DNA of 64,000 nucleotides from an uncultured bacterium (GTDB taxonomy: Bacteria; Chlamydiota; Chlamydiia; Chlamydiales; FEN-1388). Below are positions 1-64,000 of this stretch, in pieces. How positions within the stretch are numbered: position 1 is the stretch's first letter; each line of letters opens with the position of its first letter. Location: positions 23,440 through 87,439 of the forward strand of contig CAYWZU010000001.1 in NCBI GenBank assembly GCA_964462925.1, read 5' to 3'. The notes beneath the pieces were generated by a model. That model saw only the letters and a program-made list of their open reading frames with translations. It did not search any database and was not told the origin of the DNA. The position numbers and the translations under genes are program-made.

Positions 1-1
1 A

Positions 2-1663
2 ATCTCCTTTGATTTTGAAAATGCTCCCCCATCTCCCCTTTTATCTGCAGCAAAAAAGGTTGAAGAGGTAGTAAGTGAAAGAGACCCCCTCCGTCCCATG
101 GCAAGGCCTGGTGAAGCCGGCAGCGGTGTCTATGTTGTAGAAGCTCTAGAGTCAGCCTATATCTTTAAACCAGGCGCTGAAAAAGCAGAAAAGGCTATTG
201 CCTGCTACGAAATAGCAAAAGCGATTGGAATGGAAAAAAGCATCCTTGAAAGTACAATACTTCGCGCGCCGCATATTATGGCAGAGCATGTAGGATTAGA
301 GGGAACACCTATTGATTACACCCTTATTGAAATAGAGGGCAAGCCCTACCTTATCGACCCATATCATGTGCTTTCATTTTCAGAACGAGTTATCGATAAA
401 AGGCGTCTTGTACTCATTGAAGGGACCGAATTTGAGCTAAAAGATGGAAGGCTTCTTCCGTATAATGATCCCATCGATGCATGCGATGAACTGCCTTTGA
501 AGCTTGTATTTGATGAAGATTCTAATGCATTCCTCGTGCCCGTTGAAAAACTGCAGACAGAATATTCCTCTCTCCATTTTAAGACGCAAGATGGCAAGTG
601 GGCGCCATTTAGGCAAGCCTACTATATCGGCCAGGACACAGAAGATGTGGCTGTAAATGTCCCTATGCGAATTCATACGCCAGAATCTATCTATGACGTT
701 GCAGACGATGAGGATGAAGATGGCATGTTTACCCTTCTTACTCCCGAAGAGAACGAAAGGGAATCAAAACTTGAAAAAATTACAGAAAATAGAGTTGTCA
801 TTGCCATATGCGATGGAGAAGAAAGACTTGTAAACCTTGCTCACTGCATGGCTATTGAAGATATAGAGACTACGCCGCGCGTAGGCCGTTCGCTTTTAAA
901 ACAAAGCGGCGGATCTCAAGATATGGAATCTAGCGATGATGAAAAAGGAAGAGCAAGTCCCATTCCAAACCCGGCAAATCTTGTGACTCAAGATATCGGC
1001 TATATGCAGCAAAAAATTCCTCACCTTGACTCCTGGTATAATGGTAAAGAGGTAAATATTACCATCGACACACCAGAGCGTGCTGCCTATTTTGATATGG
1101 TTGACTTTAACTCCTTTGCTGACGCCTTTATCCTTGGCGTTCTTTTAAAAATGGAAGATGGGAAAGCAACAACTCTTCAAGAAACAAACTTTCTTGTATC
1201 AGAAAATGCAAAGGGAGATAAACTCCTTCTTACAGCAATCGATCTTGATGAAACGCTCGGAATAGCTAAAGACAACCCCGATATTGCCCCCATTAGACTT
1301 GGCCTTATGGGCTATCCTCAGGCATATAAATCGCTCACCGAAGAAGAGCGAGCCCACATCCTCTCTCGACTTCAACGTGTCGCGGAAAGCGACCTTGCCT
1401 CCATTTTAACAAGCGGCAGATTCGAACACTTAAAAGATGAGCAAGTTGTCCAAAGTTTTCAAGCTATTATCGAAAACATCACACACTTTTATAATGAATT
1501 CCAAGAAAAGCCATTCACTTTAGAAGATCTCGCATTTAGCGTCTATCCAGCATATAAAATGGCATGGGATGAAATGCAGGCGCTTGGCCTTTCGAGAGAA
1601 ACCATTGCAACTCACCTTGGGCGAGATACGTTGCAAGAGGTAAAAACGCTCTATAATAAATAA
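2..1663 (+). CDS. 5-prime-truncated CDS; putative phosphoinositide-kinase-fold protein (type II PI4K-like, PI3_PI4_kinase family), candidate secreted effector
   Basis: The frame is open from nt 2 to the ATG at 98 with no stop, so the gene continues upstream of the window. GSGVYVV...YIFKP (nt 119-172) resembles the SGSYFV...VFKP glycine loop and Lys of type II PI4-kinases. LLKMEDGK...ETNFLV and TAIDLDETLG (nt 1127-1262) resemble the DRxxxNxL and IDxG catalytic/activation motifs. A long insert separates the two lobes. Comparison by eye only. Confidence 0.4.
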   Translation: MSFDFENAPPSPLLSAAKKVEEVVSERDPLRPMARPGEAGSGVYVVEALESAYIFKPGAEKAEKAIACYEIAKAIGMEKSILESTILRAPHIMAEHVGLEGTPIDYTLIEIEGKPYLIDPYHVLSFSERVIDKRRLVLIEGTEFELKDGRLLPYNDPIDACDELPLKLVFDEDSNAFLVPVEKLQTEYSSLHFKTQDGKWAPFRQAYYIGQDTEDVAVNVPMRIHTPESIYDVADDEDEDGMFTLLTPEENERESKLEKITENRVVIAICDGEERLVNLAHCMAIEDIETTPRVGRSLLKQSGGSQDMESSDDEKGRASPIPNPANLVTQDIGYMQQKIPHLDSWYNGKEVNITIDTPERAAYFDMVDFNSFADAFILGVLLKMEDGKATTLQETNFLVSENAKGDKLLLTAIDLDETLGIAKDNPDIAPIRLGLMGYPQAYKSLTEEERAHILSRLQRVAESDLASILTSGRFEHLKDEQVVQSFQAIIENITHFYNEFQEKPFTLEDLAFSVYPAYKMAWDEMQALGLSRETIATHLGRDTLQEVKTLYNK

Positions 1664-1681
1664 TCACGGAAGGAATGTAGC

Positions 1682-3685
1682 ATGTCCCTAGCTCTTACTG
1701 GTATACAAAGACCAAGAGATAACGATCTTGAGCAGGTTATTGTTGCCCCTACCCCTCTAGAGTCTAGCAATGAAGCAGCTGACCAAGAATTAGGATTTGT
1801 TACAGCTGCAGATATCCGTAAAGCACAAGATTACGGAGTTCTCGCAGGGCTCCAGCGTCACTTGGAGTGCAGACCAGATCTTAAAGCAAAAGCAGCTTTA
1901 GATATTATGGAGCCACTTTTTGCAAGTGGGTTTAGTGCAAAAGTATCGCTCTTTACTAGACAGTATGGAAGCCGCCTGCTCAATGAACTAGAGGATCCCG
2001 TACTAAAAGCAGAGTTTGCCATTAGGGTTGCACGTATTTTGGATCGCGGTGCAGAAAAAAAGGAGTGGGTCCAATTTGCAATGGTGCTTCTCAATGACGA
2101 AGATGTGCGCGAAAAATGTCCAAAACCTGCGCTTGCAGCCCTTGCAAAAATTTGGACAGAAGCTTCAAGCCATGATCAAACCATACATTGGCTAAAAGCC
2201 GCCAAGGCAGATCCTGCAAAGTATAAAGAAGCAGCTTTTGACTTTTATCTCGCTGGAGATTTTGTACATGGGCGTATCATCTATGATGCAGCGCCTCAAG
2301 ATGTAGCAGGAAATGCACTCATCCCTGAAGAGAGTGACAATTTTGTAGAGCTCATAACGGAGGGCCTGCGCAATTTAGAGCTCTGTAAAGATAGAGACTA
2401 TCAAGCAAGCGTGCTCAAACACCAGGATGACTGGAAAAAACAAAGCATTATCTTGCATTTTCTTTGCCACTATTGCTTTAGACAAGAGGCCATGAGCCTA
2501 GCATATGAAATGGGCATACACTCCAAAACCATCTCTCCTCTTCTGACAATATCTGCCTATATCACTGAGCACGAGGAGCGCACTCGCTATATTGATCTGC
2601 TACTTGAAACTGCGCGAAAGCTTGATGAAATGAACGAGGAAAAACATGGCTACGACGTGCTGAATATTCTCATTAAAAACAAAGTCATTTCTATACAAGA
2701 AGCTATTTTATTAGCAACTTATGCACAAAGTGCACCATCTGCAGCAAATGCTCTTTGGGAAAGAGTGTGCGGTGTGAGCTTGAAAAGAAGTAAAGACGCT
2801 CAGGATTTAAGAGATCTTCAGTCGCTACTCAGAGCTTTTGTCGGACATCTCAGCAAAACTTCTGCCTCTGATTACATGTCTGAATACTGGAGGAAAGCAT
2901 TCATGATGTATGTGGAGCATGGTTTATTTGATGACGCTGTGGCCATTGAAGGGCCGTGGCGCACGTGGCGGAAGACAGCAGGCGAAAGCACGCACAAATC
3001 ATTAGAGTACTGTAGAGCAATAAGCCTTCTTTGCAACTTCGCTATTTTCAAATACATTACAGGCAATGTAGAGGGTGCTGTGGAAGATTTGCGAGAAGCA
3101 GATGGCATCAATAAATTGCATCAAGAACAATATCCAGACCGTGATGAACTCCTTCAAGGCATGGACTACGCTGTAAAAGAACTAAAACGCTCTGTGATAG
3201 AGTTAAGCCCATCACAAATTGGAGTGTTGGATGCTCTAGCAGTAAATGCCCGTTCGTGTGAGAGAATTTTTGCCTGCGATCGAGAAATTGCAAATATCGA
3301 TGGTTTGATCAGTGACTGCACAAGTCTCTTTCAGAGCATTCATGAGATCACCTCTCTCGTAGAGCAATCTTTAGGCCGCCGCATTCTTGAATCCTTGCAA
3401 TATAAGAAGTTGCACCAAAAAGTTATCAATGGCCTCACACAAATCAATTCAAGATCACCCGCTGTTTATAGAAGTGGGTATTTACAAGAAAATTTCCACC
3501 TTTTAGCAAGTGAACTGGAAGCACTTTTTACGTCGCTGCAAGACATGCAGGATGTAAAATGGAACTTACCAGCGATTAAACGCACTATTTTTCCTGCTCA
3601 AGAAAAACTCAATGCAGTAATTGTCAGGCTTAAAGAACATTCAACATCCCTAAAGAAAGAGATGCAAAAGCTTAGAGGTAAATGA
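1682..3685 (+). CDS. hypothetical protein, 667 aa, helical, coiled-coil-like C-terminus; likely co-transcribed with the kinase-like gene
   Basis: Long ORF whose ATG lies 18 nt after the upstream stop, preceded by a GGAAGGA RBS-like sequence. No motif recognised. Confidence 0.6.
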   Translation: MSLALTGIQRPRDNDLEQVIVAPTPLESSNEAADQELGFVTAADIRKAQDYGVLAGLQRHLECRPDLKAKAALDIMEPLFASGFSAKVSLFTRQYGSRLLNELEDPVLKAEFAIRVARILDRGAEKKEWVQFAMVLLNDEDVREKCPKPALAALAKIWTEASSHDQTIHWLKAAKADPAKYKEAAFDFYLAGDFVHGRIIYDAAPQDVAGNALIPEESDNFVELITEGLRNLELCKDRDYQASVLKHQDDWKKQSIILHFLCHYCFRQEAMSLAYEMGIHSKTISPLLTISAYITEHEERTRYIDLLLETARKLDEMNEEKHGYDVLNILIKNKVISIQEAILLATYAQSAPSAANALWERVCGVSLKRSKDAQDLRDLQSLLRAFVGHLSKTSASDYMSEYWRKAFMMYVEHGLFDDAVAIEGPWRTWRKTAGESTHKSLEYCRAISLLCNFAIFKYITGNVEGAVEDLREADGINKLHQEQYPDRDELLQGMDYAVKELKRSVIELSPSQIGVLDALAVNARSCERIFACDREIANIDGLISDCTSLFQSIHEITSLVEQSLGRRILESLQYKKLHQKVINGLTQINSRSPAVYRSGYLQENFHLLASELEALFTSLQDMQDVKWNLPAIKRTIFPAQEKLNAVIVRLKEHSTSLKKEMQKLRGK

Positions 3686-3732
3686 ACGAGCAGAACATCT
3701 TTTGAAACAGTACTGAGTAAAAAATGACCTTA

Positions 3733-3831
3733 TTGCATAATTAACCACCGAGGCATTAAGCTCACTGAGAATGGTGAGATAAGAAGAAAGATTAGTTGAT
3801 AATCCGCACATCTTAACTTCTTCCATATGGT
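3733..3831 (+). repeat. Copy A of a dispersed element: left-end fragment only (about 100 nt)
   Basis: ttgcataattaaccaccgaggcattaagctcactgagaatggtgaga... matches 55121-55225 (copy C left end) and the reverse complement of 8020-7925 (copy B), with a few substitutions and one indel. Confidence 0.7.
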
Positions 3832-3897
3832 AACTCTTCCTTACTTCAAGGATAGCTACTAGGCCAAGTTTCCTTCATTTACTGACAGATCGCTTCT

Positions 3898-3918
3898 ATG
3901 CCTCTCAAAGAGAGGCGT
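3898..3918 (-). terminator. Stem-loop immediately downstream of the 3927-6137 gene
   Basis: atgcctctc-aaa-gagaggcgt lies 9 nt past the stop codon. The stem sequence is related to the atgcctcttc hairpins at 34856 and 35105. There is no clear U-run, so terminator function is uncertain. Confidence 0.35.
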
Positions 3919-3926
3919 GTCATAGA

Positions 3927-6137
3927 TTAATTTGAAAGCGTAGATCGCCTCCTTCTTAAATAAAGCGCATATTGCTCGCGCATCATTTCTAGTTCGCGCT
4001 CTGCACTCTGGTCTTTACTCTCTTTAAGCTGAACGATGAGCTTAGTTGTCCAGTTGTCTGGATCTATACCACTCACCTCTTCGACCTCCTCAAAGTCATG
4101 AGGAAAGAGCATCTTTTTTTCACCTAATTGCAAAACTTGAGAGAAGTTGACGAGCCAATCAAAAAAATCAACGCTCTGAACATGTAAAAACCCACTATGC
4201 AGGGTTTCAAAGCTAAGATTTTTTGTAAGCTGCTTGGAATAGAAATACTCTATATTTTCTCTATTTGCAGTTTTGCAAGCGTAAAGATACTGATTCTTTA
4301 CCCAGTCGCTATTTTCTGCAAGAGACGGGTTTTGTGCTAACTGATAGGCAAGGGATTCATTTCTTTTTTGAACTGCTTCTTCTGATTTTACATACGCGCA
4401 CTCTAACTCCTTATTTTTCACCCTGAGGAGATAGACTTCGGCATCTTGAGCAATTGTATCCATTTCGCGAAAAAGATGGCTTGGAATAGTAGCTGGCTCT
4501 CTCCAGTCGTTCCACTCAACATGTAGCTCAAAATCATCTTCTCGAAGCTCGTAGAATTTGCCAAAACTTCGTACAAAGTACTCTAGCACTAAAATATGAG
4601 CTTTAGAAGTGTCTGCATTATGCTCCCCATCTCGAAATAGGCCATGGCTTTTAAGATATTTTACCATTTTGAGCAAACGGCGCATCGCTCCATAGTAGAG
4701 CGTTTCATCATCAAGTATCGATAAGGACTTCCATTTGTCACTATTGAGCACAATATCGAGGGCGAGGTTAAGCAAAATTTGATTTGGATAACGATCTCTG
4801 CCAAGTAATATTGGTCGCTCAACGAGCGCCTGTTGCAGCTCTTCAGAGCAGCTTTCAAGTAGATGCTGGCCATATCTGTGGTTCAGGCTAGTAGCAAATA
4901 GATCCGTCACATATTTCGGACTTGTATCATCAACTCTTCGATCAAAAGTCTGAAGCGTGCTTAGATCGCCATCTCTCAAATTCCAGATGTCCTTGCTCCA
5001 GCGGATGCCAAAATGCTCTCGTGTTACTTCGATAGACCTATCAAGTGCTTTTAAGACGCGGCTTCCTAAAATGGATGCAATACATGAATGATACTCATCA
5101 TGAGCAAATTGATCAGGATACAAAGACATAACACCATGAACAGAGACGCTAGCTGGCACAAGCCCAAGAGTGCATGACTCTCCACTTATCGTAAGTCTTG
5201 CTCCCTTTTTCATAAGGAGTTCAACATCATCTATAGACTGCTCGCCAAGACGAGGAATAATAGGAACCCAATCCTCGCTGCCGTAGTGGGCAAGCCCGAT
5301 TGCATTTCGTATTCCATGAGAAAAGAATAGCACTCCCTGATAATCTGCTTGATCTCTCTTTAGCAATCTCGAATATCTATATCGCTGCCTACTATCTTGA
5401 GTAGGAAATCCTTCAGGATGTGCATCACTATTTACCTGCTCAAAAAAATTAAAAATAAACTGCTCTGATTTTGGCAGCTGTCGAACAAGTGCGATAAGAA
5501 GACGCGTTTCATCATCAGTTAAAAAGCCATTCGAAGGATGGATATAGGGCTTATTACTATGTATAGGAAAATATCGAATATAGTTTTTTATAAGTGGTTT
5601 TGCTTGTTCTGAAAAATCGGTACCATCTTCGTTTAAAAGAGCAATAGCCTCATAGCTACCAAACACCCTGCTTGTCTCAATAACTAAAGAAAGCGTAGCC
5701 TTTTGCTGCCAGGTAATCTTGCCGGATGCAAAGAGAGAGAGGGCATTATAGTGTGTATCTGCTCTTCTGAAGAGCTCTCCTTGCCAGGGATTTGCTTCAA
5801 GCTCTCTAAGTAGCAGCCTATCACCTTGATGATCAAATTTTCTCTTAACGTCACTTCTATCGCTGAGCAAGGTGTGAAATTGGTCTGGATGTGCGCCTTG
5901 AGGATTGAATGTGCTGAATTTTTTTGAATTTCGAAGCTCTCGCCACCAAGCTGCAATTTTGCTTCCTGCATCTTGCTCTTGGCGGCTTATAGGAGCTGCC
6001 GCACCCTCTACTTTTTTTGTATGAAGGGCTCGCCTTTCCTCAAGTACCCGAGACTCCCCTGTAACTGATTTGAATCGTTCATCGAACCCCTGCCAAAGAG
6101 TAGATGCTTGACTGCAGAGTTGTGGATCAATATTCAT
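3927..6137 (-). CDS. hypothetical protein, about 736 aa
   Basis: Long ORF. The first ATG is at 6137; the ORF track starts at an upstream TTG at 6149. No domain recognised. Confidence 0.6.
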   Translation of the reverse strand: MNIDPQLCSQASTLWQGFDERFKSVTGESRVLEERRALHTKKVEGAAAPISRQEQDAGSKIAAWWRELRNSKKFSTFNPQGAHPDQFHTLLSDRSDVKRKFDHQGDRLLLRELEANPWQGELFRRADTHYNALSLFASGKITWQQKATLSLVIETSRVFGSYEAIALLNEDGTDFSEQAKPLIKNYIRYFPIHSNKPYIHPSNGFLTDDETRLLIALVRQLPKSEQFIFNFFEQVNSDAHPEGFPTQDSRQRYRYSRLLKRDQADYQGVLFFSHGIRNAIGLAHYGSEDWVPIIPRLGEQSIDDVELLMKKGARLTISGESCTLGLVPASVSVHGVMSLYPDQFAHDEYHSCIASILGSRVLKALDRSIEVTREHFGIRWSKDIWNLRDGDLSTLQTFDRRVDDTSPKYVTDLFATSLNHRYGQHLLESCSEELQQALVERPILLGRDRYPNQILLNLALDIVLNSDKWKSLSILDDETLYYGAMRRLLKMVKYLKSHGLFRDGEHNADTSKAHILVLEYFVRSFGKFYELREDDFELHVEWNDWREPATIPSHLFREMDTIAQDAEVYLLRVKNKELECAYVKSEEAVQKRNESLAYQLAQNPSLAENSDWVKNQYLYACKTANRENIEYFYSKQLTKNLSFETLHSGFLHVQSVDFFDWLVNFSQVLQLGEKKMLFPHDFEEVEEVSGIDPDNWTTKLIVQLKESKDQSAERELEMMREQYALYLRRRRSTLSN

Positions 6138-6194
6138 TATTATTTCCAATTATAAAAAAGAATAATAACAAATATTGAAATAAAAAGCAATTAT

Positions 6195-7019
6195 TCAGAC
6201 ATCGAAAAAACCAGCTATTTTGAGGACATAAAGCTTCTCAAAAAGCTCTTCGCGAGACAAAACTCCAAGCTTATTCTTCGCATTATCGATATAGAACTGA
6301 ATCGTCCGAGATGAAAGGCCGAGCTCCTTGCCATGTTGAGCTGCTGTTTTGCCTTCAAAAGCACCCGCAAGAACTTGCCTCTCTCTGTTTGAAAGTGTGT
6401 GTGCTTGTGTAAAGAGATGAGCATCTACGCCTAATGCTTTTAAAAACTGCTCTCTTTCGGCATGACAATCATTTCCGTAACTTCTCTTATAAAAATTATC
6501 TGACCCTCGAAGCTCAGCAATATTTACCATCTGCTCATCTGTATGTTTTGTAAACTTGGGATTTGTTGTTGCATAATAGTTGAGAAAGCTATCGAGAATA
6601 GGAAGATTGTTTATATAAAATGACTCAAGATTTGGCATATACTTTCTTGCTGCAAAGCCGTAGATATGGGCAATGTCTCTTTGCTCTTTACGGATCATGA
6701 TAAAGGGATGATACTGCGGGAATGTATCTTTGAATGAGTCGGTCATTGACACAAACTCCTTGTCAAAGGAGAGATGAAAACAGGACTCTTTGAGCCTTGA
6801 TGGCGCAATAAGAAAGTTTATAGCCTTATAATGCTCTTTATCCCAAAAATTGATCCACTGCTCATAATAGGTTGAGACATTTGCAAGCTGGCCATTTTCA
6901 TAGAGTGTAATATGCCAAAAGTCATCTATGCCAAAGCTATGCAGAAGAAGCGATCGCATCTTATCAAGTGAATCCTGACACGCTAAGTTATGTCTAAAAA
7001 AGGTATCTGAAGTTTTCAT
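6195..7019 (-). CDS. LuxR-family transcriptional regulator (C-terminal GerE/LuxR helix-turn-helix; N-terminal domain possibly autoinducer-binding-like)
   Basis: The C-terminus LSNRERQVLAGAFEGKTAAQHGKELGLSSRTIQFYIDNAKNKLGV is a classic LuxR-type HTH. The N-terminal segment YYEQWINFWDKEHYKAINFLI loosely resembles the W...Y....Y...DP region of LuxR/TraR ligand domains. Confidence 0.75.
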   Translation of the reverse strand: MKTSDTFFRHNLACQDSLDKMRSLLLHSFGIDDFWHITLYENGQLANVSTYYEQWINFWDKEHYKAINFLIAPSRLKESCFHLSFDKEFVSMTDSFKDTFPQYHPFIMIRKEQRDIAHIYGFAARKYMPNLESFYINNLPILDSFLNYYATTNPKFTKHTDEQMVNIAELRGSDNFYKRSYGNDCHAEREQFLKALGVDAHLFTQAHTLSNRERQVLAGAFEGKTAAQHGKELGLSSRTIQFYIDNAKNKLGVLSREELFEKLYVLKIAGFFDV

Positions 7020-7083
7020 AGCTTAAATAGTAGCAATTTTCCTTTAAACAGCATACCGTAACGGTTGCGGTATACAGACTTGG

Positions 7084-7707
7084 TTATTGCGAAATGTTTA
7101 CATCGTCTTTCTTTGCAACCTCTTCTTGCACTCGAAGCGGTCCAATGTATCCGGCTTCTTTTTTGATTTCGTCAAGGTGGGAAACATCTTCTTTATGCGG
7201 AACTCCCCATGCATTAAAAAGAATACCATTTACCAAGGTATTATGATCATCAAGAGCTGAAACGAGCGCTTCAAATGATGTATATACTGCGTGGGTAAGC
7301 TTACTATCTCTATCTCGCACAATAAGTGGTACATTATCTAAAATTGGCTTCATTTGAGCCGCGTCAAGAAATTTTCCTCTTTCTCTAACGTAGCCTCCGT
7401 CTCCCCTCATCACTTTATGGGCAGCAGATTTTACATAGCTATGGAGAATCGTGCGTGATTGCTCTTCAGTTATTACAGTTTTTGCATCCTTTTTAACAAG
7501 TTGCAGGTCAACGACAGCCTGCTGCAAGGCCTTATATGCGGCAATTTCTACTTTATCATGGATTACTTTGATGCTAACTCCATCCACTATCTGCTTTGGG
7601 GTAAATCCCTCTTTTAGACGCTCGCTTACCTGTTTTTCTGAATAGCCCAAACTTTGTATCCACTGAGTTTGTTCCTGTGTAAAACCGCTAAAACATACTG
7701 ATTGCAT
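7084..7707 (-). CDS. hypothetical protein, 207 aa
   Basis: ATG-initiated ORF on the same strand as the LuxR gene, upstream of it. No motif recognised. Confidence 0.5.
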   Translation of the reverse strand: MQSVCFSGFTQEQTQWIQSLGYSEKQVSERLKEGFTPKQIVDGVSIKVIHDKVEIAAYKALQQAVVDLQLVKKDAKTVITEEQSRTILHSYVKSAAHKVMRGDGGYVRERGKFLDAAQMKPILDNVPLIVRDRDSKLTHAVYTSFEALVSALDDHNTLVNGILFNAWGVPHKEDVSHLDEIKKEAGYIGPLRVQEEVAKKDDVNISQ

Positions 7708-7808
7708 ATTATCCTTATTAATAAAATAAGAATTATAGCATTAGTTATACAATAATTGCACCATAAAGTTTAAAAGTGACTTTATTAATTATTCTGAACA
7801 CTTTTGGG

Positions 7809-8020
7809 GCGTTGTTGCATAAACCACCACTGAGTCACTGAGTCCACTCGAAATTTTTGAGAAATCTGAGAATGCCTATACAATCAGGCGACGAAGAAGA
7901 TCGTGTTGTATTATGACAAGCTTAGGGATGCCATATAGTGAGCAGACTATCTTCTACTAATCCTTCTCCCTATCTCGACCCTCTCAGTGAGCTCAGTGCC
8001 TCGGTGGTTAATTATGCAAA
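7809..8020 (-). mobile_element. Copy B: internally deleted (MITE-like) derivative of the TIR-bounded GxxExxY element
   Basis: Both ends of copy C are present in reverse orientation. The 38 nt ttgcataattaaccaccgaggcactgagctcactgaga are identical to copy C. The other end, gcgttgttgcataaaccaccactgagtcactgag, is also present. The internal ctatatggcatcccYaagcttgtcataat and cttcgtcgcNtgattNtataggcaYtctcagatttctcaaaaat are retained, while about 290 bp of the ORF are missing. Confidence 0.55.
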
Positions 8021-8136
8021 GAGGCCAAGGCAAGCTTGGAGCTTTGAAAGATCCTCATAAATTAAAATTAGCTGGGTAAGATAATAACTGAGAAGAGCGC
8101 CCCAAACTTTGAAGCGCCCTGTTTAGACGTACTGCG

Positions 8137-11049
8137 TTAGTCCGTTATTGCATGCTCTAACCAAATATCTCGCCATGTGGTGCGATCATTATAGTCAGGA
8201 GCGGGTTTCGTGCTAAGTCCAAGTGGATAGGCCTCGATAATAGGAGCTACTCCAATATCTTGCCATTCCGTTTGGTCATACCAGCCAGGAAGAAGTACAT
8301 TCGGGACTGTTGCAGGCATTGGATTTACTAAATATCCATTGCGATCTGCATATAATCTTCCCGATTCAGCTCGCATATATGTAGCTGTTACTTCAAGGCC
8401 ATTTGCATCGACAAGATTATGAGACAATGTATTTATAGGAAGCCCATCTCGCTGTTTAGCGCTTGAATAGAGACGTCCATCAATATCTCCTATGATGCGT
8501 GCTGTAACATTTCTGCCCAAATCATGAACTGTACTATCTGGATCTGGCCCAAGGAAGTTATGTGGAAATATATCTCCGCTACTTGCAGCATGTGATGAAT
8601 CAAGGATAATAAGCTCAATTTCCTTTGTAGTCGATCGCACTACGCCATATGGAAAGACTCTTGCTGCTTCATCGCATTGCAAGACTTCCGGTGCAGGTGG
8701 TATTGAATGAAACACCGTCTGAATTCCAGACCCTGGAATTACTGTTGGATCGCTATATCCATTGCCAGGTGCCTCAATTGCTCTGACGTAGGCACCGACA
8801 CGATCGCCTCCAAAAAGCGTCCCCCAAGTTTGTGAAAATTCAAATCCGCCGCCATTATTTCGTATATCTATAATATATCGATCTGGCTGGTATTTATTGA
8901 GCTCTTCGATGAGTGAAGCCCATGCAGCAATATTATTGCTCAAGTATTTCGCTTTTATATCTTTGCGGCCAAAAGCAAGACTTCTGACTGTTAATGTCTC
9001 TACAGGTTCATCAAAAGCTGATTCATCAGCAACACGTAGATAAGCAACAGTCTTTCCATCAGAAAATTCAGGACGTACGATACCTCCATAAAAAGCAATC
9101 GATGCATATGGGTCAGCACCTGTCGAATTGGTTGCAAATATCCAGTTATACTGCATCCATTCATGTGTGCCATACTTATCCACGAGCGGTGCGGGAAAGG
9201 TCTGGAAATCGTTTGCTTTAAAAACAACCTTAGAGCCATTTGAAGTATATCCCTGATCAACAAGCATACTTGTTATTGGCTGCTCTGGATCTTCTTTTCC
9301 TGTCACAGTAAAGAAGATGTTTTTGACAGTGCTTCGATCGAGATAATTTTCTAGAACAATATCATAATCGAATGCTGCATCAAGAAATGGCGCTAAGCCA
9401 AGTCCAAAGGGATCATTAAGATTAAATGCTGGAATATTCAAACTGGAAGTAAGAGCTGGATTCCAGTACATAGAAAAGCCATTTGCCACATATGTTCTTG
9501 TGCGGCATGGAATGAGAGAAACAGCATCATTCGCAAGGCTCATCTGGAGCTCATCAAATGTTTCCGGCACAGAAATACCATCTTCATTATTTACCCAGAA
9601 ATAGATCCCCGTATGGGTGGTACCGCCAAAACTTGTTATAGCAAAATCGATCACTGCTGCCATAAAATCTCTGTATCCAATATCAGGTGTTATTGGACCA
9701 TGTTGAGCGACAAGTGTTGCAACGCCGTGTATATTTGGATCATAGCTTTCTGAAATACCTGATGAATCATAGATGATATGAAGGTATTGTTCACGAGATG
9801 TTGCATCTTGCCAAGGCTCCTGAGTGCTTAAGCTAACTGAAGATGGTGGAAATGCCGCCACCTTTTGCACGCCATTGAGCACTGCATAAGCGCCTAAAAA
9901 GCCAGAAATTTCCACAGTGCTGCACTGATTCATATGGTGAAAATCTGCAGTAGTAATAGTTGTTAATGGAAAATCAGCAGGATACTGCGTGCGCCATACG
10001 CCAATATAATTACCGCCGCGATATGCTGTACTTACCTCTGCCTCACGAATAAGGCCCGTTGTCAGCATAGTCTGCTGCAATGCCTCATATGCAGGCCAGC
10101 CAATAAAATTTTCTTGCTCGAGGCTTTGAGCTTTTTGCGGCTCACCCATGAGTTCATAATACTCTGCTATATAGGCAAACATCTCTACTGGATTTGTCCA
10201 ATCATGCTCAAGAGATGGAAGTCGATTCAATTGAATATCAGGCTTGTCTGCAAGACGGATAAAGCGAGAGAGTTCTGTATGGACCCCATATTTAGGGCTA
10301 TCACCTGTACCATCCCACGCTGTCCAGAACATTACATATGCAAGATTTTGATCTTCATCCTGAATTCTAAAGGTACTTGTAAGGTCATCTTTACTCAAAA
10401 TTGGTCCGTTATTTAAGAAACGGATGGACTTTGGACCTAGAACTTCTACAGGAATTACTGTTCCAACAGTAGAGGCAGGCAGGTTTTCATTAGCTGCATC
10501 ATTTGGAGTGACTTCACGTGGGTTATTTTGCGTACCATCATAAAATTTAGCATAAGGCTTGCCCTTATCCATAAAGAATTCGATTACTGTTTGGGCCTCG
10601 AAGTCATCAATGGAATTGAGCTGCCAAAACCCTTCAAAGTTTTTAAAATTTTTGCGAACGTCTCTTTTGTTATGGGAATTTGAGTCTGAAGAAGAATGAC
10701 TAGTGGATCCTTTAGAACCTTTGTTAGCTGCTATCTTCTTATTGCGAACTTTGGCTGTAATGAACTCTTGGATTTTTTCACCATACCCAAAATTCTTCTC
10801 TAAGGGATCTCTCCTTTTTTGTTCAGTAAAGAGCCTTTTGAACATTTGAGCTTTTGTTTCGCCATCCTTTCTCAGCGTTTTAGCTTGTACTTTAGCCTTG
10901 GAGGGAGGCGCGACATGCACTTTTTTATCCTGCTTCTTACCTTCCTGCTTTTTTTGAAGCAGCCTTGGTGCTTGTGCTGGATTATCAGCAAAGCCAGAGA
11001 CAGACAATGCAAAGCTTAGTGACAAAGCATATCCAAATATAAATTTCAT
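8137..11049 (-). CDS. secreted peptidase S41-family (tail-specific/CPAF-like) protein, 970 aa
   Basis: Signal peptide MKFIFGYALSLSFALSVSGFA with a strong AGGAG RBS. IIDIRNNGGGFEF (about nt 8838-8880) matches the S41 DxRxNxGG motif. LILDSSHAASSGDIF (about nt 8566-8616) matches the Ser-containing S41 motif. A long N-terminal extension includes a basic low-complexity region. Confidence 0.6.
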   Translation of the reverse strand: MKFIFGYALSLSFALSVSGFADNPAQAPRLLQKKQEGKKQDKKVHVAPPSKAKVQAKTLRKDGETKAQMFKRLFTEQKRRDPLEKNFGYGEKIQEFITAKVRNKKIAANKGSKGSTSHSSSDSNSHNKRDVRKNFKNFEGFWQLNSIDDFEAQTVIEFFMDKGKPYAKFYDGTQNNPREVTPNDAANENLPASTVGTVIPVEVLGPKSIRFLNNGPILSKDDLTSTFRIQDEDQNLAYVMFWTAWDGTGDSPKYGVHTELSRFIRLADKPDIQLNRLPSLEHDWTNPVEMFAYIAEYYELMGEPQKAQSLEQENFIGWPAYEALQQTMLTTGLIREAEVSTAYRGGNYIGVWRTQYPADFPLTTITTADFHHMNQCSTVEISGFLGAYAVLNGVQKVAAFPPSSVSLSTQEPWQDATSREQYLHIIYDSSGISESYDPNIHGVATLVAQHGPITPDIGYRDFMAAVIDFAITSFGGTTHTGIYFWVNNEDGISVPETFDELQMSLANDAVSLIPCRTRTYVANGFSMYWNPALTSSLNIPAFNLNDPFGLGLAPFLDAAFDYDIVLENYLDRSTVKNIFFTVTGKEDPEQPITSMLVDQGYTSNGSKVVFKANDFQTFPAPLVDKYGTHEWMQYNWIFATNSTGADPYASIAFYGGIVRPEFSDGKTVAYLRVADESAFDEPVETLTVRSLAFGRKDIKAKYLSNNIAAWASLIEELNKYQPDRYIIDIRNNGGGFEFSQTWGTLFGGDRVGAYVRAIEAPGNGYSDPTVIPGSGIQTVFHSIPPAPEVLQCDEAARVFPYGVVRSTTKEIELIILDSSHAASSGDIFPHNFLGPDPDSTVHDLGRNVTARIIGDIDGRLYSSAKQRDGLPINTLSHNLVDANGLEVTATYMRAESGRLYADRNGYLVNPMPATVPNVLLPGWYDQTEWQDIGVAPIIEAYPLGLSTKPAPDYNDRTTWRDIWLEHAITD

Positions 11050-11196
11050 ATCACTCCTAAGTAAAAATTTAAGACGAAGTCGACAATGCCAAGATACTCA
11101 AATTTACTCAAGAAATAAAAAAATGGCTAAACACTGTTTACCAGCTATAAATGTTTTTTAATTTTCTGGAATGCCACTCTTAGGTATAGTGGTGGC

Positions 11197-12171
11197 ATGA
11201 ATTTTGGATGGCAGATGAAAAGGGCTCTTTTTGTAGTTATATTTCAGGTTTTTTCACTTTGGGCAGAGCCAAAAGTTGCGCTTGTAGTTGCAGATCCCTT
11301 TATTAAAAATGCCATTGTAAATCGACTGCAGATGGAGGGCATGGGAGAAATTCGCGATTATTCCCCTGAACTTGCGATTGATTTTACAGACTTCATGCCA
11401 GACTATGTTATTATTGACGGCAGCACAAAGAGCGCCGCAGATAGCATGATCATAGACGCTAAGGCCCTTGCCGCAAGCTATGCAGTACGAGCAAAAAAAA
11501 CGCTACTTCTCAGCTCATCTGAAGTCTACCCAGAAAGAGCGGCGATTCCCCTTCGAGAAGATATCCTTGCAGACATTGAATTAGACGAGCTTAAAAACCC
11601 CTACCAAATTGCAAAGCTATCCTGTCTCAAGCAGTGTAGAGACTATAATGGCCTAAAAAATCCACGCTTTATTCTCTGTCCCTACGCACTGCTAGCAGGA
11701 GCACACGCAACAGGCTTTGATCAATTTTCAACAGATCCTATTAAAAACATCTCTGCACGGATCCTCAAAGCAAAAGCAGAAAATAGAGATTTTGCTCTCG
11801 TATCTAATGACGGAAAGGCATCTTACGAAGTTATCCATGTTGATGATCTTGCATCTGCAGTTGTCTTCTTACTCACACAACAAGATCTAGAAGATGATGT
11901 TATTAACATCGGCTATGGCAGAGATACTAATATAAAACTTCTTGCAGAGTACATCAGACATCACCTGAAGTTTGAGCAAAAAATCATCTATGATGTAACA
12001 AGCTTTGATGATATTCCTCGAAGAGTTCTCGATACAAAGCGGCTTACGGCCCTTGGCTGGTATCCATCATGGAATACACAAGACCTTCTTAAAGACACTG
12101 TCCTTTGGTTAGAAAAAGAGCACAAAATAGCCTGTAAAAAGAGCAGAGATTCAAAATTCACCCTCCCATGA
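11197..12171 (+). CDS. GDP-L-fucose synthase (Fcl/WcaG)-like SDR protein, divergent, with apparently degenerate cofactor and catalytic motifs
   Basis: Collinear by eye with E. coli Fcl over the full length: LLLSSSEVYP vs LLFLGSSCIYP, NPYQIAK vs EPYAIAK, VIHVDDLASA vs FLHVDDMAAA, LDTKRLTALGWYP vs LDVTRLHQLGWYH. The N-terminal GxxGxxG is replaced by VVADPFIKNAI, and there is a hydrophobic N-terminus. Confidence 0.6.
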   Translation: MNFGWQMKRALFVVIFQVFSLWAEPKVALVVADPFIKNAIVNRLQMEGMGEIRDYSPELAIDFTDFMPDYVIIDGSTKSAADSMIIDAKALAASYAVRAKKTLLLSSSEVYPERAAIPLREDILADIELDELKNPYQIAKLSCLKQCRDYNGLKNPRFILCPYALLAGAHATGFDQFSTDPIKNISARILKAKAENRDFALVSNDGKASYEVIHVDDLASAVVFLLTQQDLEDDVINIGYGRDTNIKLLAEYIRHHLKFEQKIIYDVTSFDDIPRRVLDTKRLTALGWYPSWNTQDLLKDTVLWLEKEHKIACKKSRDSKFTLP

Positions 12172-12175
12172 GGTA

Positions 12176-13237
12176 TTGCCTATGTGTAGTTATATCGACA
12201 GAGCAAGTACACAAGTTCAATGGACATTTATTACTTCCTATGAAAAGGCATCAGAGCTTGCAGTGCGAATAGCACGCGTTGTCGATGCTGCTTTTGAATT
12301 ATTAGAAAATGGGCTCTTACATGTAAAAAGAGGTATCACATGCTGCTTAAGAGGACTTTTTAGAGCCTTAGTAGCTAGGGTATACATGTACTCTCTCAAC
12401 GAGCTTACAGGCGATGAACATCGCGATTTTGCAAATCATAAAATAGAAAAGCTTAAAGAAAAAGGGTCCATTGTTACAGAAAGCCCTTTTCCAACATCTT
12501 TAAAAGCCTCTCTCTCTACTATCAGCCTGGTACATACATTAGTAACAAATCCTGAAAGACGCTCTCTCATATACTTTCCAGGACAGTATGAAATCTGGCA
12601 AAGCGCGATCGATTTTTTAGGCAAGCTCCATCTGGAAGCTGGCATAAACGTCTATGCGATAAACTACCGAGGCACAGGCACATCTACAGGGTTTCCAGAA
12701 ACAGAAGAGCTTATGCTTGAAGATGCCCATGCATACATACAATCATGCAATCTCCCTAAAGAATCAGTTATCCTAGCAGGATCTGACATAGGCGCAGCTA
12801 TTGCAACAAAACTAGGCTCAAAGCATAGCTACGATATTGTATCTATTCGCTCATTTCGCTCGATGACAAAACTCATTCAAGCAACTTTTCCCATTTTTTC
12901 CAATTTCTTTGCAGAATTTGCAAGAGGACTTCACTGGTCGTTTGATGTTGAAAGTGATCTTAAGAACCATACGAGAAATTTTGTATGTGTCTATTCAGAA
13001 CATGACACCCTTATCCCATTTGAGCAAAGCGTAAGAGCTTTCATCGAAGAAGAAAAAGAAGAGGCATTCCCCTCATCAAAAATACACACCATAAAGCTTG
13101 ATGAGGCAGATTTCTTTGAAGAGTCTCCACAGCTTGCAGAAGACCCAGACTGTAACCCTCACGTTCGCCCCTTTACAACAAAGGAACGAGGAGAGCTTGT
13201 CCGGGCCATAACGGCAATCTGGAATAGCGCCCATTAA
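12176..13237 (+). CDS. alpha/beta-hydrolase-fold protein
   Basis: Nucleophile-elbow context VILAGSDIGAAIA (nt 12779-12793 encode GSDIG), plus an alpha/beta-hydrolase-like block FPGQYEIW...VYAINYRGTG. The track start is a TTG at 12176; the first ATG is at 12182. Confidence 0.5.
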   Translation: MPMCSYIDRASTQVQWTFITSYEKASELAVRIARVVDAAFELLENGLLHVKRGITCCLRGLFRALVARVYMYSLNELTGDEHRDFANHKIEKLKEKGSIVTESPFPTSLKASLSTISLVHTLVTNPERRSLIYFPGQYEIWQSAIDFLGKLHLEAGINVYAINYRGTGTSTGFPETEELMLEDAHAYIQSCNLPKESVILAGSDIGAAIATKLGSKHSYDIVSIRSFRSMTKLIQATFPIFSNFFAEFARGLHWSFDVESDLKNHTRNFVCVYSEHDTLIPFEQSVRAFIEEEKEEAFPSSKIHTIKLDEADFFEESPQLAEDPDCNPHVRPFTTKERGELVRAITAIWNSAH

Positions 13238-13755
13238 TTGTTCACTGCCACAAAAACTTCGACATCTTTTGAAGTACCAGAGCTAAAGGCTTCGCCGTAG
13301 CGCTCATAATCGCCAGTATAGGTGCGCTTTAGGTCGGCAGTCCATATAGTATTCCAAGTTTTTACAACGCTTGCGGGAAACTCCCCTGTTGCTAAAAATC
13401 GCTCGTAAGTCCCGCCTGGGATTATTTTAGCTACCATGCCTTCGGGGATTGTTTCTTTTGATGAAACTGGACAGCCGATAACAAGCGAGTAGGGCTTTGT
13501 AAAATCGCCTTCATAATCACAGTACAGGGCAATAACATCATGAGATATTTTGTTTGGGATTGCTAGAGCCGTACCTTCAGCATAGAAGCGTTGCCAAAGC
13601 TTTGGGATGTCTACAGATGCAGCATCTACAGCGTTAGAGGTTTTGCAGGCGATTCCTATGATTGTAATCGACTCTTTCTCTACAGTCTCACTCATAATTT
13701 TCTCCATTGGGATAAGTGCTAGTGCTGCTGCAACTATTTTAGCTAACATTTTCAT
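13234..13755 (-). CDS. GyrI-like / effector-binding-domain protein
   Basis: IPKLWQRFY, ALYCDYEGD...YSLVIGCPV and IPGGTYERF...W.TIW are typical of the GyrI-like small-molecule-binding fold. Alternative internal starts exist at 13707 and 13695. Confidence 0.55.
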   Translation of the reverse strand: MKMLAKIVAAALALIPMEKIMSETVEKESITIIGIACKTSNAVDAASVDIPKLWQRFYAEGTALAIPNKISHDVIALYCDYEGDFTKPYSLVIGCPVSSKETIPEGMVAKIIPGGTYERFLATGEFPASVVKTWNTIWTADLKRTYTGDYERYGEAFSSGTSKDVEVFVAVNN

Positions 13756-14365
13756 TATATTGTCCTTTTTTTAAAGCTCTTCCAAGGCGCAGCATTGTGG
13801 CGCCGCATTCGATTGCAATTTTATAGTCATCAGACATTCCCATAGAGGTTTCAGAAAAGTGCAAAAGGGCATAGCGACTTTGCAAAGATTCTTGAAGCTC
13901 TTTTGTCTTGCTAAAGCAAAGTCTTGCAGATTCTGGATCATCTTTAGGAGCCATGGTCATAAGGCCTCTAAGCTTTACATGTGGGAGCTCTACTAAGAAA
14001 GGAAACACATCTTCTAGCTCTTTGACACTAAAGCCATGTTTGCTTTCTTCTCCTGAGATATTTACTTGCAGGAGAATCTCTTGACAAATGCCCATCAGAT
14101 GTGATGCCTTTGAGATCTTTTCAGCAAGCTCAACACTATCTACAGAATGAATAAGAACAAATCGGCCTACTACTTTGGAAACTTTCTTTGACTGAAGGGT
14201 GCCAATAAAATGCCATTTGCAGTCTGGCGGAAGCTTTGCCATTTTTGCCTCAGCCTCCTGAAGGCGAGATTCGCCAAAATGGCGATAGCATTTGTCATAG
14301 AGAGCTTTTATCTCATCAATTGTAAAGCCTTTTGTAACTGCTACAACAAGCGGCTTACTATCCAT
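13739..14365 (-). CDS. yggS: YggS-family pyridoxal-phosphate homeostasis protein
   Basis: FGESRLQEAEAKM, WHFIGTLQSKKV, IHSVDS, LLQVNISGEESKHGF, LRGLMTMAP and SMGMSDDYKIAIECGATMLRLG are diagnostic YggS/PROSC blocks. Confidence 0.9.
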   Translation of the reverse strand: MDSKPLVVAVTKGFTIDEIKALYDKCYRHFGESRLQEAEAKMAKLPPDCKWHFIGTLQSKKVSKVVGRFVLIHSVDSVELAEKISKASHLMGICQEILLQVNISGEESKHGFSVKELEDVFPFLVELPHVKLRGLMTMAPKDDPESARLCFSKTKELQESLQSRYALLHFSETSMGMSDDYKIAIECGATMLRLGRALKKGQYNENVS

Positions 14366-14771
14366 TCCAGGGAAAGGGGCTTTTACGGTTACTTACAGGC
14401 TGTGAAAACACCTCATAGGACAAAAAGATAAGCTTTTTATCGGGAAGCGACTTCATAAGTTCATGAATATTTGCCTTCTTCTTTGACTTTACGACAGCGC
14501 CTTCAGTATTTTGAAGAGAAGAGACGTAGTCATCGAGCTTTGTGTGAAACTCGTAGGGACTTTCTTTCTCTTGTGTAGCTTGTTTGACGATTTGAGGCTT
14601 CGGAACTGGAGGAGGGACCCGGATTTCCTCCTCTTCTTCATCCTCTTCGTCATAGTAGTCATCTTGATGCTGTCGCTCTCTTTCACGCTTTGCATTTTTT
14701 GCGATAGAAATAAAGCTATAAATCACAGCGATAATGGCGATGACTAGTGACAAAAGATCATCAGCGTTCAA
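14358..14771 (-). CDS. small membrane-anchored protein with an acidic run, 137 aa
   Basis: One N-terminal TM segment ([19 protein letters not shown]), then [13 protein letters not shown]. The TTG start overlaps the floA stop. It occupies the position immediately downstream of floA. Confidence 0.45.
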
Positions 14772-15754
14772 GGTGCTGCTCCCTGGCCGCCAAGCTCTTT
14801 TCTCATGCGAGTATCTGCCTGTAGGTTATCCATGCGAAGGTAGTCCATAAATCCAAGCTTTCCTTGGCGAAGAGCATCTGCCATAGCTTGTGGAACTGCA
14901 GCTTGCGCTTCGATGTACTTTGCTTCCATCTCTTTAACTTTGGCGCTATTTTCCTGCTCAGCGGCAACTGCCATAGCACGTCTCTCTTCAGCTTTTGCCT
15001 GAGCAATGCGCTTATCAGACTCTGCCTTATCAGCACGAAGTTTTGCCCCAATATTTTCGCCAATTGCAATGTCGGCAATATCGATAGACAAAATTTCAAA
15101 GGCAGTTTGCGCATCAAGGCCTTTATCAAGCACGCGCTTAGAGATAAGCTGCGGATTTTCAAGAACGAGTAGATGGTTTTCTGCGGCGCCTATCGCTCCT
15201 ATGATGCCTTCGCCGACTCTTGCGATAATTGTCTCTTCGGTAGCTCCACCAACAAGCTGGGCTATATTTGTACGTACTGTGACACGGGCGCGGCATTTAA
15301 GCTGAACGCCGTCCTTTGCAACACCTGTAATATAATCTCCGCGGCTTCTATCTGGGCAGTCAATGACTTTTGGATTTACAGATGTGCGTACGGCATCTAA
15401 AATATCGCGGCCTGCAAGGTCAATTGCAGTAGCTCTCTTCCAATCAAGAGGGATATTTGCCTTTTCTGCGGCAATAAGTGCTGCAACGACATCTAAAACA
15501 CGGCCGCCTGCAAGATAGTGCGTCTCAAGATCTGCGACGTTAAATTGTTTAAGGCCTGCTTTATAGGCATTAATGTGGGCATTGACGATGATACGAGGAG
15601 GAATTTTCCTCAAACTCATCCCAATAATATTAAAAAGTGAAATCGGCGTCCCAGAAACCAGTGCCTGAAACCAGAGGCTAATATATCGCCCAAGGATAAC
15701 CACTAAGATAAATGCGATAATAGCAAGCAGTATCAACAAAAACGAAAATTCCAT
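14768..15754 (-). CDS. floA: flotillin-like protein FloA (UPF0365/YqfA family)
   Basis: Near full-length similarity by eye to B. subtilis Yqf[82 protein letters not shown]. Confidence 0.93.
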
Positions 15755-15913
15755 AAGAAGAGGCCTTTTTTAGCTTGATTTTGGTTGTTTTTACCCTAAA
15801 TTTCAAGTGAAAAGCAGGATGCCAAGATCTCTGCTACCGTATTTCTTGCGGTAAACAGCCACTCAGATAAGTGATACTCTTATTGGTAGTATTTACTTAC
15901 CAAAAGGATCACC

Positions 15914-16765
15914 ATGTCAATACAAACTGGCAGCTGCCGCTACATTTTTTCTGATGAATCAGCAATCGAAAAAGAAAGGCTTAAAAGACTAAATGAGCTT
16001 TATAACAAAAACACAGTAGCTATTTTAGAACCAAATTTGCACCAAGCAGCTAGCGTGCTTGAGATCGGCCCCGGAACAGGCGAGATAGGCAGGTGGATTG
16101 CAGAGCAAGTTGGCCAAAAAAACTATACTGCACTTGATAGTAGCGTTGAAAATATTGATGTTCTTAGAAAGATATTGCCAGATGCCACCTGTATCGCAGG
16201 GTCCGTAGTAGACATTGATCGCCTGCCAGAATTACAAGGCAAAAAGTTTGATGTTATCTTCCTTCGCTGGGTTTTAGCCTATATTCCAAAAGAACAGGTC
16301 CTGTCCACGATACAGATACTTTTTGATAAGTTTTTAGAGGAGCGGGGGGCGCTTATTTGTGAGGAGTGCAATGTATACAAAGTACATTGCATTACAAATG
16401 ATGCAAATCGCACTCGAGCTCATGTGAAGGCCTATGCAGATTGGCTAGAGCTTACTCGAGATGTTCAGGCACTTGAAGGCATTCATGCAGATTTTGGCAT
16501 TGGCCAAACACTAAAAAATCATTTTGTTCAACTAAACGCAGAACTTTCTCAACATACGTTTCAGCGAGCGCTGGATGATCAGTATACTAAAGAAATTCCG
16601 GTTCTTGCTATGAAGGCCGCAAAAACATTTTTAGTCTCCAAAAAGGTCAGAAATGAAGCGGAACTCGAGCAGCTGACAGAGCAATTAGCAGAAGTAGCAA
16701 TAGACCCTGCTATCACTGTAAAGTATCTGAAAAATACAGCGATAGTAGCAAAGAAAAAGCAGTAA
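15914..16765 (+). CDS. class I SAM-dependent methyltransferase
   Basis: SAM-binding motif I VLEIGPGTGEIG, followed by acidic ALDSS and a FDVIFLRWVL post-I/II pattern. Confidence 0.7.
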   Translation: MSIQTGSCRYIFSDESAIEKERLKRLNELYNKNTVAILEPNLHQAASVLEIGPGTGEIGRWIAEQVGQKNYTALDSSVENIDVLRKILPDATCIAGSVVDIDRLPELQGKKFDVIFLRWVLAYIPKEQVLSTIQILFDKFLEERGALICEECNVYKVHCITNDANRTRAHVKAYADWLELTRDVQALEGIHADFGIGQTLKNHFVQLNAELSQHTFQRALDDQYTKEIPVLAMKAAKTFLVSKKVRNEAELEQLTEQLAEVAIDPAITVKYLKNTAIVAKKKQ

Positions 16766-16797
16766 GATGAGGGCCAGCCGTGCACGGGTCCTTACGT

Positions 16798-17256
16798 TTA
16801 TTTGCTTCGGACGATGTAATTGCCAAGTTCTTTGCCTATTACTTCGATTTGGGTGCCTTTATCAAGGTATGGGCCTCTGCAGATGATTGGATATCTTCTG
16901 CCATCGATGAGGCCGTAGCCTGATGGGCCGCACTCGGTTGTAGTCACTCCCTGCTTGCCTATTATATCTGCGTGGAGATCTTGGGCAGTGTATCCCTCTT
17001 GATCTTTTGAAAGGAAGAATGTGTCTTTATTTGCAGATTTTTTAATACGGCTAATGGCTATACGTATTGTGGCAAAGATTCCTATGCAGCATGCCACAAA
17101 AAAAAGTGTCGTTGCAACCACCGACGTCGAAGTTGAAAAAAAGGTAGCAAGCGCAGCAAAGATGAAAATTGCACTAGCTACTGCAAAGGCGCCGCCTGGC
17201 AGGTAAAATTCAAGCCAAAGAAAAAATAATCCAAGTATGAGAAAAATATATGCCAT
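16798..17256 (-). CDS. NfeD-family protein (short form: membrane anchor plus C-terminal OB-fold)
   Basis: Two or three N-terminal TM segments, then GKQGVTTTECGPSGYGLIDGRRYPIICRG...GTQIEVIG, typical of the NfeD C-terminal domain. Its ATG overlaps the upstream stop (TAATG). Confidence 0.75.
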   Translation of the reverse strand: MAYIFLILGLFFLWLEFYLPGGAFAVASAIFIFAALATFFSTSTSVVATTLFFVACCIGIFATIRIAISRIKKSANKDTFFLSKDQEGYTAQDLHADIIGKQGVTTTECGPSGYGLIDGRRYPIICRGPYLDKGTQIEVIGKELGNYIVRSK

Positions 17257-25925: not shown

Positions 25926-26807
25926 CTAAAAGGTGTAACTAATGTTCACCAGCAAAGAGTAATAGAATTTATTCTGCCTGCCATTGAGGTGCTGAGTGAG
26001 GGGAAACCCAATTCCTGCTTGGTAAATCACATGTTCCGACGATGCCCAGAAAGATGGTGTAATAAATATCTGATTTCCACCAGAGTTATAGGCTTTTTGG
26101 CCATTTACTATATTTTTAGTAGCATAATTTCCATCTATTTCCGCCATCCAGGCGAAGATCCAACTTTTTGGGCTTGGTATATTTCTGCCAACACCACATT
26201 GGTAAAGATACTGGTTTCCAAACTTTGTCTTATGATGTTTTGTTGGAAAAACTATGCCATAGGATGTGAAGGTAAACCAATAGGTTGCTGTGTAGTTATA
26301 AGTCGCCCCAATAAAATAGCTCGGAGCTCCAAAGCCAGTAGGAGGATTTTTGCTGCTAGATCCTGTAGGAAAGGTCATATTAGCAACGAGCGTCGCTTGC
26401 CCTGTAGAGTTTTGCGACCTTGTAGAAAAGTATGCGTACTCAAGTTGCAAACTAAGATCTTCCCAGCCACGTGAGCGTACTGTTTTCCCGTTAGGGGCAG
26501 TATCCTTCAAATATGTTGTACAGGGAGCAGTAAAAAGGAGAGAACAGCTATCTGAAAGGCCATATAAAATACTTGGAAAGAGATCGGTTGCAACCCTTTT
26601 TTTCGAATAAAAATCATCCGCATAGAGTGAAACCTGAGTCTGTCCCTTATCAATAATGTTATCACCAAAACTAAGAAGTGGACCTGGCTGCTGAGAAGGT
26701 GAGAGTGCAAAGTTTCCTACAGCTGACGGCGCATCAACTGCCCCAACTAAGGCATTCATTGCAAAGAGGAAAAAAACAAATGGTCTACTGTTCATCATAG
26801 TCGCCAT
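25926..26807 (-). CDS. putative outer-membrane beta-barrel protein
   Basis: Signal peptide (FVFFLFAMNALVGAVDA), alternating aromatic/polar beta-strand pattern throughout, and a C-terminal ...NISYTF ending in Phe. Confidence 0.5.
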   Translation of the reverse strand: MATMMNSRPFVFFLFAMNALVGAVDAPSAVGNFALSPSQQPGPLLSFGDNIIDKGQTQVSLYADDFYSKKRVATDLFPSILYGLSDSCSLLFTAPCTTYLKDTAPNGKTVRSRGWEDLSLQLEYAYFSTRSQNSTGQATLVANMTFPTGSSSKNPPTGFGAPSYFIGATYNYTATYWFTFTSYGIVFPTKHHKTKFGNQYLYQCGVGRNIPSPKSWIFAWMAEIDGNYATKNIVNGQKAYNSGGNQIFITPSFWASSEHVIYQAGIGFPLTQHLNGRQNKFYYSLLVNISYTF

Positions 26808-26907
26808 AGTAGATAAATTGGCAATAAGCTGCGAGCTATTAGTTTAGTAAGGCCTTGTCAGAGATCTCTCGATACTATATAGTTTATGCGCTCAAATCCC
26901 CAATATT

Positions 26908-29136
26908 ATGACTTTTAAGATAATTGAAGACTACGAAACAGCTCTAGATCCGAAACTTCTTACTGATAAGTTTCGTGAGCTTACGCTTTCACGTACGGCA
27001 AGCTTTTACGATAAACAGTTTCTCGTGATCCGCCTCCTTACAATTTATGGAACAGCTAAAACTCAAGACAATGCAGAGGCTTTGATAAAAGCACTACTCA
27101 CATATGTGCGAGAGATTGACAACCAAGCCGAAGAGGAACTTCCTGTCATATGCACTGAGTCCTTTATGACCTGCTTTGACCGGGGTGCTACTGGCTTCTT
27201 AAACGCACGGATGAAGGAATTAAAACAATATGGGCCGTCTGAGCTGCAAAATAAGAGGACTGAGTGGCAAAATCTCTGCAAAATAGCAGGCAATATGCTT
27301 GAGCCTGCTTCATATGCTCATGTCTTATATAGCTACAAAGAAGAACAAACTCTTTCAGATGAAGATTTTGGCTTTTGCATGCTTAGACTTTCTGAACTTA
27401 TGGTTATTATCAATAAAAGACCGATAGAACAAGCCGCTCTGGCTGATGAGCGAAGAGCCTTCTTATATAGCTACCTAGCTGTTGATGCTAACCCAGCGAA
27501 TGCTTTCGTTCTTTTTAAATCAATGCTTCAAGATCAGTATGGATCTCTCTTTGTTGAAAGCGGGTGGGAATGCAAGCTATCAGATGAGGAGTGCGAACTT
27601 TTTGCTGCCATTATAGCTCTTCCATCAGTGACTCGTGAGCAGTGGACGATGGTAGTTCAGAGGGCAAAAGACCTTGGCGCCCAAAAGATGCGAGAAGCAG
27701 TAGTCCTAAAAAAAATACCCCTTAATACATATTCGGAAGGGCATTCCATAGACGAATTCCTGGAAATACTTGAATGCGTACTTACCGGCAAAAGCACAAG
27801 AAAATTTAGCGCATTTTCTGACGATGACAAACAGGCAATATTTTTGCTCCTGCTCGCTGCATCCTTTGATGCAAAAGAGACTAAAAGCCTTACCCTTTTG
27901 CTCCTTTCAATCCCCTATGTTGTACATAATCTCCAAAGGGTCCGTTTAAAAGACTCACTAAATGGCTCTGAAGCTGACCTTAAGCGTATACTACAGTGCC
28001 AAATTGCTACATTTTATAGTCCGCAAGCAGATAATCTGGGAAGTGATTGGCCTTCTGTAAACCAGGTAATTCGCCATGTCGCCTCCCAGCAGATAGTTGA
28101 GCCTATAGCACTTCTCACTCGCGCCCTTGTGCTTTGGCATCTTCAAACCTCTCCCCGGCCAAAACAAGCAGCAGCAGCTATAAAAGCTTGTGCTGAATTT
28201 GCTGTAGGGTTAACCGAGGTTGGAGAAAGCATTCAAGATATTACCCATCACCTCCTTTTAGCGCTTGCTTCCAGCGTTGCAAACACCGGCGATCTTTCCA
28301 TGGTGAATGTGCTCTTTCATCTTTTACAGCTTGATGGCAAAAAGCTTGAGCCAAAGGGGCCTAGCTGGACAGAACAACTTGAAGAAAAGGAAATAGACCT
28401 CTTTTCTAATCTCCTCACAACTAGCCAGCTTGCTTCTACAATTTATGATGAGCTTTTTACCTACTATACTAGAGAGGGATCTTCAGAAAAATGCTTTCAA
28501 CTTGCACTGCATATTGCCCCCTGCCTTCACGTAAAGCAGCTCAAAATACTCATTCAACACCTCAATTCTCCTGAAAGAAGAGCGCTTTTTGTAAAAGTGG
28601 TATGCTCTGACGTTTTTCGTGCTAAAACTCGCGAAAATCTTGTTGCCTACTTATTGACAAAAACAGTAGATGATCTTTTACTTGCTGGTCAAATATCTCT
28701 AAGCTTTACCATCAATGATCTTACCTGCTACCTTGAGGCTTTAAGTCAAAAGATCCCCTACTCTCTTTCAGTTACACCTACGCATAAAGATGCACTCCGA
28801 GAGCTTAACAAAAAGCCCTGGTGCATCACCCACGATAACATGATCTACACAATAGCTGACGATAATGCCGAAAAGCTCCTTACTCTTTTGAATACAGCTA
28901 CAGAAAAGATGTGGCTTACAGATGAATTGCCGCCCACTCTTTGGGTGCAAAAACTCCAGCAAACAATCGACATGAGACTGATGGAAAGAAAACGAAGTCC
29001 CTCACCTCAGCCTATGCTGCTCCCTGCTGTACTTAGAAAAAGCGCATCACCTCTTCTTAGCCGAGAACCTCAAGAGGTACTATTCGTTCATTTGAAAAAA
29101 AGCGGAGCGCTGGAACCAGAACAGAAAAATACCTAA
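26908..29136 (+). CDS. hypothetical protein, 742 aa, helical
   Basis: Long ATG-initiated ORF. No motif recognised. Confidence 0.6.
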   Translation: MTFKIIEDYETALDPKLLTDKFRELTLSRTASFYDKQFLVIRLLTIYGTAKTQDNAEALIKALLTYVREIDNQAEEELPVICTESFMTCFDRGATGFLNARMKELKQYGPSELQNKRTEWQNLCKIAGNMLEPASYAHVLYSYKEEQTLSDEDFGFCMLRLSELMVIINKRPIEQAALADERRAFLYSYLAVDANPANAFVLFKSMLQDQYGSLFVESGWECKLSDEECELFAAIIALPSVTREQWTMVVQRAKDLGAQKMREAVVLKKIPLNTYSEGHSIDEFLEILECVLTGKSTRKFSAFSDDDKQAIFLLLLAASFDAKETKSLTLLLLSIPYVVHNLQRVRLKDSLNGSEADLKRILQCQIATFYSPQADNLGSDWPSVNQVIRHVASQQIVEPIALLTRALVLWHLQTSPRPKQAAAAIKACAEFAVGLTEVGESIQDITHHLLLALASSVANTGDLSMVNVLFHLLQLDGKKLEPKGPSWTEQLEEKEIDLFSNLLTTSQLASTIYDELFTYYTREGSSEKCFQLALHIAPCLHVKQLKILIQHLNSPERRALFVKVVCSDVFRAKTRENLVAYLLTKTVDDLLLAGQISLSFTINDLTCYLEALSQKIPYSLSVTPTHKDALRELNKKPWCITHDNMIYTIADDNAEKLLTLLNTATEKMWLTDELPPTLWVQKLQQTIDMRLMERKRSPSPQPMLLPAVLRKSASPLLSREPQEVLFVHLKKSGALEPEQKNT

Positions 29137-29272
29137 GAGTCAGACCTAATAAAAATGGGAGGGGATTCACGCCCTTGCTGCTTTTAAAAGCAGTGCGAAG
29201 CGTGCTAAAACAACCTTAAATCAACAGCGCGGGTCCGCACCCGATTTCACTTTGGTTCTCTATCTAAAATAG

Positions 29273-32200
29273 ATGATCTGCTGTATAGTTGAGGGTAGGA
29301 TGAAAAGAGCATTTTGTTACACTGCTATATTTTTTCTTTTAATTACTATAGGCTTTTGGGCAGCATTTCAGTTTGATGCGGTTCAAAATGTTGCAAAAAC
29401 CCGTCTTTCTACCGTACTTCAAGAAAAAACTGGCTATAAAATTGAGGTTGGCACTTTTTCTGGAGCAATGCCTTTCATGTTTGGGGTAGAAGATGTAAAG
29501 GTTGCTCATCCAGATATTGGCCGATTTTCTGCAAAAAGTATCTATGTAATTCCAAGTTGGTTTGAAATTCTTTTTGGTAGATTTTCGCTCCTCTACTGCA
29601 GTATTGATGGCCTCGACCTCAGAGATTTGGACATTAAAGAAGCTGAAACGGTTGCCAAAGCATGCCTGCCTAAGGTACACCTCGGCATCCATTCCCTTCA
29701 CGCTTCAGCTATTCAAATTCCACAAATATATTCAAATCCACTTATCACAAACTACGGCGAGCAGTCTCATGTCGATTGTTTTTTTTCATTAGCAGGAGGC
29801 ATATCTTGGCATCCGGGTCGTGAGGAGCTCAGCCTTACTGCGTATATCTCCCCCCATATTGGCGATCTTTCTCCAGGCTCCATTGATGTAGACTTAACTC
29901 TACGAGAAGAAAAATCTTCTCTGAATGGCTCAGTAGTTCTTCTTAAAACGCCGGAAGGAAGCCCATTTGTCTCGCTTTTTTGCGACAAAATTACCTTTGA
30001 CTTTGATCTCGAAGGTGATCTTTTTCAGAAAACTAGTCCTTTTGTAACTGGGAGCTGGAGCCTTTCCGGACTGAAAAAACAAAAACAAGGCTTAAGCCTA
30101 AATCCTGTTATCCGATTTTCAGCAAATGGCAAGCTACATGCTCCAAATAGAGATGAGCTGCACATTGCGCTAGAAGAGATGCAGGCACAAAAAATTGAGC
30201 CGCTTCTTAGCTACCATATGTCCAAAAAGAAGCAAATTTCTGAAGAACTTCTCCTTGCAGATAGCGAAGAGCCTCAAGATGCAAGTACACTTTCGCGGAT
30301 CACTCCAATTCCTCTTCCAAATAATTTAAAGGCATCATTTACGAGAGAAGAAAACCGCATTGCAGTAGCGCTCATAAGTTCAGACATTACTATCGGTAGT
30401 GAGCACATTCCATCCTGCAGTTTGCGATGCAGCTTCGATACGGCATGTTCAGGAGATGTAAATCTTGATGCTACCCTGCTCTATGAAAATAGGCAATTGC
30501 CTATTTGCCTCTCGTTTGCAACCTCCATGCTTGAAAACGGCCATGTTGCCCTAAAAAATATTGAAGCTAGTATCGCAGGCCTTTTACTAAAAGGAGCATG
30601 TGATGTAGCACTAGAGCCCTTCGCCTTAAATGGCAGCATACAGTCAGATCCAAATAGCGTAGATCCATTTTTAGAGCAGTTTTCTGCAAAAGCAAAGTCT
30701 CTCGAACTTAGCTTAACATCGACCCCTGAAACTGCCTCTTTAGGGCTCTCTTGCGAAAAATTTGTTCACCCAGAAATTTCCTGCGCACAGTTTGGATGCA
30801 AGATCACACAATCTGATAAGATCGATTCATATGTTACAATCGATAAGCTCGTCAGCACAAATCTCGCCATCCACAATGCAACAGTTAAAAGCTCCAATGA
30901 AAAATTTAGCATAGATCTTGCAGGCAAAAGTAAAAATGGTGATTTTAGCTCTCTTGCTTCTGGAAGTTTTAGCAAAAATTCATGCACCTTTGAATCCATG
31001 CAAAGCAGACTTTTAGGTCATGAGGTAGCACTTCTTGAGCCCTTTACCATCACATATCACAATAGTCTCTTCACCATATCCCCCTTTGCCTTTACTCGTG
31101 AAGGTAAAACCTTCCTGCAGGGAGAGCTTGTGATGAAAAAATCCTCAAATGTTGCAACTATTACTGTTTCTGATCTTCCGCTAGAATGCTTTGACCCATT
31201 TTTACAAGACGTTACGCTCTTTGGCAATATTTCCGGCCGTTTTGAGCTAAGTGGTACAAAAACATCTCCTATTATTGCCCTCACATGCGCATCTTCTAGC
31301 CTACAGCTTTGGAACCCTAAACTTTTTGATGCCCCTCCCCTTGCTGCTTCTTGCGAAGTCACTATGAAAGATGATCTCCTGCAAGCTGCACTTGAAATTG
31401 AAGGCCTTAGCCTTCGAAAGCCTACACACTTAAGCCTCACAAAAGACAAAAATAAACTCTCAGGCAAAGTAGAGGCAGAATTTGACCTCGCAACGCTTCT
31501 CTCATCCTATCTTGACGAAGATGAGCTTGTTGAAGGGATAGTTTCACTCGATGTTGGACTATCTGGCACTAAAGATGCTCCCGTTTGGAAAGGCAAGCTC
31601 GATATTCACCAAGGAAAAATATTTGTCCCTTGTCTTGGAACAAGCTTCTCAGATGTTGAAGTTCATGGCAGCCTTAAAGACAATCAATTACTTATCGAAA
31701 AGGCCGCCGCAAAAGATGATGAAGCGGGCACATTTACAGCTACAGGCTATCTAAAAAATCTCCTAAACAAACGCTTTGAGTATCGAATCGATGGAAAAGC
31801 GAGCAATTTTGCTACCATTATCCTTCCTGAAGCAGAAGCAAAAGCTACAGGAGATCTTACGGTTACAGGCAATCTCAAAGAAGCAAATTTCATCGCGAGC
31901 ATGGATGTTGAAGATGCCAAGTTTTATCTCTCCCCCGCGAGCTCTAAAGATATCCCAAAACTTGATATTATCTACGTTGGAGAAGATCATGCACCTGCTA
32001 AAAAGCCATTTAAAATTGGCCTTGATCTTTTGCTTAAAATGAATGAAGGTCAAGTGGTAGGAATGGGTCTTGACTCTACCTGGAAAGGTGATGCCCACGT
32101 CACTGGCCAAAATAAAAATATAGACGTTCAGGGCAATATACTGCTCTCTAAGGGTATTCTTGAGTTTGCAGGAAAGCGCTTTACCCTCACACAAGGCGCA

Positions 32201-32746
32201 CTTACCTTTGCAGGAGATCTCTTAAAGCAGTCCAATCTGCAGGTAATAGCAAGTAATGATGTAGGGGCCATAAGCACCCAAATAGCTCTGCAGGGCCCAC
32301 TTGCTAACCCACGCATTGTCATTCAGTCAAACCCTGCAATGTCTCAAAAAGAGATACTCTCATGGCTTCTCTTTAACAAAAGCTCATCAGACATCACCCC
32401 TATGCAGGGAATCCAGCTTGGACAATCGCTTTTAAAACTAAAAAGCGGCAATAATTCTGTCGATCTGATCGAAGAGCTTAAACAAAAACTCTCCATTGAC
32501 CGTATAGACTTTGGCCAGGCATCAACAACCCGTCCAACTCTTCAGGATTCAATCCCCAATGAAGTATCCGTTCAGGTTGGAAAATATATTTCTGACGGCG
32601 TTATCGTTACCCTCTCAAAAGATGTAACAAACGAAGTAAATCGTGTGGGTGTTGAGGCAAATCTTACAAAGCATATCACAGCGCAAGCCAATGTCGGCGA
32701 CGATGCGAATGCTGAACTTTCACTCGAATGGAAGCTTCGCTACTAA
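29273..32746 (+). CDS. tamB: translocation and assembly module protein TamB-like (DUF490 C-terminus)
   Basis: N-terminal membrane anchor (AIFFLLITIGFWAAF), a long beta-rich body, and the C-terminus VSVQVGKYISDGVIVTLSKDV...AELSLEWKLRY matching the TamB/DUF490 tail pattern. An alternative ATG lies at 29300. Confidence 0.7.
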   Translation: MICCIVEGRMKRAFCYTAIFFLLITIGFWAAFQFDAVQNVAKTRLSTVLQEKTGYKIEVGTFSGAMPFMFGVEDVKVAHPDIGRFSAKSIYVIPSWFEILFGRFSLLYCSIDGLDLRDLDIKEAETVAKACLPKVHLGIHSLHASAIQIPQIYSNPLITNYGEQSHVDCFFSLAGGISWHPGREELSLTAYISPHIGDLSPGSIDVDLTLREEKSSLNGSVVLLKTPEGSPFVSLFCDKITFDFDLEGDLFQKTSPFVTGSWSLSGLKKQKQGLSLNPVIRFSANGKLHAPNRDELHIALEEMQAQKIEPLLSYHMSKKKQISEELLLADSEEPQDASTLSRITPIPLPNNLKASFTREENRIAVALISSDITIGSEHIPSCSLRCSFDTACSGDVNLDATLLYENRQLPICLSFATSMLENGHVALKNIEASIAGLLLKGACDVALEPFALNGSIQSDPNSVDPFLEQFSAKAKSLELSLTSTPETASLGLSCEKFVHPEISCAQFGCKITQSDKIDSYVTIDKLVSTNLAIHNATVKSSNEKFSIDLAGKSKNGDFSSLASGSFSKNSCTFESMQSRLLGHEVALLEPFTITYHNSLFTISPFAFTREGKTFLQGELVMKKSSNVATITVSDLPLECFDPFLQDVTLFGNISGRFELSGTKTSPIIALTCASSSLQLWNPKLFDAPPLAASCEVTMKDDLLQAALEIEGLSLRKPTHLSLTKDKNKLSGKVEAEFDLATLLSSYLDEDELVEGIVSLDVGLSGTKDAPVWKGKLDIHQGKIFVPCLGTSFSDVEVHGSLKDNQLLIEKAAAKDDEAGTFTATGYLKNLLNKRFEYRIDGKASNFATIILPEAEAKATGDLTVTGNLKEANFIASMDVEDAKFYLSPASSKDIPKLDIIYVGEDHAPAKKPFKIGLDLLLKMNEGQVVGMGLDSTWKGDAHVTGQNKNIDVQGNILLSKGILEFAGKRFTLTQGALTFAGDLLKQSNLQVIASNDVGAISTQIALQGPLANPRIVIQSNPAMSQKEILSWLLFNKSSSDITPMQGIQLGQSLLKLKSGNNSVDLIEELKQKLSIDRIDFGQASTTRPTLQDSIPNEVSVQVGKYISDGVIVTLSKDVTNEVNRVGVEANLTKHITAQANVGDDANAELSLEWKLRY

Positions 32747-32818
32747 ATATTTAGCTCACCATTGTACAAAAATTTAAGATATAGTAGGTTCTGTAGGTCG
32801 CAATCTTAGGAGATTTCT

Positions 32819-34843
32819 ATGACATACGGAAAAACAGTATTTAGTTTGCTCGCACTCTGTGCGAGTGCATTTGCCTCGACAAGTAGTTCAAGCTCATCAT
32901 CAGATGCTCATGAACAAGGCAGCTGGCAGCTTATTCAAAACCAGCCTGCAGATTTTTTTGAACCACCATTTGCCGCAGCATATAACCCCCTGCTTATGAC
33001 AACTGGCGAAGTCTTTGTCTTAAACGTAAATGGCCCTCCTTATACAGGCCAGACATGGAAGCTGACACCAGATATTTATGGAAGCTATGAAAATGGCACC
33101 TGGACAGAGCTTGCCTCTCTTCCAGATGGCTATGCACCTCTTTACTGCGCATCAGCTGTTCTTGCAGATGGCAGAATCATTCTGCTTGGCGGAGAGTATA
33201 ATGGCCCAGATTTTGATAAGACGTATACCAACATGGGAGCAATCTATGATCCCACAACCGATACCTGGCAGACTATTTATGGCCCAAGCTTTTTCACCTA
33301 CTACGACAATAGCCCAGGAAACCCTTTTGGCGATTCCCCAAGTACTGTCTTAGAAGATGGACGCTTTATGGCTGGAAATCTGTTTAACAAACAGACAGCT
33401 ATTCTCGATCCTAATACCCTTACCTGGACAGAAACAGGCGCCGGGACGAAAAAGGATTTATTCTCCGAAGCTGGGATGATTCTTCTTCCTTCAGGCAAAG
33501 TATTTACAAAAGATGCCTTTACAGGGTGGTATTATTATCCTGAACTCTTCAAGCAAACACCTTTCCCTGCTAATGCACTTGCTGAAATCTACAATCCAAA
33601 GACTGGAAAATGGTCATCTGCTGGCTATAGCCCAGTAAACCTTCAGGTACTTGGCTTTGAAGAGCTTGGCGCTAACCTCTTACGTCCAGATGGAACAGTC
33701 GTTGCCTTAGGAAGCTCAGAGAATATTGCTATCTATGATTCTACAAATGGCAAATGGAAGGCGGGGCCCAAATTCCCATCACTTGCTAATGCACAAAATG
33801 TGCCGACACTTCAGGTGACATCGCCTATTTCGGAGACAGTTACAAATCTTATTATTGGGTCAAACCCAGTTTCACAAGATCCATTTTTGCTGCAAGCTCC
33901 TATAGTCTTAGCCTATCCAGCGATAGCAACACCTTCGGTAGACAATGACCTTACCGGCGCTATTGCCCTTGTAGATGCAAATGATTTTCAAGATGCAGGC
34001 TCTGCTACTAAATGTAATAATGCAGCAGCAGCTGGGGCAATTGCATGCCTTCTCTATGATTCAACAGGGACGCGCTATGGCTCTCCAATCTCCGGAAGTA
34101 CTTTTATCCCAAGCGTTATGACAGATTATTATACTGGTCAAATACTTGTAGATAATTTGAATACACTTCAAGGCACCCTCGAGTCAAAATTAGGGCCGCT
34201 TCCGCTCGGCGCAGTGGATTCGCCAGCGATTTTGCTGCCAAATGGAAACACCCTTCTCTTTGCATCTCCATCTACAGACAGATCTGGCAATGTGTTTTTA
34301 CCCCCAACACAAGTGTTTGAGCTTACAAAAGACAATAAACTTGTCGACGAGCCTACAGTCACTAACCCAGAGATTCCTTGCTATGCGATAGCAGGAACAC
34401 TTCTTCCAACAGGACAAGCTATTTCCTGCAATCTTTGGTATGGAGATGTGGAGATCTATACACCGCAAGATCGCTCATTTAAAAAGGAGTGGAGGCCTCG
34501 TATTACGGAATGTCCTAAGCAGATTGTCGCAGGAGGAAGCTATGAGATCGAAGGATATCTCTTTAACGGCATGTCTCAGGCGCAAAATGTAAACGATGAA
34601 AATAATTCTGCCACAAATTATCCAATCGTTCGTTTGACCTTCAAAAATACTGGACATGTCTTTTACTGCAGAACGCATGATCATAGCTTCATGGGTGTTG
34701 CAGCTGAAGATAAGAAGGTCTCGACCTACTTCGATGTCCCAACAACTTGGGCAGGCTATCCTATGGAAACAGGAAAAGCAAAACTCGAAGTAATTGCTAA
34801 CGGCATCCCATCGAAACCTCGCACTGTTCACGTACGAGGCTAA
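32819..34843 (+). CDS. secreted Kelch-repeat / galactose-oxidase-like protein with an inserted PA-like domain and a C-terminal Ig-like (DUF1929-like) domain
   Basis: Signal peptide with an AGGAG RBS. Kelch-type repeats include LADGRIILLGGEY...AIYDPTTDTW and AEIYNPKTGKW. The PA-like segment is LTGAIALVDANDF...KCNNAAAAGAIACLLYDS (aa about 330-455). The C-terminus RPRITECP..IVAGGSYEIEG..FNGMSQA...YPIVRL...LEVIANGIPSKP resembles the galactose/glyoxal oxidase C-terminal domain. Confidence 0.5.
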   Translation: MTYGKTVFSLLALCASAFASTSSSSSSSDAHEQGSWQLIQNQPADFFEPPFAAAYNPLLMTTGEVFVLNVNGPPYTGQTWKLTPDIYGSYENGTWTELASLPDGYAPLYCASAVLADGRIILLGGEYNGPDFDKTYTNMGAIYDPTTDTWQTIYGPSFFTYYDNSPGNPFGDSPSTVLEDGRFMAGNLFNKQTAILDPNTLTWTETGAGTKKDLFSEAGMILLPSGKVFTKDAFTGWYYYPELFKQTPFPANALAEIYNPKTGKWSSAGYSPVNLQVLGFEELGANLLRPDGTVVALGSSENIAIYDSTNGKWKAGPKFPSLANAQNVPTLQVTSPISETVTNLIIGSNPVSQDPFLLQAPIVLAYPAIATPSVDNDLTGAIALVDANDFQDAGSATKCNNAAAAGAIACLLYDSTGTRYGSPISGSTFIPSVMTDYYTGQILVDNLNTLQGTLESKLGPLPLGAVDSPAILLPNGNTLLFASPSTDRSGNVFLPPTQVFELTKDNKLVDEPTVTNPEIPCYAIAGTLLPTGQAISCNLWYGDVEIYTPQDRSFKKEWRPRITECPKQIVAGGSYEIEGYLFNGMSQAQNVNDENNSATNYPIVRLTFKNTGHVFYCRTHDHSFMGVAAEDKKVSTYFDVPTTWAGYPMETGKAKLEVIANGIPSKPRTVHVRG

Positions 34844-34855
34844 TCTTGCCCTTCC

Positions 34856-34879
34856 ATGCCTCTTCATTCGAAGAGGCAT
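34856..34879 (+). terminator. Stem-loop 13 nt after the stop of the 32819-34843 gene
   Basis: atgcctcttc-attc-gaagaggcat: a perfect 10-bp stem with a 4-nt loop, followed by only a weak U-tract (cgagtttgt). Confidence 0.5.
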
Positions 34880-35104
34880 CGAGTTTGTACATTCTAGGCA
34901 AAGCCTTTGGAGCGAAGCTCTTTTGAGTGCGGCGATACTTCGCCGCTTTAGTTTCCTTGAAACTTAATATAAGTGACTGTATTTAATGTAATTACGCTAA
35001 TTTTGTAAGTTTTTTCTCAAATTTAAAGCGGTGAATAATCACCGCACTCAAACAGAGCTTCGCTCACTAGATAAGGCTTTTTTAAGCTAAAACATCCAAA
35101 CTCG

Positions 35105-35128
35105 ATGCCTCTTCTTTCGAAGAGGCAT
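35105..35128 (-). terminator. Stem-loop 25 nt after the stop of the 35153-37021 gene
   Basis: On the minus strand the sequence reads atgcctcttc-gaaa-gaagaggcat, followed by cgagtttggatgtttt. Confidence 0.5.
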
Positions 35129-35152
35129 GAGTTGTCAATATCGTTTGTATTT

Positions 35153-37021
35153 TTAGAAAGTTATAGGAACAGGTGCACTTTCATTGCCGCCAGGATATAC
35201 TGCGGTAATTGAAAGATTTTGCAGATTTACTCCCTGTTTATAGCGTAAAACGTATGTATAGAGAGGCTCTGGAGGAAGCTCTGCTATTAGCACATTTCCG
35301 TAGTAAATCCTATAGGCAACAACACTTTCTGGTTGCAGTGGCGGACACCAGGAAAGTTTAATCCTGCTGCAGCAACGTATAAGGCAACCGGTAAAGCACT
35401 CTGGAGGTGGAAAATCAGGTAGTGTAATGGACACCTGATTTGTTCCAGCCTCTAGCGGAACAAGGTTGCCAAGGCATGGCTGAAAGTTGTAGTCAATATA
35501 TGAAGAATTATAAAATATAATTCCTGTAGGTGGATATCCAGTGATCAGGGCCTGAAATGCTAAAGTTACACTATCGCCTACAGCAATTGTTCCTAAAGAT
35601 ACCCCTGTCGTAAAATTAGGATTTGGCTGAGGAATGCCATTTATGGTAAAGGTTCCAGGAACAAAACTTAAACCGGACTCCAGAGGATCCTTAAAAATCA
35701 CAGAGTAAGCATCTGCTGTTCCTGAATTTTCTAAGCTTATAGAAAAGGTGACGGTATCGCCAATATTTCTATCTACGTCAAGCACGCCATCTACAAGCTT
35801 TGATGCTATAAGGATAGGGGCTCCTACCTGAATCTGTATCCCTACAGAGCTGATCGTATAGTCATCACCTGTAGTAGTACCTTGTGCATATGCTGATGTA
35901 TCATTAAAGTTTATAGAACTTGTTATGTCAATGCTCGTTATGTCTATCCCTTGTCTTCCGCCAGAGACATTTGTACCGGCTACTGCATCTTGGTTTGTCG
36001 TACCATAGCTTCCGCGCGTATCGAGCTGGCTCGATCCAAGTGCTACAAGCTTTCCTGTAATGGGATCTGTCGTCAAAGGGAGAAGTGTATTAATCTGCGA
36101 TGCAAAAAAGTTGTTAATCGGATTATTCGTTCCAGAGAGCCTATCTGCAGGAGTAAAGGGCTGCGCTGTAGAAAAGAGCATGGTATCTCCAGTCTTATTA
36201 GCATCTCCTTCAATAGCTGAGGTAAAAAGTCTTGCTGAAATAAACCCAGATGGCGGCGCGCAAAAGCCCTTAGCTGAAGCTGGGGAATTTGTATTTGATG
36301 ATGCCTGCTCGCAGCCAACAAAAATAGTAAGATTTGATGTGTACATCAAGGGATTTTGATAGGCAACTGCTAATACCCAGCCGGCAGCATTATGCGTGTC
36401 ATCGCCTGCTGCAGAAGTGCCTGCAACACCGCCAACTGTATAGGTACCAGCACCTCCACCTTGAACTATACTTGTTACATTCTGGGAGCGTACATAGTTT
36501 CCGCAGGGGCAGTTGCAAGGAGTTGGAGATGGTCCCGGACAGCCGTAGCCAGGGGTTGTGGCATTCTGCGCAGTTGCTGGATCTGCGAGCACTGAAAAGG
36601 TGCTTAGTTGCGGTGTAGTGATTGTGACTGGGCCATTTGGTTCATTGCCTGTGATTTGGCTGTAAAAGTCAAAACTTCCCATCCATATAAGTTCTGCATA
36701 GAGAACTGTACTTCCACTTGGCAAGTCTAAAACAGCAGATGAGCTATTTTCAAGGTAGTTTAAAGTTGTTCCGGCAGCCGTTCCATCATTTGGATAGCTT
36801 CCGACGGGAGCAGGAAGAGGCTGCTCAGTAGTAATAAAAGCGCCAATAGAATCGCTAGTTCCTGGATTATTTTGGCCAGCTCGCTTACTGAGGCCTAAAG
36901 TATTGCCGGTGTAAGAAAGCCCTCCATTGTTTAGAGTACTGTAGCGCAAGATATAAACGCCCTCAAGCGATTGCAAGAGCAATAAAAGGGCAGTAACTAA
37001 ATAAAATAATTTTATTTTCAT
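35153..37021 (-). CDS. secreted surface/adhesin-like protein with a DUF11-type repeat domain and a C-terminal FN3-like domain
   Basis: Signal peptide. GDTVTFSISLENSGTADAYSVIFKDPLESGLSFVPGTFTINGIP matches the DUF11/conserved-repeat-domain pattern. The N-terminal half is Gly/Thr/Ser-rich. Confidence 0.5.
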   Translation of the reverse strand: MKIKLFYLVTALLLLLQSLEGVYILRYSTLNNGGLSYTGNTLGLSKRAGQNNPGTSDSIGAFITTEQPLPAPVGSYPNDGTAAGTTLNYLENSSSAVLDLPSGSTVLYAELIWMGSFDFYSQITGNEPNGPVTITTPQLSTFSVLADPATAQNATTPGYGCPGPSPTPCNCPCGNYVRSQNVTSIVQGGGAGTYTVGGVAGTSAAGDDTHNAAGWVLAVAYQNPLMYTSNLTIFVGCEQASSNTNSPASAKGFCAPPSGFISARLFTSAIEGDANKTGDTMLFSTAQPFTPADRLSGTNNPINNFFASQINTLLPLTTDPITGKLVALGSSQLDTRGSYGTTNQDAVAGTNVSGGRQGIDITSIDITSSINFNDTSAYAQGTTTGDDYTISSVGIQIQVGAPILIASKLVDGVLDVDRNIGDTVTFSISLENSGTADAYSVIFKDPLESGLSFVPGTFTINGIPQPNPNFTTGVSLGTIAVGDSVTLAFQALITGYPPTGIIFYNSSYIDYNFQPCLGNLVPLEAGTNQVSITLPDFPPPECFTGCLIRCCSRIKLSWCPPLQPESVVAYRIYYGNVLIAELPPEPLYTYVLRYKQGVNLQNLSITAVYPGGNESAPVPITF

Positions 37022-37103
37022 GATTTCACCATAGATTTACACACCCCTTCTATAGCAAATAATGAAAAAAGAAAAAACAAAAAATCCTGAGATAGCTGCT
37101 TAT

Positions 37104-37475
37104 CTACAAGGCAGGTTTGACAGGTTCGGTAGGTTTTACCGGATCCCGTATTTGTTCAAAGCAGTTTTGATACGCTTTACCGAAAGCGATTTTTTTAGCA
37201 ACGCTCTGTGTCGAAGCTGCGCCCTTTGCAAGATCTAGCGGGTGAGCCGGACGAATTTTTTCGATTACTGCTGGAGAAAACCAGCGAAGCGACATCGGCT
37301 GCATGCAGTTTTCATTCAGCATTCTACTTACATATTTTGCTTTTTGCTCTGTAGATGAAAAAAGCGTTCGAAGGTTTACGTAGACAGCCTTGCATAGTCC
37401 GCCTAAAAACCAGGTAGGTTTAAAGCGGTTTGTTTGTACAACGTCATTGATAAGATCAAGAGGTTTAATGTCCAT
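37104..37475 (-). CDS. hypothetical protein, 123 aa
   Basis: The ATG lies 2 nt after the stop of the upstream 85-aa ORF. No motif recognised. Confidence 0.45.
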   Translation of the reverse strand: MDIKPLDLINDVVQTNRFKPTWFLGGLCKAVYVNLRTLFSSTEQKAKYVSRMLNENCMQPMSLRWFSPAVIEKIRPAHPLDLAKGAASTQSVAKKIAFGKAYQNCFEQIRDPVKPTEPVKPAL

Positions 37476-37477
37476 AT

Positions 37478-37735
37478 TTATCCAGCCATGGGTATGTTTG
37501 CTACAAAAATTTTCTTGTGATCGATCGTAAAGGTGAACTTATTTCCCTCTCCACGTTCAACCTCAACAACATGATCCTTTTTTGGATCCAGTTCAACTTG
37601 GCTATTAATCACTTCCTGAAAATAGGGAAAGAGAATCTTCAACCGTACATCACCCCTTAGAGTAATTTGAGGTTGATTTTTGCGAGCGAAAAAGTTGACC
37701 TTCTCGCGGTATATAAAGCTGCCAAGTAGTTCCAT
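37478..37735 (-). CDS. hypothetical protein, 85 aa
   Basis: ATG-initiated ORF, divergent from nuoA and tightly coupled to the downstream 123-aa ORF. Confidence 0.45.
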   Translation of the reverse strand: MELLGSFIYREKVNFFARKNQPQITLRGDVRLKILFPYFQEVINSQVELDPKKDHVVEVERGEGNKFTFTIDHKKIFVANIPMAG

Positions 37736-37795
37736 AATTTCTTGCTATAAAAAAAATCAGCATTTCAGTACAAGGGCAAACAATGAGGAATTTTT

Positions 37796-38155
37796 ATGAT
37801 GGCTGAATACTTTTCAGTTTTTGTCTACTTAGGCTTAGTTCTTTTTGTAACACTTGTCATGCTCGGGGTTACCTGGATATTCCCCACAAAAAGAGATAGC
37901 ACGGCAAAATTTATGCCCTATGAATCGGGCATTCAAACTGAAACCAAGCTTCTTCAAAAGCGATTTCCCCTTAGACACTATCTCGTAGCCTTAATTTTTT
38001 TGGTTTTTGATATCGAAGTGATATTTTTATTTCCTTGGGCCGTGGTCGGGAAAGAAATTGGCGCCTTTGCCTTCTATGAGATGGCGCTCTTTCTTGTAGC
38101 ACTCTCTGTTGGCTTTATCTACGTATGGAAAAATGGAGGACTAGAATGGGAGTAA
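37796..38155 (+). CDS. nuoA: NADH-quinone oxidoreductase subunit A
   Basis: 119 aa with three TM segments, a PYESG motif and an [14 protein letters not shown] block. GAGGA RBS. Confidence 0.9.
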
Positions 38156-38637
38156 ACCCAAAAGAAAAAACCCCATTTATGGTAGCACCATTAGAACAGC
38201 TTATAAATTGGGCAAGAAAAAATTCTCTCTGGCCTGCCCAGTTTGGCCTTGCCTGCTGTGCAATTGAGATGATGTCAACGGCTGCAAGCCGCTACGATAT
38301 TGCAAGATTTGGTGCAGAGGTATTTCGCGCATCGCCTCGTCAAAGCGATGTGTTAATCGTCGCTGGAAGGCTTAGCCAAAAGATGGCCCCTGTCCTAAAA
38401 ACCGTCTACGATCAGATGCTTGAGCCCAAGTGGGTTGTTGCGATGGGCGACTGCGCATCGTCAGGCGGCATCTACAATAACTACGCCATCATACAAGGAG
38501 TAGACAAAATCGTCCCTGTTGATGTGTATGTTGCAGGCTGTCCGCCAAGGCCAGAAGCGCTCCTTGACGGCCTCCTCCTTCTTCAAAAAAAGATCCAAAC
38601 TGAAACGCCATTTCGAGATAAACATGTTGTCAAGTGA
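38146..38637 (+). CDS. nuoB: NADH-quinone oxidoreductase subunit B
   Basis: [23 protein letters not shown] and AGCPPRPEA are the N2 cluster ligand motifs. The ATG at 38146 was chosen; the ORF is also open from the ATG at 38125. Confidence 0.9.
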
Positions 38638-39046
38638 AGTAGAAAAAACAAATCTTTTAGACTCCTTAAAGAGCGAAAAAGAAGCAGGCTTTAGAGTCCT
38701 CATGGATCTTACGGCGGTAGATTATATCACGCATACAAAGATTTTATACCTGCTCCATAATCCAGATACTTTTGAGCGAAAATTTATAACAACTTCGATA
38801 CAAAGAGGCGAAAGCATTCCATCAGTGACAGCGCTTTGGGAAGGAGCCGACTGGTACGAAAGAGAGCTCTGGGATATGTTTGGAGTACATATAACAGGGC
38901 ATCCCGACCTTGCACGGATTTTGATGCCAGATGACTGGCATGGCCATCCTCTGAGAAAAGATTATGCCCTTACTGAAGAGCCCGTAGAATTTAAACATGA
39001 TGTACATCCAAAAGTTCCATCGGAAATAATACCCTATGTTAGATAG
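38624..39046 (+). CDS. nuoC: NADH-quinone oxidoreductase subunit C (short form, about 140 aa)
   Basis: [23 protein letters not shown] and HPLRKDY blocks. The ATG at 38624 overlaps the nuoB stop by 14 nt. The longer track ORF starting at 38519 lies inside nuoB. Confidence 0.85.
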
Positions 39047-40241
39047 ACGAGATCTCACACGGCTAGATGATAGCACAGACAGTATTATGGAGCTCAATTT
39101 AGGGCCTCAGCATCCCTCAACCCACGGTGTGCTTCGGCTCAAGCTAAAGCTTGATGGCGAAGTTGTTGTAGGCTGCGAGCCTGTTATTGGCTACCTCCAT
39201 ACAGGTGTTGAAAAAGAGTGCGAAACGCGCACATACCTGCAGATGTTTACCCTCATCGCTCGCCTTGACTACCTATCAGGACCTGCAGAAGAGCATGCAT
39301 TTGCTCAAACGGTTGAACAGATTATGAACATCGAAGTTCCAGAGCGCGCGCAAAAAATACGCGTTATGCTCCAGGAGCTTGCCCGAATTGCCTCTCACCT
39401 ACTTTGGCTTGGAACAAGTGCTCTAGAGCTTAATATGAGCTCAGTATTTATGTACGCCTTTGTGGAAAGGGAAAAAATTTTAGATCTTATCGAGAGCTAT
39501 TCAGGTGCTCGCATGTTTCCTAACTGCTGGAGGATTGGCGGACTCAATAGAGATCTGCCCGATGGTTTTGTAGAAGCTGCAAAAAAGTTTTTAAAAGAAC
39601 TTCCCAAAGCACTGCGAGATTTAGAGAATCTCCTTACAGATAACTACGTATGGTGCGAGCGCCTTCAAGGAGTTGGAGTCATCGACAAAAAACTCGCTGA
39701 AGAATACATGTGCACAGGCCCCATCCTTCGAGCGTGCGGCGTAGCCTATGATATCCGCAAGGCATACCCCTATAGCGACTATGAAACATACAACTTTGAC
39801 ATTCCAACCCAAAAAGAGGGAGATGCCTACGCTCGCTATCTCGTACGCCTTCAGGAGATGAAAGAAAGCATCTCCATCGTGCAGCAAGTTTTAGACGGCC
39901 TCTCTCCCGGACCTATTATTGTAGATAATCGAAAAGTCGCCCTCCCTCCCCGCTCTGAACTTGCAAGAAGCATGGAGGCTGTGATTCATCAATTTAAATT
40001 AGTTTCTGAGGGCATTCATCCCCCAAAAGGATCACTCTATACCGCTGTAGAATCTGCTCGAGGAGAACTTGGCTACTATGTAGAAAGCGACGGCTCAAAC
40101 AAGCCCTATAGAGTTCGCGTTCGGTCTCCATCATTTCCACACGTTGAGGTGCTTAAAAAAATTCTTCCAGGCCTCATTATTTCAGATGTTGTAGTTGCAA
40201 TTGCAAGTATTGACCCTATTTTAGGAGATGTCGACAGGTGA
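39036..40241 (+). CDS. nuoD: NADH-quinone oxidoreductase subunit D
   Basis: [31 protein letters not shown] and [10 protein letters not shown]. Confidence 0.93.
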
Positions 40242-40690
40242 AACTCTCAGATGAAACAGTAGATGCTATACGCAAGCTGCAAAAACGCTATCCACAAAAA
40301 AGGTCTGCTCTCATTCCATCCTTGCATCTTGCACAAAAGGAGGTAGGATATCTTCCTGTAGACATTCAAAAGGAAGTTGCCGCACTTTTCGACCTTGATA
40401 AAGACGAAGTGCGGGCTATTGCAAGCTTTTACGATATGTTTTTTGAAGAGCCAGTAGGAAAACATATTATTCATGTCTGCAAAAATGCCTCATGCATGCT
40501 TCGAGGATGCGACCATGTGATAGAATGCCTGAAAGCTAAGCTTAAGGACAAAACAGACATAACCCTTATTGAATCAGAGTGCCTCGGCGCATGCGATAGA
40601 GCTCCTATGATGATTGTAGGTGAAAAAGTAGTGGGCCCAGTATCTGTAGATCACCTTGATAGTATCATCGAGGAGGCATCAAATGGATGA
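40238..40690 (+). CDS. nuoE: NADH-quinone oxidoreductase subunit E
   Basis: 2Fe-2S ligand pattern VCKNASCMLRGC...CLGACDRAP. The GTG start overlaps the nuoD stop (GTGA). Confidence 0.88.
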   Translation: MKLSDETVDAIRKLQKRYPQKRSALIPSLHLAQKEVGYLPVDIQKEVAALFDLDKDEVRAIASFYDMFFEEPVGKHIIHVCKNASCMLRGCDHVIECLKAKLKDKTDITLIESECLGACDRAPMMIVGEKVVGPVSVDHLDSIIEEASNG

Positions 40691-41951
40691 GATGAGAGTG
40701 CTTATGCGCTATACGAATGATCCTGAGCAGCGAAGGCTTGCAACGTATCTTAAAAATGGCGGCTACAGGGCAATAAAAAAAGCAAAGGAGACTCTTACTC
40801 CAGATGCGCTTATCGAACTTGTTAAAAATGCAGAGCTCAGAGGCCGCGGCGGCGCAGGCTTTATGACGGGAGTAAAGTGGGGCTTTATACCAAAAGGTGA
40901 ATCCATCGATAAGTATGTCGTCTGCAATGCTGATGAAAGCGAACCTGGGACCTTTAAAGACCGTCTTCTTATAGAAAAGGATCCCCATCAGATACTCGAA
41001 GGCATTATGCTTGCAGCCTATGCCATAGGCGCAAAAAAGGCATTTATTTACTGCAGAGGCGAGTATTTTGAAGGCTTAGAAACCCTAAATGCTGCAGTTG
41101 ATGAAGCTAAAGACTATCTTGATGGCCTAGACATCATTGTTCATCCCGGCGCCGGCGCCTATATAGCTGGTGAAGAGACGGCGCAGCTCAATTCTTTAGA
41201 AGGCTACAGGGCAACTCCCCGCCTAAAACCGCCATTTCCTGCAACCAAAGGCCTCTATAATAAACCTACAATCATCAACAATGTCGAGACGCTCTGCAAT
41301 GTTGTCCATATCGTCAATAATGGCCTTGAATGGTACCAAGGAATAGGAAAACCAAAAAATCGTGGAACTAAAATCTTTCAGATAAGCGGGCAGATTCAAA
41401 AACCTGGCTGTTATGAATTTCCCCTCGGCATCACTCTTAAAGAAGTGCTGGACGCAGCAGGAGGAATGCTTCCTGGTAGATCGTTTAAGGCATGCTATCC
41501 TGGAGGATCTTCCTGCGAGCTGCTCACAAAAGATGATTTAGCCATTTCTATGGATTTTGACTCTTTGATGCAGAGAAAGTCAGCACTTGGAACTGCATCC
41601 ATTATTGTTATGGATGATAGCGCAGATATGGTAAAGGTAGCCCATAGGCTTATGCAGTTTTATCAAAATGAATCATGCGGAAAGTGCACACCCTGCAGGG
41701 AAGGAACCAGGTGGTCTGTGCAGATACTTGCAAGAATAGAAGCAGGTCAAGGAACCTATAGGGACCTTGAAACAATCGATGATATCTGCAATAGCATGGT
41801 TTCAAATTCTTTCTGCCCTCTTGCTGTTGGTGCTGCTCCTCCGATTCAGAGCGCTATGAAGCACTTTAGAGATGAATTTGCAGCCTACATTGAAAAAAAT
41901 CCCGATAGAAATAAGCCCCAAACCTTGAAAATTGCATACCCCTACCTATGA
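40683..41951 (+). CDS. nuoF: NADH-quinone oxidoreductase subunit F
   Basis: RGRGGAGF, NADESEPGTFKDR and ESCGKCTPCREG motifs. The ATG at 40683 overlaps the nuoE stop (ATGGATGA). Confidence 0.93.
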   Translation: MDEMRVLMRYTNDPEQRRLATYLKNGGYRAIKKAKETLTPDALIELVKNAELRGRGGAGFMTGVKWGFIPKGESIDKYVVCNADESEPGTFKDRLLIEKDPHQILEGIMLAAYAIGAKKAFIYCRGEYFEGLETLNAAVDEAKDYLDGLDIIVHPGAGAYIAGEETAQLNSLEGYRATPRLKPPFPATKGLYNKPTIINNVETLCNVVHIVNNGLEWYQGIGKPKNRGTKIFQISGQIQKPGCYEFPLGITLKEVLDAAGGMLPGRSFKACYPGGSSCELLTKDDLAISMDFDSLMQRKSALGTASIIVMDDSADMVKVAHRLMQFYQNESCGKCTPCREGTRWSVQILARIEAGQGTYRDLETIDDICNSMVSNSFCPLAVGAAPPIQSAMKHFRDEFAAYIEKNPDRNKPQTLKIAYPYL

Positions 41952-44104
41952 TAAAACTTACGATTGATGACAAAGAAATAACCGTTGAAAAGGGAACTAC
42001 AGTCTATCAAGCTGCAAAACAGATGGGCATTGACCTTCCCATTTTTTGCTATCAGGAACGGATGCCTCCCTTTGGTGCATGTAGAGTTTGCCTTGTCGAA
42101 GTTGATAAGATGCCAAAGCTGCAAACTTCTTGTACGCTCGAGTGTCAAGAAGGCATGGTTGTGCGAACTCAGGCACATCCTGCAGTAAAAGCTCGCGAAG
42201 AGATTTTGGAATTTTTACTTATAAACCACCCGCTTGACTGCCCAGTATGCGATAGAGGCGGCGAGTGTCCTCTCCAGGATCAGGCGCTTAAATTTGGCCC
42301 TGGCAAAAGCCGCTTTTTCGAAGATAAAAGACATTTTGAAAAACCTATTTCCTTAAGTCCAGTACTCAAACTTGACCGCGAGCGCTGCGTGACATGTGCA
42401 CGCTGCACACGCTTTGGTGATCTTGTTGCAGGCGATCACGCGCTTGAATTTATCGATCGCGGCTACAAAACTGAAGTTGGCGGCGATGCTGACTCTAAGT
42501 TTATAGGAAATACTATCATGATATGTCCTGTTGGTGCACTCACGAGCGATGTCTACCGCTTTAGAGCAAGGCCTTGGGATAATGCAACTACTGAAAGCAC
42601 ATGCACGCTTTGTCCTGTAGGATGCGGGCTCTTTTTAGACTCCCGAGATGGGGAAATTATGCGTACGCGCTCAAAAGAGATGCGAGAAGTAAATGATATC
42701 TGGCTTTGTGATAAGGGCTGGTTTGGCTATGAGTTTAGCTCAAGTGATAAGAGGCTGACTACTCCCCTAATTAAAATTGATGGAAAGCTAAAGCCCGCAA
42801 GCTGGGAAGATGCCTACAGCTTTATTGCAGAGAAGATGAAAAAAGCAAAGACTTCTGCCGCTTTTGGGGGAAACACACTTACTATCGAAGAGAGCTACCT
42901 CCTACAGCTTTTGATGCGAAAAGGGCTTAATTCAACTAATGTCGATCATCGCGTTGGACTGCCCATCTTTTCAAAAGACGAAGAGGGTCTTCAGGCTGGC
43001 ATGGAGCTTCAAATTGGAGATATTGAATCCCTTGATGAAGTACTTCTCCTAGGATGCGACATCACAGAAGAATTTCCTGTGATTTGGCTACGGCTTAAAC
43101 AAGCAATAAATAAAGGCTGCAAAGTGATATTTGCAGGCCACTTTGCACCAGAAGTTTCGCGCTATTTTCAAGAGGTTCATCTACATGCGCCCGGAAATGA
43201 ACTGAGCACGCTCTCTAAAGTAAAGAAAGAAGGGGCTCATATTCTTGTAGGCAGCCAGTATCTTGCGTCAACTTCGCGAAAAGAGCTCCTCGCTGAGCTT
43301 CTCTCCTGGCAGCCAAAGAGCTTAAACCTTCTTGAAGGCAGCGGCAACAGTATGGGCGCCCGCTTTGCTGGCATGTATCCTGATAACGACGGCAAAAACA
43401 TTCTCGAAGTTATGGAAGAGGCAAAAAAATCAGGATGGGACCTTATCTATGCAGTAGGTGCCGACCTGGCATCTAAAATGCCAGAAGCTGAGTGGAAAAA
43501 AGTTCGAAAAAACCTTGGATGCCTTATTGTTCAAGATATCTTTATGACAAAAACGGCAGAAGATGCCGACGTTGTGCTTCCAACTCTTAGCTTTGTTGAA
43601 AAAGGCGGAAGCTTCATGAACATAGAAGGCCGCATCCAAAAGCTAAAGCCCGGGAAAGCAATTCCAAAAGACATCTACGCAGACTCTTATATCTTTGTTC
43701 GAATTGCCCATAAAATTAGATGCTCGCTTGTGATAGAGGAGTCGTTTCTGAATAAATTAAAGCCAGGCCGCCTCCCGCTTCTTCGCCCAAAAAGAATCGA
43801 TGTAGAGGAAAAGCCCGCACAAAAGCATCAGGGACTTACTGCTACATTCTCTCGCGCGCTCTTTGATCAAGGTGTTCGCATGCAGCATAATAGCCATCTT
43901 GTGCAGCTTGTAAAAACTCCCTACGTTCGGATGCATCCAGACGAGGCTAAGGAATCTATAAAACTTGGAGCCATTACAGCTAACGTGCAGCAAGATCCAC
44001 TTGTAGCAAAAGGCTGCATAGTAATCCCCCTTGGCTTTCACGAAATTCCTGCCTATGAGTTAGGCCAAAACCTGCTTTGCGGAATGCCGATACCTTCACC
44101 TTGA
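41948..44104 (+). CDS. nuoG: NADH-quinone oxidoreductase subunit G
   Basis: N-terminal 2Fe-2S fold (CYQERMPPFGACRVCLVEV), HPLDCPVCDRGGECPLQ and CVTCARCTRF, then a molybdopterin-oxidoreductase-like body. Confidence 0.9.
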   Translation: MIKLTIDDKEITVEKGTTVYQAAKQMGIDLPIFCYQERMPPFGACRVCLVEVDKMPKLQTSCTLECQEGMVVRTQAHPAVKAREEILEFLLINHPLDCPVCDRGGECPLQDQALKFGPGKSRFFEDKRHFEKPISLSPVLKLDRERCVTCARCTRFGDLVAGDHALEFIDRGYKTEVGGDADSKFIGNTIMICPVGALTSDVYRFRARPWDNATTESTCTLCPVGCGLFLDSRDGEIMRTRSKEMREVNDIWLCDKGWFGYEFSSSDKRLTTPLIKIDGKLKPASWEDAYSFIAEKMKKAKTSAAFGGNTLTIEESYLLQLLMRKGLNSTNVDHRVGLPIFSKDEEGLQAGMELQIGDIESLDEVLLLGCDITEEFPVIWLRLKQAINKGCKVIFAGHFAPEVSRYFQEVHLHAPGNELSTLSKVKKEGAHILVGSQYLASTSRKELLAELLSWQPKSLNLLEGSGNSMGARFAGMYPDNDGKNILEVMEEAKKSGWDLIYAVGADLASKMPEAEWKKVRKNLGCLIVQDIFMTKTAEDADVVLPTLSFVEKGGSFMNIEGRIQKLKPGKAIPKDIYADSYIFVRIAHKIRCSLVIEESFLNKLKPGRLPLLRPKRIDVEEKPAQKHQGLTATFSRALFDQGVRMQHNSHLVQLVKTPYVRMHPDEAKESIKLGAITANVQQDPLVAKGCIVIPLGFHEIPAYELGQNLLCGMPIPSP

Positions 44105-44120
44105 TCTTAATCCCATTCAT

Positions 44121-44145
44121 TACTAAGATGCGGCCCATCTTAGTA
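44121..44145 (+). terminator. Stem-loop about 16 nt after the nuoG stop
   Basis: tactaagat-gcggccc-atcttagta: a perfect 9-bp stem with a 7-nt loop, followed by ctatattt (weak U-tract). Confidence 0.4.
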
Positions 44146-44176
44146 CTATATTTCACAAGGGGGCTTTATACACATC

Positions 44177-45124
44177 ATGATAAATAATACATTTAATGAA
44201 ATATCCGCACGTGCAATTTTGCTCGGAGGAGTTTATGGTCTTGCCGCAGCTGCATTTGGCAAAGATAGCGCTGGACGTGCTTTTTCCTATATTCCAAGTC
44301 TTGGAGGACGGCTAGCAGAACTTGGCCTAGAATCACTAGTAGATGCAGGATTCATTAACCCGCTCTCTAAAGAGGTTTTACTAAAAGCTCGTTATATCGC
44401 TACGGCAACTACTGCAGTAGTTGCTTTTTGGAAAGGACCCGCACTCATTGGAGCGAGCGCAAATAAACTCCAGGAGATAGGAGGAGGCCTTTCGATCACG
44501 CAAATACTTAAATCGCCCTTTAAGATAAAACAGTATTGGGTCAACCATCCAGATCGCATACTTCTTACCAAACGGCAAGCTATAGCCCTTGGCGCTACGA
44601 CGGTTGTTGCATGTGCTGTTGCAGCAGGCCCTGAGCGCACATCCTGGGCGGTTGATCAGCTAAGCAGCATGCCAAGCCAGCTTGCTGATTATACGTTAAA
44701 TACGCTTAAAATAACTGATGAAAGCTGGTTTTCAAGTGCTGCTACTCCAAGATGGGCAAAATGGGTATCAGGCGCTTCTCTGGTAGCAGGCGGATGGTGG
44801 GCCGTTAATACCGCAGCTGCTGGAGTTCTCTGGGGAGTTAATAGAGTGCTCAAAGGTGTACAGACACCTGTATGGGGGCAAAATTGGTACGACCGTTATC
44901 AAAGTATAGCAAGCGATCACTCCAAGCTATACGATAAGTATTGGGAAGTAAAGAGAGGGGCGGATATAAGACTTGAAGAAGAACAGGCAAAAACTCGAGA
45001 ATACAAAAATCTATTCACAAGAATGGTTGATACTCTCGCACCAAGTCTCAAGGGGAATTTTCAAGGGTTTGCAGATGCGCTTTTAGCGTTCACGAAGCAA
45101 AATGAGAAGTCTGATACAGAGTAA
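44177..45124 (+). CDS. hypothetical membrane protein, 315 aa (Gly/Ala-rich hydrophobic segments plus a charged C-terminal tail)
   Basis: About four hydrophobic segments (ILLGGVYGLAAAAFG, ATATTAVVAFW, ALGATTVVACAVAAG, SLVAGGWWAVNTAAAGVLWGV), then a charged helical tail. Confidence 0.55.
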   Translation: MINNTFNEISARAILLGGVYGLAAAAFGKDSAGRAFSYIPSLGGRLAELGLESLVDAGFINPLSKEVLLKARYIATATTAVVAFWKGPALIGASANKLQEIGGGLSITQILKSPFKIKQYWVNHPDRILLTKRQAIALGATTVVACAVAAGPERTSWAVDQLSSMPSQLADYTLNTLKITDESWFSSAATPRWAKWVSGASLVAGGWWAVNTAAAGVLWGVNRVLKGVQTPVWGQNWYDRYQSIASDHSKLYDKYWEVKRGADIRLEEEQAKTREYKNLFTRMVDTLAPSLKGNFQGFADALLAFTKQNEKSDTE

Positions 45125-45211
45125 CAATAAATGAGACTCCCCATAAACGCTAAATTATTTACCACCCCGCTTTGATCACAGAGGGTAATAATGAAAACTT
45201 AAAGCGCCTGT

Positions 45212-45232
45212 GGGGAGCTTTCCCCTTTTTTT
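45212..45232 (+). terminator. Intrinsic-terminator-like hairpin with a T7 run
   Basis: gggga-gctt-tcccc is followed directly by ttttttt (45226-45232). It lies 88 nt after the 44177-45124 stop and 55 nt before the next ATG. Confidence 0.5.
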
Positions 45233-45286
45233 ACCCTCTCTAAGGCAATCTGTACATAAATTCCCTCATTTGTTACGGATTGGATT

Positions 45287-46450
45287 ATGAAATACGTTAT
45301 CGTTTTACTAGCTATATGCCTACTTAGCGCGGCAAAACCTGCATCTTTTGATGAAAAGATGCAGTCTTTACTTGATGATCATTTTAAAAAATATCAGGAG
45401 CTTGAATATTTTTCTGGCGGCTCCCTTTCTATTTATATCCCTGGAAAGCCGCTGCAAAATTACTTTGCTGGGAAAGTCTCTCACGATCCAGCAAGCAAGA
45501 GCGTTACTAAGGATACCCTTTTTCAAATAGGAAGCATCACAAAGTCCTTTACCGGAGCACTTGTGCTCGTGCTTGAAAAGGAGAATAAACTACATCTAAA
45601 TGACACCTTAAGCACCTATCTTCCAGAGTATCCAAAATGGGGATCTCTCACTATTGATAGTCTCTTAAATATGACAAGTTGCCTTCCAAATTATAGCGAT
45701 GCACCACTCTTTAACGTAGAAGTAGCCAAAACTCCAGAGAAATATTTATCCCCAAAAGCTCTCCTAGAGTATGTTTATCCCTCAGGTGCAACTAATCCCC
45801 CGCTAAGAACGGGCTATTTTTACTCTAACACAGGCTATCAGCTTGTAGATATGATTGTTGAAAAGACTACAAAACAAACCTTCAATGAGGCCCTGAGCAC
45901 TCGCCTCATCACACCTTTAGCGCTTAAAAACACTTTCTACCCAGTGCCTGAGCTATCAAATGAGCAAAAGGCCCGCATGGCACATGGCTATCAATACAAT
46001 AGCTATGATAACCCGCTTCTTGTTGGAAAAGATGTTACAAACATGAACTTAGGATGGGCAGGTGCAGCGGGAGGCATAATAGCTACGACAGAGGACATCA
46101 TCCTTTGGGTAAAAGAGCTCTTTACAGGATCGCTTCTAGACGATGCTCAAAAGAAAAAACTTACATCGCTTCATTCTACAGTATCTGGCAAAGCAATTGA
46201 GCGTGTAAGCCGGGCAGATCCTCAAGGTTTTGGTCTCGGAGTTGTCTGCAAATTGCTGACTGAAAACGAAGAGATGGACTTTTGGTTTTATGAAGGAAAA
46301 ACGATGGGCTTTCGGGCGCTCTACATCTATGTACCAAGCACCGGGATACTTATAGCATCTGCCTTTAATAGCTCTCCAGATGATGCAAATGATCATGCAC
46401 ATGAACTTATCATGCAGGCATATCAGCTTGCAAACAGCCTAAGAAACTAA
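45287..46450 (+). CDS. serine hydrolase, beta-lactamase (class C)/penicillin-binding-protein-like family
   Basis: Signal peptide, SxxK motif GSITKSF, a YSN motif (YSNTGY), and a GKTMGF region in the position of the KTG box. Confidence 0.75.
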   Translation: MKYVIVLLAICLLSAAKPASFDEKMQSLLDDHFKKYQELEYFSGGSLSIYIPGKPLQNYFAGKVSHDPASKSVTKDTLFQIGSITKSFTGALVLVLEKENKLHLNDTLSTYLPEYPKWGSLTIDSLLNMTSCLPNYSDAPLFNVEVAKTPEKYLSPKALLEYVYPSGATNPPLRTGYFYSNTGYQLVDMIVEKTTKQTFNEALSTRLITPLALKNTFYPVPELSNEQKARMAHGYQYNSYDNPLLVGKDVTNMNLGWAGAAGGIIATTEDIILWVKELFTGSLLDDAQKKKLTSLHSTVSGKAIERVSRADPQGFGLGVVCKLLTENEEMDFWFYEGKTMGFRALYIYVPSTGILIASAFNSSPDDANDHAHELIMQAYQLANSLRN

Positions 46451-47352
46451 TTTCGAAGAGCCGTTAAAAAGCCAGCAAGGGCATTATCTCTTGTTGCATC
46501 TTTATCGGTGTGCACATAGTCTCTTAGCAGGCGAAGGGCTTCTTTTTTAAGAAGTGACGGATCTTCTGCAGGACGTTTTAAAATTGCCGCCAAAACAGTT
46601 AGTTTATCTTCAGATGAAAGGGTATCGTTTTCGATACCTTTCTTTATTTCGGCAATTGAATATGCAAGCTTTAGCCGTTCAAATGAATTTTCGCCCTTAC
46701 TAATAGTACGTAGATCTTGAGATGTAACGATGTACGGGATGCTTGCTCGAAGCTCCTCTGCAACTTTATGTTCAGGAAGCGTACTTGCAAATCTGATAAA
46801 GTCAATTTTTTTAAAGTCAATATATCTAATGAGCGTATCTTTCGTGACGGCTACATAGTAGTTCTTAGAATTATCTGCATTCTCCATAACCGCATATTCT
46901 TTATGGGATAATACTTCCTCAACATCTTCAGCATTTTCGCACCACCTCCCCTCAAGGCGGGATTTTTGTTCAAAATGCTCGAGGGGCGAAATTTTCCTTG
47001 AAAGAGGAGGAGTAGCAGCCGTATCGAGGCTATTTCTACGAGAAAGGGGCGGGGTTGGAGCATCTTGCATGTCATATCTCTTTGGAGGCTTTGGCGCGGG
47101 CCCCTTGGGAACCTTTCTAGGTAAGGGCGGAGTAGCGGCGGTATTTAAATCGCTCTGAGGCGCTTTAGGAGCTGGTTTTTTTGGTGCTGAAAACACCTTT
47201 TTAGCAGTTTCGGCCTCTTTTTGAGCCGAGGCTGTTGTTTGCCGACTTGCCGTATGGCTCTTATCAGCTGTTTTTAGATTGTTTTTTGAGCTTTTGGAAA
47301 ACTCAGCAGGCAAATTTTGGTCATTATAGTAGTTTCTTTCTATAGAAGACAT
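46447..47352 (-). CDS. hypothetical proline-rich protein, 301 aa, with three TPPL(P/S)R(K/R) motifs
   Basis: aa 55-123 (nt 46984-47190) read PKKPAPKAP, TAATPPLPRKVPKGPAPKPPK, APTPPLSRR and TAATPPLSRKISP. The C-terminal half is helical. Confidence 0.6.
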   Translation of the reverse strand: MSSIERNYYNDQNLPAEFSKSSKNNLKTADKSHTASRQTTASAQKEAETAKKVFSAPKKPAPKAPQSDLNTAATPPLPRKVPKGPAPKPPKRYDMQDAPTPPLSRRNSLDTAATPPLSRKISPLEHFEQKSRLEGRWCENAEDVEEVLSHKEYAVMENADNSKNYYVAVTKDTLIRYIDFKKIDFIRFASTLPEHKVAEELRASIPYIVTSQDLRTISKGENSFERLKLAYSIAEIKKGIENDTLSSEDKLTVLAAILKRPAEDPSLLKKEALRLLRDYVHTDKDATRDNALAGFLTALRN

Positions 47353-47547
47353 ACCAGCACCCCTTACACCTAATATAGTTAAATTTTATATTTACTTGTA
47401 TCAATAATTAAATACGAAGGGATTTTGCTCTTTGGTCGATTTGACCACGACAATTACACACAAAAGGGCTGCCCTGATCAAAAAACTCATCTTGCGAAAA
47501 ATATTGTACATTGAGCATAAGTAAGTTTTACAAATTTGGAGTGAGCT

Positions 47548-48342
47548 ATGAATATTTGGAAACAGCATGCATTTGCCTTGCTTGGAAGCTTTGCTTTAAT
47601 ACATCCTACGATGGAAGGCATCTCGAGTTTTTCAAAAATAAGTGACTTTCCTGATAGCAGCAGCACATCATCCAAAACCTCAAGTAAATCTACAAAATAT
47701 AAGCGAGGCCCGAAGGGCTCCAAAGGAAAACGAGGAAAAAGAGGTCCTCGCGGAAAACGGGGAAAGCATGGACATACCGGAAAGCCAGGACCAACCGGAA
47801 CAGCTGGACCAGCTAGTATAGGCCCAACAGGAGCGACTGGCGCAACTGGGATGACAGGTCCTACAGGACCATCTGGAGGACCATCTGGCCCTACAGGTCC
47901 CAGCGGCCCGACAGGCCCTACAGGTGCAGGAGCACCTCGGAACTATGGTGCATTCTACGTACAAGGCATACAGACACTCCCTACAGGACAAGATCCAATC
48001 TTGTTCACACAAGGAACGCAAGGCGGCTCTGGTTTTGTCTACCACCCTCTCATGGGTCAAATTATCTTTGGCACAGCAGGCACATACCTTGTAACTTGGG
48101 GCGCATCATTTCAGCAATCGGATGCTGTCTTTGCTTTGATGCTTAATGGCGCCGTTATCCCAACAACATCGCTAGCTTCCGGTTCAGCACTGCAAATGAC
48201 TAGCGGCTCTACCATCATTCAAGTACAAGTTGGCGACACACTCACGGTGGTCAACAACTCAAGCGGCACAATTACTGTAAGCCCAAATGCTCCAACAAGC
48301 ACAAATGTTGGTGCGTATCTTGTGATCCAGCAGCTGCCATAA
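47548..48342 (+). CDS. collagen-like triple-helix-repeat protein with a C-terminal globular (BclA/C1q-like) domain
   Basis: Signal peptide. About 24 Gly-X-Y triplets (nt 47707-47931) with two interruptions, then a beta-rich domain of about 130 aa. Confidence 0.75.
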
Positions 48343-48372
48343 AAAGGTCAAAAGGACCAAAGGGACCAAAAC

Positions 48373-48414
48373 GACATAAAGGATATAAAGGGCGATTCAT
48401 TAGTCCTTTATGTC
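48373..48414 (+). terminator. Hairpin after the collagen-like gene, embedded in a heptamer-repeat tract
   Basis: gacataaagga (48373-48383) pairs with tcctttatgtc (48404-48414) across a 20-nt loop, followed by T-rich ctttttgacttttctgtcctttt. Confidence 0.35.
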
Positions 48415-48443
48415 CTTTTTGACTTTTCTGTCCTTTTAGTGCT

Positions 48444-48472
48444 TTCAAAGAAATCAGAGCCTCCAGTATAAC
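48444..48472 (+). promoter_or_regulatory. Sigma-70-like promoter candidate for nuoH-N
   Basis: TTCAAA, a 17-nt spacer, then TATAAC, ending 22 nt before the nuoH ATG, with GGTGG between the -10 element and the ATG. Sequence pattern only. Confidence 0.3.
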
Positions 48473-48494
48473 CCAAAATTTATGATGGTGGCTT

Positions 48495-49445
48495 ATGTCT
48501 GCATTGCCAATTTTGATTAAAGGGATAATTCTGATTTCGCTGCTCTTCTTGGCAGCAGCCTATATGACTCTGCTTGAGCGCGTTTTAATGGCTCGCGTGC
48601 AGCTACGGCTAGGTCCGAATCGTGTCGGCCCTTTTGGCCTTTTGCAGCCTATTGCCGATGGAATTAAGCTTCTTACTAAAGAGCGCTTTCAGCCAGCAGG
48701 CGTTGAAAAATTCACATATTGGCTAGCGCCTGGCATATCTGTCTTTATAGCACTTAGTGTTTTTATGCTTATCCCATTTGGAGATAGTCCTTGGCTTAAA
48801 ATATCAGATGTGAATGTCGGCATCCTTTTCTTACTTGCTCTAAGCTCGCTTGCTGTCTACGGAGTAGTGCTTGCCGGCTGGTCATCAGATAACAGATATT
48901 CTCTCCTTGGCGGTCTTCGAGGCACAGCGCAGATGATAAGCTACGAAATTCCCATGGGACTTGCAATACTCTCTGTAGTGCTTACAGCAGGAACACTCAA
49001 CCTTACAGAAATCGTCCATGCGCAAAAAGAGGGATGGTTTATTTTGACAAATCCAATCGGCTTTCTTATCTACCTCATCACAGGTTTTGCAGAAACAAAC
49101 CGCGCCCCATTTGACCTTCCAGAGGCAGAGCAAGAGCTTACGGGAGGCTACCATACGGAATATGGCGGCATGAAGTTTGCCCTCTTTTTCCTCGCTGAAT
49201 ATGTGAATATTTTTGCCATCTCCTGCATAGCTACTACCCTTTTTCTTGGAGGCTGGTATGGGCCATTTGATCTTCCCGTCGTCTGGTTTCTCTGCAAAGC
49301 TTTTCTCTTAGTACTCTTTTTTATGCTTGTGAGGGCGACACTTCCACGCTTTCGCTATGATCAGCTTATGAGCTTTGGCTGGAAGCTGCTCATACCTGTA
49401 GCTACCATAAACCTCCTTATAACTGCATACTTTAGGCTGGTATAG
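48495..49445 (+). CDS. nuoH: NADH-quinone oxidoreductase subunit H
   Basis: [51 protein letters not shown] and [13 protein letters not shown]. Confidence 0.93.
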
Positions 49446-49931
49446 ATGTTTAAAAAGCTGAAAAAATATTCACTTCAAGTTCTAGCAATGCTAAGAGGTC
49501 TCTTAATTGTTGCAAAGTACGGCTTTAAAAAGCCTGCAACAATACGCTATCCCGAAGAAAAGAGAACTCTCCCCATAGCATCTCGAGGCCGCCACTACCT
49601 TACCAAATGGCAAGATGGCAAAGAGCGCTGCGTAGGCTGCGAGCTTTGCGCCATAGTCTGTCCGGCGCAAGCAATTTATGTAAAGCCTGCAGAAAATAAT
49701 CCCGAAAATCCACACTCCCATGGCGAGCGCTATGCAAAGGACTTTCAAATTAACATGACGCGCTGCATCTACTGCGGCCTTTGCGAAGAGGCTTGCCCAA
49801 CTGGCGCCATCATCTTAAGCAGCGAATATGAGCTATCTGGATACACACGCGAAGAGCTCATCTTTACAAAAGAAAAGCTTACTGAAAAATACCCCGGCGA
49901 ATCTGGCCGCGACCCTAAAAGAGAGATATAG
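49446..49931 (+). CDS. nuoI: NADH-quinone oxidoreductase subunit I
   Basis: Two 4Fe-4S motifs, CVGCELCAIVCP and CIYCGLCEEACP. Confidence 0.93.
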   Translation: MFKKLKKYSLQVLAMLRGLLIVAKYGFKKPATIRYPEEKRTLPIASRGRHYLTKWQDGKERCVGCELCAIVCPAQAIYVKPAENNPENPHSHGERYAKDFQINMTRCIYCGLCEEACPTGAIILSSEYELSGYTREELIFTKEKLTEKYPGESGRDPKREI

Positions 49932-49932
49932 C

Positions 49933-50427
49933 ATGCTCGCAGATTGGATACTTGGCTTTATAATTATCACATCCTCACTTGGCGTTATTTTAGCCAAAAA
50001 ACCGGTGCACTCATGCTTATCATTTCTCATGACGCTTCTTTCACTTGCTGCTCTTTTTTTACGGCTAAACAGTCCCTTCGTTGCCGTCATGCAGGTTCTT
50101 GTCTACGCAGGAGCAATTTTAGTGATCTTTATGTTTGTTATAGTGCTCTTTCAAGATGCCTACCTTGCAATAGATGAGTATAAACCAAAGGTAAAGCCGC
50201 TCTGGCTTGCCTTTTCAGGGCTTAGCTTTCTTGTAACACTTTCTATAATCGGCATAGAGCTTACAAAATCACCCCTTCCAGCAAGCCGAGAGGCGAGCGA
50301 TTTTGGCTCCGTACAAGCAATCGGCCGCGCGCTCTATATTGACTTTTTCTTTCCCTTTGAAGCAGTAGGCCTGCTCTTTTTGGTGGCAATCGTTGGGGCA
50401 TTATACATTGGTAAAAAGGTGCGTTGA
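49933..50427 (+). CDS. nuoJ: NADH-quinone oxidoreductase subunit J
   Basis: The ATG lies 1 nt after the nuoI stop. Hydrophobic protein with a VMQVLVYAGAILVIFMFVI block. The longer track ORF from 49828 lies inside nuoI. Confidence 0.85.
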   Translation: MLADWILGFIIITSSLGVILAKKPVHSCLSFLMTLLSLAALFLRLNSPFVAVMQVLVYAGAILVIFMFVIVLFQDAYLAIDEYKPKVKPLWLAFSGLSFLVTLSIIGIELTKSPLPASREASDFGSVQAIGRALYIDFFFPFEAVGLLFLVAIVGALYIGKKVR

Positions 50428-50430
50428 TTT

Positions 50431-50718
50431 ATGTATATCTGGATAAGTTTAGCGATGTTTTTGATAGGAGTAGCTGGCCTTCTTGCAAAACGAAATGCCC
50501 TCATTATGTTTTTGTCTATTGAACTTATGCTTAACTCTTCAAATCTCTTATTTGTTTCGTTTTCTAATGACTTAGAAGATACAAGGGGACTTGTCTGGGT
50601 ATTTTTTGTACTTGTACTTGCTGCAGCTGAAGCTGCTGTCGGCCTTGCTATTATTATCAATCTTTTCCGCTCTAAGCAGGTTGTCGATGTGGATCAATAT
50701 AACTCTCTAAAGGGCTAA
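50431..50718 (+). CDS. nuoK: NADH-quinone oxidoreductase subunit K
   Basis: 95 aa with three TM segments, LSIELMLNSSNL and LAAAEAAVGLAII. Confidence 0.9.
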   Translation: MYIWISLAMFLIGVAGLLAKRNALIMFLSIELMLNSSNLLFVSFSNDLEDTRGLVWVFFVLVLAAAEAAVGLAIIINLFRSKQVVDVDQYNSLKG

Positions 50719-50719
50719 T

Positions 50720-52450
50720 ATGCAATTGCTACTCTGGACTGCACTTTTTTTACCCCTTGCAGGCTTTCTCCTGCAACTCTTTCTGCCGCTTTCACGGAAA
50801 GTTATAACAAAACTCGGGCCATTTACAATTTTTGCCTCTTTTTGCTGTTTTGTAAGCCTCTCTTTACAAAATAGCTTTTTTGAAACGACACTTTTTAGAT
50901 GGATTTCCCTGCCATATCTGCAGGCAGACTTTGCTCTCCACTACGACTTCCTTTCAATGCTAATGACACTTATTATTACAGGCGTTGGCTTTTTGATTCA
51001 CGCCTACTCTGTAGGGTATATGGACCATGAGAAAGATATTAGACGCTACTTTGCGGTGATGAACTTTTTTATCTTTAGCATGCTGCTCCTAGTGCTTGCA
51101 CAAAACCTTCTTTTACTTTTTGTAGGCTGGGAAGGCGTGGGTGTGGCATCCTACCTCTTAATTGGTTTTTGGTATCAGAGAAGGGCTGCTGAGGAAGCTG
51201 CAAAAAAGGCTTTTGTTGTTAATAGAATTGGAGATCTTGGACTTCTTCTTGGCATATTTTTAACGTTTGCCCTCTTTGGAACTAGTGATATAGCGGTAGT
51301 TACGAAAGCAGCAGGCTCTGGCATCATAGTAGCAATACTTTGCCTCCTCTACTTTTGGGGAGCATCGGGAAAATCTGCGCAAATTCCTTTACATACATGG
51401 CTTCCAGATGCAATGGAAGGCCCTACCCCAGTATCTGCCCTTATCCATGCTGCAACAATGGTGACAGCAGGAGTCTACCTTGTTGTACGGATGTCCCCTC
51501 TTTTTACTCAGGCGCCGTATGCTCTTGAAATTGTTGCATTGGTTGGAGGAGTAACTGCCCTCTATAGCGCCCTCTGTGCCACGAGCCAAACAGATATTAA
51601 GCGAGTACTTGCCTACTCAACGCTAAGCCAGCTAGGCCTGATGTTTTTAGCATGCGGATTTAAGGCATACAGTGCAGCACTGTTTCATCTAACAATGCAT
51701 GCCTTTGCAAAGGCACTCCTCTTTCTTTCTGCAGGAAATGTTATCCATATGCTCCACGGGGTGCAGGAGCTTTCTCAAATGGGCGGCCTTAACAAATCCC
51801 TTAAAAAAACAAATGTACTCTTTTTGATCGGTGTCCTCTCTATGGGAGGAATACCTCCACTTGCCATATTCTTTAGTAAGGATTTGATACTAGAGGATAT
51901 CTCTTCATCAACTCCTTATTATATTCTTGGACTTACTGTATCTCTCCTCACCGCCTATTACTTGATGCGTGCATATACAATGGCCTTTTGGGGAGAGCCA
52001 AAACAGCAGGCAGAAGATGCTCCACCTGTTATGATTATTCCAGTATCAATACTTGGCGTTTTATCCATAGTGGGAGGCATGTGGCTTGCAAAAACCTTTG
52101 GATTTCATATGGGACCTGGAATGTGGATCTCTATTGTAGTAGCTATCTTTGGTATTTTCCTTGGTACAATCAACAGAAAAACCCTTCAGTTTTTCTATAA
52201 AGCATTTTATATCAATGAACTGTATGAAAATATGATTATTTCTCCCCTTAAGAAAGTTGCGTATACTGTTTCGTCTATTTTTGAGCCAAAAATCTTTGAT
52301 GCAAGTATTGACGAGCTAGCACGTGCTGGCTATAACACAGCATCACTTCTGCAAAAAATCCAAACAGGTCGCATACGTTCATACATTGCCTGGATTATCC
52401 TAGGAACCTCCTCTGTCATCTGCTACCTTATTTATGAGGGCTTTATCTAA
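50720..52450 (+). CDS. nuoL: NADH-quinone oxidoreductase subunit L
   Basis: FVGWEGVGVASYLLIGFW, KSAQIPLHTWLPDAMEGPTPVSALIHAATMV and LAYSTLSQLG. Confidence 0.92.
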   Translation: MQLLLWTALFLPLAGFLLQLFLPLSRKVITKLGPFTIFASFCCFVSLSLQNSFFETTLFRWISLPYLQADFALHYDFLSMLMTLIITGVGFLIHAYSVGYMDHEKDIRRYFAVMNFFIFSMLLLVLAQNLLLLFVGWEGVGVASYLLIGFWYQRRAAEEAAKKAFVVNRIGDLGLLLGIFLTFALFGTSDIAVVTKAAGSGIIVAILCLLYFWGASGKSAQIPLHTWLPDAMEGPTPVSALIHAATMVTAGVYLVVRMSPLFTQAPYALEIVALVGGVTALYSALCATSQTDIKRVLAYSTLSQLGLMFLACGFKAYSAALFHLTMHAFAKALLFLSAGNVIHMLHGVQELSQMGGLNKSLKKTNVLFLIGVLSMGGIPPLAIFFSKDLILEDISSSTPYYILGLTVSLLTAYYLMRAYTMAFWGEPKQQAEDAPPVMIIPVSILGVLSIVGGMWLAKTFGFHMGPGMWISIVVAIFGIFLGTINRKTLQFFYKAFYINELYENMIISPLKKVAYTVSSIFEPKIFDASIDELARAGYNTASLLQKIQTGRIRSYIAWIILGTSSVICYLIYEGFI

Positions 52451-53754
52451 TGCTTTTGCTTTTTTTACTTCCCCTGCTTTTTGCATGCACCTTGCCAAAG
52501 CAAAAGCTTGCCTTTTTCTTTAGCTTAGTACCACTCACGCTCCTACTTTCTGGGCAGACAGAAAGCGTGCAGGAAAATTGGTTTTTAGGAGAAACCGTAA
52601 AGTTTCATCTTGCACTAGACACACTCTCTCTTGTCTTTGTCTATCTCGTTGCAATCCTCATTCCCATTTGCATTCTTGTACAAGAGAGTAAGTTCTGCCT
52701 CACCCTCCTTCTCCAAGGGCTGCTTATAGGCTTTTTTTCTGCACAGGATTTGATGTTTTTTACCTTTTTCTTTGAAGCAATCCTCATTCCCCTTTTCTTT
52801 ATGCTGCAAAGACCATTTAAGTTTATTATCTATATGATAGCAGGGTCTTCTTTGATGATTCTTGGAGCGCTCTCGCTCTACCTTGCAGCAAATAGCTTTG
52901 ATCTTACCTATCTAAAAGAACATGCTGAACGTATTGCCCATGCAGAGATCTATGCCTTCATTTTTTTACTTGCCTTTGCAGTAAAGACTCCCCTATTTCC
53001 ACTTCATGGCTGGCTTGCAGATAGCTATACACTTGCTCCCACATCTGCAACTATACTCCTTTCAAGCCTGCTCTCCAAGGCAGGAATATATGGGATTATC
53101 CGCATAGCATTTGGCCTCTTTCCAACTATTATGTCGCTTTGGAATCCAGTACTTCTCCTCTTTGCAATAGGCGGCGTGCTCTATGGGGCCTTCGCAGCAT
53201 GGGGACAAAATGACTATAAAAGACTCATTGCCTATTCAAGCCTCTCTCACGTAAACTTTATCCTTGTAGGCCTTTTTGCAGGCACTCTCATTGGGCTGCA
53301 AGGGGCAATTTTTGCATCCGTCAACCACTCAATTACTATAGCTGGGCTCTTTATCGTATCTGGCTGGCTCGAAATGCGCCTTGGAACAACAACACTTGCT
53401 GGCGCATCTGGTCTTACGGCAACGATGCCTAAACTTAGCTGGATAACGCTCTTTTTTATTCTCTCTAGCGTTGCTCTTCCTGGCCTCAATAATTTTATTA
53501 GTGAAATTATGGTGCTTTACGGCCTCTTTCAGATAAGTTTCTGGCAGACGCTCCTTGTTGGAACAACTGTTATATTTTCTGTGATCTACATGCTTAAGTG
53601 GTTCCATACTGTCTACTTTAATGCACCACAGCACAATGGCTACTCAGACATTCAAGCAAAAGAGGTTTTGATTCTGACCCCGCTTATTGTACTCATCCTC
53701 GTGCTGGGAATATACCCATCAATTGTTCTAACCCTTATTCAGAGCATTACATGA
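52450..53754 (+). CDS. nuoM: NADH-quinone oxidoreductase subunit M
   Basis: Antiporter-like subunit with FAVKTPLFPLHGWLADSY and LIAYSSLSHVNF. Its ATG overlaps the nuoL stop. Confidence 0.88.
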   Translation: MLLLFLLPLLFACTLPKQKLAFFFSLVPLTLLLSGQTESVQENWFLGETVKFHLALDTLSLVFVYLVAILIPICILVQESKFCLTLLLQGLLIGFFSAQDLMFFTFFFEAILIPLFFMLQRPFKFIIYMIAGSSLMILGALSLYLAANSFDLTYLKEHAERIAHAEIYAFIFLLAFAVKTPLFPLHGWLADSYTLAPTSATILLSSLLSKAGIYGIIRIAFGLFPTIMSLWNPVLLLFAIGGVLYGAFAAWGQNDYKRLIAYSSLSHVNFILVGLFAGTLIGLQGAIFASVNHSITIAGLFIVSGWLEMRLGTTTLAGASGLTATMPKLSWITLFFILSSVALPGLNNFISEIMVLYGLFQISFWQTLLVGTTVIFSVIYMLKWFHTVYFNAPQHNGYSDIQAKEVLILTPLIVLILVLGIYPSIVLTLIQSIT

Positions 53755-55097
53755 ACACTCAAGACCTACTTGCAATAGCACCTCTTCTGATACTTTTTGC
53801 TGCAGCACTCCTGATGCTCCTTATAGAGAGAAAAAAGACAGTATCTCTTGTTGCAATCGGATCCCTTCTTCTTGCAGTAATAGCCGCGCTTTTTGCACCA
53901 GCCTCTCTAAGTCCAATGCTCACGCCATGGCTTGCCTTTGACTCGCTCTCTCGCTTTTTTACACTGCTCTTTTTAGGTATTGGCCTCGCTACTGAGCTTG
54001 TAAGCGAGTACTATTTTGAAAAAAAGGCAGAGTTTTCCTTCTTCCTGCTCTCATCGATCTTTGGCCTTATCTTAATTGCTATGGCTCAGGACTTTTTAAC
54101 GCTTTTTATTGGACTTGAAACACTCTCCATTAGTCTCTACGTTCTCTGCAGCTACATAAAAACAAACGCTTTTTCTGCAGAAGCCTCCTTTAAATACTTT
54201 CTCCTCGGCTCTGTATCTACCGCCATCTTACTTTTTGGCATTGCGCTGATCTATGGAAGCACAAAAACGACAGCACTCGTAATGCCTCAAAATCCAGATG
54301 CCCTCTTTGGCGTTGGTATATCGCTCGTTACAGTATCGCTACTCTTTAAAGCAGCCATTTTTCCCTTCCACATCTGGACACCTGATGTCTATCAAGGTGC
54401 TGCATCACCCGTTACGCTCTTTATGGCAGCTGGAACAAAAGCAGCAAGCTTTGCAGCCTTTATTCGGATATTTTTACTTGGATTCTCTGCAATTAATCCA
54501 ATCTGGCATAGCCTTATGGCCTATATGGCAATACCAACACTTCTCTTTGCAAACTTTGTTGCGATAAAACAAAAGGAGCTTAGGCGCTTTTTTGCCTATT
54601 CAGGTATCTCACATGCCGGTTTTTTACTCCTTGGCCTTGCGGCAGGTGATACTTCTAGCATTCTTTTTTACCTTGTTGTTTATGCCCTTGCCACAGTCGG
54701 CTGCTTTTGCTGCCTTGCCTTTATTGACAGAAAGCCAGAAGGAGTTACAGTCCCTGACCTCAAAGGCCTCTTTAGCGCACATCCAGTTATTGGCGCTTCA
54801 TTTGCCTTTTGCCTACTTACACTTGCAGGCATACCTCCCACAATAGGTTTTTTTGCTAAATTCTATATCTTTAAAGCAGCATACACAGCAGGCTTTGTTA
54901 CCCCGGTAGTTATAGGGCTTTTGACAACCATACTTTCTGCCTACTACTACCTTATGTTTATTGCCGCCATCTTCACAAGTAAGGAGGAATCCGCTCCAGT
55001 GCAAAACGGGCCACTTTTTGCAACATGCTTTGCATGCGCAAGTCTTCTTGTACTTACCTTCTATCCAGAGCCGCTACTCAAATTTATTTCGTTCTGA
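53751..55097 (+). CDS. nuoN: NADH-quinone oxidoreductase subunit N
   Basis: Antiporter-like subunit with FKAAIFPFHIWTPDVYQGA and FFAYSGISHAGF. Its ATG overlaps the nuoM stop (ATGA). Confidence 0.88.
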   Translation: MNTQDLLAIAPLLILFAAALLMLLIERKKTVSLVAIGSLLLAVIAALFAPASLSPMLTPWLAFDSLSRFFTLLFLGIGLATELVSEYYFEKKAEFSFFLLSSIFGLILIAMAQDFLTLFIGLETLSISLYVLCSYIKTNAFSAEASFKYFLLGSVSTAILLFGIALIYGSTKTTALVMPQNPDALFGVGISLVTVSLLFKAAIFPFHIWTPDVYQGAASPVTLFMAAGTKAASFAAFIRIFLLGFSAINPIWHSLMAYMAIPTLLFANFVAIKQKELRRFFAYSGISHAGFLLLGLAAGDTSSILFYLVVYALATVGCFCCLAFIDRKPEGVTVPDLKGLFSAHPVIGASFAFCLLTLAGIPPTIGFFAKFYIFKAAYTAGFVTPVVIGLLTTILSAYYYLMFIAAIFTSKEESAPVQNGPLFATCFACASLLVLTFYPEPLLKFISF

Positions 55098-55115
55098 ATT
55101 TTATAGTTTGAATAA

Positions 55116-55622
55116 GCGTTGTTGCATAATTAACCACCGAGGCACTGAGCTCACTGAGAATGGTGAGAGAGCGAGAAAGAGTAGTTGATGATCCGCTCGC
55201 TATATGGCATCCCCAAGCTTGTCATAATGTTTAAAGCGTTGGATTTACTAAGTGCCTCTCTTGTTGCCCCTTCAGGCTAAATAGCCAAGTGCTTCTTAAC
55301 CTCCAAGTCGAGCGGCAAAAGAGCATTCCTATCAAGTACAGGGACATCTTGTTAGATGCCGCATACCGCTTGGACTTAGTAGTGGAAGGTCAAGTAATCG
55401 TTGAAATTAAAGCTGTTGCACAGCTTTTGCCTATTCATGCAGCTCAGCTTTTATCCTACTTGAAGCAAATTGGTGGGGGAAGAGGGTTGTTGATTAATTT
55501 TAATGAAAGACTATTGAAACACGGTCTTCGTCGCGTGATTATATAGGCACTCTCAGATTTCTCAAAAATCTCGAGTAGGCTCAGTGAGCTCAGTGACTCA
55601 GTGGTGATCTATGCAACAGAGC
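55116..55622 (+). mobile_element. Copy C: the longest copy of the TIR-bounded element, carrying a truncated GxxExxY-family gene
   Basis: The left end gcgttgttgcataattaaccaccgaggcactgagctcactgag and the reverse complement of the right end (gctctgttgcatagatcaccactgagtcactgagctcactgag) match at 36 of 43 positions by manual alignment. The element begins 19 nt after the nuoN stop. Confidence 0.5.
55289..55546 (+). pseudogene. N-terminally truncated GxxExxY-family (PD-(D/E)XK nuclease-like) gene remnant
   Basis: The translation VERQKSIPIKYRDILLDAAYRLDLVVEGQVIVEIKAVAQLLPIHAAQLLSYLKQIGGGRGLLINFN..LLKHGLRRV matches the C-terminal two-thirds of GxxExxY proteins. The N-terminal roughly 40 aa, including the GxxExxY motif itself, are missing: there is an in-frame stop at 55232-55234 and only a GTG start. 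Confidence 0.65.
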
Positions 55623-55668
55623 CGTTTGAATGAGCGGCGAAAGAAGAACAAGACATCGGACATCAAAG

Positions 55669-56679
55669 TTATAGTTTGCTACTCAATAAAAAAATAATTG
55701 CAGAAAGAACAGCCGAAGCAGGAATTGTCAAAATCCAGGCCCAAATAATATCTGCGGCAATTCCCCACTTGATCTTTGAGGGCGCTCTTGTGGCAGAACC
55801 TGTGCCAATAATTGCACCTGTAATCGTATGGGTGGTTGAAACTGGTATTCCGTAATGGGTTGCTAAAAATAAGGTGCAGGCGCCAGCAGATTCTGCACAG
55901 AATCCACCTATAGGCTGCAATTTTGTAATTTTCATTCCCATTGTCTTTACAATGCGCCAGCCGCCAAGCGCGGTTCCCAGGCTCATAGCAGCATGACAGG
56001 ATAATATAATCCAGGATGTCTTAGGGTTTACAAGAGAAAGCTCTACATTGTGATCAAGAAGACCTCCGGCAATAAGCAAGGCCATAATCACACCCATGGT
56101 TTTTTGGGCATCATTTGCGCCGTGACCTATGGAATATAAGGCAGCTGAAAGAAGCTGTCCCTTACTAAAAGTTTTCTGAACTTTTCTGGGAGACCAGAAG
56201 CGAATAAGCCAGTAAAGTCCGATAATAAAAATAAAGCCTAAAACAAAGCCCATGAGAGGTGCAATCACAATAAATTCAACTACTAGAAGAAGCACATCCA
56301 GCCTAATCGCTTCTAATCCCGCATAGGCAAAGGCAGCACCTGCTAGACCGCCAATTAAGGCATGTGAAGAACTTGTCGGAAGCCCTATCCACCAGGTCAA
56401 AAGGTCCCACAAGATGGCGCCAAGTAAGCCGCACGTTACAAGAGTAATGTAGGTAGGATCATTTGCCTCTATTGTAACTATTTTTGCAATGGTATCTGCA
56501 ACGCGCGGCACAAAGATAAAGAGCGCAATAAAGTTAAAAAATGCAGCCCAGATCACCGCAAGAGCTGGGGATAAAACGCGAGTCGAAACGACAGTAGCGA
56601 TGGAGTTTGCTGCATCATGAAAGCCATTTATCACATCAAAAAGAAGCGCGATGATGACTGCAATAATGAGAAGCGTCAT
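55669..56679 (-). CDS. pit: inorganic phosphate transporter, PiT family
   Basis: The FDVINGFHDAANSIATVVSTRVL and IGHGANDAQKTMGVI repeated signature, in a multi-TM protein. Confidence 0.9.
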   Translation of the reverse strand: MTLLIIAVIIALLFDVINGFHDAANSIATVVSTRVLSPALAVIWAAFFNFIALFIFVPRVADTIAKIVTIEANDPTYITLVTCGLLGAILWDLLTWWIGLPTSSSHALIGGLAGAAFAYAGLEAIRLDVLLLVVEFIVIAPLMGFVLGFIFIIGLYWLIRFWSPRKVQKTFSKGQLLSAALYSIGHGANDAQKTMGVIMALLIAGGLLDHNVELSLVNPKTSWIILSCHAAMSLGTALGGWRIVKTMGMKITKLQPIGGFCAESAGACTLFLATHYGIPVSTTHTITGAIIGTGSATRAPSKIKWGIAADIIWAWILTIPASAVLSAIIFLLSSKL

Positions 56680-56685
56680 TCTACC

Positions 56686-57306
56686 TCAGCTATTTTCAAT
56701 GATAATGCCCTCAATCCTATTTGCAACTTTTTGACACCTGTCAGTAGCCTCTTCGATTGCTTCATACAGTTCTTTCCACTTAAAAAGCGTACAGACCTCA
56801 TTTTCCTGCACAAAAAGAGCCATTAGCGAATCTCGTAAAACTGCATCTGCCTTTTGCTCAAGGCTATGGATGCCACGAAGCTTTTGCATAATGGCTTCAC
56901 TTGTTTTAAGTGTCCGCAGTTCGGTAACAATCGATTCAACATCAACAGTCATTGATGCAAGAATAGAGGCTAATTTTTTTGCAGGTTCAGTAATTGAGTC
57001 GAACTTGTAAATTACGAGACGGCAGGCAATATCCTCTATAGCATCAATGATATCATCCATAGAGGTAATAAGCTGATAAATATCGCTCCTCTCAAAGGGC
57101 GTAATGAATGTTTTGTGGAGCTCTTCAATGCAGTGCCTTGCTACAGCATCGGCTTCACTTTCTAGCTCTTTGATATGAGTATTTAATTCAAACTTTCCTG
57201 CTGAAATCATCGCAAGAAGGGCATCACTTGCTTTGACAATAAGAGCTGCATGCTTTTCAAAATCATCATAAAAAACAACTGTGCGCGGCAAAAATTTGCC
57301 AAACAT
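56686..57306 (-). CDS. DUF47/TIGR00153-family (PhoU-like) phosphate-transport regulator
   Basis: 206 aa, helical, with FDDFEKHA...EADAV...EL..TFITPFERSDI..L...DDI.D. It lies immediately upstream of pit, the canonical pairing. Confidence 0.8.
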   Translation of the reverse strand: MFGKFLPRTVVFYDDFEKHAALIVKASDALLAMISAGKFELNTHIKELESEADAVARHCIEELHKTFITPFERSDIYQLITSMDDIIDAIEDIACRLVIYKFDSITEPAKKLASILASMTVDVESIVTELRTLKTSEAIMQKLRGIHSLEQKADAVLRDSLMALFVQENEVCTLFKWKELYEAIEEATDRCQKVANRIEGIIIENS

Positions 57307-57443
57307 ATACCACCTCTAAGTTAAACGTGAATGTTGTCGATATGATATTTTTTCACAACTGTTTTCAATGTCTTTGTCCTTTTAGCTGTTTAAAAATTGC
57401 TCGCGCGTATACATTCAAACTTCATAATTTAACGAGGTTTAAA

Positions 57444-58928
57444 ATGAATAAACTTATTACTATTTTTATAGCATTTATTTTGACAGTACAGCTTAGCGCT
57501 GTAACTATTACACTTGATATGCAGTATCAAGAAGCTGCAACTGGAAATATATGTAAACAAAAGATGCCGCTTGAAATAGTAGCTCCCTCAGTTTCAGATG
57601 CTGGAATGCATAAAACGCTTTTTGCAATCAAGCTATGCGCACTTATTAAATCAAGCCTTGTAGACTATCATGAAACACTTTCTCGCTACGGCACATCTTG
57701 CTACTGCATGCCAAACCCTCAATTTGTGAAAAATGAACATGCTCGAAGACTCTCTGCGAGCATAGAAAACCTCAATCTTTTTAGCTTTGGCTCGGATCCA
57801 GATGTACAAGAAGCCCTTCAACTTGCCAAAATGCTCTCTGAAAATATGCGTACAGGAGAATTTGGACCTGTATTCACTGATTACAATCATGCAACAGGCA
57901 TCAGGCCGATGATGAAGATGGAGAGTATGCCTATGGCAGCAGCGCTTCATGTCACAACTGGAGGCGTGCAAGATTATTCTCACTGCAAAAAACAGATTCA
58001 AGATGGCTTTGTGCCAGTGCCTGAGGCATTTATTGAAGAGGGTTTTTTACGCAGCTTTACCCTTGGATTAGAGGTAAAGAATAGTGACAACCTTCTCTCA
58101 GTAAATCCACAATTTGCCTGGGATAAAGAAACAAACAAGCTCTATATTCAGGTTGATATGAGCTCAGCCGTAGATGCAGAGACATTTAAAAGGCCGCCTC
58201 TTAACATTGCATTTGTTATAGATATCTCTGGCTCTATGGCAGCTACTGATAATACCGAGCGTACCCGGCTTGAGTGGGCAAAAGAAGCTAGCTGCCAAGC
58301 AGTTTCTCACCTCAATGAACATGATATTGTCTCTCTAGTAGTATTTGACAGCAAAAGCACGGTTATACTAAAGCCTACTGAAGTCTTAGATAAATCAGCG
58401 ATTATCAGAAAAATTCAGGCGATCCAAATAGGGGGCTCAACAAACCTTGATGCTGGCCTTCGAGATGGCTATCTCTTAGCCTCACTTGGTGCCAAATCAG
58501 AGTATCAAAATAGAGTCATGCTCTTTTCTGATGCTGGGCTCAATACCGGAGTCACAGATCATTCTTCAATAGTTCGTCTTGTAAGCGACTATGCAGCAGA
58601 AAATATTGGCCTCACAGCTATTGGCATGGGCGAAAATTTTCATCATGACTTTATTCATAAAATCAGCATGAGCAAAGGGGGCAACGCTCTTTTTGTCCAT
58701 TCAGGAAGCGACATGATGAAGTTCTTTAGAAATTTTGACTACCTTGTGACTCCTATTGCCTACAATCTCAAGCTCACGTCAGAAGTTGTTGAGGGAAATG
58801 CAAAGTTTGTAAAAGCCTACGGCGTACCCAAAATGAAGGATGAGCCTGTACAAGAACTTATCAATATCCGCACACTTTTCTTTACCCAAGAAGGCGGCGG
58901 TGCAATTGTTTTGGAATATGATTTATAG
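57444..58928 (+). CDS. secreted von Willebrand factor type A (vWA) domain protein
   Basis: The ATG at 57444 is preceded by a GAGG RBS and gives the signal peptide MNKLITIFIAFILTVQLSA. MIDAS motif NIAFVIDISGSMA, followed by GGSTNL and LFSDAG. The track ORF from 57327 lacks an RBS. Confidence 0.75.
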   Translation: MNKLITIFIAFILTVQLSAVTITLDMQYQEAATGNICKQKMPLEIVAPSVSDAGMHKTLFAIKLCALIKSSLVDYHETLSRYGTSCYCMPNPQFVKNEHARRLSASIENLNLFSFGSDPDVQEALQLAKMLSENMRTGEFGPVFTDYNHATGIRPMMKMESMPMAAALHVTTGGVQDYSHCKKQIQDGFVPVPEAFIEEGFLRSFTLGLEVKNSDNLLSVNPQFAWDKETNKLYIQVDMSSAVDAETFKRPPLNIAFVIDISGSMAATDNTERTRLEWAKEASCQAVSHLNEHDIVSLVVFDSKSTVILKPTEVLDKSAIIRKIQAIQIGGSTNLDAGLRDGYLLASLGAKSEYQNRVMLFSDAGLNTGVTDHSSIVRLVSDYAAENIGLTAIGMGENFHHDFIHKISMSKGGNALFVHSGSDMMKFFRNFDYLVTPIAYNLKLTSEVVEGNAKFVKAYGVPKMKDEPVQELINIRTLFFTQEGGGAIVLEYDL

Positions 58929-58988
58929 ACCTTATTAATATTGACACAGATTATTTAAAAGTATAGGAATAAGAATGAACCATATGAA

Positions 58989-59588
58989 ATGAAAGACACT
59001 ATGCAATTAAAAATCGGCGTTATGGGATCTGCCACAGGAAAAATTACTGCTAAGCATAAAAAGCTCTGCTATGAACTTGGCTCAGCTATTGCCAAAAAAG
59101 GCTGCATTACGATCACTGGAGCCTGCCCGGGAATGCCGCTTGAGGCTGCAAAAGGGGCAACAAGTTCTGGAGGACTTGTTATTGGCATATCCCCAGCACT
59201 TAGCGAGCGGGAACATAAACTTAGGTATCAATCCCCTGTCTCCTACCACCAGGTACTGATTTTCACAGGTAGCGGCCTTATGGGAAGAGAAGTTGTCAAT
59301 ATCCGAAGTTCCGATATTGTCATTATTGTGGGCGGAAGATCTGGAACACTTGGAGAATTTTCCATCGCCTACGATGAAGGCAAACTCATTGGAGTTTTAG
59401 AAGGCACCGGCGGCATAACATCTGGCTTAAAATCAATTGTAAAAATGATACGAAAGAAAACCGGGGCAAAGATCATCTACAACAAAGACCCAGATGCACT
59501 CCTAGATGCTCTAATTACCTATTACAACAGCAAGCAGTACAAAAAACCAAGCATTCACGACGATTACGAACAGGAAAAAACCCTCTAA
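58989..59588 (+). CDS. TIGR00725-family (SLOG/LOG-like Rossmann) protein
   Basis: IGVMGSA...LG..IA..G..ITGACPGMPLEAAKGA...GG.VIGISP and IVGGRSGTLGEF are typical of the TIGR00725 / lysine-decarboxylase-like (LOG/SLOG) fold. Confidence 0.65.
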   Translation: MKDTMQLKIGVMGSATGKITAKHKKLCYELGSAIAKKGCITITGACPGMPLEAAKGATSSGGLVIGISPALSEREHKLRYQSPVSYHQVLIFTGSGLMGREVVNIRSSDIVIIVGGRSGTLGEFSIAYDEGKLIGVLEGTGGITSGLKSIVKMIRKKTGAKIIYNKDPDALLDALITYYNSKQYKKPSIHDDYEQEKTL

Positions 59589-62270
59589 CTACTCGATAGC
59601 TGCAGTGCGCGGCGACGCAGGCGGTGAGATTGCTTTATCATACAGCTTATAGAAAAATGCCTTAATGAAGGCAATTTTCATGCTAAGCTCAATTTTTTTG
59701 GCAGGAGTCGGATTTTTTGCTAGCTGCTCTTCAATCTCAAGTACCTGTTTTACGTAACCTCTTTTAGTTTTAATGAGAGCATCTTTTGAAGCTGCAAGAT
59801 TCACTTCTTCGCTAAGAGCTCTCTCAATAAAGGTGAGCCATTCGGCAGGAAGCGGTATAGTTTGGAGGTTGACATATTTTTCTCTTTTTTCTTCTGGCAA
59901 AAGCTCAATAAGTGAGCGGCTTTCGGTAATAAGTGCAGATCTTTCCCTATGGAGATTTTCGATAAGTTCTGCACACGCCTCAACCGAAGAGCCTTGTCTA
60001 AGTAGTGCCTGAAAGCGGCTTTCATGTCGCACGATTTTTTCGTTATATACCTTTATGCGAGCGGCAAGTTTATTGAGCTCAGCTTCACAGCGGCTCTTAT
60101 AATCACTTGGGCCGGCTAAAAAGCGCTCTCTTAGAAAAGTAAGATCTACTTGCTCGTCTGCATCAAGGGCGCGAAGAATTTTTGCATACTGCGCTATATA
60201 CTCTTTTTCGCTATCTTGGCCCATAATGTGGGTTATGAGTTCTTTAAGCTCTAAAAAACTCATATTTTCAACTTCTTCTTTCGTAGGCTGAAACACATAG
60301 GCGCGTTGATGCTTTCGCAGCTGGGCAAAAGAGCTTGCAAGCCGCCGGATTGCACTCTTTTTGGGGCGTGCACATTCCAAAATTTGCTTTTCAAGATCTT
60401 TAGTAACAAGATCTTTTCGATAGGTTTTTACAAGCGAAAAGACATGCAGGATTTTTTCACGAGAAGATTCCAGAAGCTTTGATGGTGTAAGGGAAATACG
60501 CCTTTCCCTCGGCATCTGGTTGTAGCGTTCAACAGCCGCATGAAACTCTTTCTTTTTAGCTGCATGGCGCATCTTCTTGTATGTCTGAAATGGGGTCTCT
60601 GAGTAGCCTTCATCATGTGCCACCTGAAATAAGATATCTTCTTGAGCATCTTCTTCGAGGTTCATGAAGTCTTCTACAGTAATGGTGTCTAAATGAGGGT
60701 GTGCAGCGATCTCAACGCGGGCCTTTGTAGAATAGGCTGCAAGCTCACGTAGCGCTGGAGGAATCGTCATTCGCAGCGCTTCAGGGAGCAGCATAAAAGT
60801 TCCCGTAAAGATCCGGAGAGCAAGCGCTGACGCTTGTGCAGCTGATGCAACCCAGAGAATGTGTCTCTTTTGCCAGGTTTCAGACTCTTGCATCAGGGCA
60901 AGAGACTTATCCTGGAGAATCTCTATAGCTGCATCTACAGACATATCTGCAGAAATTGCAGTTTGTGGAATATTTACAAGCGGCCTTGATTCCAAAAACC
61001 TATGTGCAGCATTAGACATATAGTAGAGCGACTGAAGCGCTCGTATGCTATTTTTAATACTTCTAGGCAGCTCAGTTGGAATGGGCACTAAGAGGAGAAG
61101 GTCTACTCCGGTAGCAACTGCCTTAAGCGCTGTTTCAAGACTCTGGCAAGAAGGCCTGGGTGCAGGCGGCAAAGCAGTCATTTGGCCTAGCTTGCGTGCT
61201 TCAACAACGACAGGACGATTATCATCAAACATTTTCAGCTTGTGCTTATCGGGTAGGCGATTAAATTTTTTAAGAATAAACTCTGCAAAGCCTCTATCTG
61301 CATAGCCAGCAATATCTTGCTGAAAGAGCCTTCCCCGCTCACGTGTCGAAAGCGGCGCATGATCATGTACTATGTTGACAAGCTGAAGCCTTTCTTCTTG
61401 CGTACAAGTAAGAAAGATCGAGGGTGTGAGTGCGTTTTTCTCTTTCTCTCTTAGAGACTCATAGAGTCCTACGAGCTGCTGCAAGGCAGCAGTGTCAGTA
61501 CGTTTTTTATTATTCAAGGCATCTAGAGCCTCGCCGAGCCGCGTCTTTAAGCGGTCAGTAAGCTGATACTGAGTGCTATTACATACGAGAAATAGTATGT
61601 CACAACGTGCCTCTACTGATTCTTTTTTAAACCAGGAAATATCTTTAGCTGGAGAAGGCAAGGGCGCTTTTTCTTTATATTGCACAGGAGATTGCGCTGC
61701 TTGAGCGCTACTTTGCATGCGGTCTTCAAAATTTTCTATTTGCTCCTTTAGCCACTCTGGATGTGCCCAAAGGCTATAGCAGGCAGAAAGCATTGGTTTA
61801 GTAATATATCCTCTAACAGGACATATGCCATAGTCGTGAAGAATCGAAAAACATACAGGAACAATATTTCGCACCTTATCTATCAAAAGAGCAAGAGATG
61901 ATCTCTCTTTTTGCTCATATGCCTCTATCTGACGAGCGGCATCAATTGCAGCATCTGTCTCGGCATCAATAGCTCTTCCCCACGGAATCATTGCCTGCAC
62001 AATGCGGTCGTGGCGATTTAGTGGAGGATTATTGCCGAGTGATCGTTCAACAAGCTGACGTGTAGCTGGAGTAAAGCCTTGCATAGATCGTGTAGCAAGC
62101 CCTGCCTGAATCACCTTTGCAGCACCTGAAAACAGACTGTCAATAGCCCAAGCTGCGCCGTATGCGATAGCGCCTACACCCCTCATGATTCTGGGACTTG
62201 CAATTGTTGCTCCAAAACCTGTAATGTATGATAGCGGACCTGATAGCTTTTCTGTTCTACTTAATGTCAT
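59589..62270 (-). CDS. hypothetical protein, 893 aa, helical/coiled-coil with a Gly/Ala-rich hydrophobic N-terminus
   Basis: Long ATG-initiated ORF. The N-terminal segment LSYITGFGATIASPRIMRGVGAIAYGAAWAIDSLFSGAA is hydrophobic. No catalytic motif recognised. Confidence 0.6.
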   Translation of the reverse strand: MTLSRTEKLSGPLSYITGFGATIASPRIMRGVGAIAYGAAWAIDSLFSGAAKVIQAGLATRSMQGFTPATRQLVERSLGNNPPLNRHDRIVQAMIPWGRAIDAETDAAIDAARQIEAYEQKERSSLALLIDKVRNIVPVCFSILHDYGICPVRGYITKPMLSACYSLWAHPEWLKEQIENFEDRMQSSAQAAQSPVQYKEKAPLPSPAKDISWFKKESVEARCDILFLVCNSTQYQLTDRLKTRLGEALDALNNKKRTDTAALQQLVGLYESLREKEKNALTPSIFLTCTQEERLQLVNIVHDHAPLSTRERGRLFQQDIAGYADRGFAEFILKKFNRLPDKHKLKMFDDNRPVVVEARKLGQMTALPPAPRPSCQSLETALKAVATGVDLLLLVPIPTELPRSIKNSIRALQSLYYMSNAAHRFLESRPLVNIPQTAISADMSVDAAIEILQDKSLALMQESETWQKRHILWVASAAQASALALRIFTGTFMLLPEALRMTIPPALRELAAYSTKARVEIAAHPHLDTITVEDFMNLEEDAQEDILFQVAHDEGYSETPFQTYKKMRHAAKKKEFHAAVERYNQMPRERRISLTPSKLLESSREKILHVFSLVKTYRKDLVTKDLEKQILECARPKKSAIRRLASSFAQLRKHQRAYVFQPTKEEVENMSFLELKELITHIMGQDSEKEYIAQYAKILRALDADEQVDLTFLRERFLAGPSDYKSRCEAELNKLAARIKVYNEKIVRHESRFQALLRQGSSVEACAELIENLHRERSALITESRSLIELLPEEKREKYVNLQTIPLPAEWLTFIERALSEEVNLAASKDALIKTKRGYVKQVLEIEEQLAKNPTPAKKIELSMKIAFIKAFFYKLYDKAISPPASPRTAAIE

Positions 62271-62430
62271 TCAAAATATTATAATTTTCAAAATAATAAA
62301 ATACAATAAATATTACTATTTAAAAACTTGGGAGTTGACATCTAGAAAATAGAGCAAAAACTTCCCAAACAGCTTTTCTTTTTTTACACAATCTTGATAG
62401 AGTTTTGCTACTCGTAAAATTGAGGCCTCT

Positions 62431-62775
62431 ATGTCAATTTGTAATGAATGTGGAATCGGATCCGGCAGTGCATACTACGGCATAAGACATTCTGGGTCCC
62501 ATTTTCATGGGCGCCATTATGTCCAGGTAAACGGTCTTGACTTTTGCGGACCTAACATTGAGTATAATCCAATCCTCAGCCCGATTGGAGGTATTTACCG
62601 TATCGCCTACGGCACATTCCAACTCACCTTCGGCAGCATGATTGTCTGCATAGCTCCAGTTACAGGCATAAATTTACTTGGAGGGGGCATGCACAACATA
62701 GTTCGCGGCTCGGTAGCCTGCATGCCTATTTTCGGGGGGCCCCTACTCTTTCTCTTTGACCAGACTGTCCGATGA
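62431..62775 (+). CDS. hypothetical small Gly-rich hydrophobic protein, 114 aa
   Basis: ATG with a GAGG RBS 6 nt upstream. C-terminal hydrophobic segments. No homolog recognised. Confidence 0.35.
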   Translation: MSICNECGIGSGSAYYGIRHSGSHFHGRHYVQVNGLDFCGPNIEYNPILSPIGGIYRIAYGTFQLTFGSMIVCIAPVTGINLLGGGMHNIVRGSVACMPIFGGPLLFLFDQTVR

Positions 62776-62825
62776 GCTGCTAAGCCGGATTTGCTTTAAC
62801 GAGCCATCCGGTATACAAAAAACAG

Positions 62826-64000: not shown

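Follow-up and report, generated by a model that had tools for sequence, protein, structure and literature searches.

Rickettsiales carry scattered nuo genes, and the decay of operons by insertion of unrelated genes is a general concept of comparative genomics. In Chlamydiaceae, the plasticity zone is a region of genomic plasticity near the replication terminus. Complex I genes of bacteria also occur in 'split C-I' clusters, and in most clades these are reported to exist side by side with single clusters (PMC12361115). Among chlamydiae, Amoebachlamydiales acquired nuo as one unit (PMC9816063). In the literature on Chlamydiae, we found no description of a nuo cluster split at a fixed junction with a gap of variable length.

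Here we analysed such a locus in a stretch of 64,000 nucleotides (the window) from an uncultured member of Chlamydiales. Sequence comparison makes it probable that this environmental, Parachlamydiales-like chlamydia combines an ancient break of the operon with a promoter dedicated to nuoH and a gap that acts as a fluid island.

Results

Organization of the nuo genes

All 14 subunit genes were present in the order A–N on a single strand, and orthologues of all seven nuoA–G products were found in relatives. nuoG (TIGR01973, 522 bits) ends at 44104 and nuoH (PF00146, 427.7 bits) starts at 48495; the gap between them is therefore 4,390 bp. It contains orf1, orf2, orf3, and col, none of which is related to nuo, and nuoA–N are thus not contiguous but interrupted between nuoG and nuoH, as a preliminary description of this DNA had reported. 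The tight junctions that it gave for all other nuo gene pairs were likewise confirmed (overlapping or at most 3 nt apart, with mechanical ORF starts). As in split clusters, nuo occurs in separated groups with the full gene set retained. The proposed division into a peripheral arm (A–G) and a membrane arm (H–N) holds only approximately, since NuoA is a membrane subunit and NuoI a peripheral subunit. Public data contain predicted proteins that correspond to all four gap ORFs, with an exact match for three. The features of the locus are listed in Table 1.

Table 1 Positions of the nuo genes, gap genes, and candidate signals in the window.
Feature	Position	Strand	Remarks
nuoA-B-C-D-E-F-G, first half of the complex I set	37796–44104	+	ORFs; TIGR01973 for NuoG
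Hairpin	44121–44145	+	Perfect 10-bp stem, 5-nt loop; 17 nt past the nuoG stop
orf1	44177–45124	+	315-aa Ala/Gly-rich orphan protein
Intrinsic-terminator-like site	45212–45232	+	GGGGAGCTTTCCCC + T7; after orf1
orf2	45287–46450	+	Secreted S12-family (PF00144) serine peptidase, DD-peptidase/D-peptidase-like
orf3	46447–47352	−	301-aa orphan
Candidate col promoter and ribosome-binding site	47490–47547	+	Conserved block
col (orf4)	47548–48342	+	264-aa collagen-like protein
Large imperfect hairpin	48350–48437	.	Inverted runs of 9-nt units
Candidate promoter and leader specific to nuoH–N	48443–48494	+	Conserved block
nuoH-I-J-K-L-M-N, second half of the complex I set	48495–55097	+	ORFs, profile matches, relatives

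The nuoG–nuoH junction in relatives

nuoG and nuoH were adjacent in nine more distant chlamydial genomes (spacers of 25–276 nt; NuoH 70–76% identical). They were mostly adjacent in non-chlamydial loci too, and in four of these nuoG was absent within 10 kb of nuoH. This comparison indicates that the break is real and derived relative to an ancestral contiguous nuo, and the earlier claim that an ancestrally contiguous operon was interrupted is borne out by the nine genomes.

Every closer relative examined was also broken at this junction. nuoG was followed by unrelated genes in loci L083 (NuoG 86%), L084 (79%), L085/L086 (69%), L087 (70%), and L088 (71%), while genes other than nuoG preceded nuoH in L090 (NuoH 95%), L091 (86%), L092 (87%), and L001 (80%). 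In two relatives, both halves were co-oriented on one contig, at distances of 41,924 bp and 17,546 bp by the record coordinates. Minimum gap lengths of 8 kb and 10 kb were obtained for other relatives, and the two halves lay on different contigs in the closest relative. The split lineages formed one clade with 100% bootstrap in a neighbour-joining tree of NuoH, which is a single-gene tree and not a species tree; the survey of this clade leaves out the intermediate NuoG relatives P0013, P0015–P0018, and P0022.

The gene content of the gap differed between relatives. No homologues of orf1–3 were found in any examined relative's island, and presence or absence varied even among close relatives, orf1–3 being missing from the islands of L083/L090 and L084. 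col was the sole island gene in common, and was limited to the two closest relatives, L090 (81% identity, directly upstream of nuoH) and L084 (72% identity, downstream of nuoG). The relatives' gaps included genes for Ank, LRR, SET, Fic, Ser/Thr-kinase, and TPR proteins, and opposite-strand operons such as cyo lay inside the 17.5–42 kb gaps. The same break is therefore clade-wide, which points to an ancient, fixed arrangement, but the same four genes were not kept with it.

Composition of the gap genes and the possibility of a recent insertion

The preliminary description had proposed a discrete, recently inserted cassette, that is, a recent horizontal insertion of four accessory or effector genes into an intact operon. 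Such an event would fit genes that are unrelated to respiration and, apart from col, absent from the islands of the examined relatives. It would also fit the tiny and patchy families of orf1 (six homologues at 45–51% identity among 5.8 billion proteins) and orf3 (only three other cluster representatives in 1.84 billion proteins). However, all the closest relatives share the break with other contents, and col is orthologous and syntenic in two of them. Both orf1 homologues whose context was read lie outside nuo; in other genomes, the orf1 homologues have a different location and are unlinked to orf2 or orf3.

Foreign composition, which would be expected of an insertion, was not observed either. 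The four gap genes are native in composition: their GC3 was 0.351 versus a background of 0.359 (p = 0.60; nuo genes, 0.411), and their codon use matched that of the host genome. Matches to integrase, transposase, or recombinase families of Pfam, NCBIfam, or PHROG were not found in the gap, nor was a tRNA or a convincing flanking repeat, the borders carrying only short repeats of 71–76% identity. A recent insertion of the four genes as a cassette is unlikely in view of these results. orf1–3 may nevertheless have entered the old gap at a later time.

Candidate transcription signals in the gap

The hairpin just downstream of nuoG has the perfect stem described before, but the stem measures 10 bp instead of 9 bp. 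It contains only three G-C pairs in an A-T-rich stem, has a poor T-tail (CTATATTTCA) and a z-score of −1.76, and was not conserved in alignments with L083 or L084. The window holds four sites with perfect stems of at least 10 bp versus 0.6 expected. Termination after nuoG, as suggested earlier, is doubtful: the first canonical terminator-like site downstream of nuoG follows orf1. orf1, which is preceded by a Shine-Dalgarno-like run (GGGGG), may be co-transcribed with nuoA–G.

At the right border, the arms of the large hairpin (48350–48383 and 48404–48437) are 79% complementary, with a dG of −39.2 kcal/mol and a z-score of −5.6. The hairpin itself agrees with the preliminary description, but its repeats were given as heptamers and Tandem Repeats Finder (TRF) gave a period of 9. 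L090 has a canonical terminator (11-bp stem and T9) at the same position, and the large hairpin of the window likely terminates col.

Upstream of nuoH, the reported promoter-like site was present and conserved across relatives: TTCAAA (48444–48449) and TATAAC (48467–48472), scoring 4/6 and 5/6, are separated by 17 nt, within the 16–18 nt spacing of a sigma-70/66-type promoter. Taken alone, this pair is a weak consensus match that the consensus scan did not list, and promoter-like matches in the region were no commoner than in shuffles. The block of about 53 nt upstream of nuoH was ca. 87% identical to that of L090, while the fourfold-degenerate sites of nuoH were 52% identical; on this measure, the block is conserved beyond neutral expectation. 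The motif AAAGAAA-N11–14-TATAAS occurred once upstream of nuoH in every split-clade locus that was long enough. It was present in the window and in 4 of 93 loci, nowhere in the other 89, and was absent in unsplit relatives. In L091 and L092, the −35-like hexamer is TTGAAA and the block is kept though the upstream gene is divergent; in L001, the −10 is kept and the −35-like part is not clearly conserved. From sequence conservation alone, we infer promoter and terminator activity at these sites.

Two transcription units had been postulated for the split operon. Of these, a candidate separate nuoH–N unit is favoured by the comparative evidence, namely the conserved block, the hairpin, and the minus-strand gene. 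On the other hand, nuo could still form one unit by read-through from the nuoA promoter, with the nuoH block as a leader, processing, or translation element. The poor terminator after nuoG and the co-orientation of three of the four island genes with nuo are compatible with read-through. But orf3 runs on the minus strand, orf1 is followed by a canonical terminator-like site, and a strong hairpin or terminator stands behind col in the window as well as in L090. Moreover, the nuoH block persists in L091 and L092 next to a divergent gene and in relatives whose 17.5–42 kb gaps hold opposite-strand operons. A single read-through unit is decidedly improbable on these grounds, and separate transcription of nuoH–N is favoured.

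Products of the gap genes

The orf1 product had been described as a Gly/Ala-rich membrane protein. Its richness in Ala (13.7%) and Gly (8.3%) was confirmed; however, with two 19-residue windows at KD ≥1.4, the product is weakly hydrophobic, so its membrane nature is unproven. It had no match in Pfam, NCBIfam, PADLOC, or PHROG.

orf2 had been taken for a secreted class-C beta-lactamase-like hydrolase. A secreted PF00144/S12 protein is supported by the PF00144 match (172.5 bits; gathering score, 27) and an N-terminal hydrophobic segment (residues 1–23). Class C (AmpC) was rejected, the NCBIfam bla_class_C score being 87.6 bits versus a cut-off of 415. In alignments with PDB 4y7p and 1cef, the best solved relatives were alkaline D-peptidase (ADP) and R61 DD-peptidase. 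The motifs SxxK (SITK) and YxN (YSN) are intact and align with the catalytic motifs of R61 and ADP, and the third motif is divergent (Y-E-G at the aligned position and K-T-M two residues later). orf2 resembles R61 DD-peptidase, Bacillus alkaline D-peptidase, and D-amino-acid amidase in the PF00144 fold, SxxK, and YxN, but differs from these S12 peptidases (Streptomyces R61 and others) in having YEG/KTM where they have HxG/KTG.

orf3 and orf2 are arranged tail to tail and share 4 nt at their ends. orf3 is the proline-rich PxxP protein on the opposite strand noted earlier; the PxxP motif occurs six times and the repeat TPPL[PS]R[KR] three times, and alignment showed a conserved C-terminal domain. 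Neither a Pfam or NCBIfam family nor a PDB match was found. The direction in which single island genes were gained or lost and the functions of orf1 and orf3 are putative.

The collagen-like nature of the fourth gap gene was upheld by PF01391 (30 bits versus 27.2; 24 Gly-X-Y triplets in residues 54–128). For the putative BclA_C/C1q-like C-terminal domain of its product, support came from PDB 1wck (E = 1.9e-8) and phrog_30509. The upstream block of col, with TTGCGA (47492–47497), an 18-nt spacer, CATAAG (47516–47521), and GGAG (47538–47541), was kept in L090 and L084, although other genes lie upstream of it there. In its N-terminal leader, its Gly-X-Y repeats, and its putative C-terminal domain of the BclA_C/C1q type, col resembles BclA of the Bacillus exosporium, C1q/TNF-like proteins, and the collagen-like minor tail proteins of phages. 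Unlike BclA, its C-terminal domain stays below the Pfam cut-offs (BclA_C, 29 bits versus 38; C1q, 20.8 versus 23.7), col lacks LPXTG and exosporium-targeting motifs, and its host is chlamydial.

Two of these genes could be read as a decayed prophage tail module, with col as a collagen-like minor tail protein and orf2 as a minor tail lysin. col matched phrog_30509 ('collagen like minor tail') with 95 bits over nearly its full length, and orf2 matched phrog_382 ('minor tail protein with lysin activity') with 154.7 bits. However, col had no tblastn match in 50,697 phage records, the phrog_382 match is limited to the shared PF00144 domain, and the island contained neither an integrase nor att-like repeats nor any further phage gene. 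The signal-like N-termini of orf2 and col fit cellular secreted proteins, and a prophage remnant is very improbable. A chimeric contig joining two nuo halves through unrelated sequence is barely conceivable: misjoins can arise at inverted repeats, and many of the relatives come from metagenome bins, but independent assemblies show nuoG then col (L084) and col then nuoH (L090), two other genomes have both halves co-oriented on one long contig, and the island matches the remainder of the window in composition.

Discussion

Because the nuoG–nuoH break is old and clade-wide, its contents are variable, and nuoH has its own promoter-like element, the locus is better explained by a modest operon fission than by a recent insertion. 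According to this model, a horizontally acquired nuoA–N would have been broken once, in the ancestor of the clade, exactly at the nuoG–nuoH spacer. nuoH–N would have gained their own sigma-66/70-type promoter (TTSAAA, 16–17 nt, TATAAS), and we propose that the break persisted because of this gain. Since then, the gap would have been a fluid island in which lineage-specific genes were gained and lost, many of them related to the envelope or to host interaction.

The locus would now comprise five units. nuoA–G would probably be transcribed through the weak hairpin into orf1 and stop at the terminator-like site behind it. orf2 would form a second unit, convergent with the third, orf3, which would start in the divergent region 47353–47547. 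The fourth, col, would have its own conserved candidate promoter and end in the large hairpin, and the fifth, nuoH–N, would start from the conserved candidate promoter at 48444–48472.

A further reading, which we regard as evenly balanced, is that the region between nuoG and nuoH has persisted throughout the clade as a plasticity zone with repeated turnover of envelope and host-interaction genes, in which the single ancestral break was viable through the acquired nuoH promoter. The genes taken up and lost would be col in the window and, in relatives, those for Ank, LRR, SET, Fic, and kinase proteins as well as the cyo operon. If so, the nuo halves would be constant reference points in the search for effector candidates specific to a lineage, and the locus would be a datable natural operon fission with the birth of a promoter.

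The locus is a clean natural example of an essential multi-subunit operon that was split and stayed split, with one fixed break point, a new promoter-like element that is conserved ahead of the downstream half, and a gap of 4–42 kb among relatives. It adds to chlamydial genomics a new variable region in which lineage-specific surface or effector-like genes accumulate, and it warns that a single genome is insufficient to call such a gap a recent insertion. Knowledge of complex I is unchanged, and split nuo clusters were already known in other bacteria.

Like the Chlamydiaceae plasticity zone, the gap combines a chromosomal landmark that stays fixed with adjacent lineage-specific genes that vary strongly; unlike it, the gap lies inside a respiratory operon, and no mobility machinery was detected. 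The nuo genes agree with the canonical nuoA–N (NDH-1) of E. coli, Thermus (nqo1–14), and most other nuo-bearing chlamydiae in the number of genes (14), their order and strand, and the tight junctions within the halves, but are interrupted by unrelated genes, which occupy 4.4 kb and include one in the reverse orientation, and have a separate conserved promoter-like element before nuoH. With split C-I clusters, they share more than one putative transcription unit and the retention of all subunits. In contrast to other split C-I clusters, the break lies at one fixed junction, the halves keep the same orientation at a fairly short distance, and a single clade shows gap lengths between 4.4 and 42 kb.

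Gene organization and composition of the split nuo locus

The nuo genes form two blocks in the window, nuoA–G and nuoH–N, separated between nuoG and nuoH by a gap of 4,390 bp (the island) with four ORFs, orf1, orf2, orf3, and the collagen-like gene col (orf4). Within each block, neighbouring genes in the ORF map overlap or are separated by no more than 3 nt. The identities of NuoG (TIGR01973, 522 bits) and NuoH (PF00146, 427.7 bits) were unambiguous. The interruption claimed in the preliminary description is present and needed small corrections only.

Coordinates of the nuo blocks, the island genes, and the associated elements (window positions unless a relative's locus is named)
Feature	Position	Strand	Description
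nuoA–G	37796–44104	+	ORF map
nuoH–N	48495–55097	+	ORF map
orf1	44177–45124	+	315 aa
orf2	45287–46450	+	387 aa; PF00144, 172.5 bits
orf3	46447–47352	-	301 aa
col (orf4)	47548–48342	+	264 aa; 24 Gly-X-Y triplets
GTACAA[GC]GGC box	37768–37777; L083 5821; L086 804; L087 5809; L088 5869		upstream of nuoA
Hairpin after nuoG	44121–44145		perfect 10-bp stem, 5-nt loop, 3 G-C pairs, poor T-tail
Terminator-like site after orf1	45212–45232		GGGGAGCTTTCCCC plus T7
Right-border hairpin	arms 48350–48383 and 48404–48437		dG -39.2 kcal/mol, z -5.6
Promoter-like site before nuoH	48444–48472		TTCAAA-17-TATAAC

A recent insertion of an effector-like cassette had been proposed as the cause of the interruption. 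The GC and codon comparison of the island with its surroundings went against this proposal: the GC3 of the four island genes (0.351) was in line with that of the window's 29 non-nuo genes (0.359; p = 0.60), and the nuo genes were the deviating set (mean 0.411 versus 0.359 in the same 29 genes; p = 7e-5). The raised GC3 of the nuo genes is compatible with a horizontal origin, as reported, or with expression-linked codon bias. NuoA–N, Cyo, and the F-type ATPase were inferred to have been gained from a Terrabacteria-like source before the common ancestor of Waddlia, Parachlamydia, and Criblamydia (Dharamshi et al. 2023, PMC9816063), and the non-chlamydial matches obtained here fit this gain.

No tRNA gene was detected in the 64-kb window, no Rfam family in the window, and no mobility-gene domain in the island (Pfam, NCBIfam). 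Direct repeats around the island borders were not convincing; they were considered as insertion scars and rejected, as only 21-nt matches with 71–76% identity were present. Nothing in the composition, tRNA content, mobility domains, or border repeats marks the island as a recent foreign insertion.

NuoG of the split clade, the lineages with separated nuoG and nuoH, is shorter (714–738 aa). A C-terminal truncation of NuoG at the break was rejected, as tblastn alignments reach residue 713–715 of 718 in the relatives checked. Unlike in these relatives, the alignments end at residue 695 in those with 69–71% NuoG identity (L085/L086 and L088/L089). Apart from these exceptions, the extent of the alignments indicates that the break is intergenic. 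An 85-aa ORF directly after nuoN (55289–55546) matches only positions 39–117 of 117 of the PD-(D/E)XK_3 profile, the C-terminal two-thirds, and is probably the remnant of a truncated nuclease gene.

The nuoG–nuoH junction in chlamydial relatives

The best NuoH and NuoG matches were from chlamydial bins labelled Parachlamydiaceae, Chlamydiales, or Protochlamydia, with a few labelled Verrucomicrobia. Because the window proteins formed singleton clusters at 90% identity, no close strain was available. nuoG and nuoH are adjacent in nine chlamydial loci (L002–L008, L041, and L055; NuoH identity 70–76%) with spacers of 25–276 nt, and none of the four island genes was found within 20 kb in these loci.

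All closer relatives examined from the nuoG side are broken at the nuoG|nuoH junction. In L083 (NuoG identity 86%), the rest of the contig after nuoG holds four small, unrelated genes. In L084 (79%), nuoG precedes a palindromic element of 257 nt, behind which lies a col orthologue, and in L085/L086, L087, and L088 (69%, 70%, and 71%, respectively), unrelated genes occupy the next 10 kb or more. On the nuoH side, L090 (NuoH identity 95%; same bin as L083) carries a col orthologue (81% identity) directly upstream of nuoH; the upstream genes are a Pom-family gene in L091 (86%), an unannotated 215-aa ORF beside a kinase gene in L092 (87%), and DUF2867 in L001 (80%). The neighbour-joining tree of NuoH separated the five split lineages, as a single clade with a bootstrap value of 100%, from the nine unsplit chlamydial sequences. 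A single break in their ancestor would explain this most economically. Since the closer relatives examined are all broken too and have other contents in the gap, the recent insertion gives way to an old, clade-wide break, and we assign a low probability to a recently inserted cassette.

Both nuo halves were found on the same strand of one contig in two records, with 41,924 bp between them in ERZ25039484 contig_21869 and 17,546 bp in JADMIO011135737.1 (record coordinates); the latter gap includes a cyo-like COX1–4 operon on the opposite strand. That the separation in the window is an artefact of misassembly is improbable. A cytochrome o oxidase-like COX2-COX1-COX3-COX4 operon lies on the opposite strand inside the nuo gap of L092 (3510–7296) and also at the end of L085 (14787–15079), which places one respiratory cluster inside the break of another in two relatives. 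The TamB gene is located upstream of nuoA in the window (29273–32746) and in L087 (467–3817), the relative with the 42-kb gap. This syntenic left flank indicates that the gap grew in place, not by translocation of one half. In L087, ca. 350 nt past the nuoG stop, the C-terminus of NuoG recurs as a weak second copy (12562–12666; aa 679–713, 51% identity, E 1e-4), possibly a scar that a duplication left at the break.

The palindromic element of L084 (2658–2914) directly follows the nuoG stop and looks like a MITE or REP element because its 73-nt arms, 93% complementary, are built from heptamers (CCACA[GA]AG). The nuoG–nuoH spacers of L003 and L041, both unsplit, and the region upstream of nuoA in L088 contain similar palindromes made of heptamers.

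Genes in the gap and their turnover

orf1 (13.7% Ala, 8.3% Gly) has weak hydrophobicity and gave no matches in Pfam, NCBIfam, PADLOC, and PHROGs; a Pfam search of its family with relaxed E-values was likewise empty. Just six homologues (45–51% identity) were found among 5.8 billion proteins; in the two readable contexts, the neighbour is clpB or a peptidase M24 gene, and both orf2 and orf3 are missing. orf3 contains PxxP six times and the repeat TPPL[PS]R[KR] three times, and had neither a family nor a PDB match. Its family consists of four cluster representatives (orf3 and the retrieved proteins P0250–P0252) in 1.84 billion proteins, whose members have 2–4 copies of [DE]xAxTPP[LI][SP]R[KR] together with a C-terminal domain that is conserved and includes the motif EGRWCE. 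These repeats resemble eukaryote-type short linear motifs. PDB sequence searches and PADLOC were empty for both orf1 and orf3, and the predicted structures were poor (pLDDT 38.1 for orf1 from a 7-sequence alignment; 47.5 for orf3 from the single sequence). The two products are candidate secreted or membrane proteins.

orf2 had been labelled class-C beta-lactamase-like. Its score against the NCBIfam class C beta-lactamase model was 87.6 bits, far below the cut-off of 415, and the nearest solved structures were alkaline D-peptidase and R61 DD-peptidase, with which the SxxK and YxN motifs align. Together with the PF00144 match, these results identify orf2 as an S12-type peptidase with a signal-like N-terminus instead.

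The C-terminal domain of Col is probably BclA_C/C1q-like; it scores below the Pfam threshold, with support from PDB 1wck (E 1.9e-8) and from a match of Col to phrog_30509 over nearly its full length (95 bits). A tblastn search of col against phage genomes gave no match; the island is unlikely to be a prophage remnant. A metagenome scan for col returned mostly generic collagen repeats (best match 39% identity; L084 not recovered). The block TTGCGA-18-CATAAG plus GGAG upstream of col is kept in all three col-bearing genomes despite their differing neighbours. The cargo of the island looks like envelope or host-interaction proteins: orf2 would be a secreted S12 peptidase, and Col a collagen-like surface protein that forms trimers.

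No homologue of orf1–3 was found by tblastn in any relative's island; the islands of relatives carry Ank, LRR, TPR, SET, Fic, Ser/Thr-kinase, NUDIX, and acetyltransferase genes. Since col is the sole island gene common to relatives, the gap appears to turn over quickly.

Promoter- and terminator-like elements

The TTCAAA-17-TATAAC site before nuoH was confirmed. Between the window and L090, ca. 53 nt before the nuoH start are ca. 87% identical with both hexamers invariant, versus 52% at fourfold-degenerate nuoH sites. Split-clade loci have TTCAAA or TTGAAA as the -35-like hexamer and, after 16–17 nt, TATAAC or TATAAG. A single copy of the pattern AAAGAAA-N11-14-TATAAS was present in each of the window, L090, L091, L092, and L093, in every case immediately before nuoH, and none in the 89 other loci compared (chance expectation in the window, 0.12); the region before nuoH lacks it in the unsplit relatives. 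L001 retains TATAAG without the full pattern. This conservation supports, but does not prove, a dedicated nuoH–N promoter that would have arisen with or soon after the break. A GTACAA[GC]GGC box precedes nuoA by 12–35 nt in all split-clade loci and in none of the unsplit relatives; elsewhere, matches were about as frequent as expected by chance. The box may serve the first operon half as a leader or regulatory site specific to this clade.

The perfect hairpin described after nuoG is present, with a stem of 10 bp, not 9. Perfect stems of this type occur at four sites in the window versus 0.6 expected, and this hairpin is not conserved among relatives. The terminator-like site after orf1 is the better one. 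Two of the window's hairpins are identical (ATGCCTCTTC-N4-GAAGAGGCAT, perfect 10-bp stem; 34856–34879 and 35105–35128, 249 nt apart) and lie in the spacer of convergent genes (32819–34843, +; 35153–37021, -). They may be a bidirectional terminator pair or a small repeat element.

The right-border hairpin is also present, built from 9-nt units and not from heptamers as described. At its position, L090 has a canonical terminator (11-bp stem, T9, dG -22, z -6.1) between col and the conserved nuoH block. Each arm of the window hairpin can be translated into collagen-type Gly-X-Y triplets, in a frame other than that of col, as KGPKGPKRHKGYKG on the plus strand and as KGQKSQKGHKG on the minus strand; the latter peptide lies in a 58-aa minus-strand ORF (48272–48448). 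The hairpin may be a relic of collagen-repeat DNA.

Proposed transcription units

From these elements, we propose that nuoA–G, probably with orf1, would form a first unit ending at 45212–45232, followed by orf2, by orf3 on the opposite strand, by col from its own promoter to the right-border hairpin, and by nuoH–N from the conserved promoter. Read-through across the island, by which nuo would still be a single operon, has a low probability. The initial interpretation is supported in part. The division of nuo into two transcription units that it proposed is likely, but this division goes back to an old break of the operon throughout the clade, with a gap of fluid contents, rather than to a recent effector cassette.

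Comparison with known split complex I clusters

In bacteria, complex I genes are commonly split into separate clusters. Most clades are reported to mix split and single-cluster forms (PMC12361115). Four non-chlamydial loci compared here also had no nuoG near nuoH. Literature searches gave nothing specific on a nuoG/nuoH split in Chlamydiae. In contrast to split clusters elsewhere, this chlamydial clade has one fixed break point, nuo halves that are still co-oriented, a gap whose size varies ca. ten-fold, and a conserved new promoter-like element on the downstream half.

Follow-up and report, generated by a model that had tools for sequence, protein, structure and literature searches.

The 509-bp repeat element between a nuoN-type gene and a phosphate transporter gene in a stretch of chlamydial DNA of 64,000 nucleotides (the whole stretch that was analysed, hereafter the window) appears to be the relic of a transposon. 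We put the probability at roughly 0.88 that window positions 55115-55623 are what an internal deletion has left of an insertion sequence of the IS5 family, IS903 group, a copy that is dead and non-autonomous. The aligned sequences show the homology directly, as they do the architecture, the target duplications and what the window copy has lost. The element in the window is in itself an ordinary IS relic; recognizing it as one guards against the annotation of a pseudogene fragment as a "GxxExxY protein" and explains three repeats in the window. Its intact relatives belong to an IS903-group lineage with a conserved PD-(D/E)XK gene and extended ends built of short units, which departs from the paradigm of IS903 as a one-gene element.

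The window element and its boundaries

An examination of the letters alone (the sequence-only reading) had placed a repeat element with inverted ends at 55116-55622. Such an element is present there, but its true limits are 55115 and 55623, where it is flanked by a 9-bp direct repeat. A repeat search of the window returned inverted arms of 39 nt at 55120-55158 and 55580-55618 that are 87% complementary, and when the two ends are compared over their full length, to the true termini, about 36 of 44 positions match, in good agreement with the 36 of 43 counted before. The termini were located by listing all ends of the element family side by side, which put them 7 nt outside the sequence TTGCATA. 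The core 16-mer CACTGAGCTCACTGAG, with three mismatches or fewer, occurs five times in the window compared with an expected 0.68, and none of 100 shuffles gave five occurrences. An inverted repeat arising by chance was also considered and is ruled out by the 87% arms over 39 nt together with the shuffle test of the 16-mer.

On the left, an IS903-type terminal inverted repeat (AGCGTTGTTGCATAATTA; 55115-55132, plus strand) is followed by a subterminal arm of three tandem 8-9-nt units (ACCACCGAG, GCACTGAG and CTCACTGAG; 55133-55158, plus strand). On the right, the arm comes first, with its three tandem units inverted (CTCAGTGAG, CTCAGTGA and CTCAGTGGT; 55580-55605, minus strand), and the terminal inverted repeat (reverse complement GGCTCTGTTGCATAGATC; 55606-55623, minus strand) closes the element. 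Three CACTGAG units, each of 8-9 nt, make up the inner half of either end. The left copy of the target-site duplication, the 9-bp sequence GTTTGAATA at 55106-55114, abuts the element end and matches the right copy, GTTTGAATG at 55624-55632, at 8 of 9 positions.

Inside the left arm, the region 55159-55280 (minus strand) contains the 3' remnant of an IS903-group transposase gene and the deletion junction, as determined by DNA alignment to positions 17-157 of the intact element at locus L028, which is described below. Residues 285-309 of the transposase could be located by tblastn at 55273-55199 on the minus strand (64% identity, E = 0.001), and the remnant reads ..NIMTSLGMP.., like the C-terminus of the L028 transposase. 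A truncated GxxExxY (PDDEXK_3) gene follows at 55289-55546 on the plus strand. Its product matched TIGR04256 (GxxExxY) with 90.3 bits against a cutoff of 35, at profile positions 38-115 only, and PF13366 (PDDEXK_3) with 87.7 bits against a cutoff of 22; it corresponds to the C-terminal two-thirds of a GxxExxY protein, as had been proposed, and lacks the N-terminus and the GxxExxY motif. The missing N-terminus was absent from all three frames upstream of the ORF. The fragment has kept the D..ExK residues (RLDLVVEGQVIVEIKAV) and, over 84 aa, shares 73% identity with the L028 protein. The element had been described as having no transposase, and indeed neither a transposase gene in the window copy nor an intact one of the L028 family within the 64-kb window was detected.

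The upstream neighbour is a Proton_antipo_M (NuoN-type) gene ending at 55097, consistent with the earlier assignment of nuoN. The downstream neighbour, convergent with the NuoN-type gene, encodes a PHO4 phosphate transporter and is followed by the gene for a PhoU_div protein.

Two related copies are present elsewhere in the window. The one previously noted with both ends at 7809-8020 was found at 7808-8026 (219 bp, minus strand) in the opposite orientation, and it has kept the two ends, the 3' remnant of the transposase gene and ~10 codons from the end of GxxExxY; positions 7910-8019 are 85% identical to window-element positions 8-114, and 7813-7897 are 82% identical to positions 411-504. A copy from another Chlamydiales genome, L011, aligns with it over 219 nt at 80% identity. 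The nucleotides flanking it match at 3 of 9 positions, and no target duplication is recognizable there. These alignments identify it as a further-deleted form of the IS903-group element, of the kind known as a miniature inverted-repeat element (MITE). The second copy is a solo left end at 3726-3807 (plus strand), in which the terminal inverted repeat and the arm are followed by the first part of the transposase 3' remnant. A one-end copy had been assigned to 3733-3831; the end is present, with 3730-3807 being 88% identical to window-element positions 5-82 (78 nt), but the copy stops near 3807.

An intact relative with two genes

A search with the GxxExxY protein of locus L008 uncovered thousands of relatives, the best 120 of which were 76-98% identical and resided mostly on contigs of 1-2 kb, as expected of repeats that break assemblies; the full-length copies come from metagenome contigs. 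The intact master copy that the sequence-only reading had thought worth seeking is represented by L028, an element of 1,564 bp with ends of the window-element family at 424-479 and 1934-1989 and with a perfect 9-bp duplication, GGTATCTAC, on its flanks. Between the ends are two divergent ORFs, one of 314 aa on the minus strand and one of 139 aa on the plus strand. The 139-aa product matched TIGR04256 with 143.8 bits and has the GxxExxY motif. The 314-aa product matched NF033579 (IS5-family transposase) with 301.7 bits (cutoff 140) as well as PF13737 and PF01609, and it aligns with IS903B transposases at 44% identity over 99% of its length. The layout of L028 recurs in L018 and L031, where the transposase genes are damaged. 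In L017, a Tn5-like IS is inserted in the left end.

The ends likewise resemble those of IS903. The end consensus of the element family is GGCGTTGTTGCATAAATMACCACYGAGNCACTGAGCTCACTGAG, and its outer 18 bp, GGCKTTGTTGCATAAATC, agree at 16 of 18 positions with the IS903B inverted repeat, GGCTTTGTTGAATAAATC, which was read from an annotated plasmid copy (NZ_AP025654.1). The window/L028 family thus shares with IS903/IS903B the transposase, the terminal 18 bp and the length of the target duplication. IS903 makes 9-bp duplications. The family departs from IS903 in other respects: IS903 is 1,057 bp long, with one gene between plain repeats of 18 bp, whereas the window/L028 family measures ~1.56 kb, has a second conserved gene of the PD-(D/E)XK type that is divergent from the transposase gene, and carries ~26 extra nt of units at each end. 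With a second conserved gene, GxxExxY, inside their ends, the intact relatives fall outside the classical definition of an IS with a single ORF. A DDE transposase is encoded by the family, of which only a C-terminal remnant of ~25 aa is left in the window copy.

Origin of the window copy

Of the L028 element, only positions 17-157 and 1270-1580 have a counterpart in the window copy, with nothing between them; the copy is therefore the product of a single deletion of ~1.1 kb. The intact element is a unit of ~1.56 kb with an 18-bp IS903-type terminal inverted repeat at both ends, an arm of ~26 nt directly inside each repeat that is built of three CACTGAG-type units of 8-9 nt, and two genes, one for a 314-aa DDE transposase and the other, divergent, for a GxxExxY PD-(D/E)XK protein of 128-139 aa. 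Such an element would insert through DDE transposition, with an L028-type transposase acting on the ends GGCKTTGTTGCATAA and 9 bp of the target being duplicated. The ~1.1-kb deletion took the greater part of the transposase gene, the stretch between the two genes and ~45-55 codons from the start of GxxExxY, the motif among them, and left both ends, the transposase tail and the C-terminal GxxExxY fragment; the absence of the N-terminus and of the motif is a consequence of that deletion. The sequence-only reading had called the gene decayed; the decay is one internal deletion that took the transposase gene as well, and a stand-alone gene has not eroded gradually here.

The original target can be predicted from the duplication: an empty site at the nuoN/PHO4 junction should read ...TTTTATA-GTTTGAAT(A/G)-AGCGGCG..., with a single 9-mer. 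An empty site was not found, and the nearest NuoN relative (77% identity) is followed by other genes downstream. Among named NuoN matches, the best are from Chlamydiales/Parachlamydiaceae MAGs, at 50-58% identity.

Copies in other genomes and target duplications

Further copies, expected if the element is mobile, were obtained by searching a genome collection with a degenerate end pattern. The same ends were found at 16 loci, all in Chlamydiales/Parachlamydiales metagenome-assembled genomes (MAGs), five or more in number, with 11 of the 16 coming from one long-read MAG. The genome of the window is not among these loci, and the elements are only ~84% identical. Most of the 16 are elements of 140-240 bp with two ends.

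Target duplications, another feature for which the earlier reading had recommended a search, are evident in the collection as a whole. The flanking 9-mers match at 7 or more of 9 positions in 10 of 19 copies, compared with 4% of permuted pairs, and the mean flank match was 6.3 observed versus 4.4 in the control, in which the highest mean was 5.1. Perfect 9/9 duplications flank L008, L010 and L028, and the window copy follows with its 8/9; a recognizable duplication is missing at L015a, L016 and L018, in addition to the window copy at 7808-8026. The copies are intergenic and lie at unrelated sites with differing 9-bp duplications. Since such duplications are the signature of DDE transposition, the copies that have them are likely to have moved by this mechanism.

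The MITEs of the related MAG fall into at least two subfamilies. In one of these, the four copies L003, L006b, L015a and L015b have one internal junction in common, arguing that the subfamily multiplied after the deletion had occurred. At the other extreme, L008 is a 706-bp copy that has the same ends and an intact 128-aa GxxExxY gene (GPGLLESTYE) but no transposase. The window copy has the properties of a MITE or non-autonomous IS, namely no transposase, both repeats, a target duplication and multiple related copies, and the family is like bacterial MITEs and deleted IS elements also in the shared junctions of its subfamilies, in the shortness of its members and in having several copies in one genome. 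It is unlike them in its gene content, a fragment in the 509-bp window copy and a whole gene in L008; its members range from IS through gene-only to MITE forms. We infer that a copy like that of the window would move only with a cognate transposase supplied in trans, as the MITEs of 150-240 bp evidently were. The window copy itself is probably inert now, because its ends have diverged and its target duplication has been reduced to 8/9.

The GxxExxY gene and its product

The GxxExxY gene is maintained by selection, judging from the low dN/dS values of 0.03-0.06 among the IS-borne copies, for which dS is saturated, and from the invariance of the GxxExxY motif and of D72, E82 and K84 across 52 diverse members. 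The family is large: a full-library search at E ≤ 1e-3 gave 20,684 clusters at 50% identity. At the N- or C-terminus, many cluster representatives have unusual peptides (TEGTEDTE, HRRGAEDAEG or SLSVSSVLSVV, for example), which are translated tandem-unit repeats.

Searches directed at a function were negative. There was no PADLOC or PHROGs match that would speak for a role in defence or in phages, and no sequence match to any PDB chain, TnsA included; a profile search for structural relatives gave only a non-significant match to RelE (E = 0.8). An AF2 model built from a shallow alignment reached a pLDDT of 61.8, with the C-terminal third below 50, and Foldseek against the PDB returned nothing below E = 0.18 with it. 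PDDEXK_3 is listed as "unknown" in a published survey of the superfamily (PMC3424549), and the literature retrieved with "GxxExxY" and "PDDEXK_3" contained incidental mentions only, with the function given as "unknown".

The sequence-only reading had regarded the unit as mobile rather than as an ordinary gene, which the IS903 ends and the target duplication support, and had taken it for a selfish unit of a GxxExxY gene and its inverted-repeat flanks, possibly spread by homing or recombination, with no transposase present. Such a unit would mobilize itself through its nuclease gene. The low dN/dS and the invariant D..ExK residues and motif would suit it, as would the wider family, in which, as detailed below, 62 of 80 loci have inverted arms and only one of the 80 has an IS903-like transposase. 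This explanation is nevertheless highly improbable for the window's family, in which IS903 outer repeats, 9-bp target duplications and, in intact copies, a DDE transposase are found, and in which MITE forms devoid of any gene have spread without the nuclease gene. Homing endonucleases of the PD-(D/E)XK type, e.g. I-Ssp6803I, are comparable in being small PD-(D/E)XK-family proteins of selfish elements; the present case differs in its lack of an intron, an intein or a conserved homing site and in its terminal repeats, target duplications and the transposase of the intact copy.

If the IS903-group reading is adopted, the nuclease-type gene could serve the IS as an accessory function, cutting the second (5') strand at the ends as TnsA does and being guided there by the subterminal units. 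The element recalls Tn7, with its TnsA and TnsB, in having genes for a PD-(D/E)XK-family protein and a DDE transposase inside one set of ends, and in having repeated subterminal sites, which here adjoin the transposase-type repeat; the purifying selection on the IS-borne gene copies would also be accounted for. Unlike Tn7, it has no genes like those for TnsC, TnsD or TnsE, and its target duplication is 9 bp instead of 5 bp. No similarity of the GxxExxY protein to TnsA or to any solved structure was detectable, the model being too poor for a comparison of folds; the gene and its arms occur without a transposase in 79 of 80 loci; and the MITE and transposase-less forms have evidently transposed. 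Classical IS903 needs no partner nuclease, and we consider the accessory role unlikely.

GxxExxY genes between inverted triple-unit arms

What is known of IS903 accounts neither for the second gene nor for the extended arms, and the combination of IS and cassette is not obligatory, because close relatives of the protein, at L112 and L113, are encoded in cassettes with arms but no IS903-type ends. The analysis covered 80 diverse loci encoding proteins 50-66% identical to the chlamydial one, a sample that is biased, having been drawn with one peptide pattern as the best 80 of 590. In 62 of the 80, the best inverted repeat across the flanks of the gene scored at least 3 points above 20 shuffles, and in 59 the inverted repeat had two or more CRCNRAG units. 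The proposal that gene and repeat flanks form a unit is thus upheld at the level of the family. A typical arm has the form (T)TCACC-RCNGAG, N-CRCNGAG, NN-CRCNGAG and is located 30-50 nt from the ORF, and the span from arm to arm clusters at 425-465 bp. Exact unit identity was 0.52 within an arm and 0.55 between the two arms of one locus, compared with 0.14 between loci. The family that is systematically bracketed by inverted triple-unit arms in this way numbers more than 20,000 clusters at the 50% identity level.

The plain cassettes of the sample lack the attributes of the IS. None had IS903-type outer repeats, target duplications around them did not exceed chance (1.46 versus 1.04 in the control), and an IS903-like transposase was absent from 79 of the 80 loci and present in one. 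By crude ORF calling, the upstream neighbour was co-directional in 56 of 61 loci, with median gaps of 59 nt, for the upstream neighbour, and 70 nt. The same placement is seen in records of isolates: in Bacteroides finegoldii (protein WP_032839887.1) the cassette separates radA from the gene that follows it, and Bernardetia has one as well. Several cassettes occupy one genomic site in different contigs, suggesting vertical inheritance. Empty arm pairs of 70-170 bp (hairpin doublets) lie nearby at L061, L064, L073 and L086, and one arm pair encloses a HicAB module; no convincing genes were found as extra cargo in the larger arm pairs of L070, L108, L107 and L059. In its small gene between inverted short repeats, the empty doublets nearby and the repeat variants specific to a locus or genome, the cassette is reminiscent of the REP/RAYT system (REPIN). 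RAYTs, however, are relatives of HUH/Y1 transposases as opposed to the PD-(D/E)XK protein here, and REPs are single palindromes as opposed to triple 8-nt units. The cassette architecture appears to be undescribed: neither it nor the two-gene IS variant was found in the literature searched, and papers on IS903 passenger genes and on chlamydial MITEs contained nothing describing an element of the window/L028 type.

One origin that is compatible with the IS903-group reading is that of a hybrid, in which an older ~450-bp GxxExxY cassette, whose protein acts on its own arms, had an IS903-group transposase and repeats wrapped precisely around it in one lineage. The uniform span of the cassette in 59-62 of 80 diverse loci and its presence in the two isolates fit this scheme, and so does the sharing of unit variants within a locus to an extent far above that between loci. 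The proteins of L112 and L113 are 78-86% identical to the IS-borne one and are encoded in plain cassettes whose arms differ little from those of the IS, and where the IS is present its repeat directly adjoins the arm at either side. Against it, plain cassettes show no signature of mobility in their flanks, those at the same site in different contigs suggest vertical inheritance, the location of the transposase gene between the left arm and the GxxExxY gene is hard to explain, and the bias of the 80 loci weakens the sample on which the scheme draws. We regard the hybrid origin as possible, at clearly less than even odds. If it is true, the chlamydial element would be a natural handle on the movement of cassettes and on the action of GxxExxY proteins on their arms.

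Resemblance to rRNA intervening sequences

The intervening sequence in Coxiella 23S rRNA is 428-444 nt long, with a 28-bp terminal stem and an S23p ORF, and its origin has been called unclear; the family documented in rRNA intervening sequences is the four-helix-bundle S23p (PMC4990558). GxxExxY cassettes are similar to such PF05635-bearing sequences in having ~430-450 nt, inverted repeats of ~28 nt and one small ORF, and differ from them in the cargo family and in the unit sequence; moreover, no GxxExxY cassette of the sample was situated in rRNA. The resemblance in size and architecture may be taken as a lead, short of a demonstration of identity.

It could mean that the arms work as RNA, by pairing in a read-through transcript into a stem of the RNase III type, through which the RNA of the cassette would be excised or insulated in the manner of the 23S rRNA intervening sequences. 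The co-directional placement of plain cassettes in operons (56 of 61 upstream neighbours) is in accord with read-through, as the small gaps leave little room for a promoter, and the size and stem of the Coxiella sequence (PMC4990558) and the analogous flanks of genes of the PF05635 intervening-sequence family lend further support. On the other hand, G.U-compatible mismatches are not in excess on the sense strand (59 versus 65) and half of the mismatches are transversions, pairing leaves the likeness of the three units within one arm unaccounted for, and in the IS form the genes are divergent, so that no single internal transcript crosses both arms. No Rfam family matches: nothing in the window reached the gathering score, six loci gave nothing relevant at E ≤ 1, and no group I or group II intron was detected. 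A role of the arms as RNA thus seems rather unlikely, although slightly less so than the TnsA-like role.

Whatever their mode of action, we tentatively propose, with confidence a little short of even, that the inner halves of the element ends mark a widespread and apparently undescribed class of mini-cassettes of ~450 bp, in which a small gene lies between inverted arms of three tandem 7-9-nt units that are homogenized per locus. The cargo would be a GxxExxY nuclease, a four-helix-bundle (23S_rRNA_IVP) protein or occasionally HicAB, the cassettes would be co-directional in host operons including those for restriction-modification and cas genes, rRNA intervening sequences that bear an ORF may belong to the class, and the chlamydial element would be a hybrid, an IS903-group transposon wrapped around a cassette. 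If these are one class of cassette, the origin and movement of ORF-bearing rRNA intervening sequences would become testable.

Genes of the PF05635 (23S_rRNA_IVP) family were retrieved with a four-helix-bundle bait sequence. In all three independent contexts, the gene lies between inverted flanks composed of tandem units of 7-8 nt, with different unit sequences, and the PF05635 genes examined sit in restriction-modification operons and between cas2 and cas1.

Inverted arms around GxxExxY genes and other small genes

In metagenome loci from diverse bacteria (L030-L109), GxxExxY genes were found to be bracketed by inverted arms, each made of three tandem CRCNRAG units, with an arm-to-arm span of about 425-465 bp (for example L063:1618-2055, L066:2017-2471 and L065:960-1411). 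The variant of the CRCNRAG unit was common to one locus and different from locus to locus, and neither a target duplication nor a transposase was found at these plain cassettes in L030-L109. Two plain GxxExxY cassettes on different contigs, L112:2390-2960 and L113:2420-2950, both lay immediately 3' of a Cation_efflux gene's stop codon; their proteins were 86% and 78% identical, respectively, to the copy borne by the IS903-type element, and the IS903-type outer repeats were absent from both. This shared position points either to one common site across related genomes or to a site preference.

As for the proteins themselves, the top-scoring cluster representatives (P0121-P0133) carried two tandem GxxExxY domains in about 265-295 aa. 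When the GxxExxY profile was compared with the PDB, the sole sequences touched were RelE toxins, over residues 16-86 and at a non-significant E of about 0.8.

Arms of this general form also flanked genes of another family. Four-helix-bundle genes of PF05635 (23S_rRNA_IVP) had inverted arms of tandem 7-8-nt units on both flanks (L116-L130; for example L116:760-1200, L126:700-1250 and L127:740-1210), with TTCATAATTATGAATTCATAATT, TTGTCAATTGATAATTGACAATTG and, in L126, a 92-nt repeat as examples. These genes were located within restriction-modification operons, in the order methylase, gene, ResIII, and in the cas2-cas1 interval. At one metagenomic locus (L086, 67-855 and 2177-3354), a HicB/HicA toxin-antitoxin pair was enclosed by one arm pair, and four "empty" arm pairs of about 120-130 bp lay in tandem, adjoining a GxxExxY gene, an arrangement that resembles a small cassette array. 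A search of the whole 64-kb window (1-64000) against Rfam returned no family at gathering score, meaning that this search picked up no tRNA, rRNA or riboswitch there.

Rearranged and interrupted IS903-type copies

In L111 (2020-3060), four tandem copies of the element's left end (period of about 117 nt) and two of its right end surrounded an intact GxxExxY gene; the IS-type outer repeat was only partial. The marine contigs encoding the protein P0061 (L018 and L019-L027) contained rearranged or nested transposase fragments, with 65-nt near-perfect inverted repeats within the transposase region (L019:1-65 and 566-630; L018:366-431 and 781-846). Such structures may have arisen by nested insertion or as artefacts of assembly. 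On a 2.67-Mb contig, an IS903-type/GxxExxY element was interrupted at its left end by the insertion of a Tn5-like element of the IS4 family (L017:1-1418), which had its own 21-nt inverted repeats.
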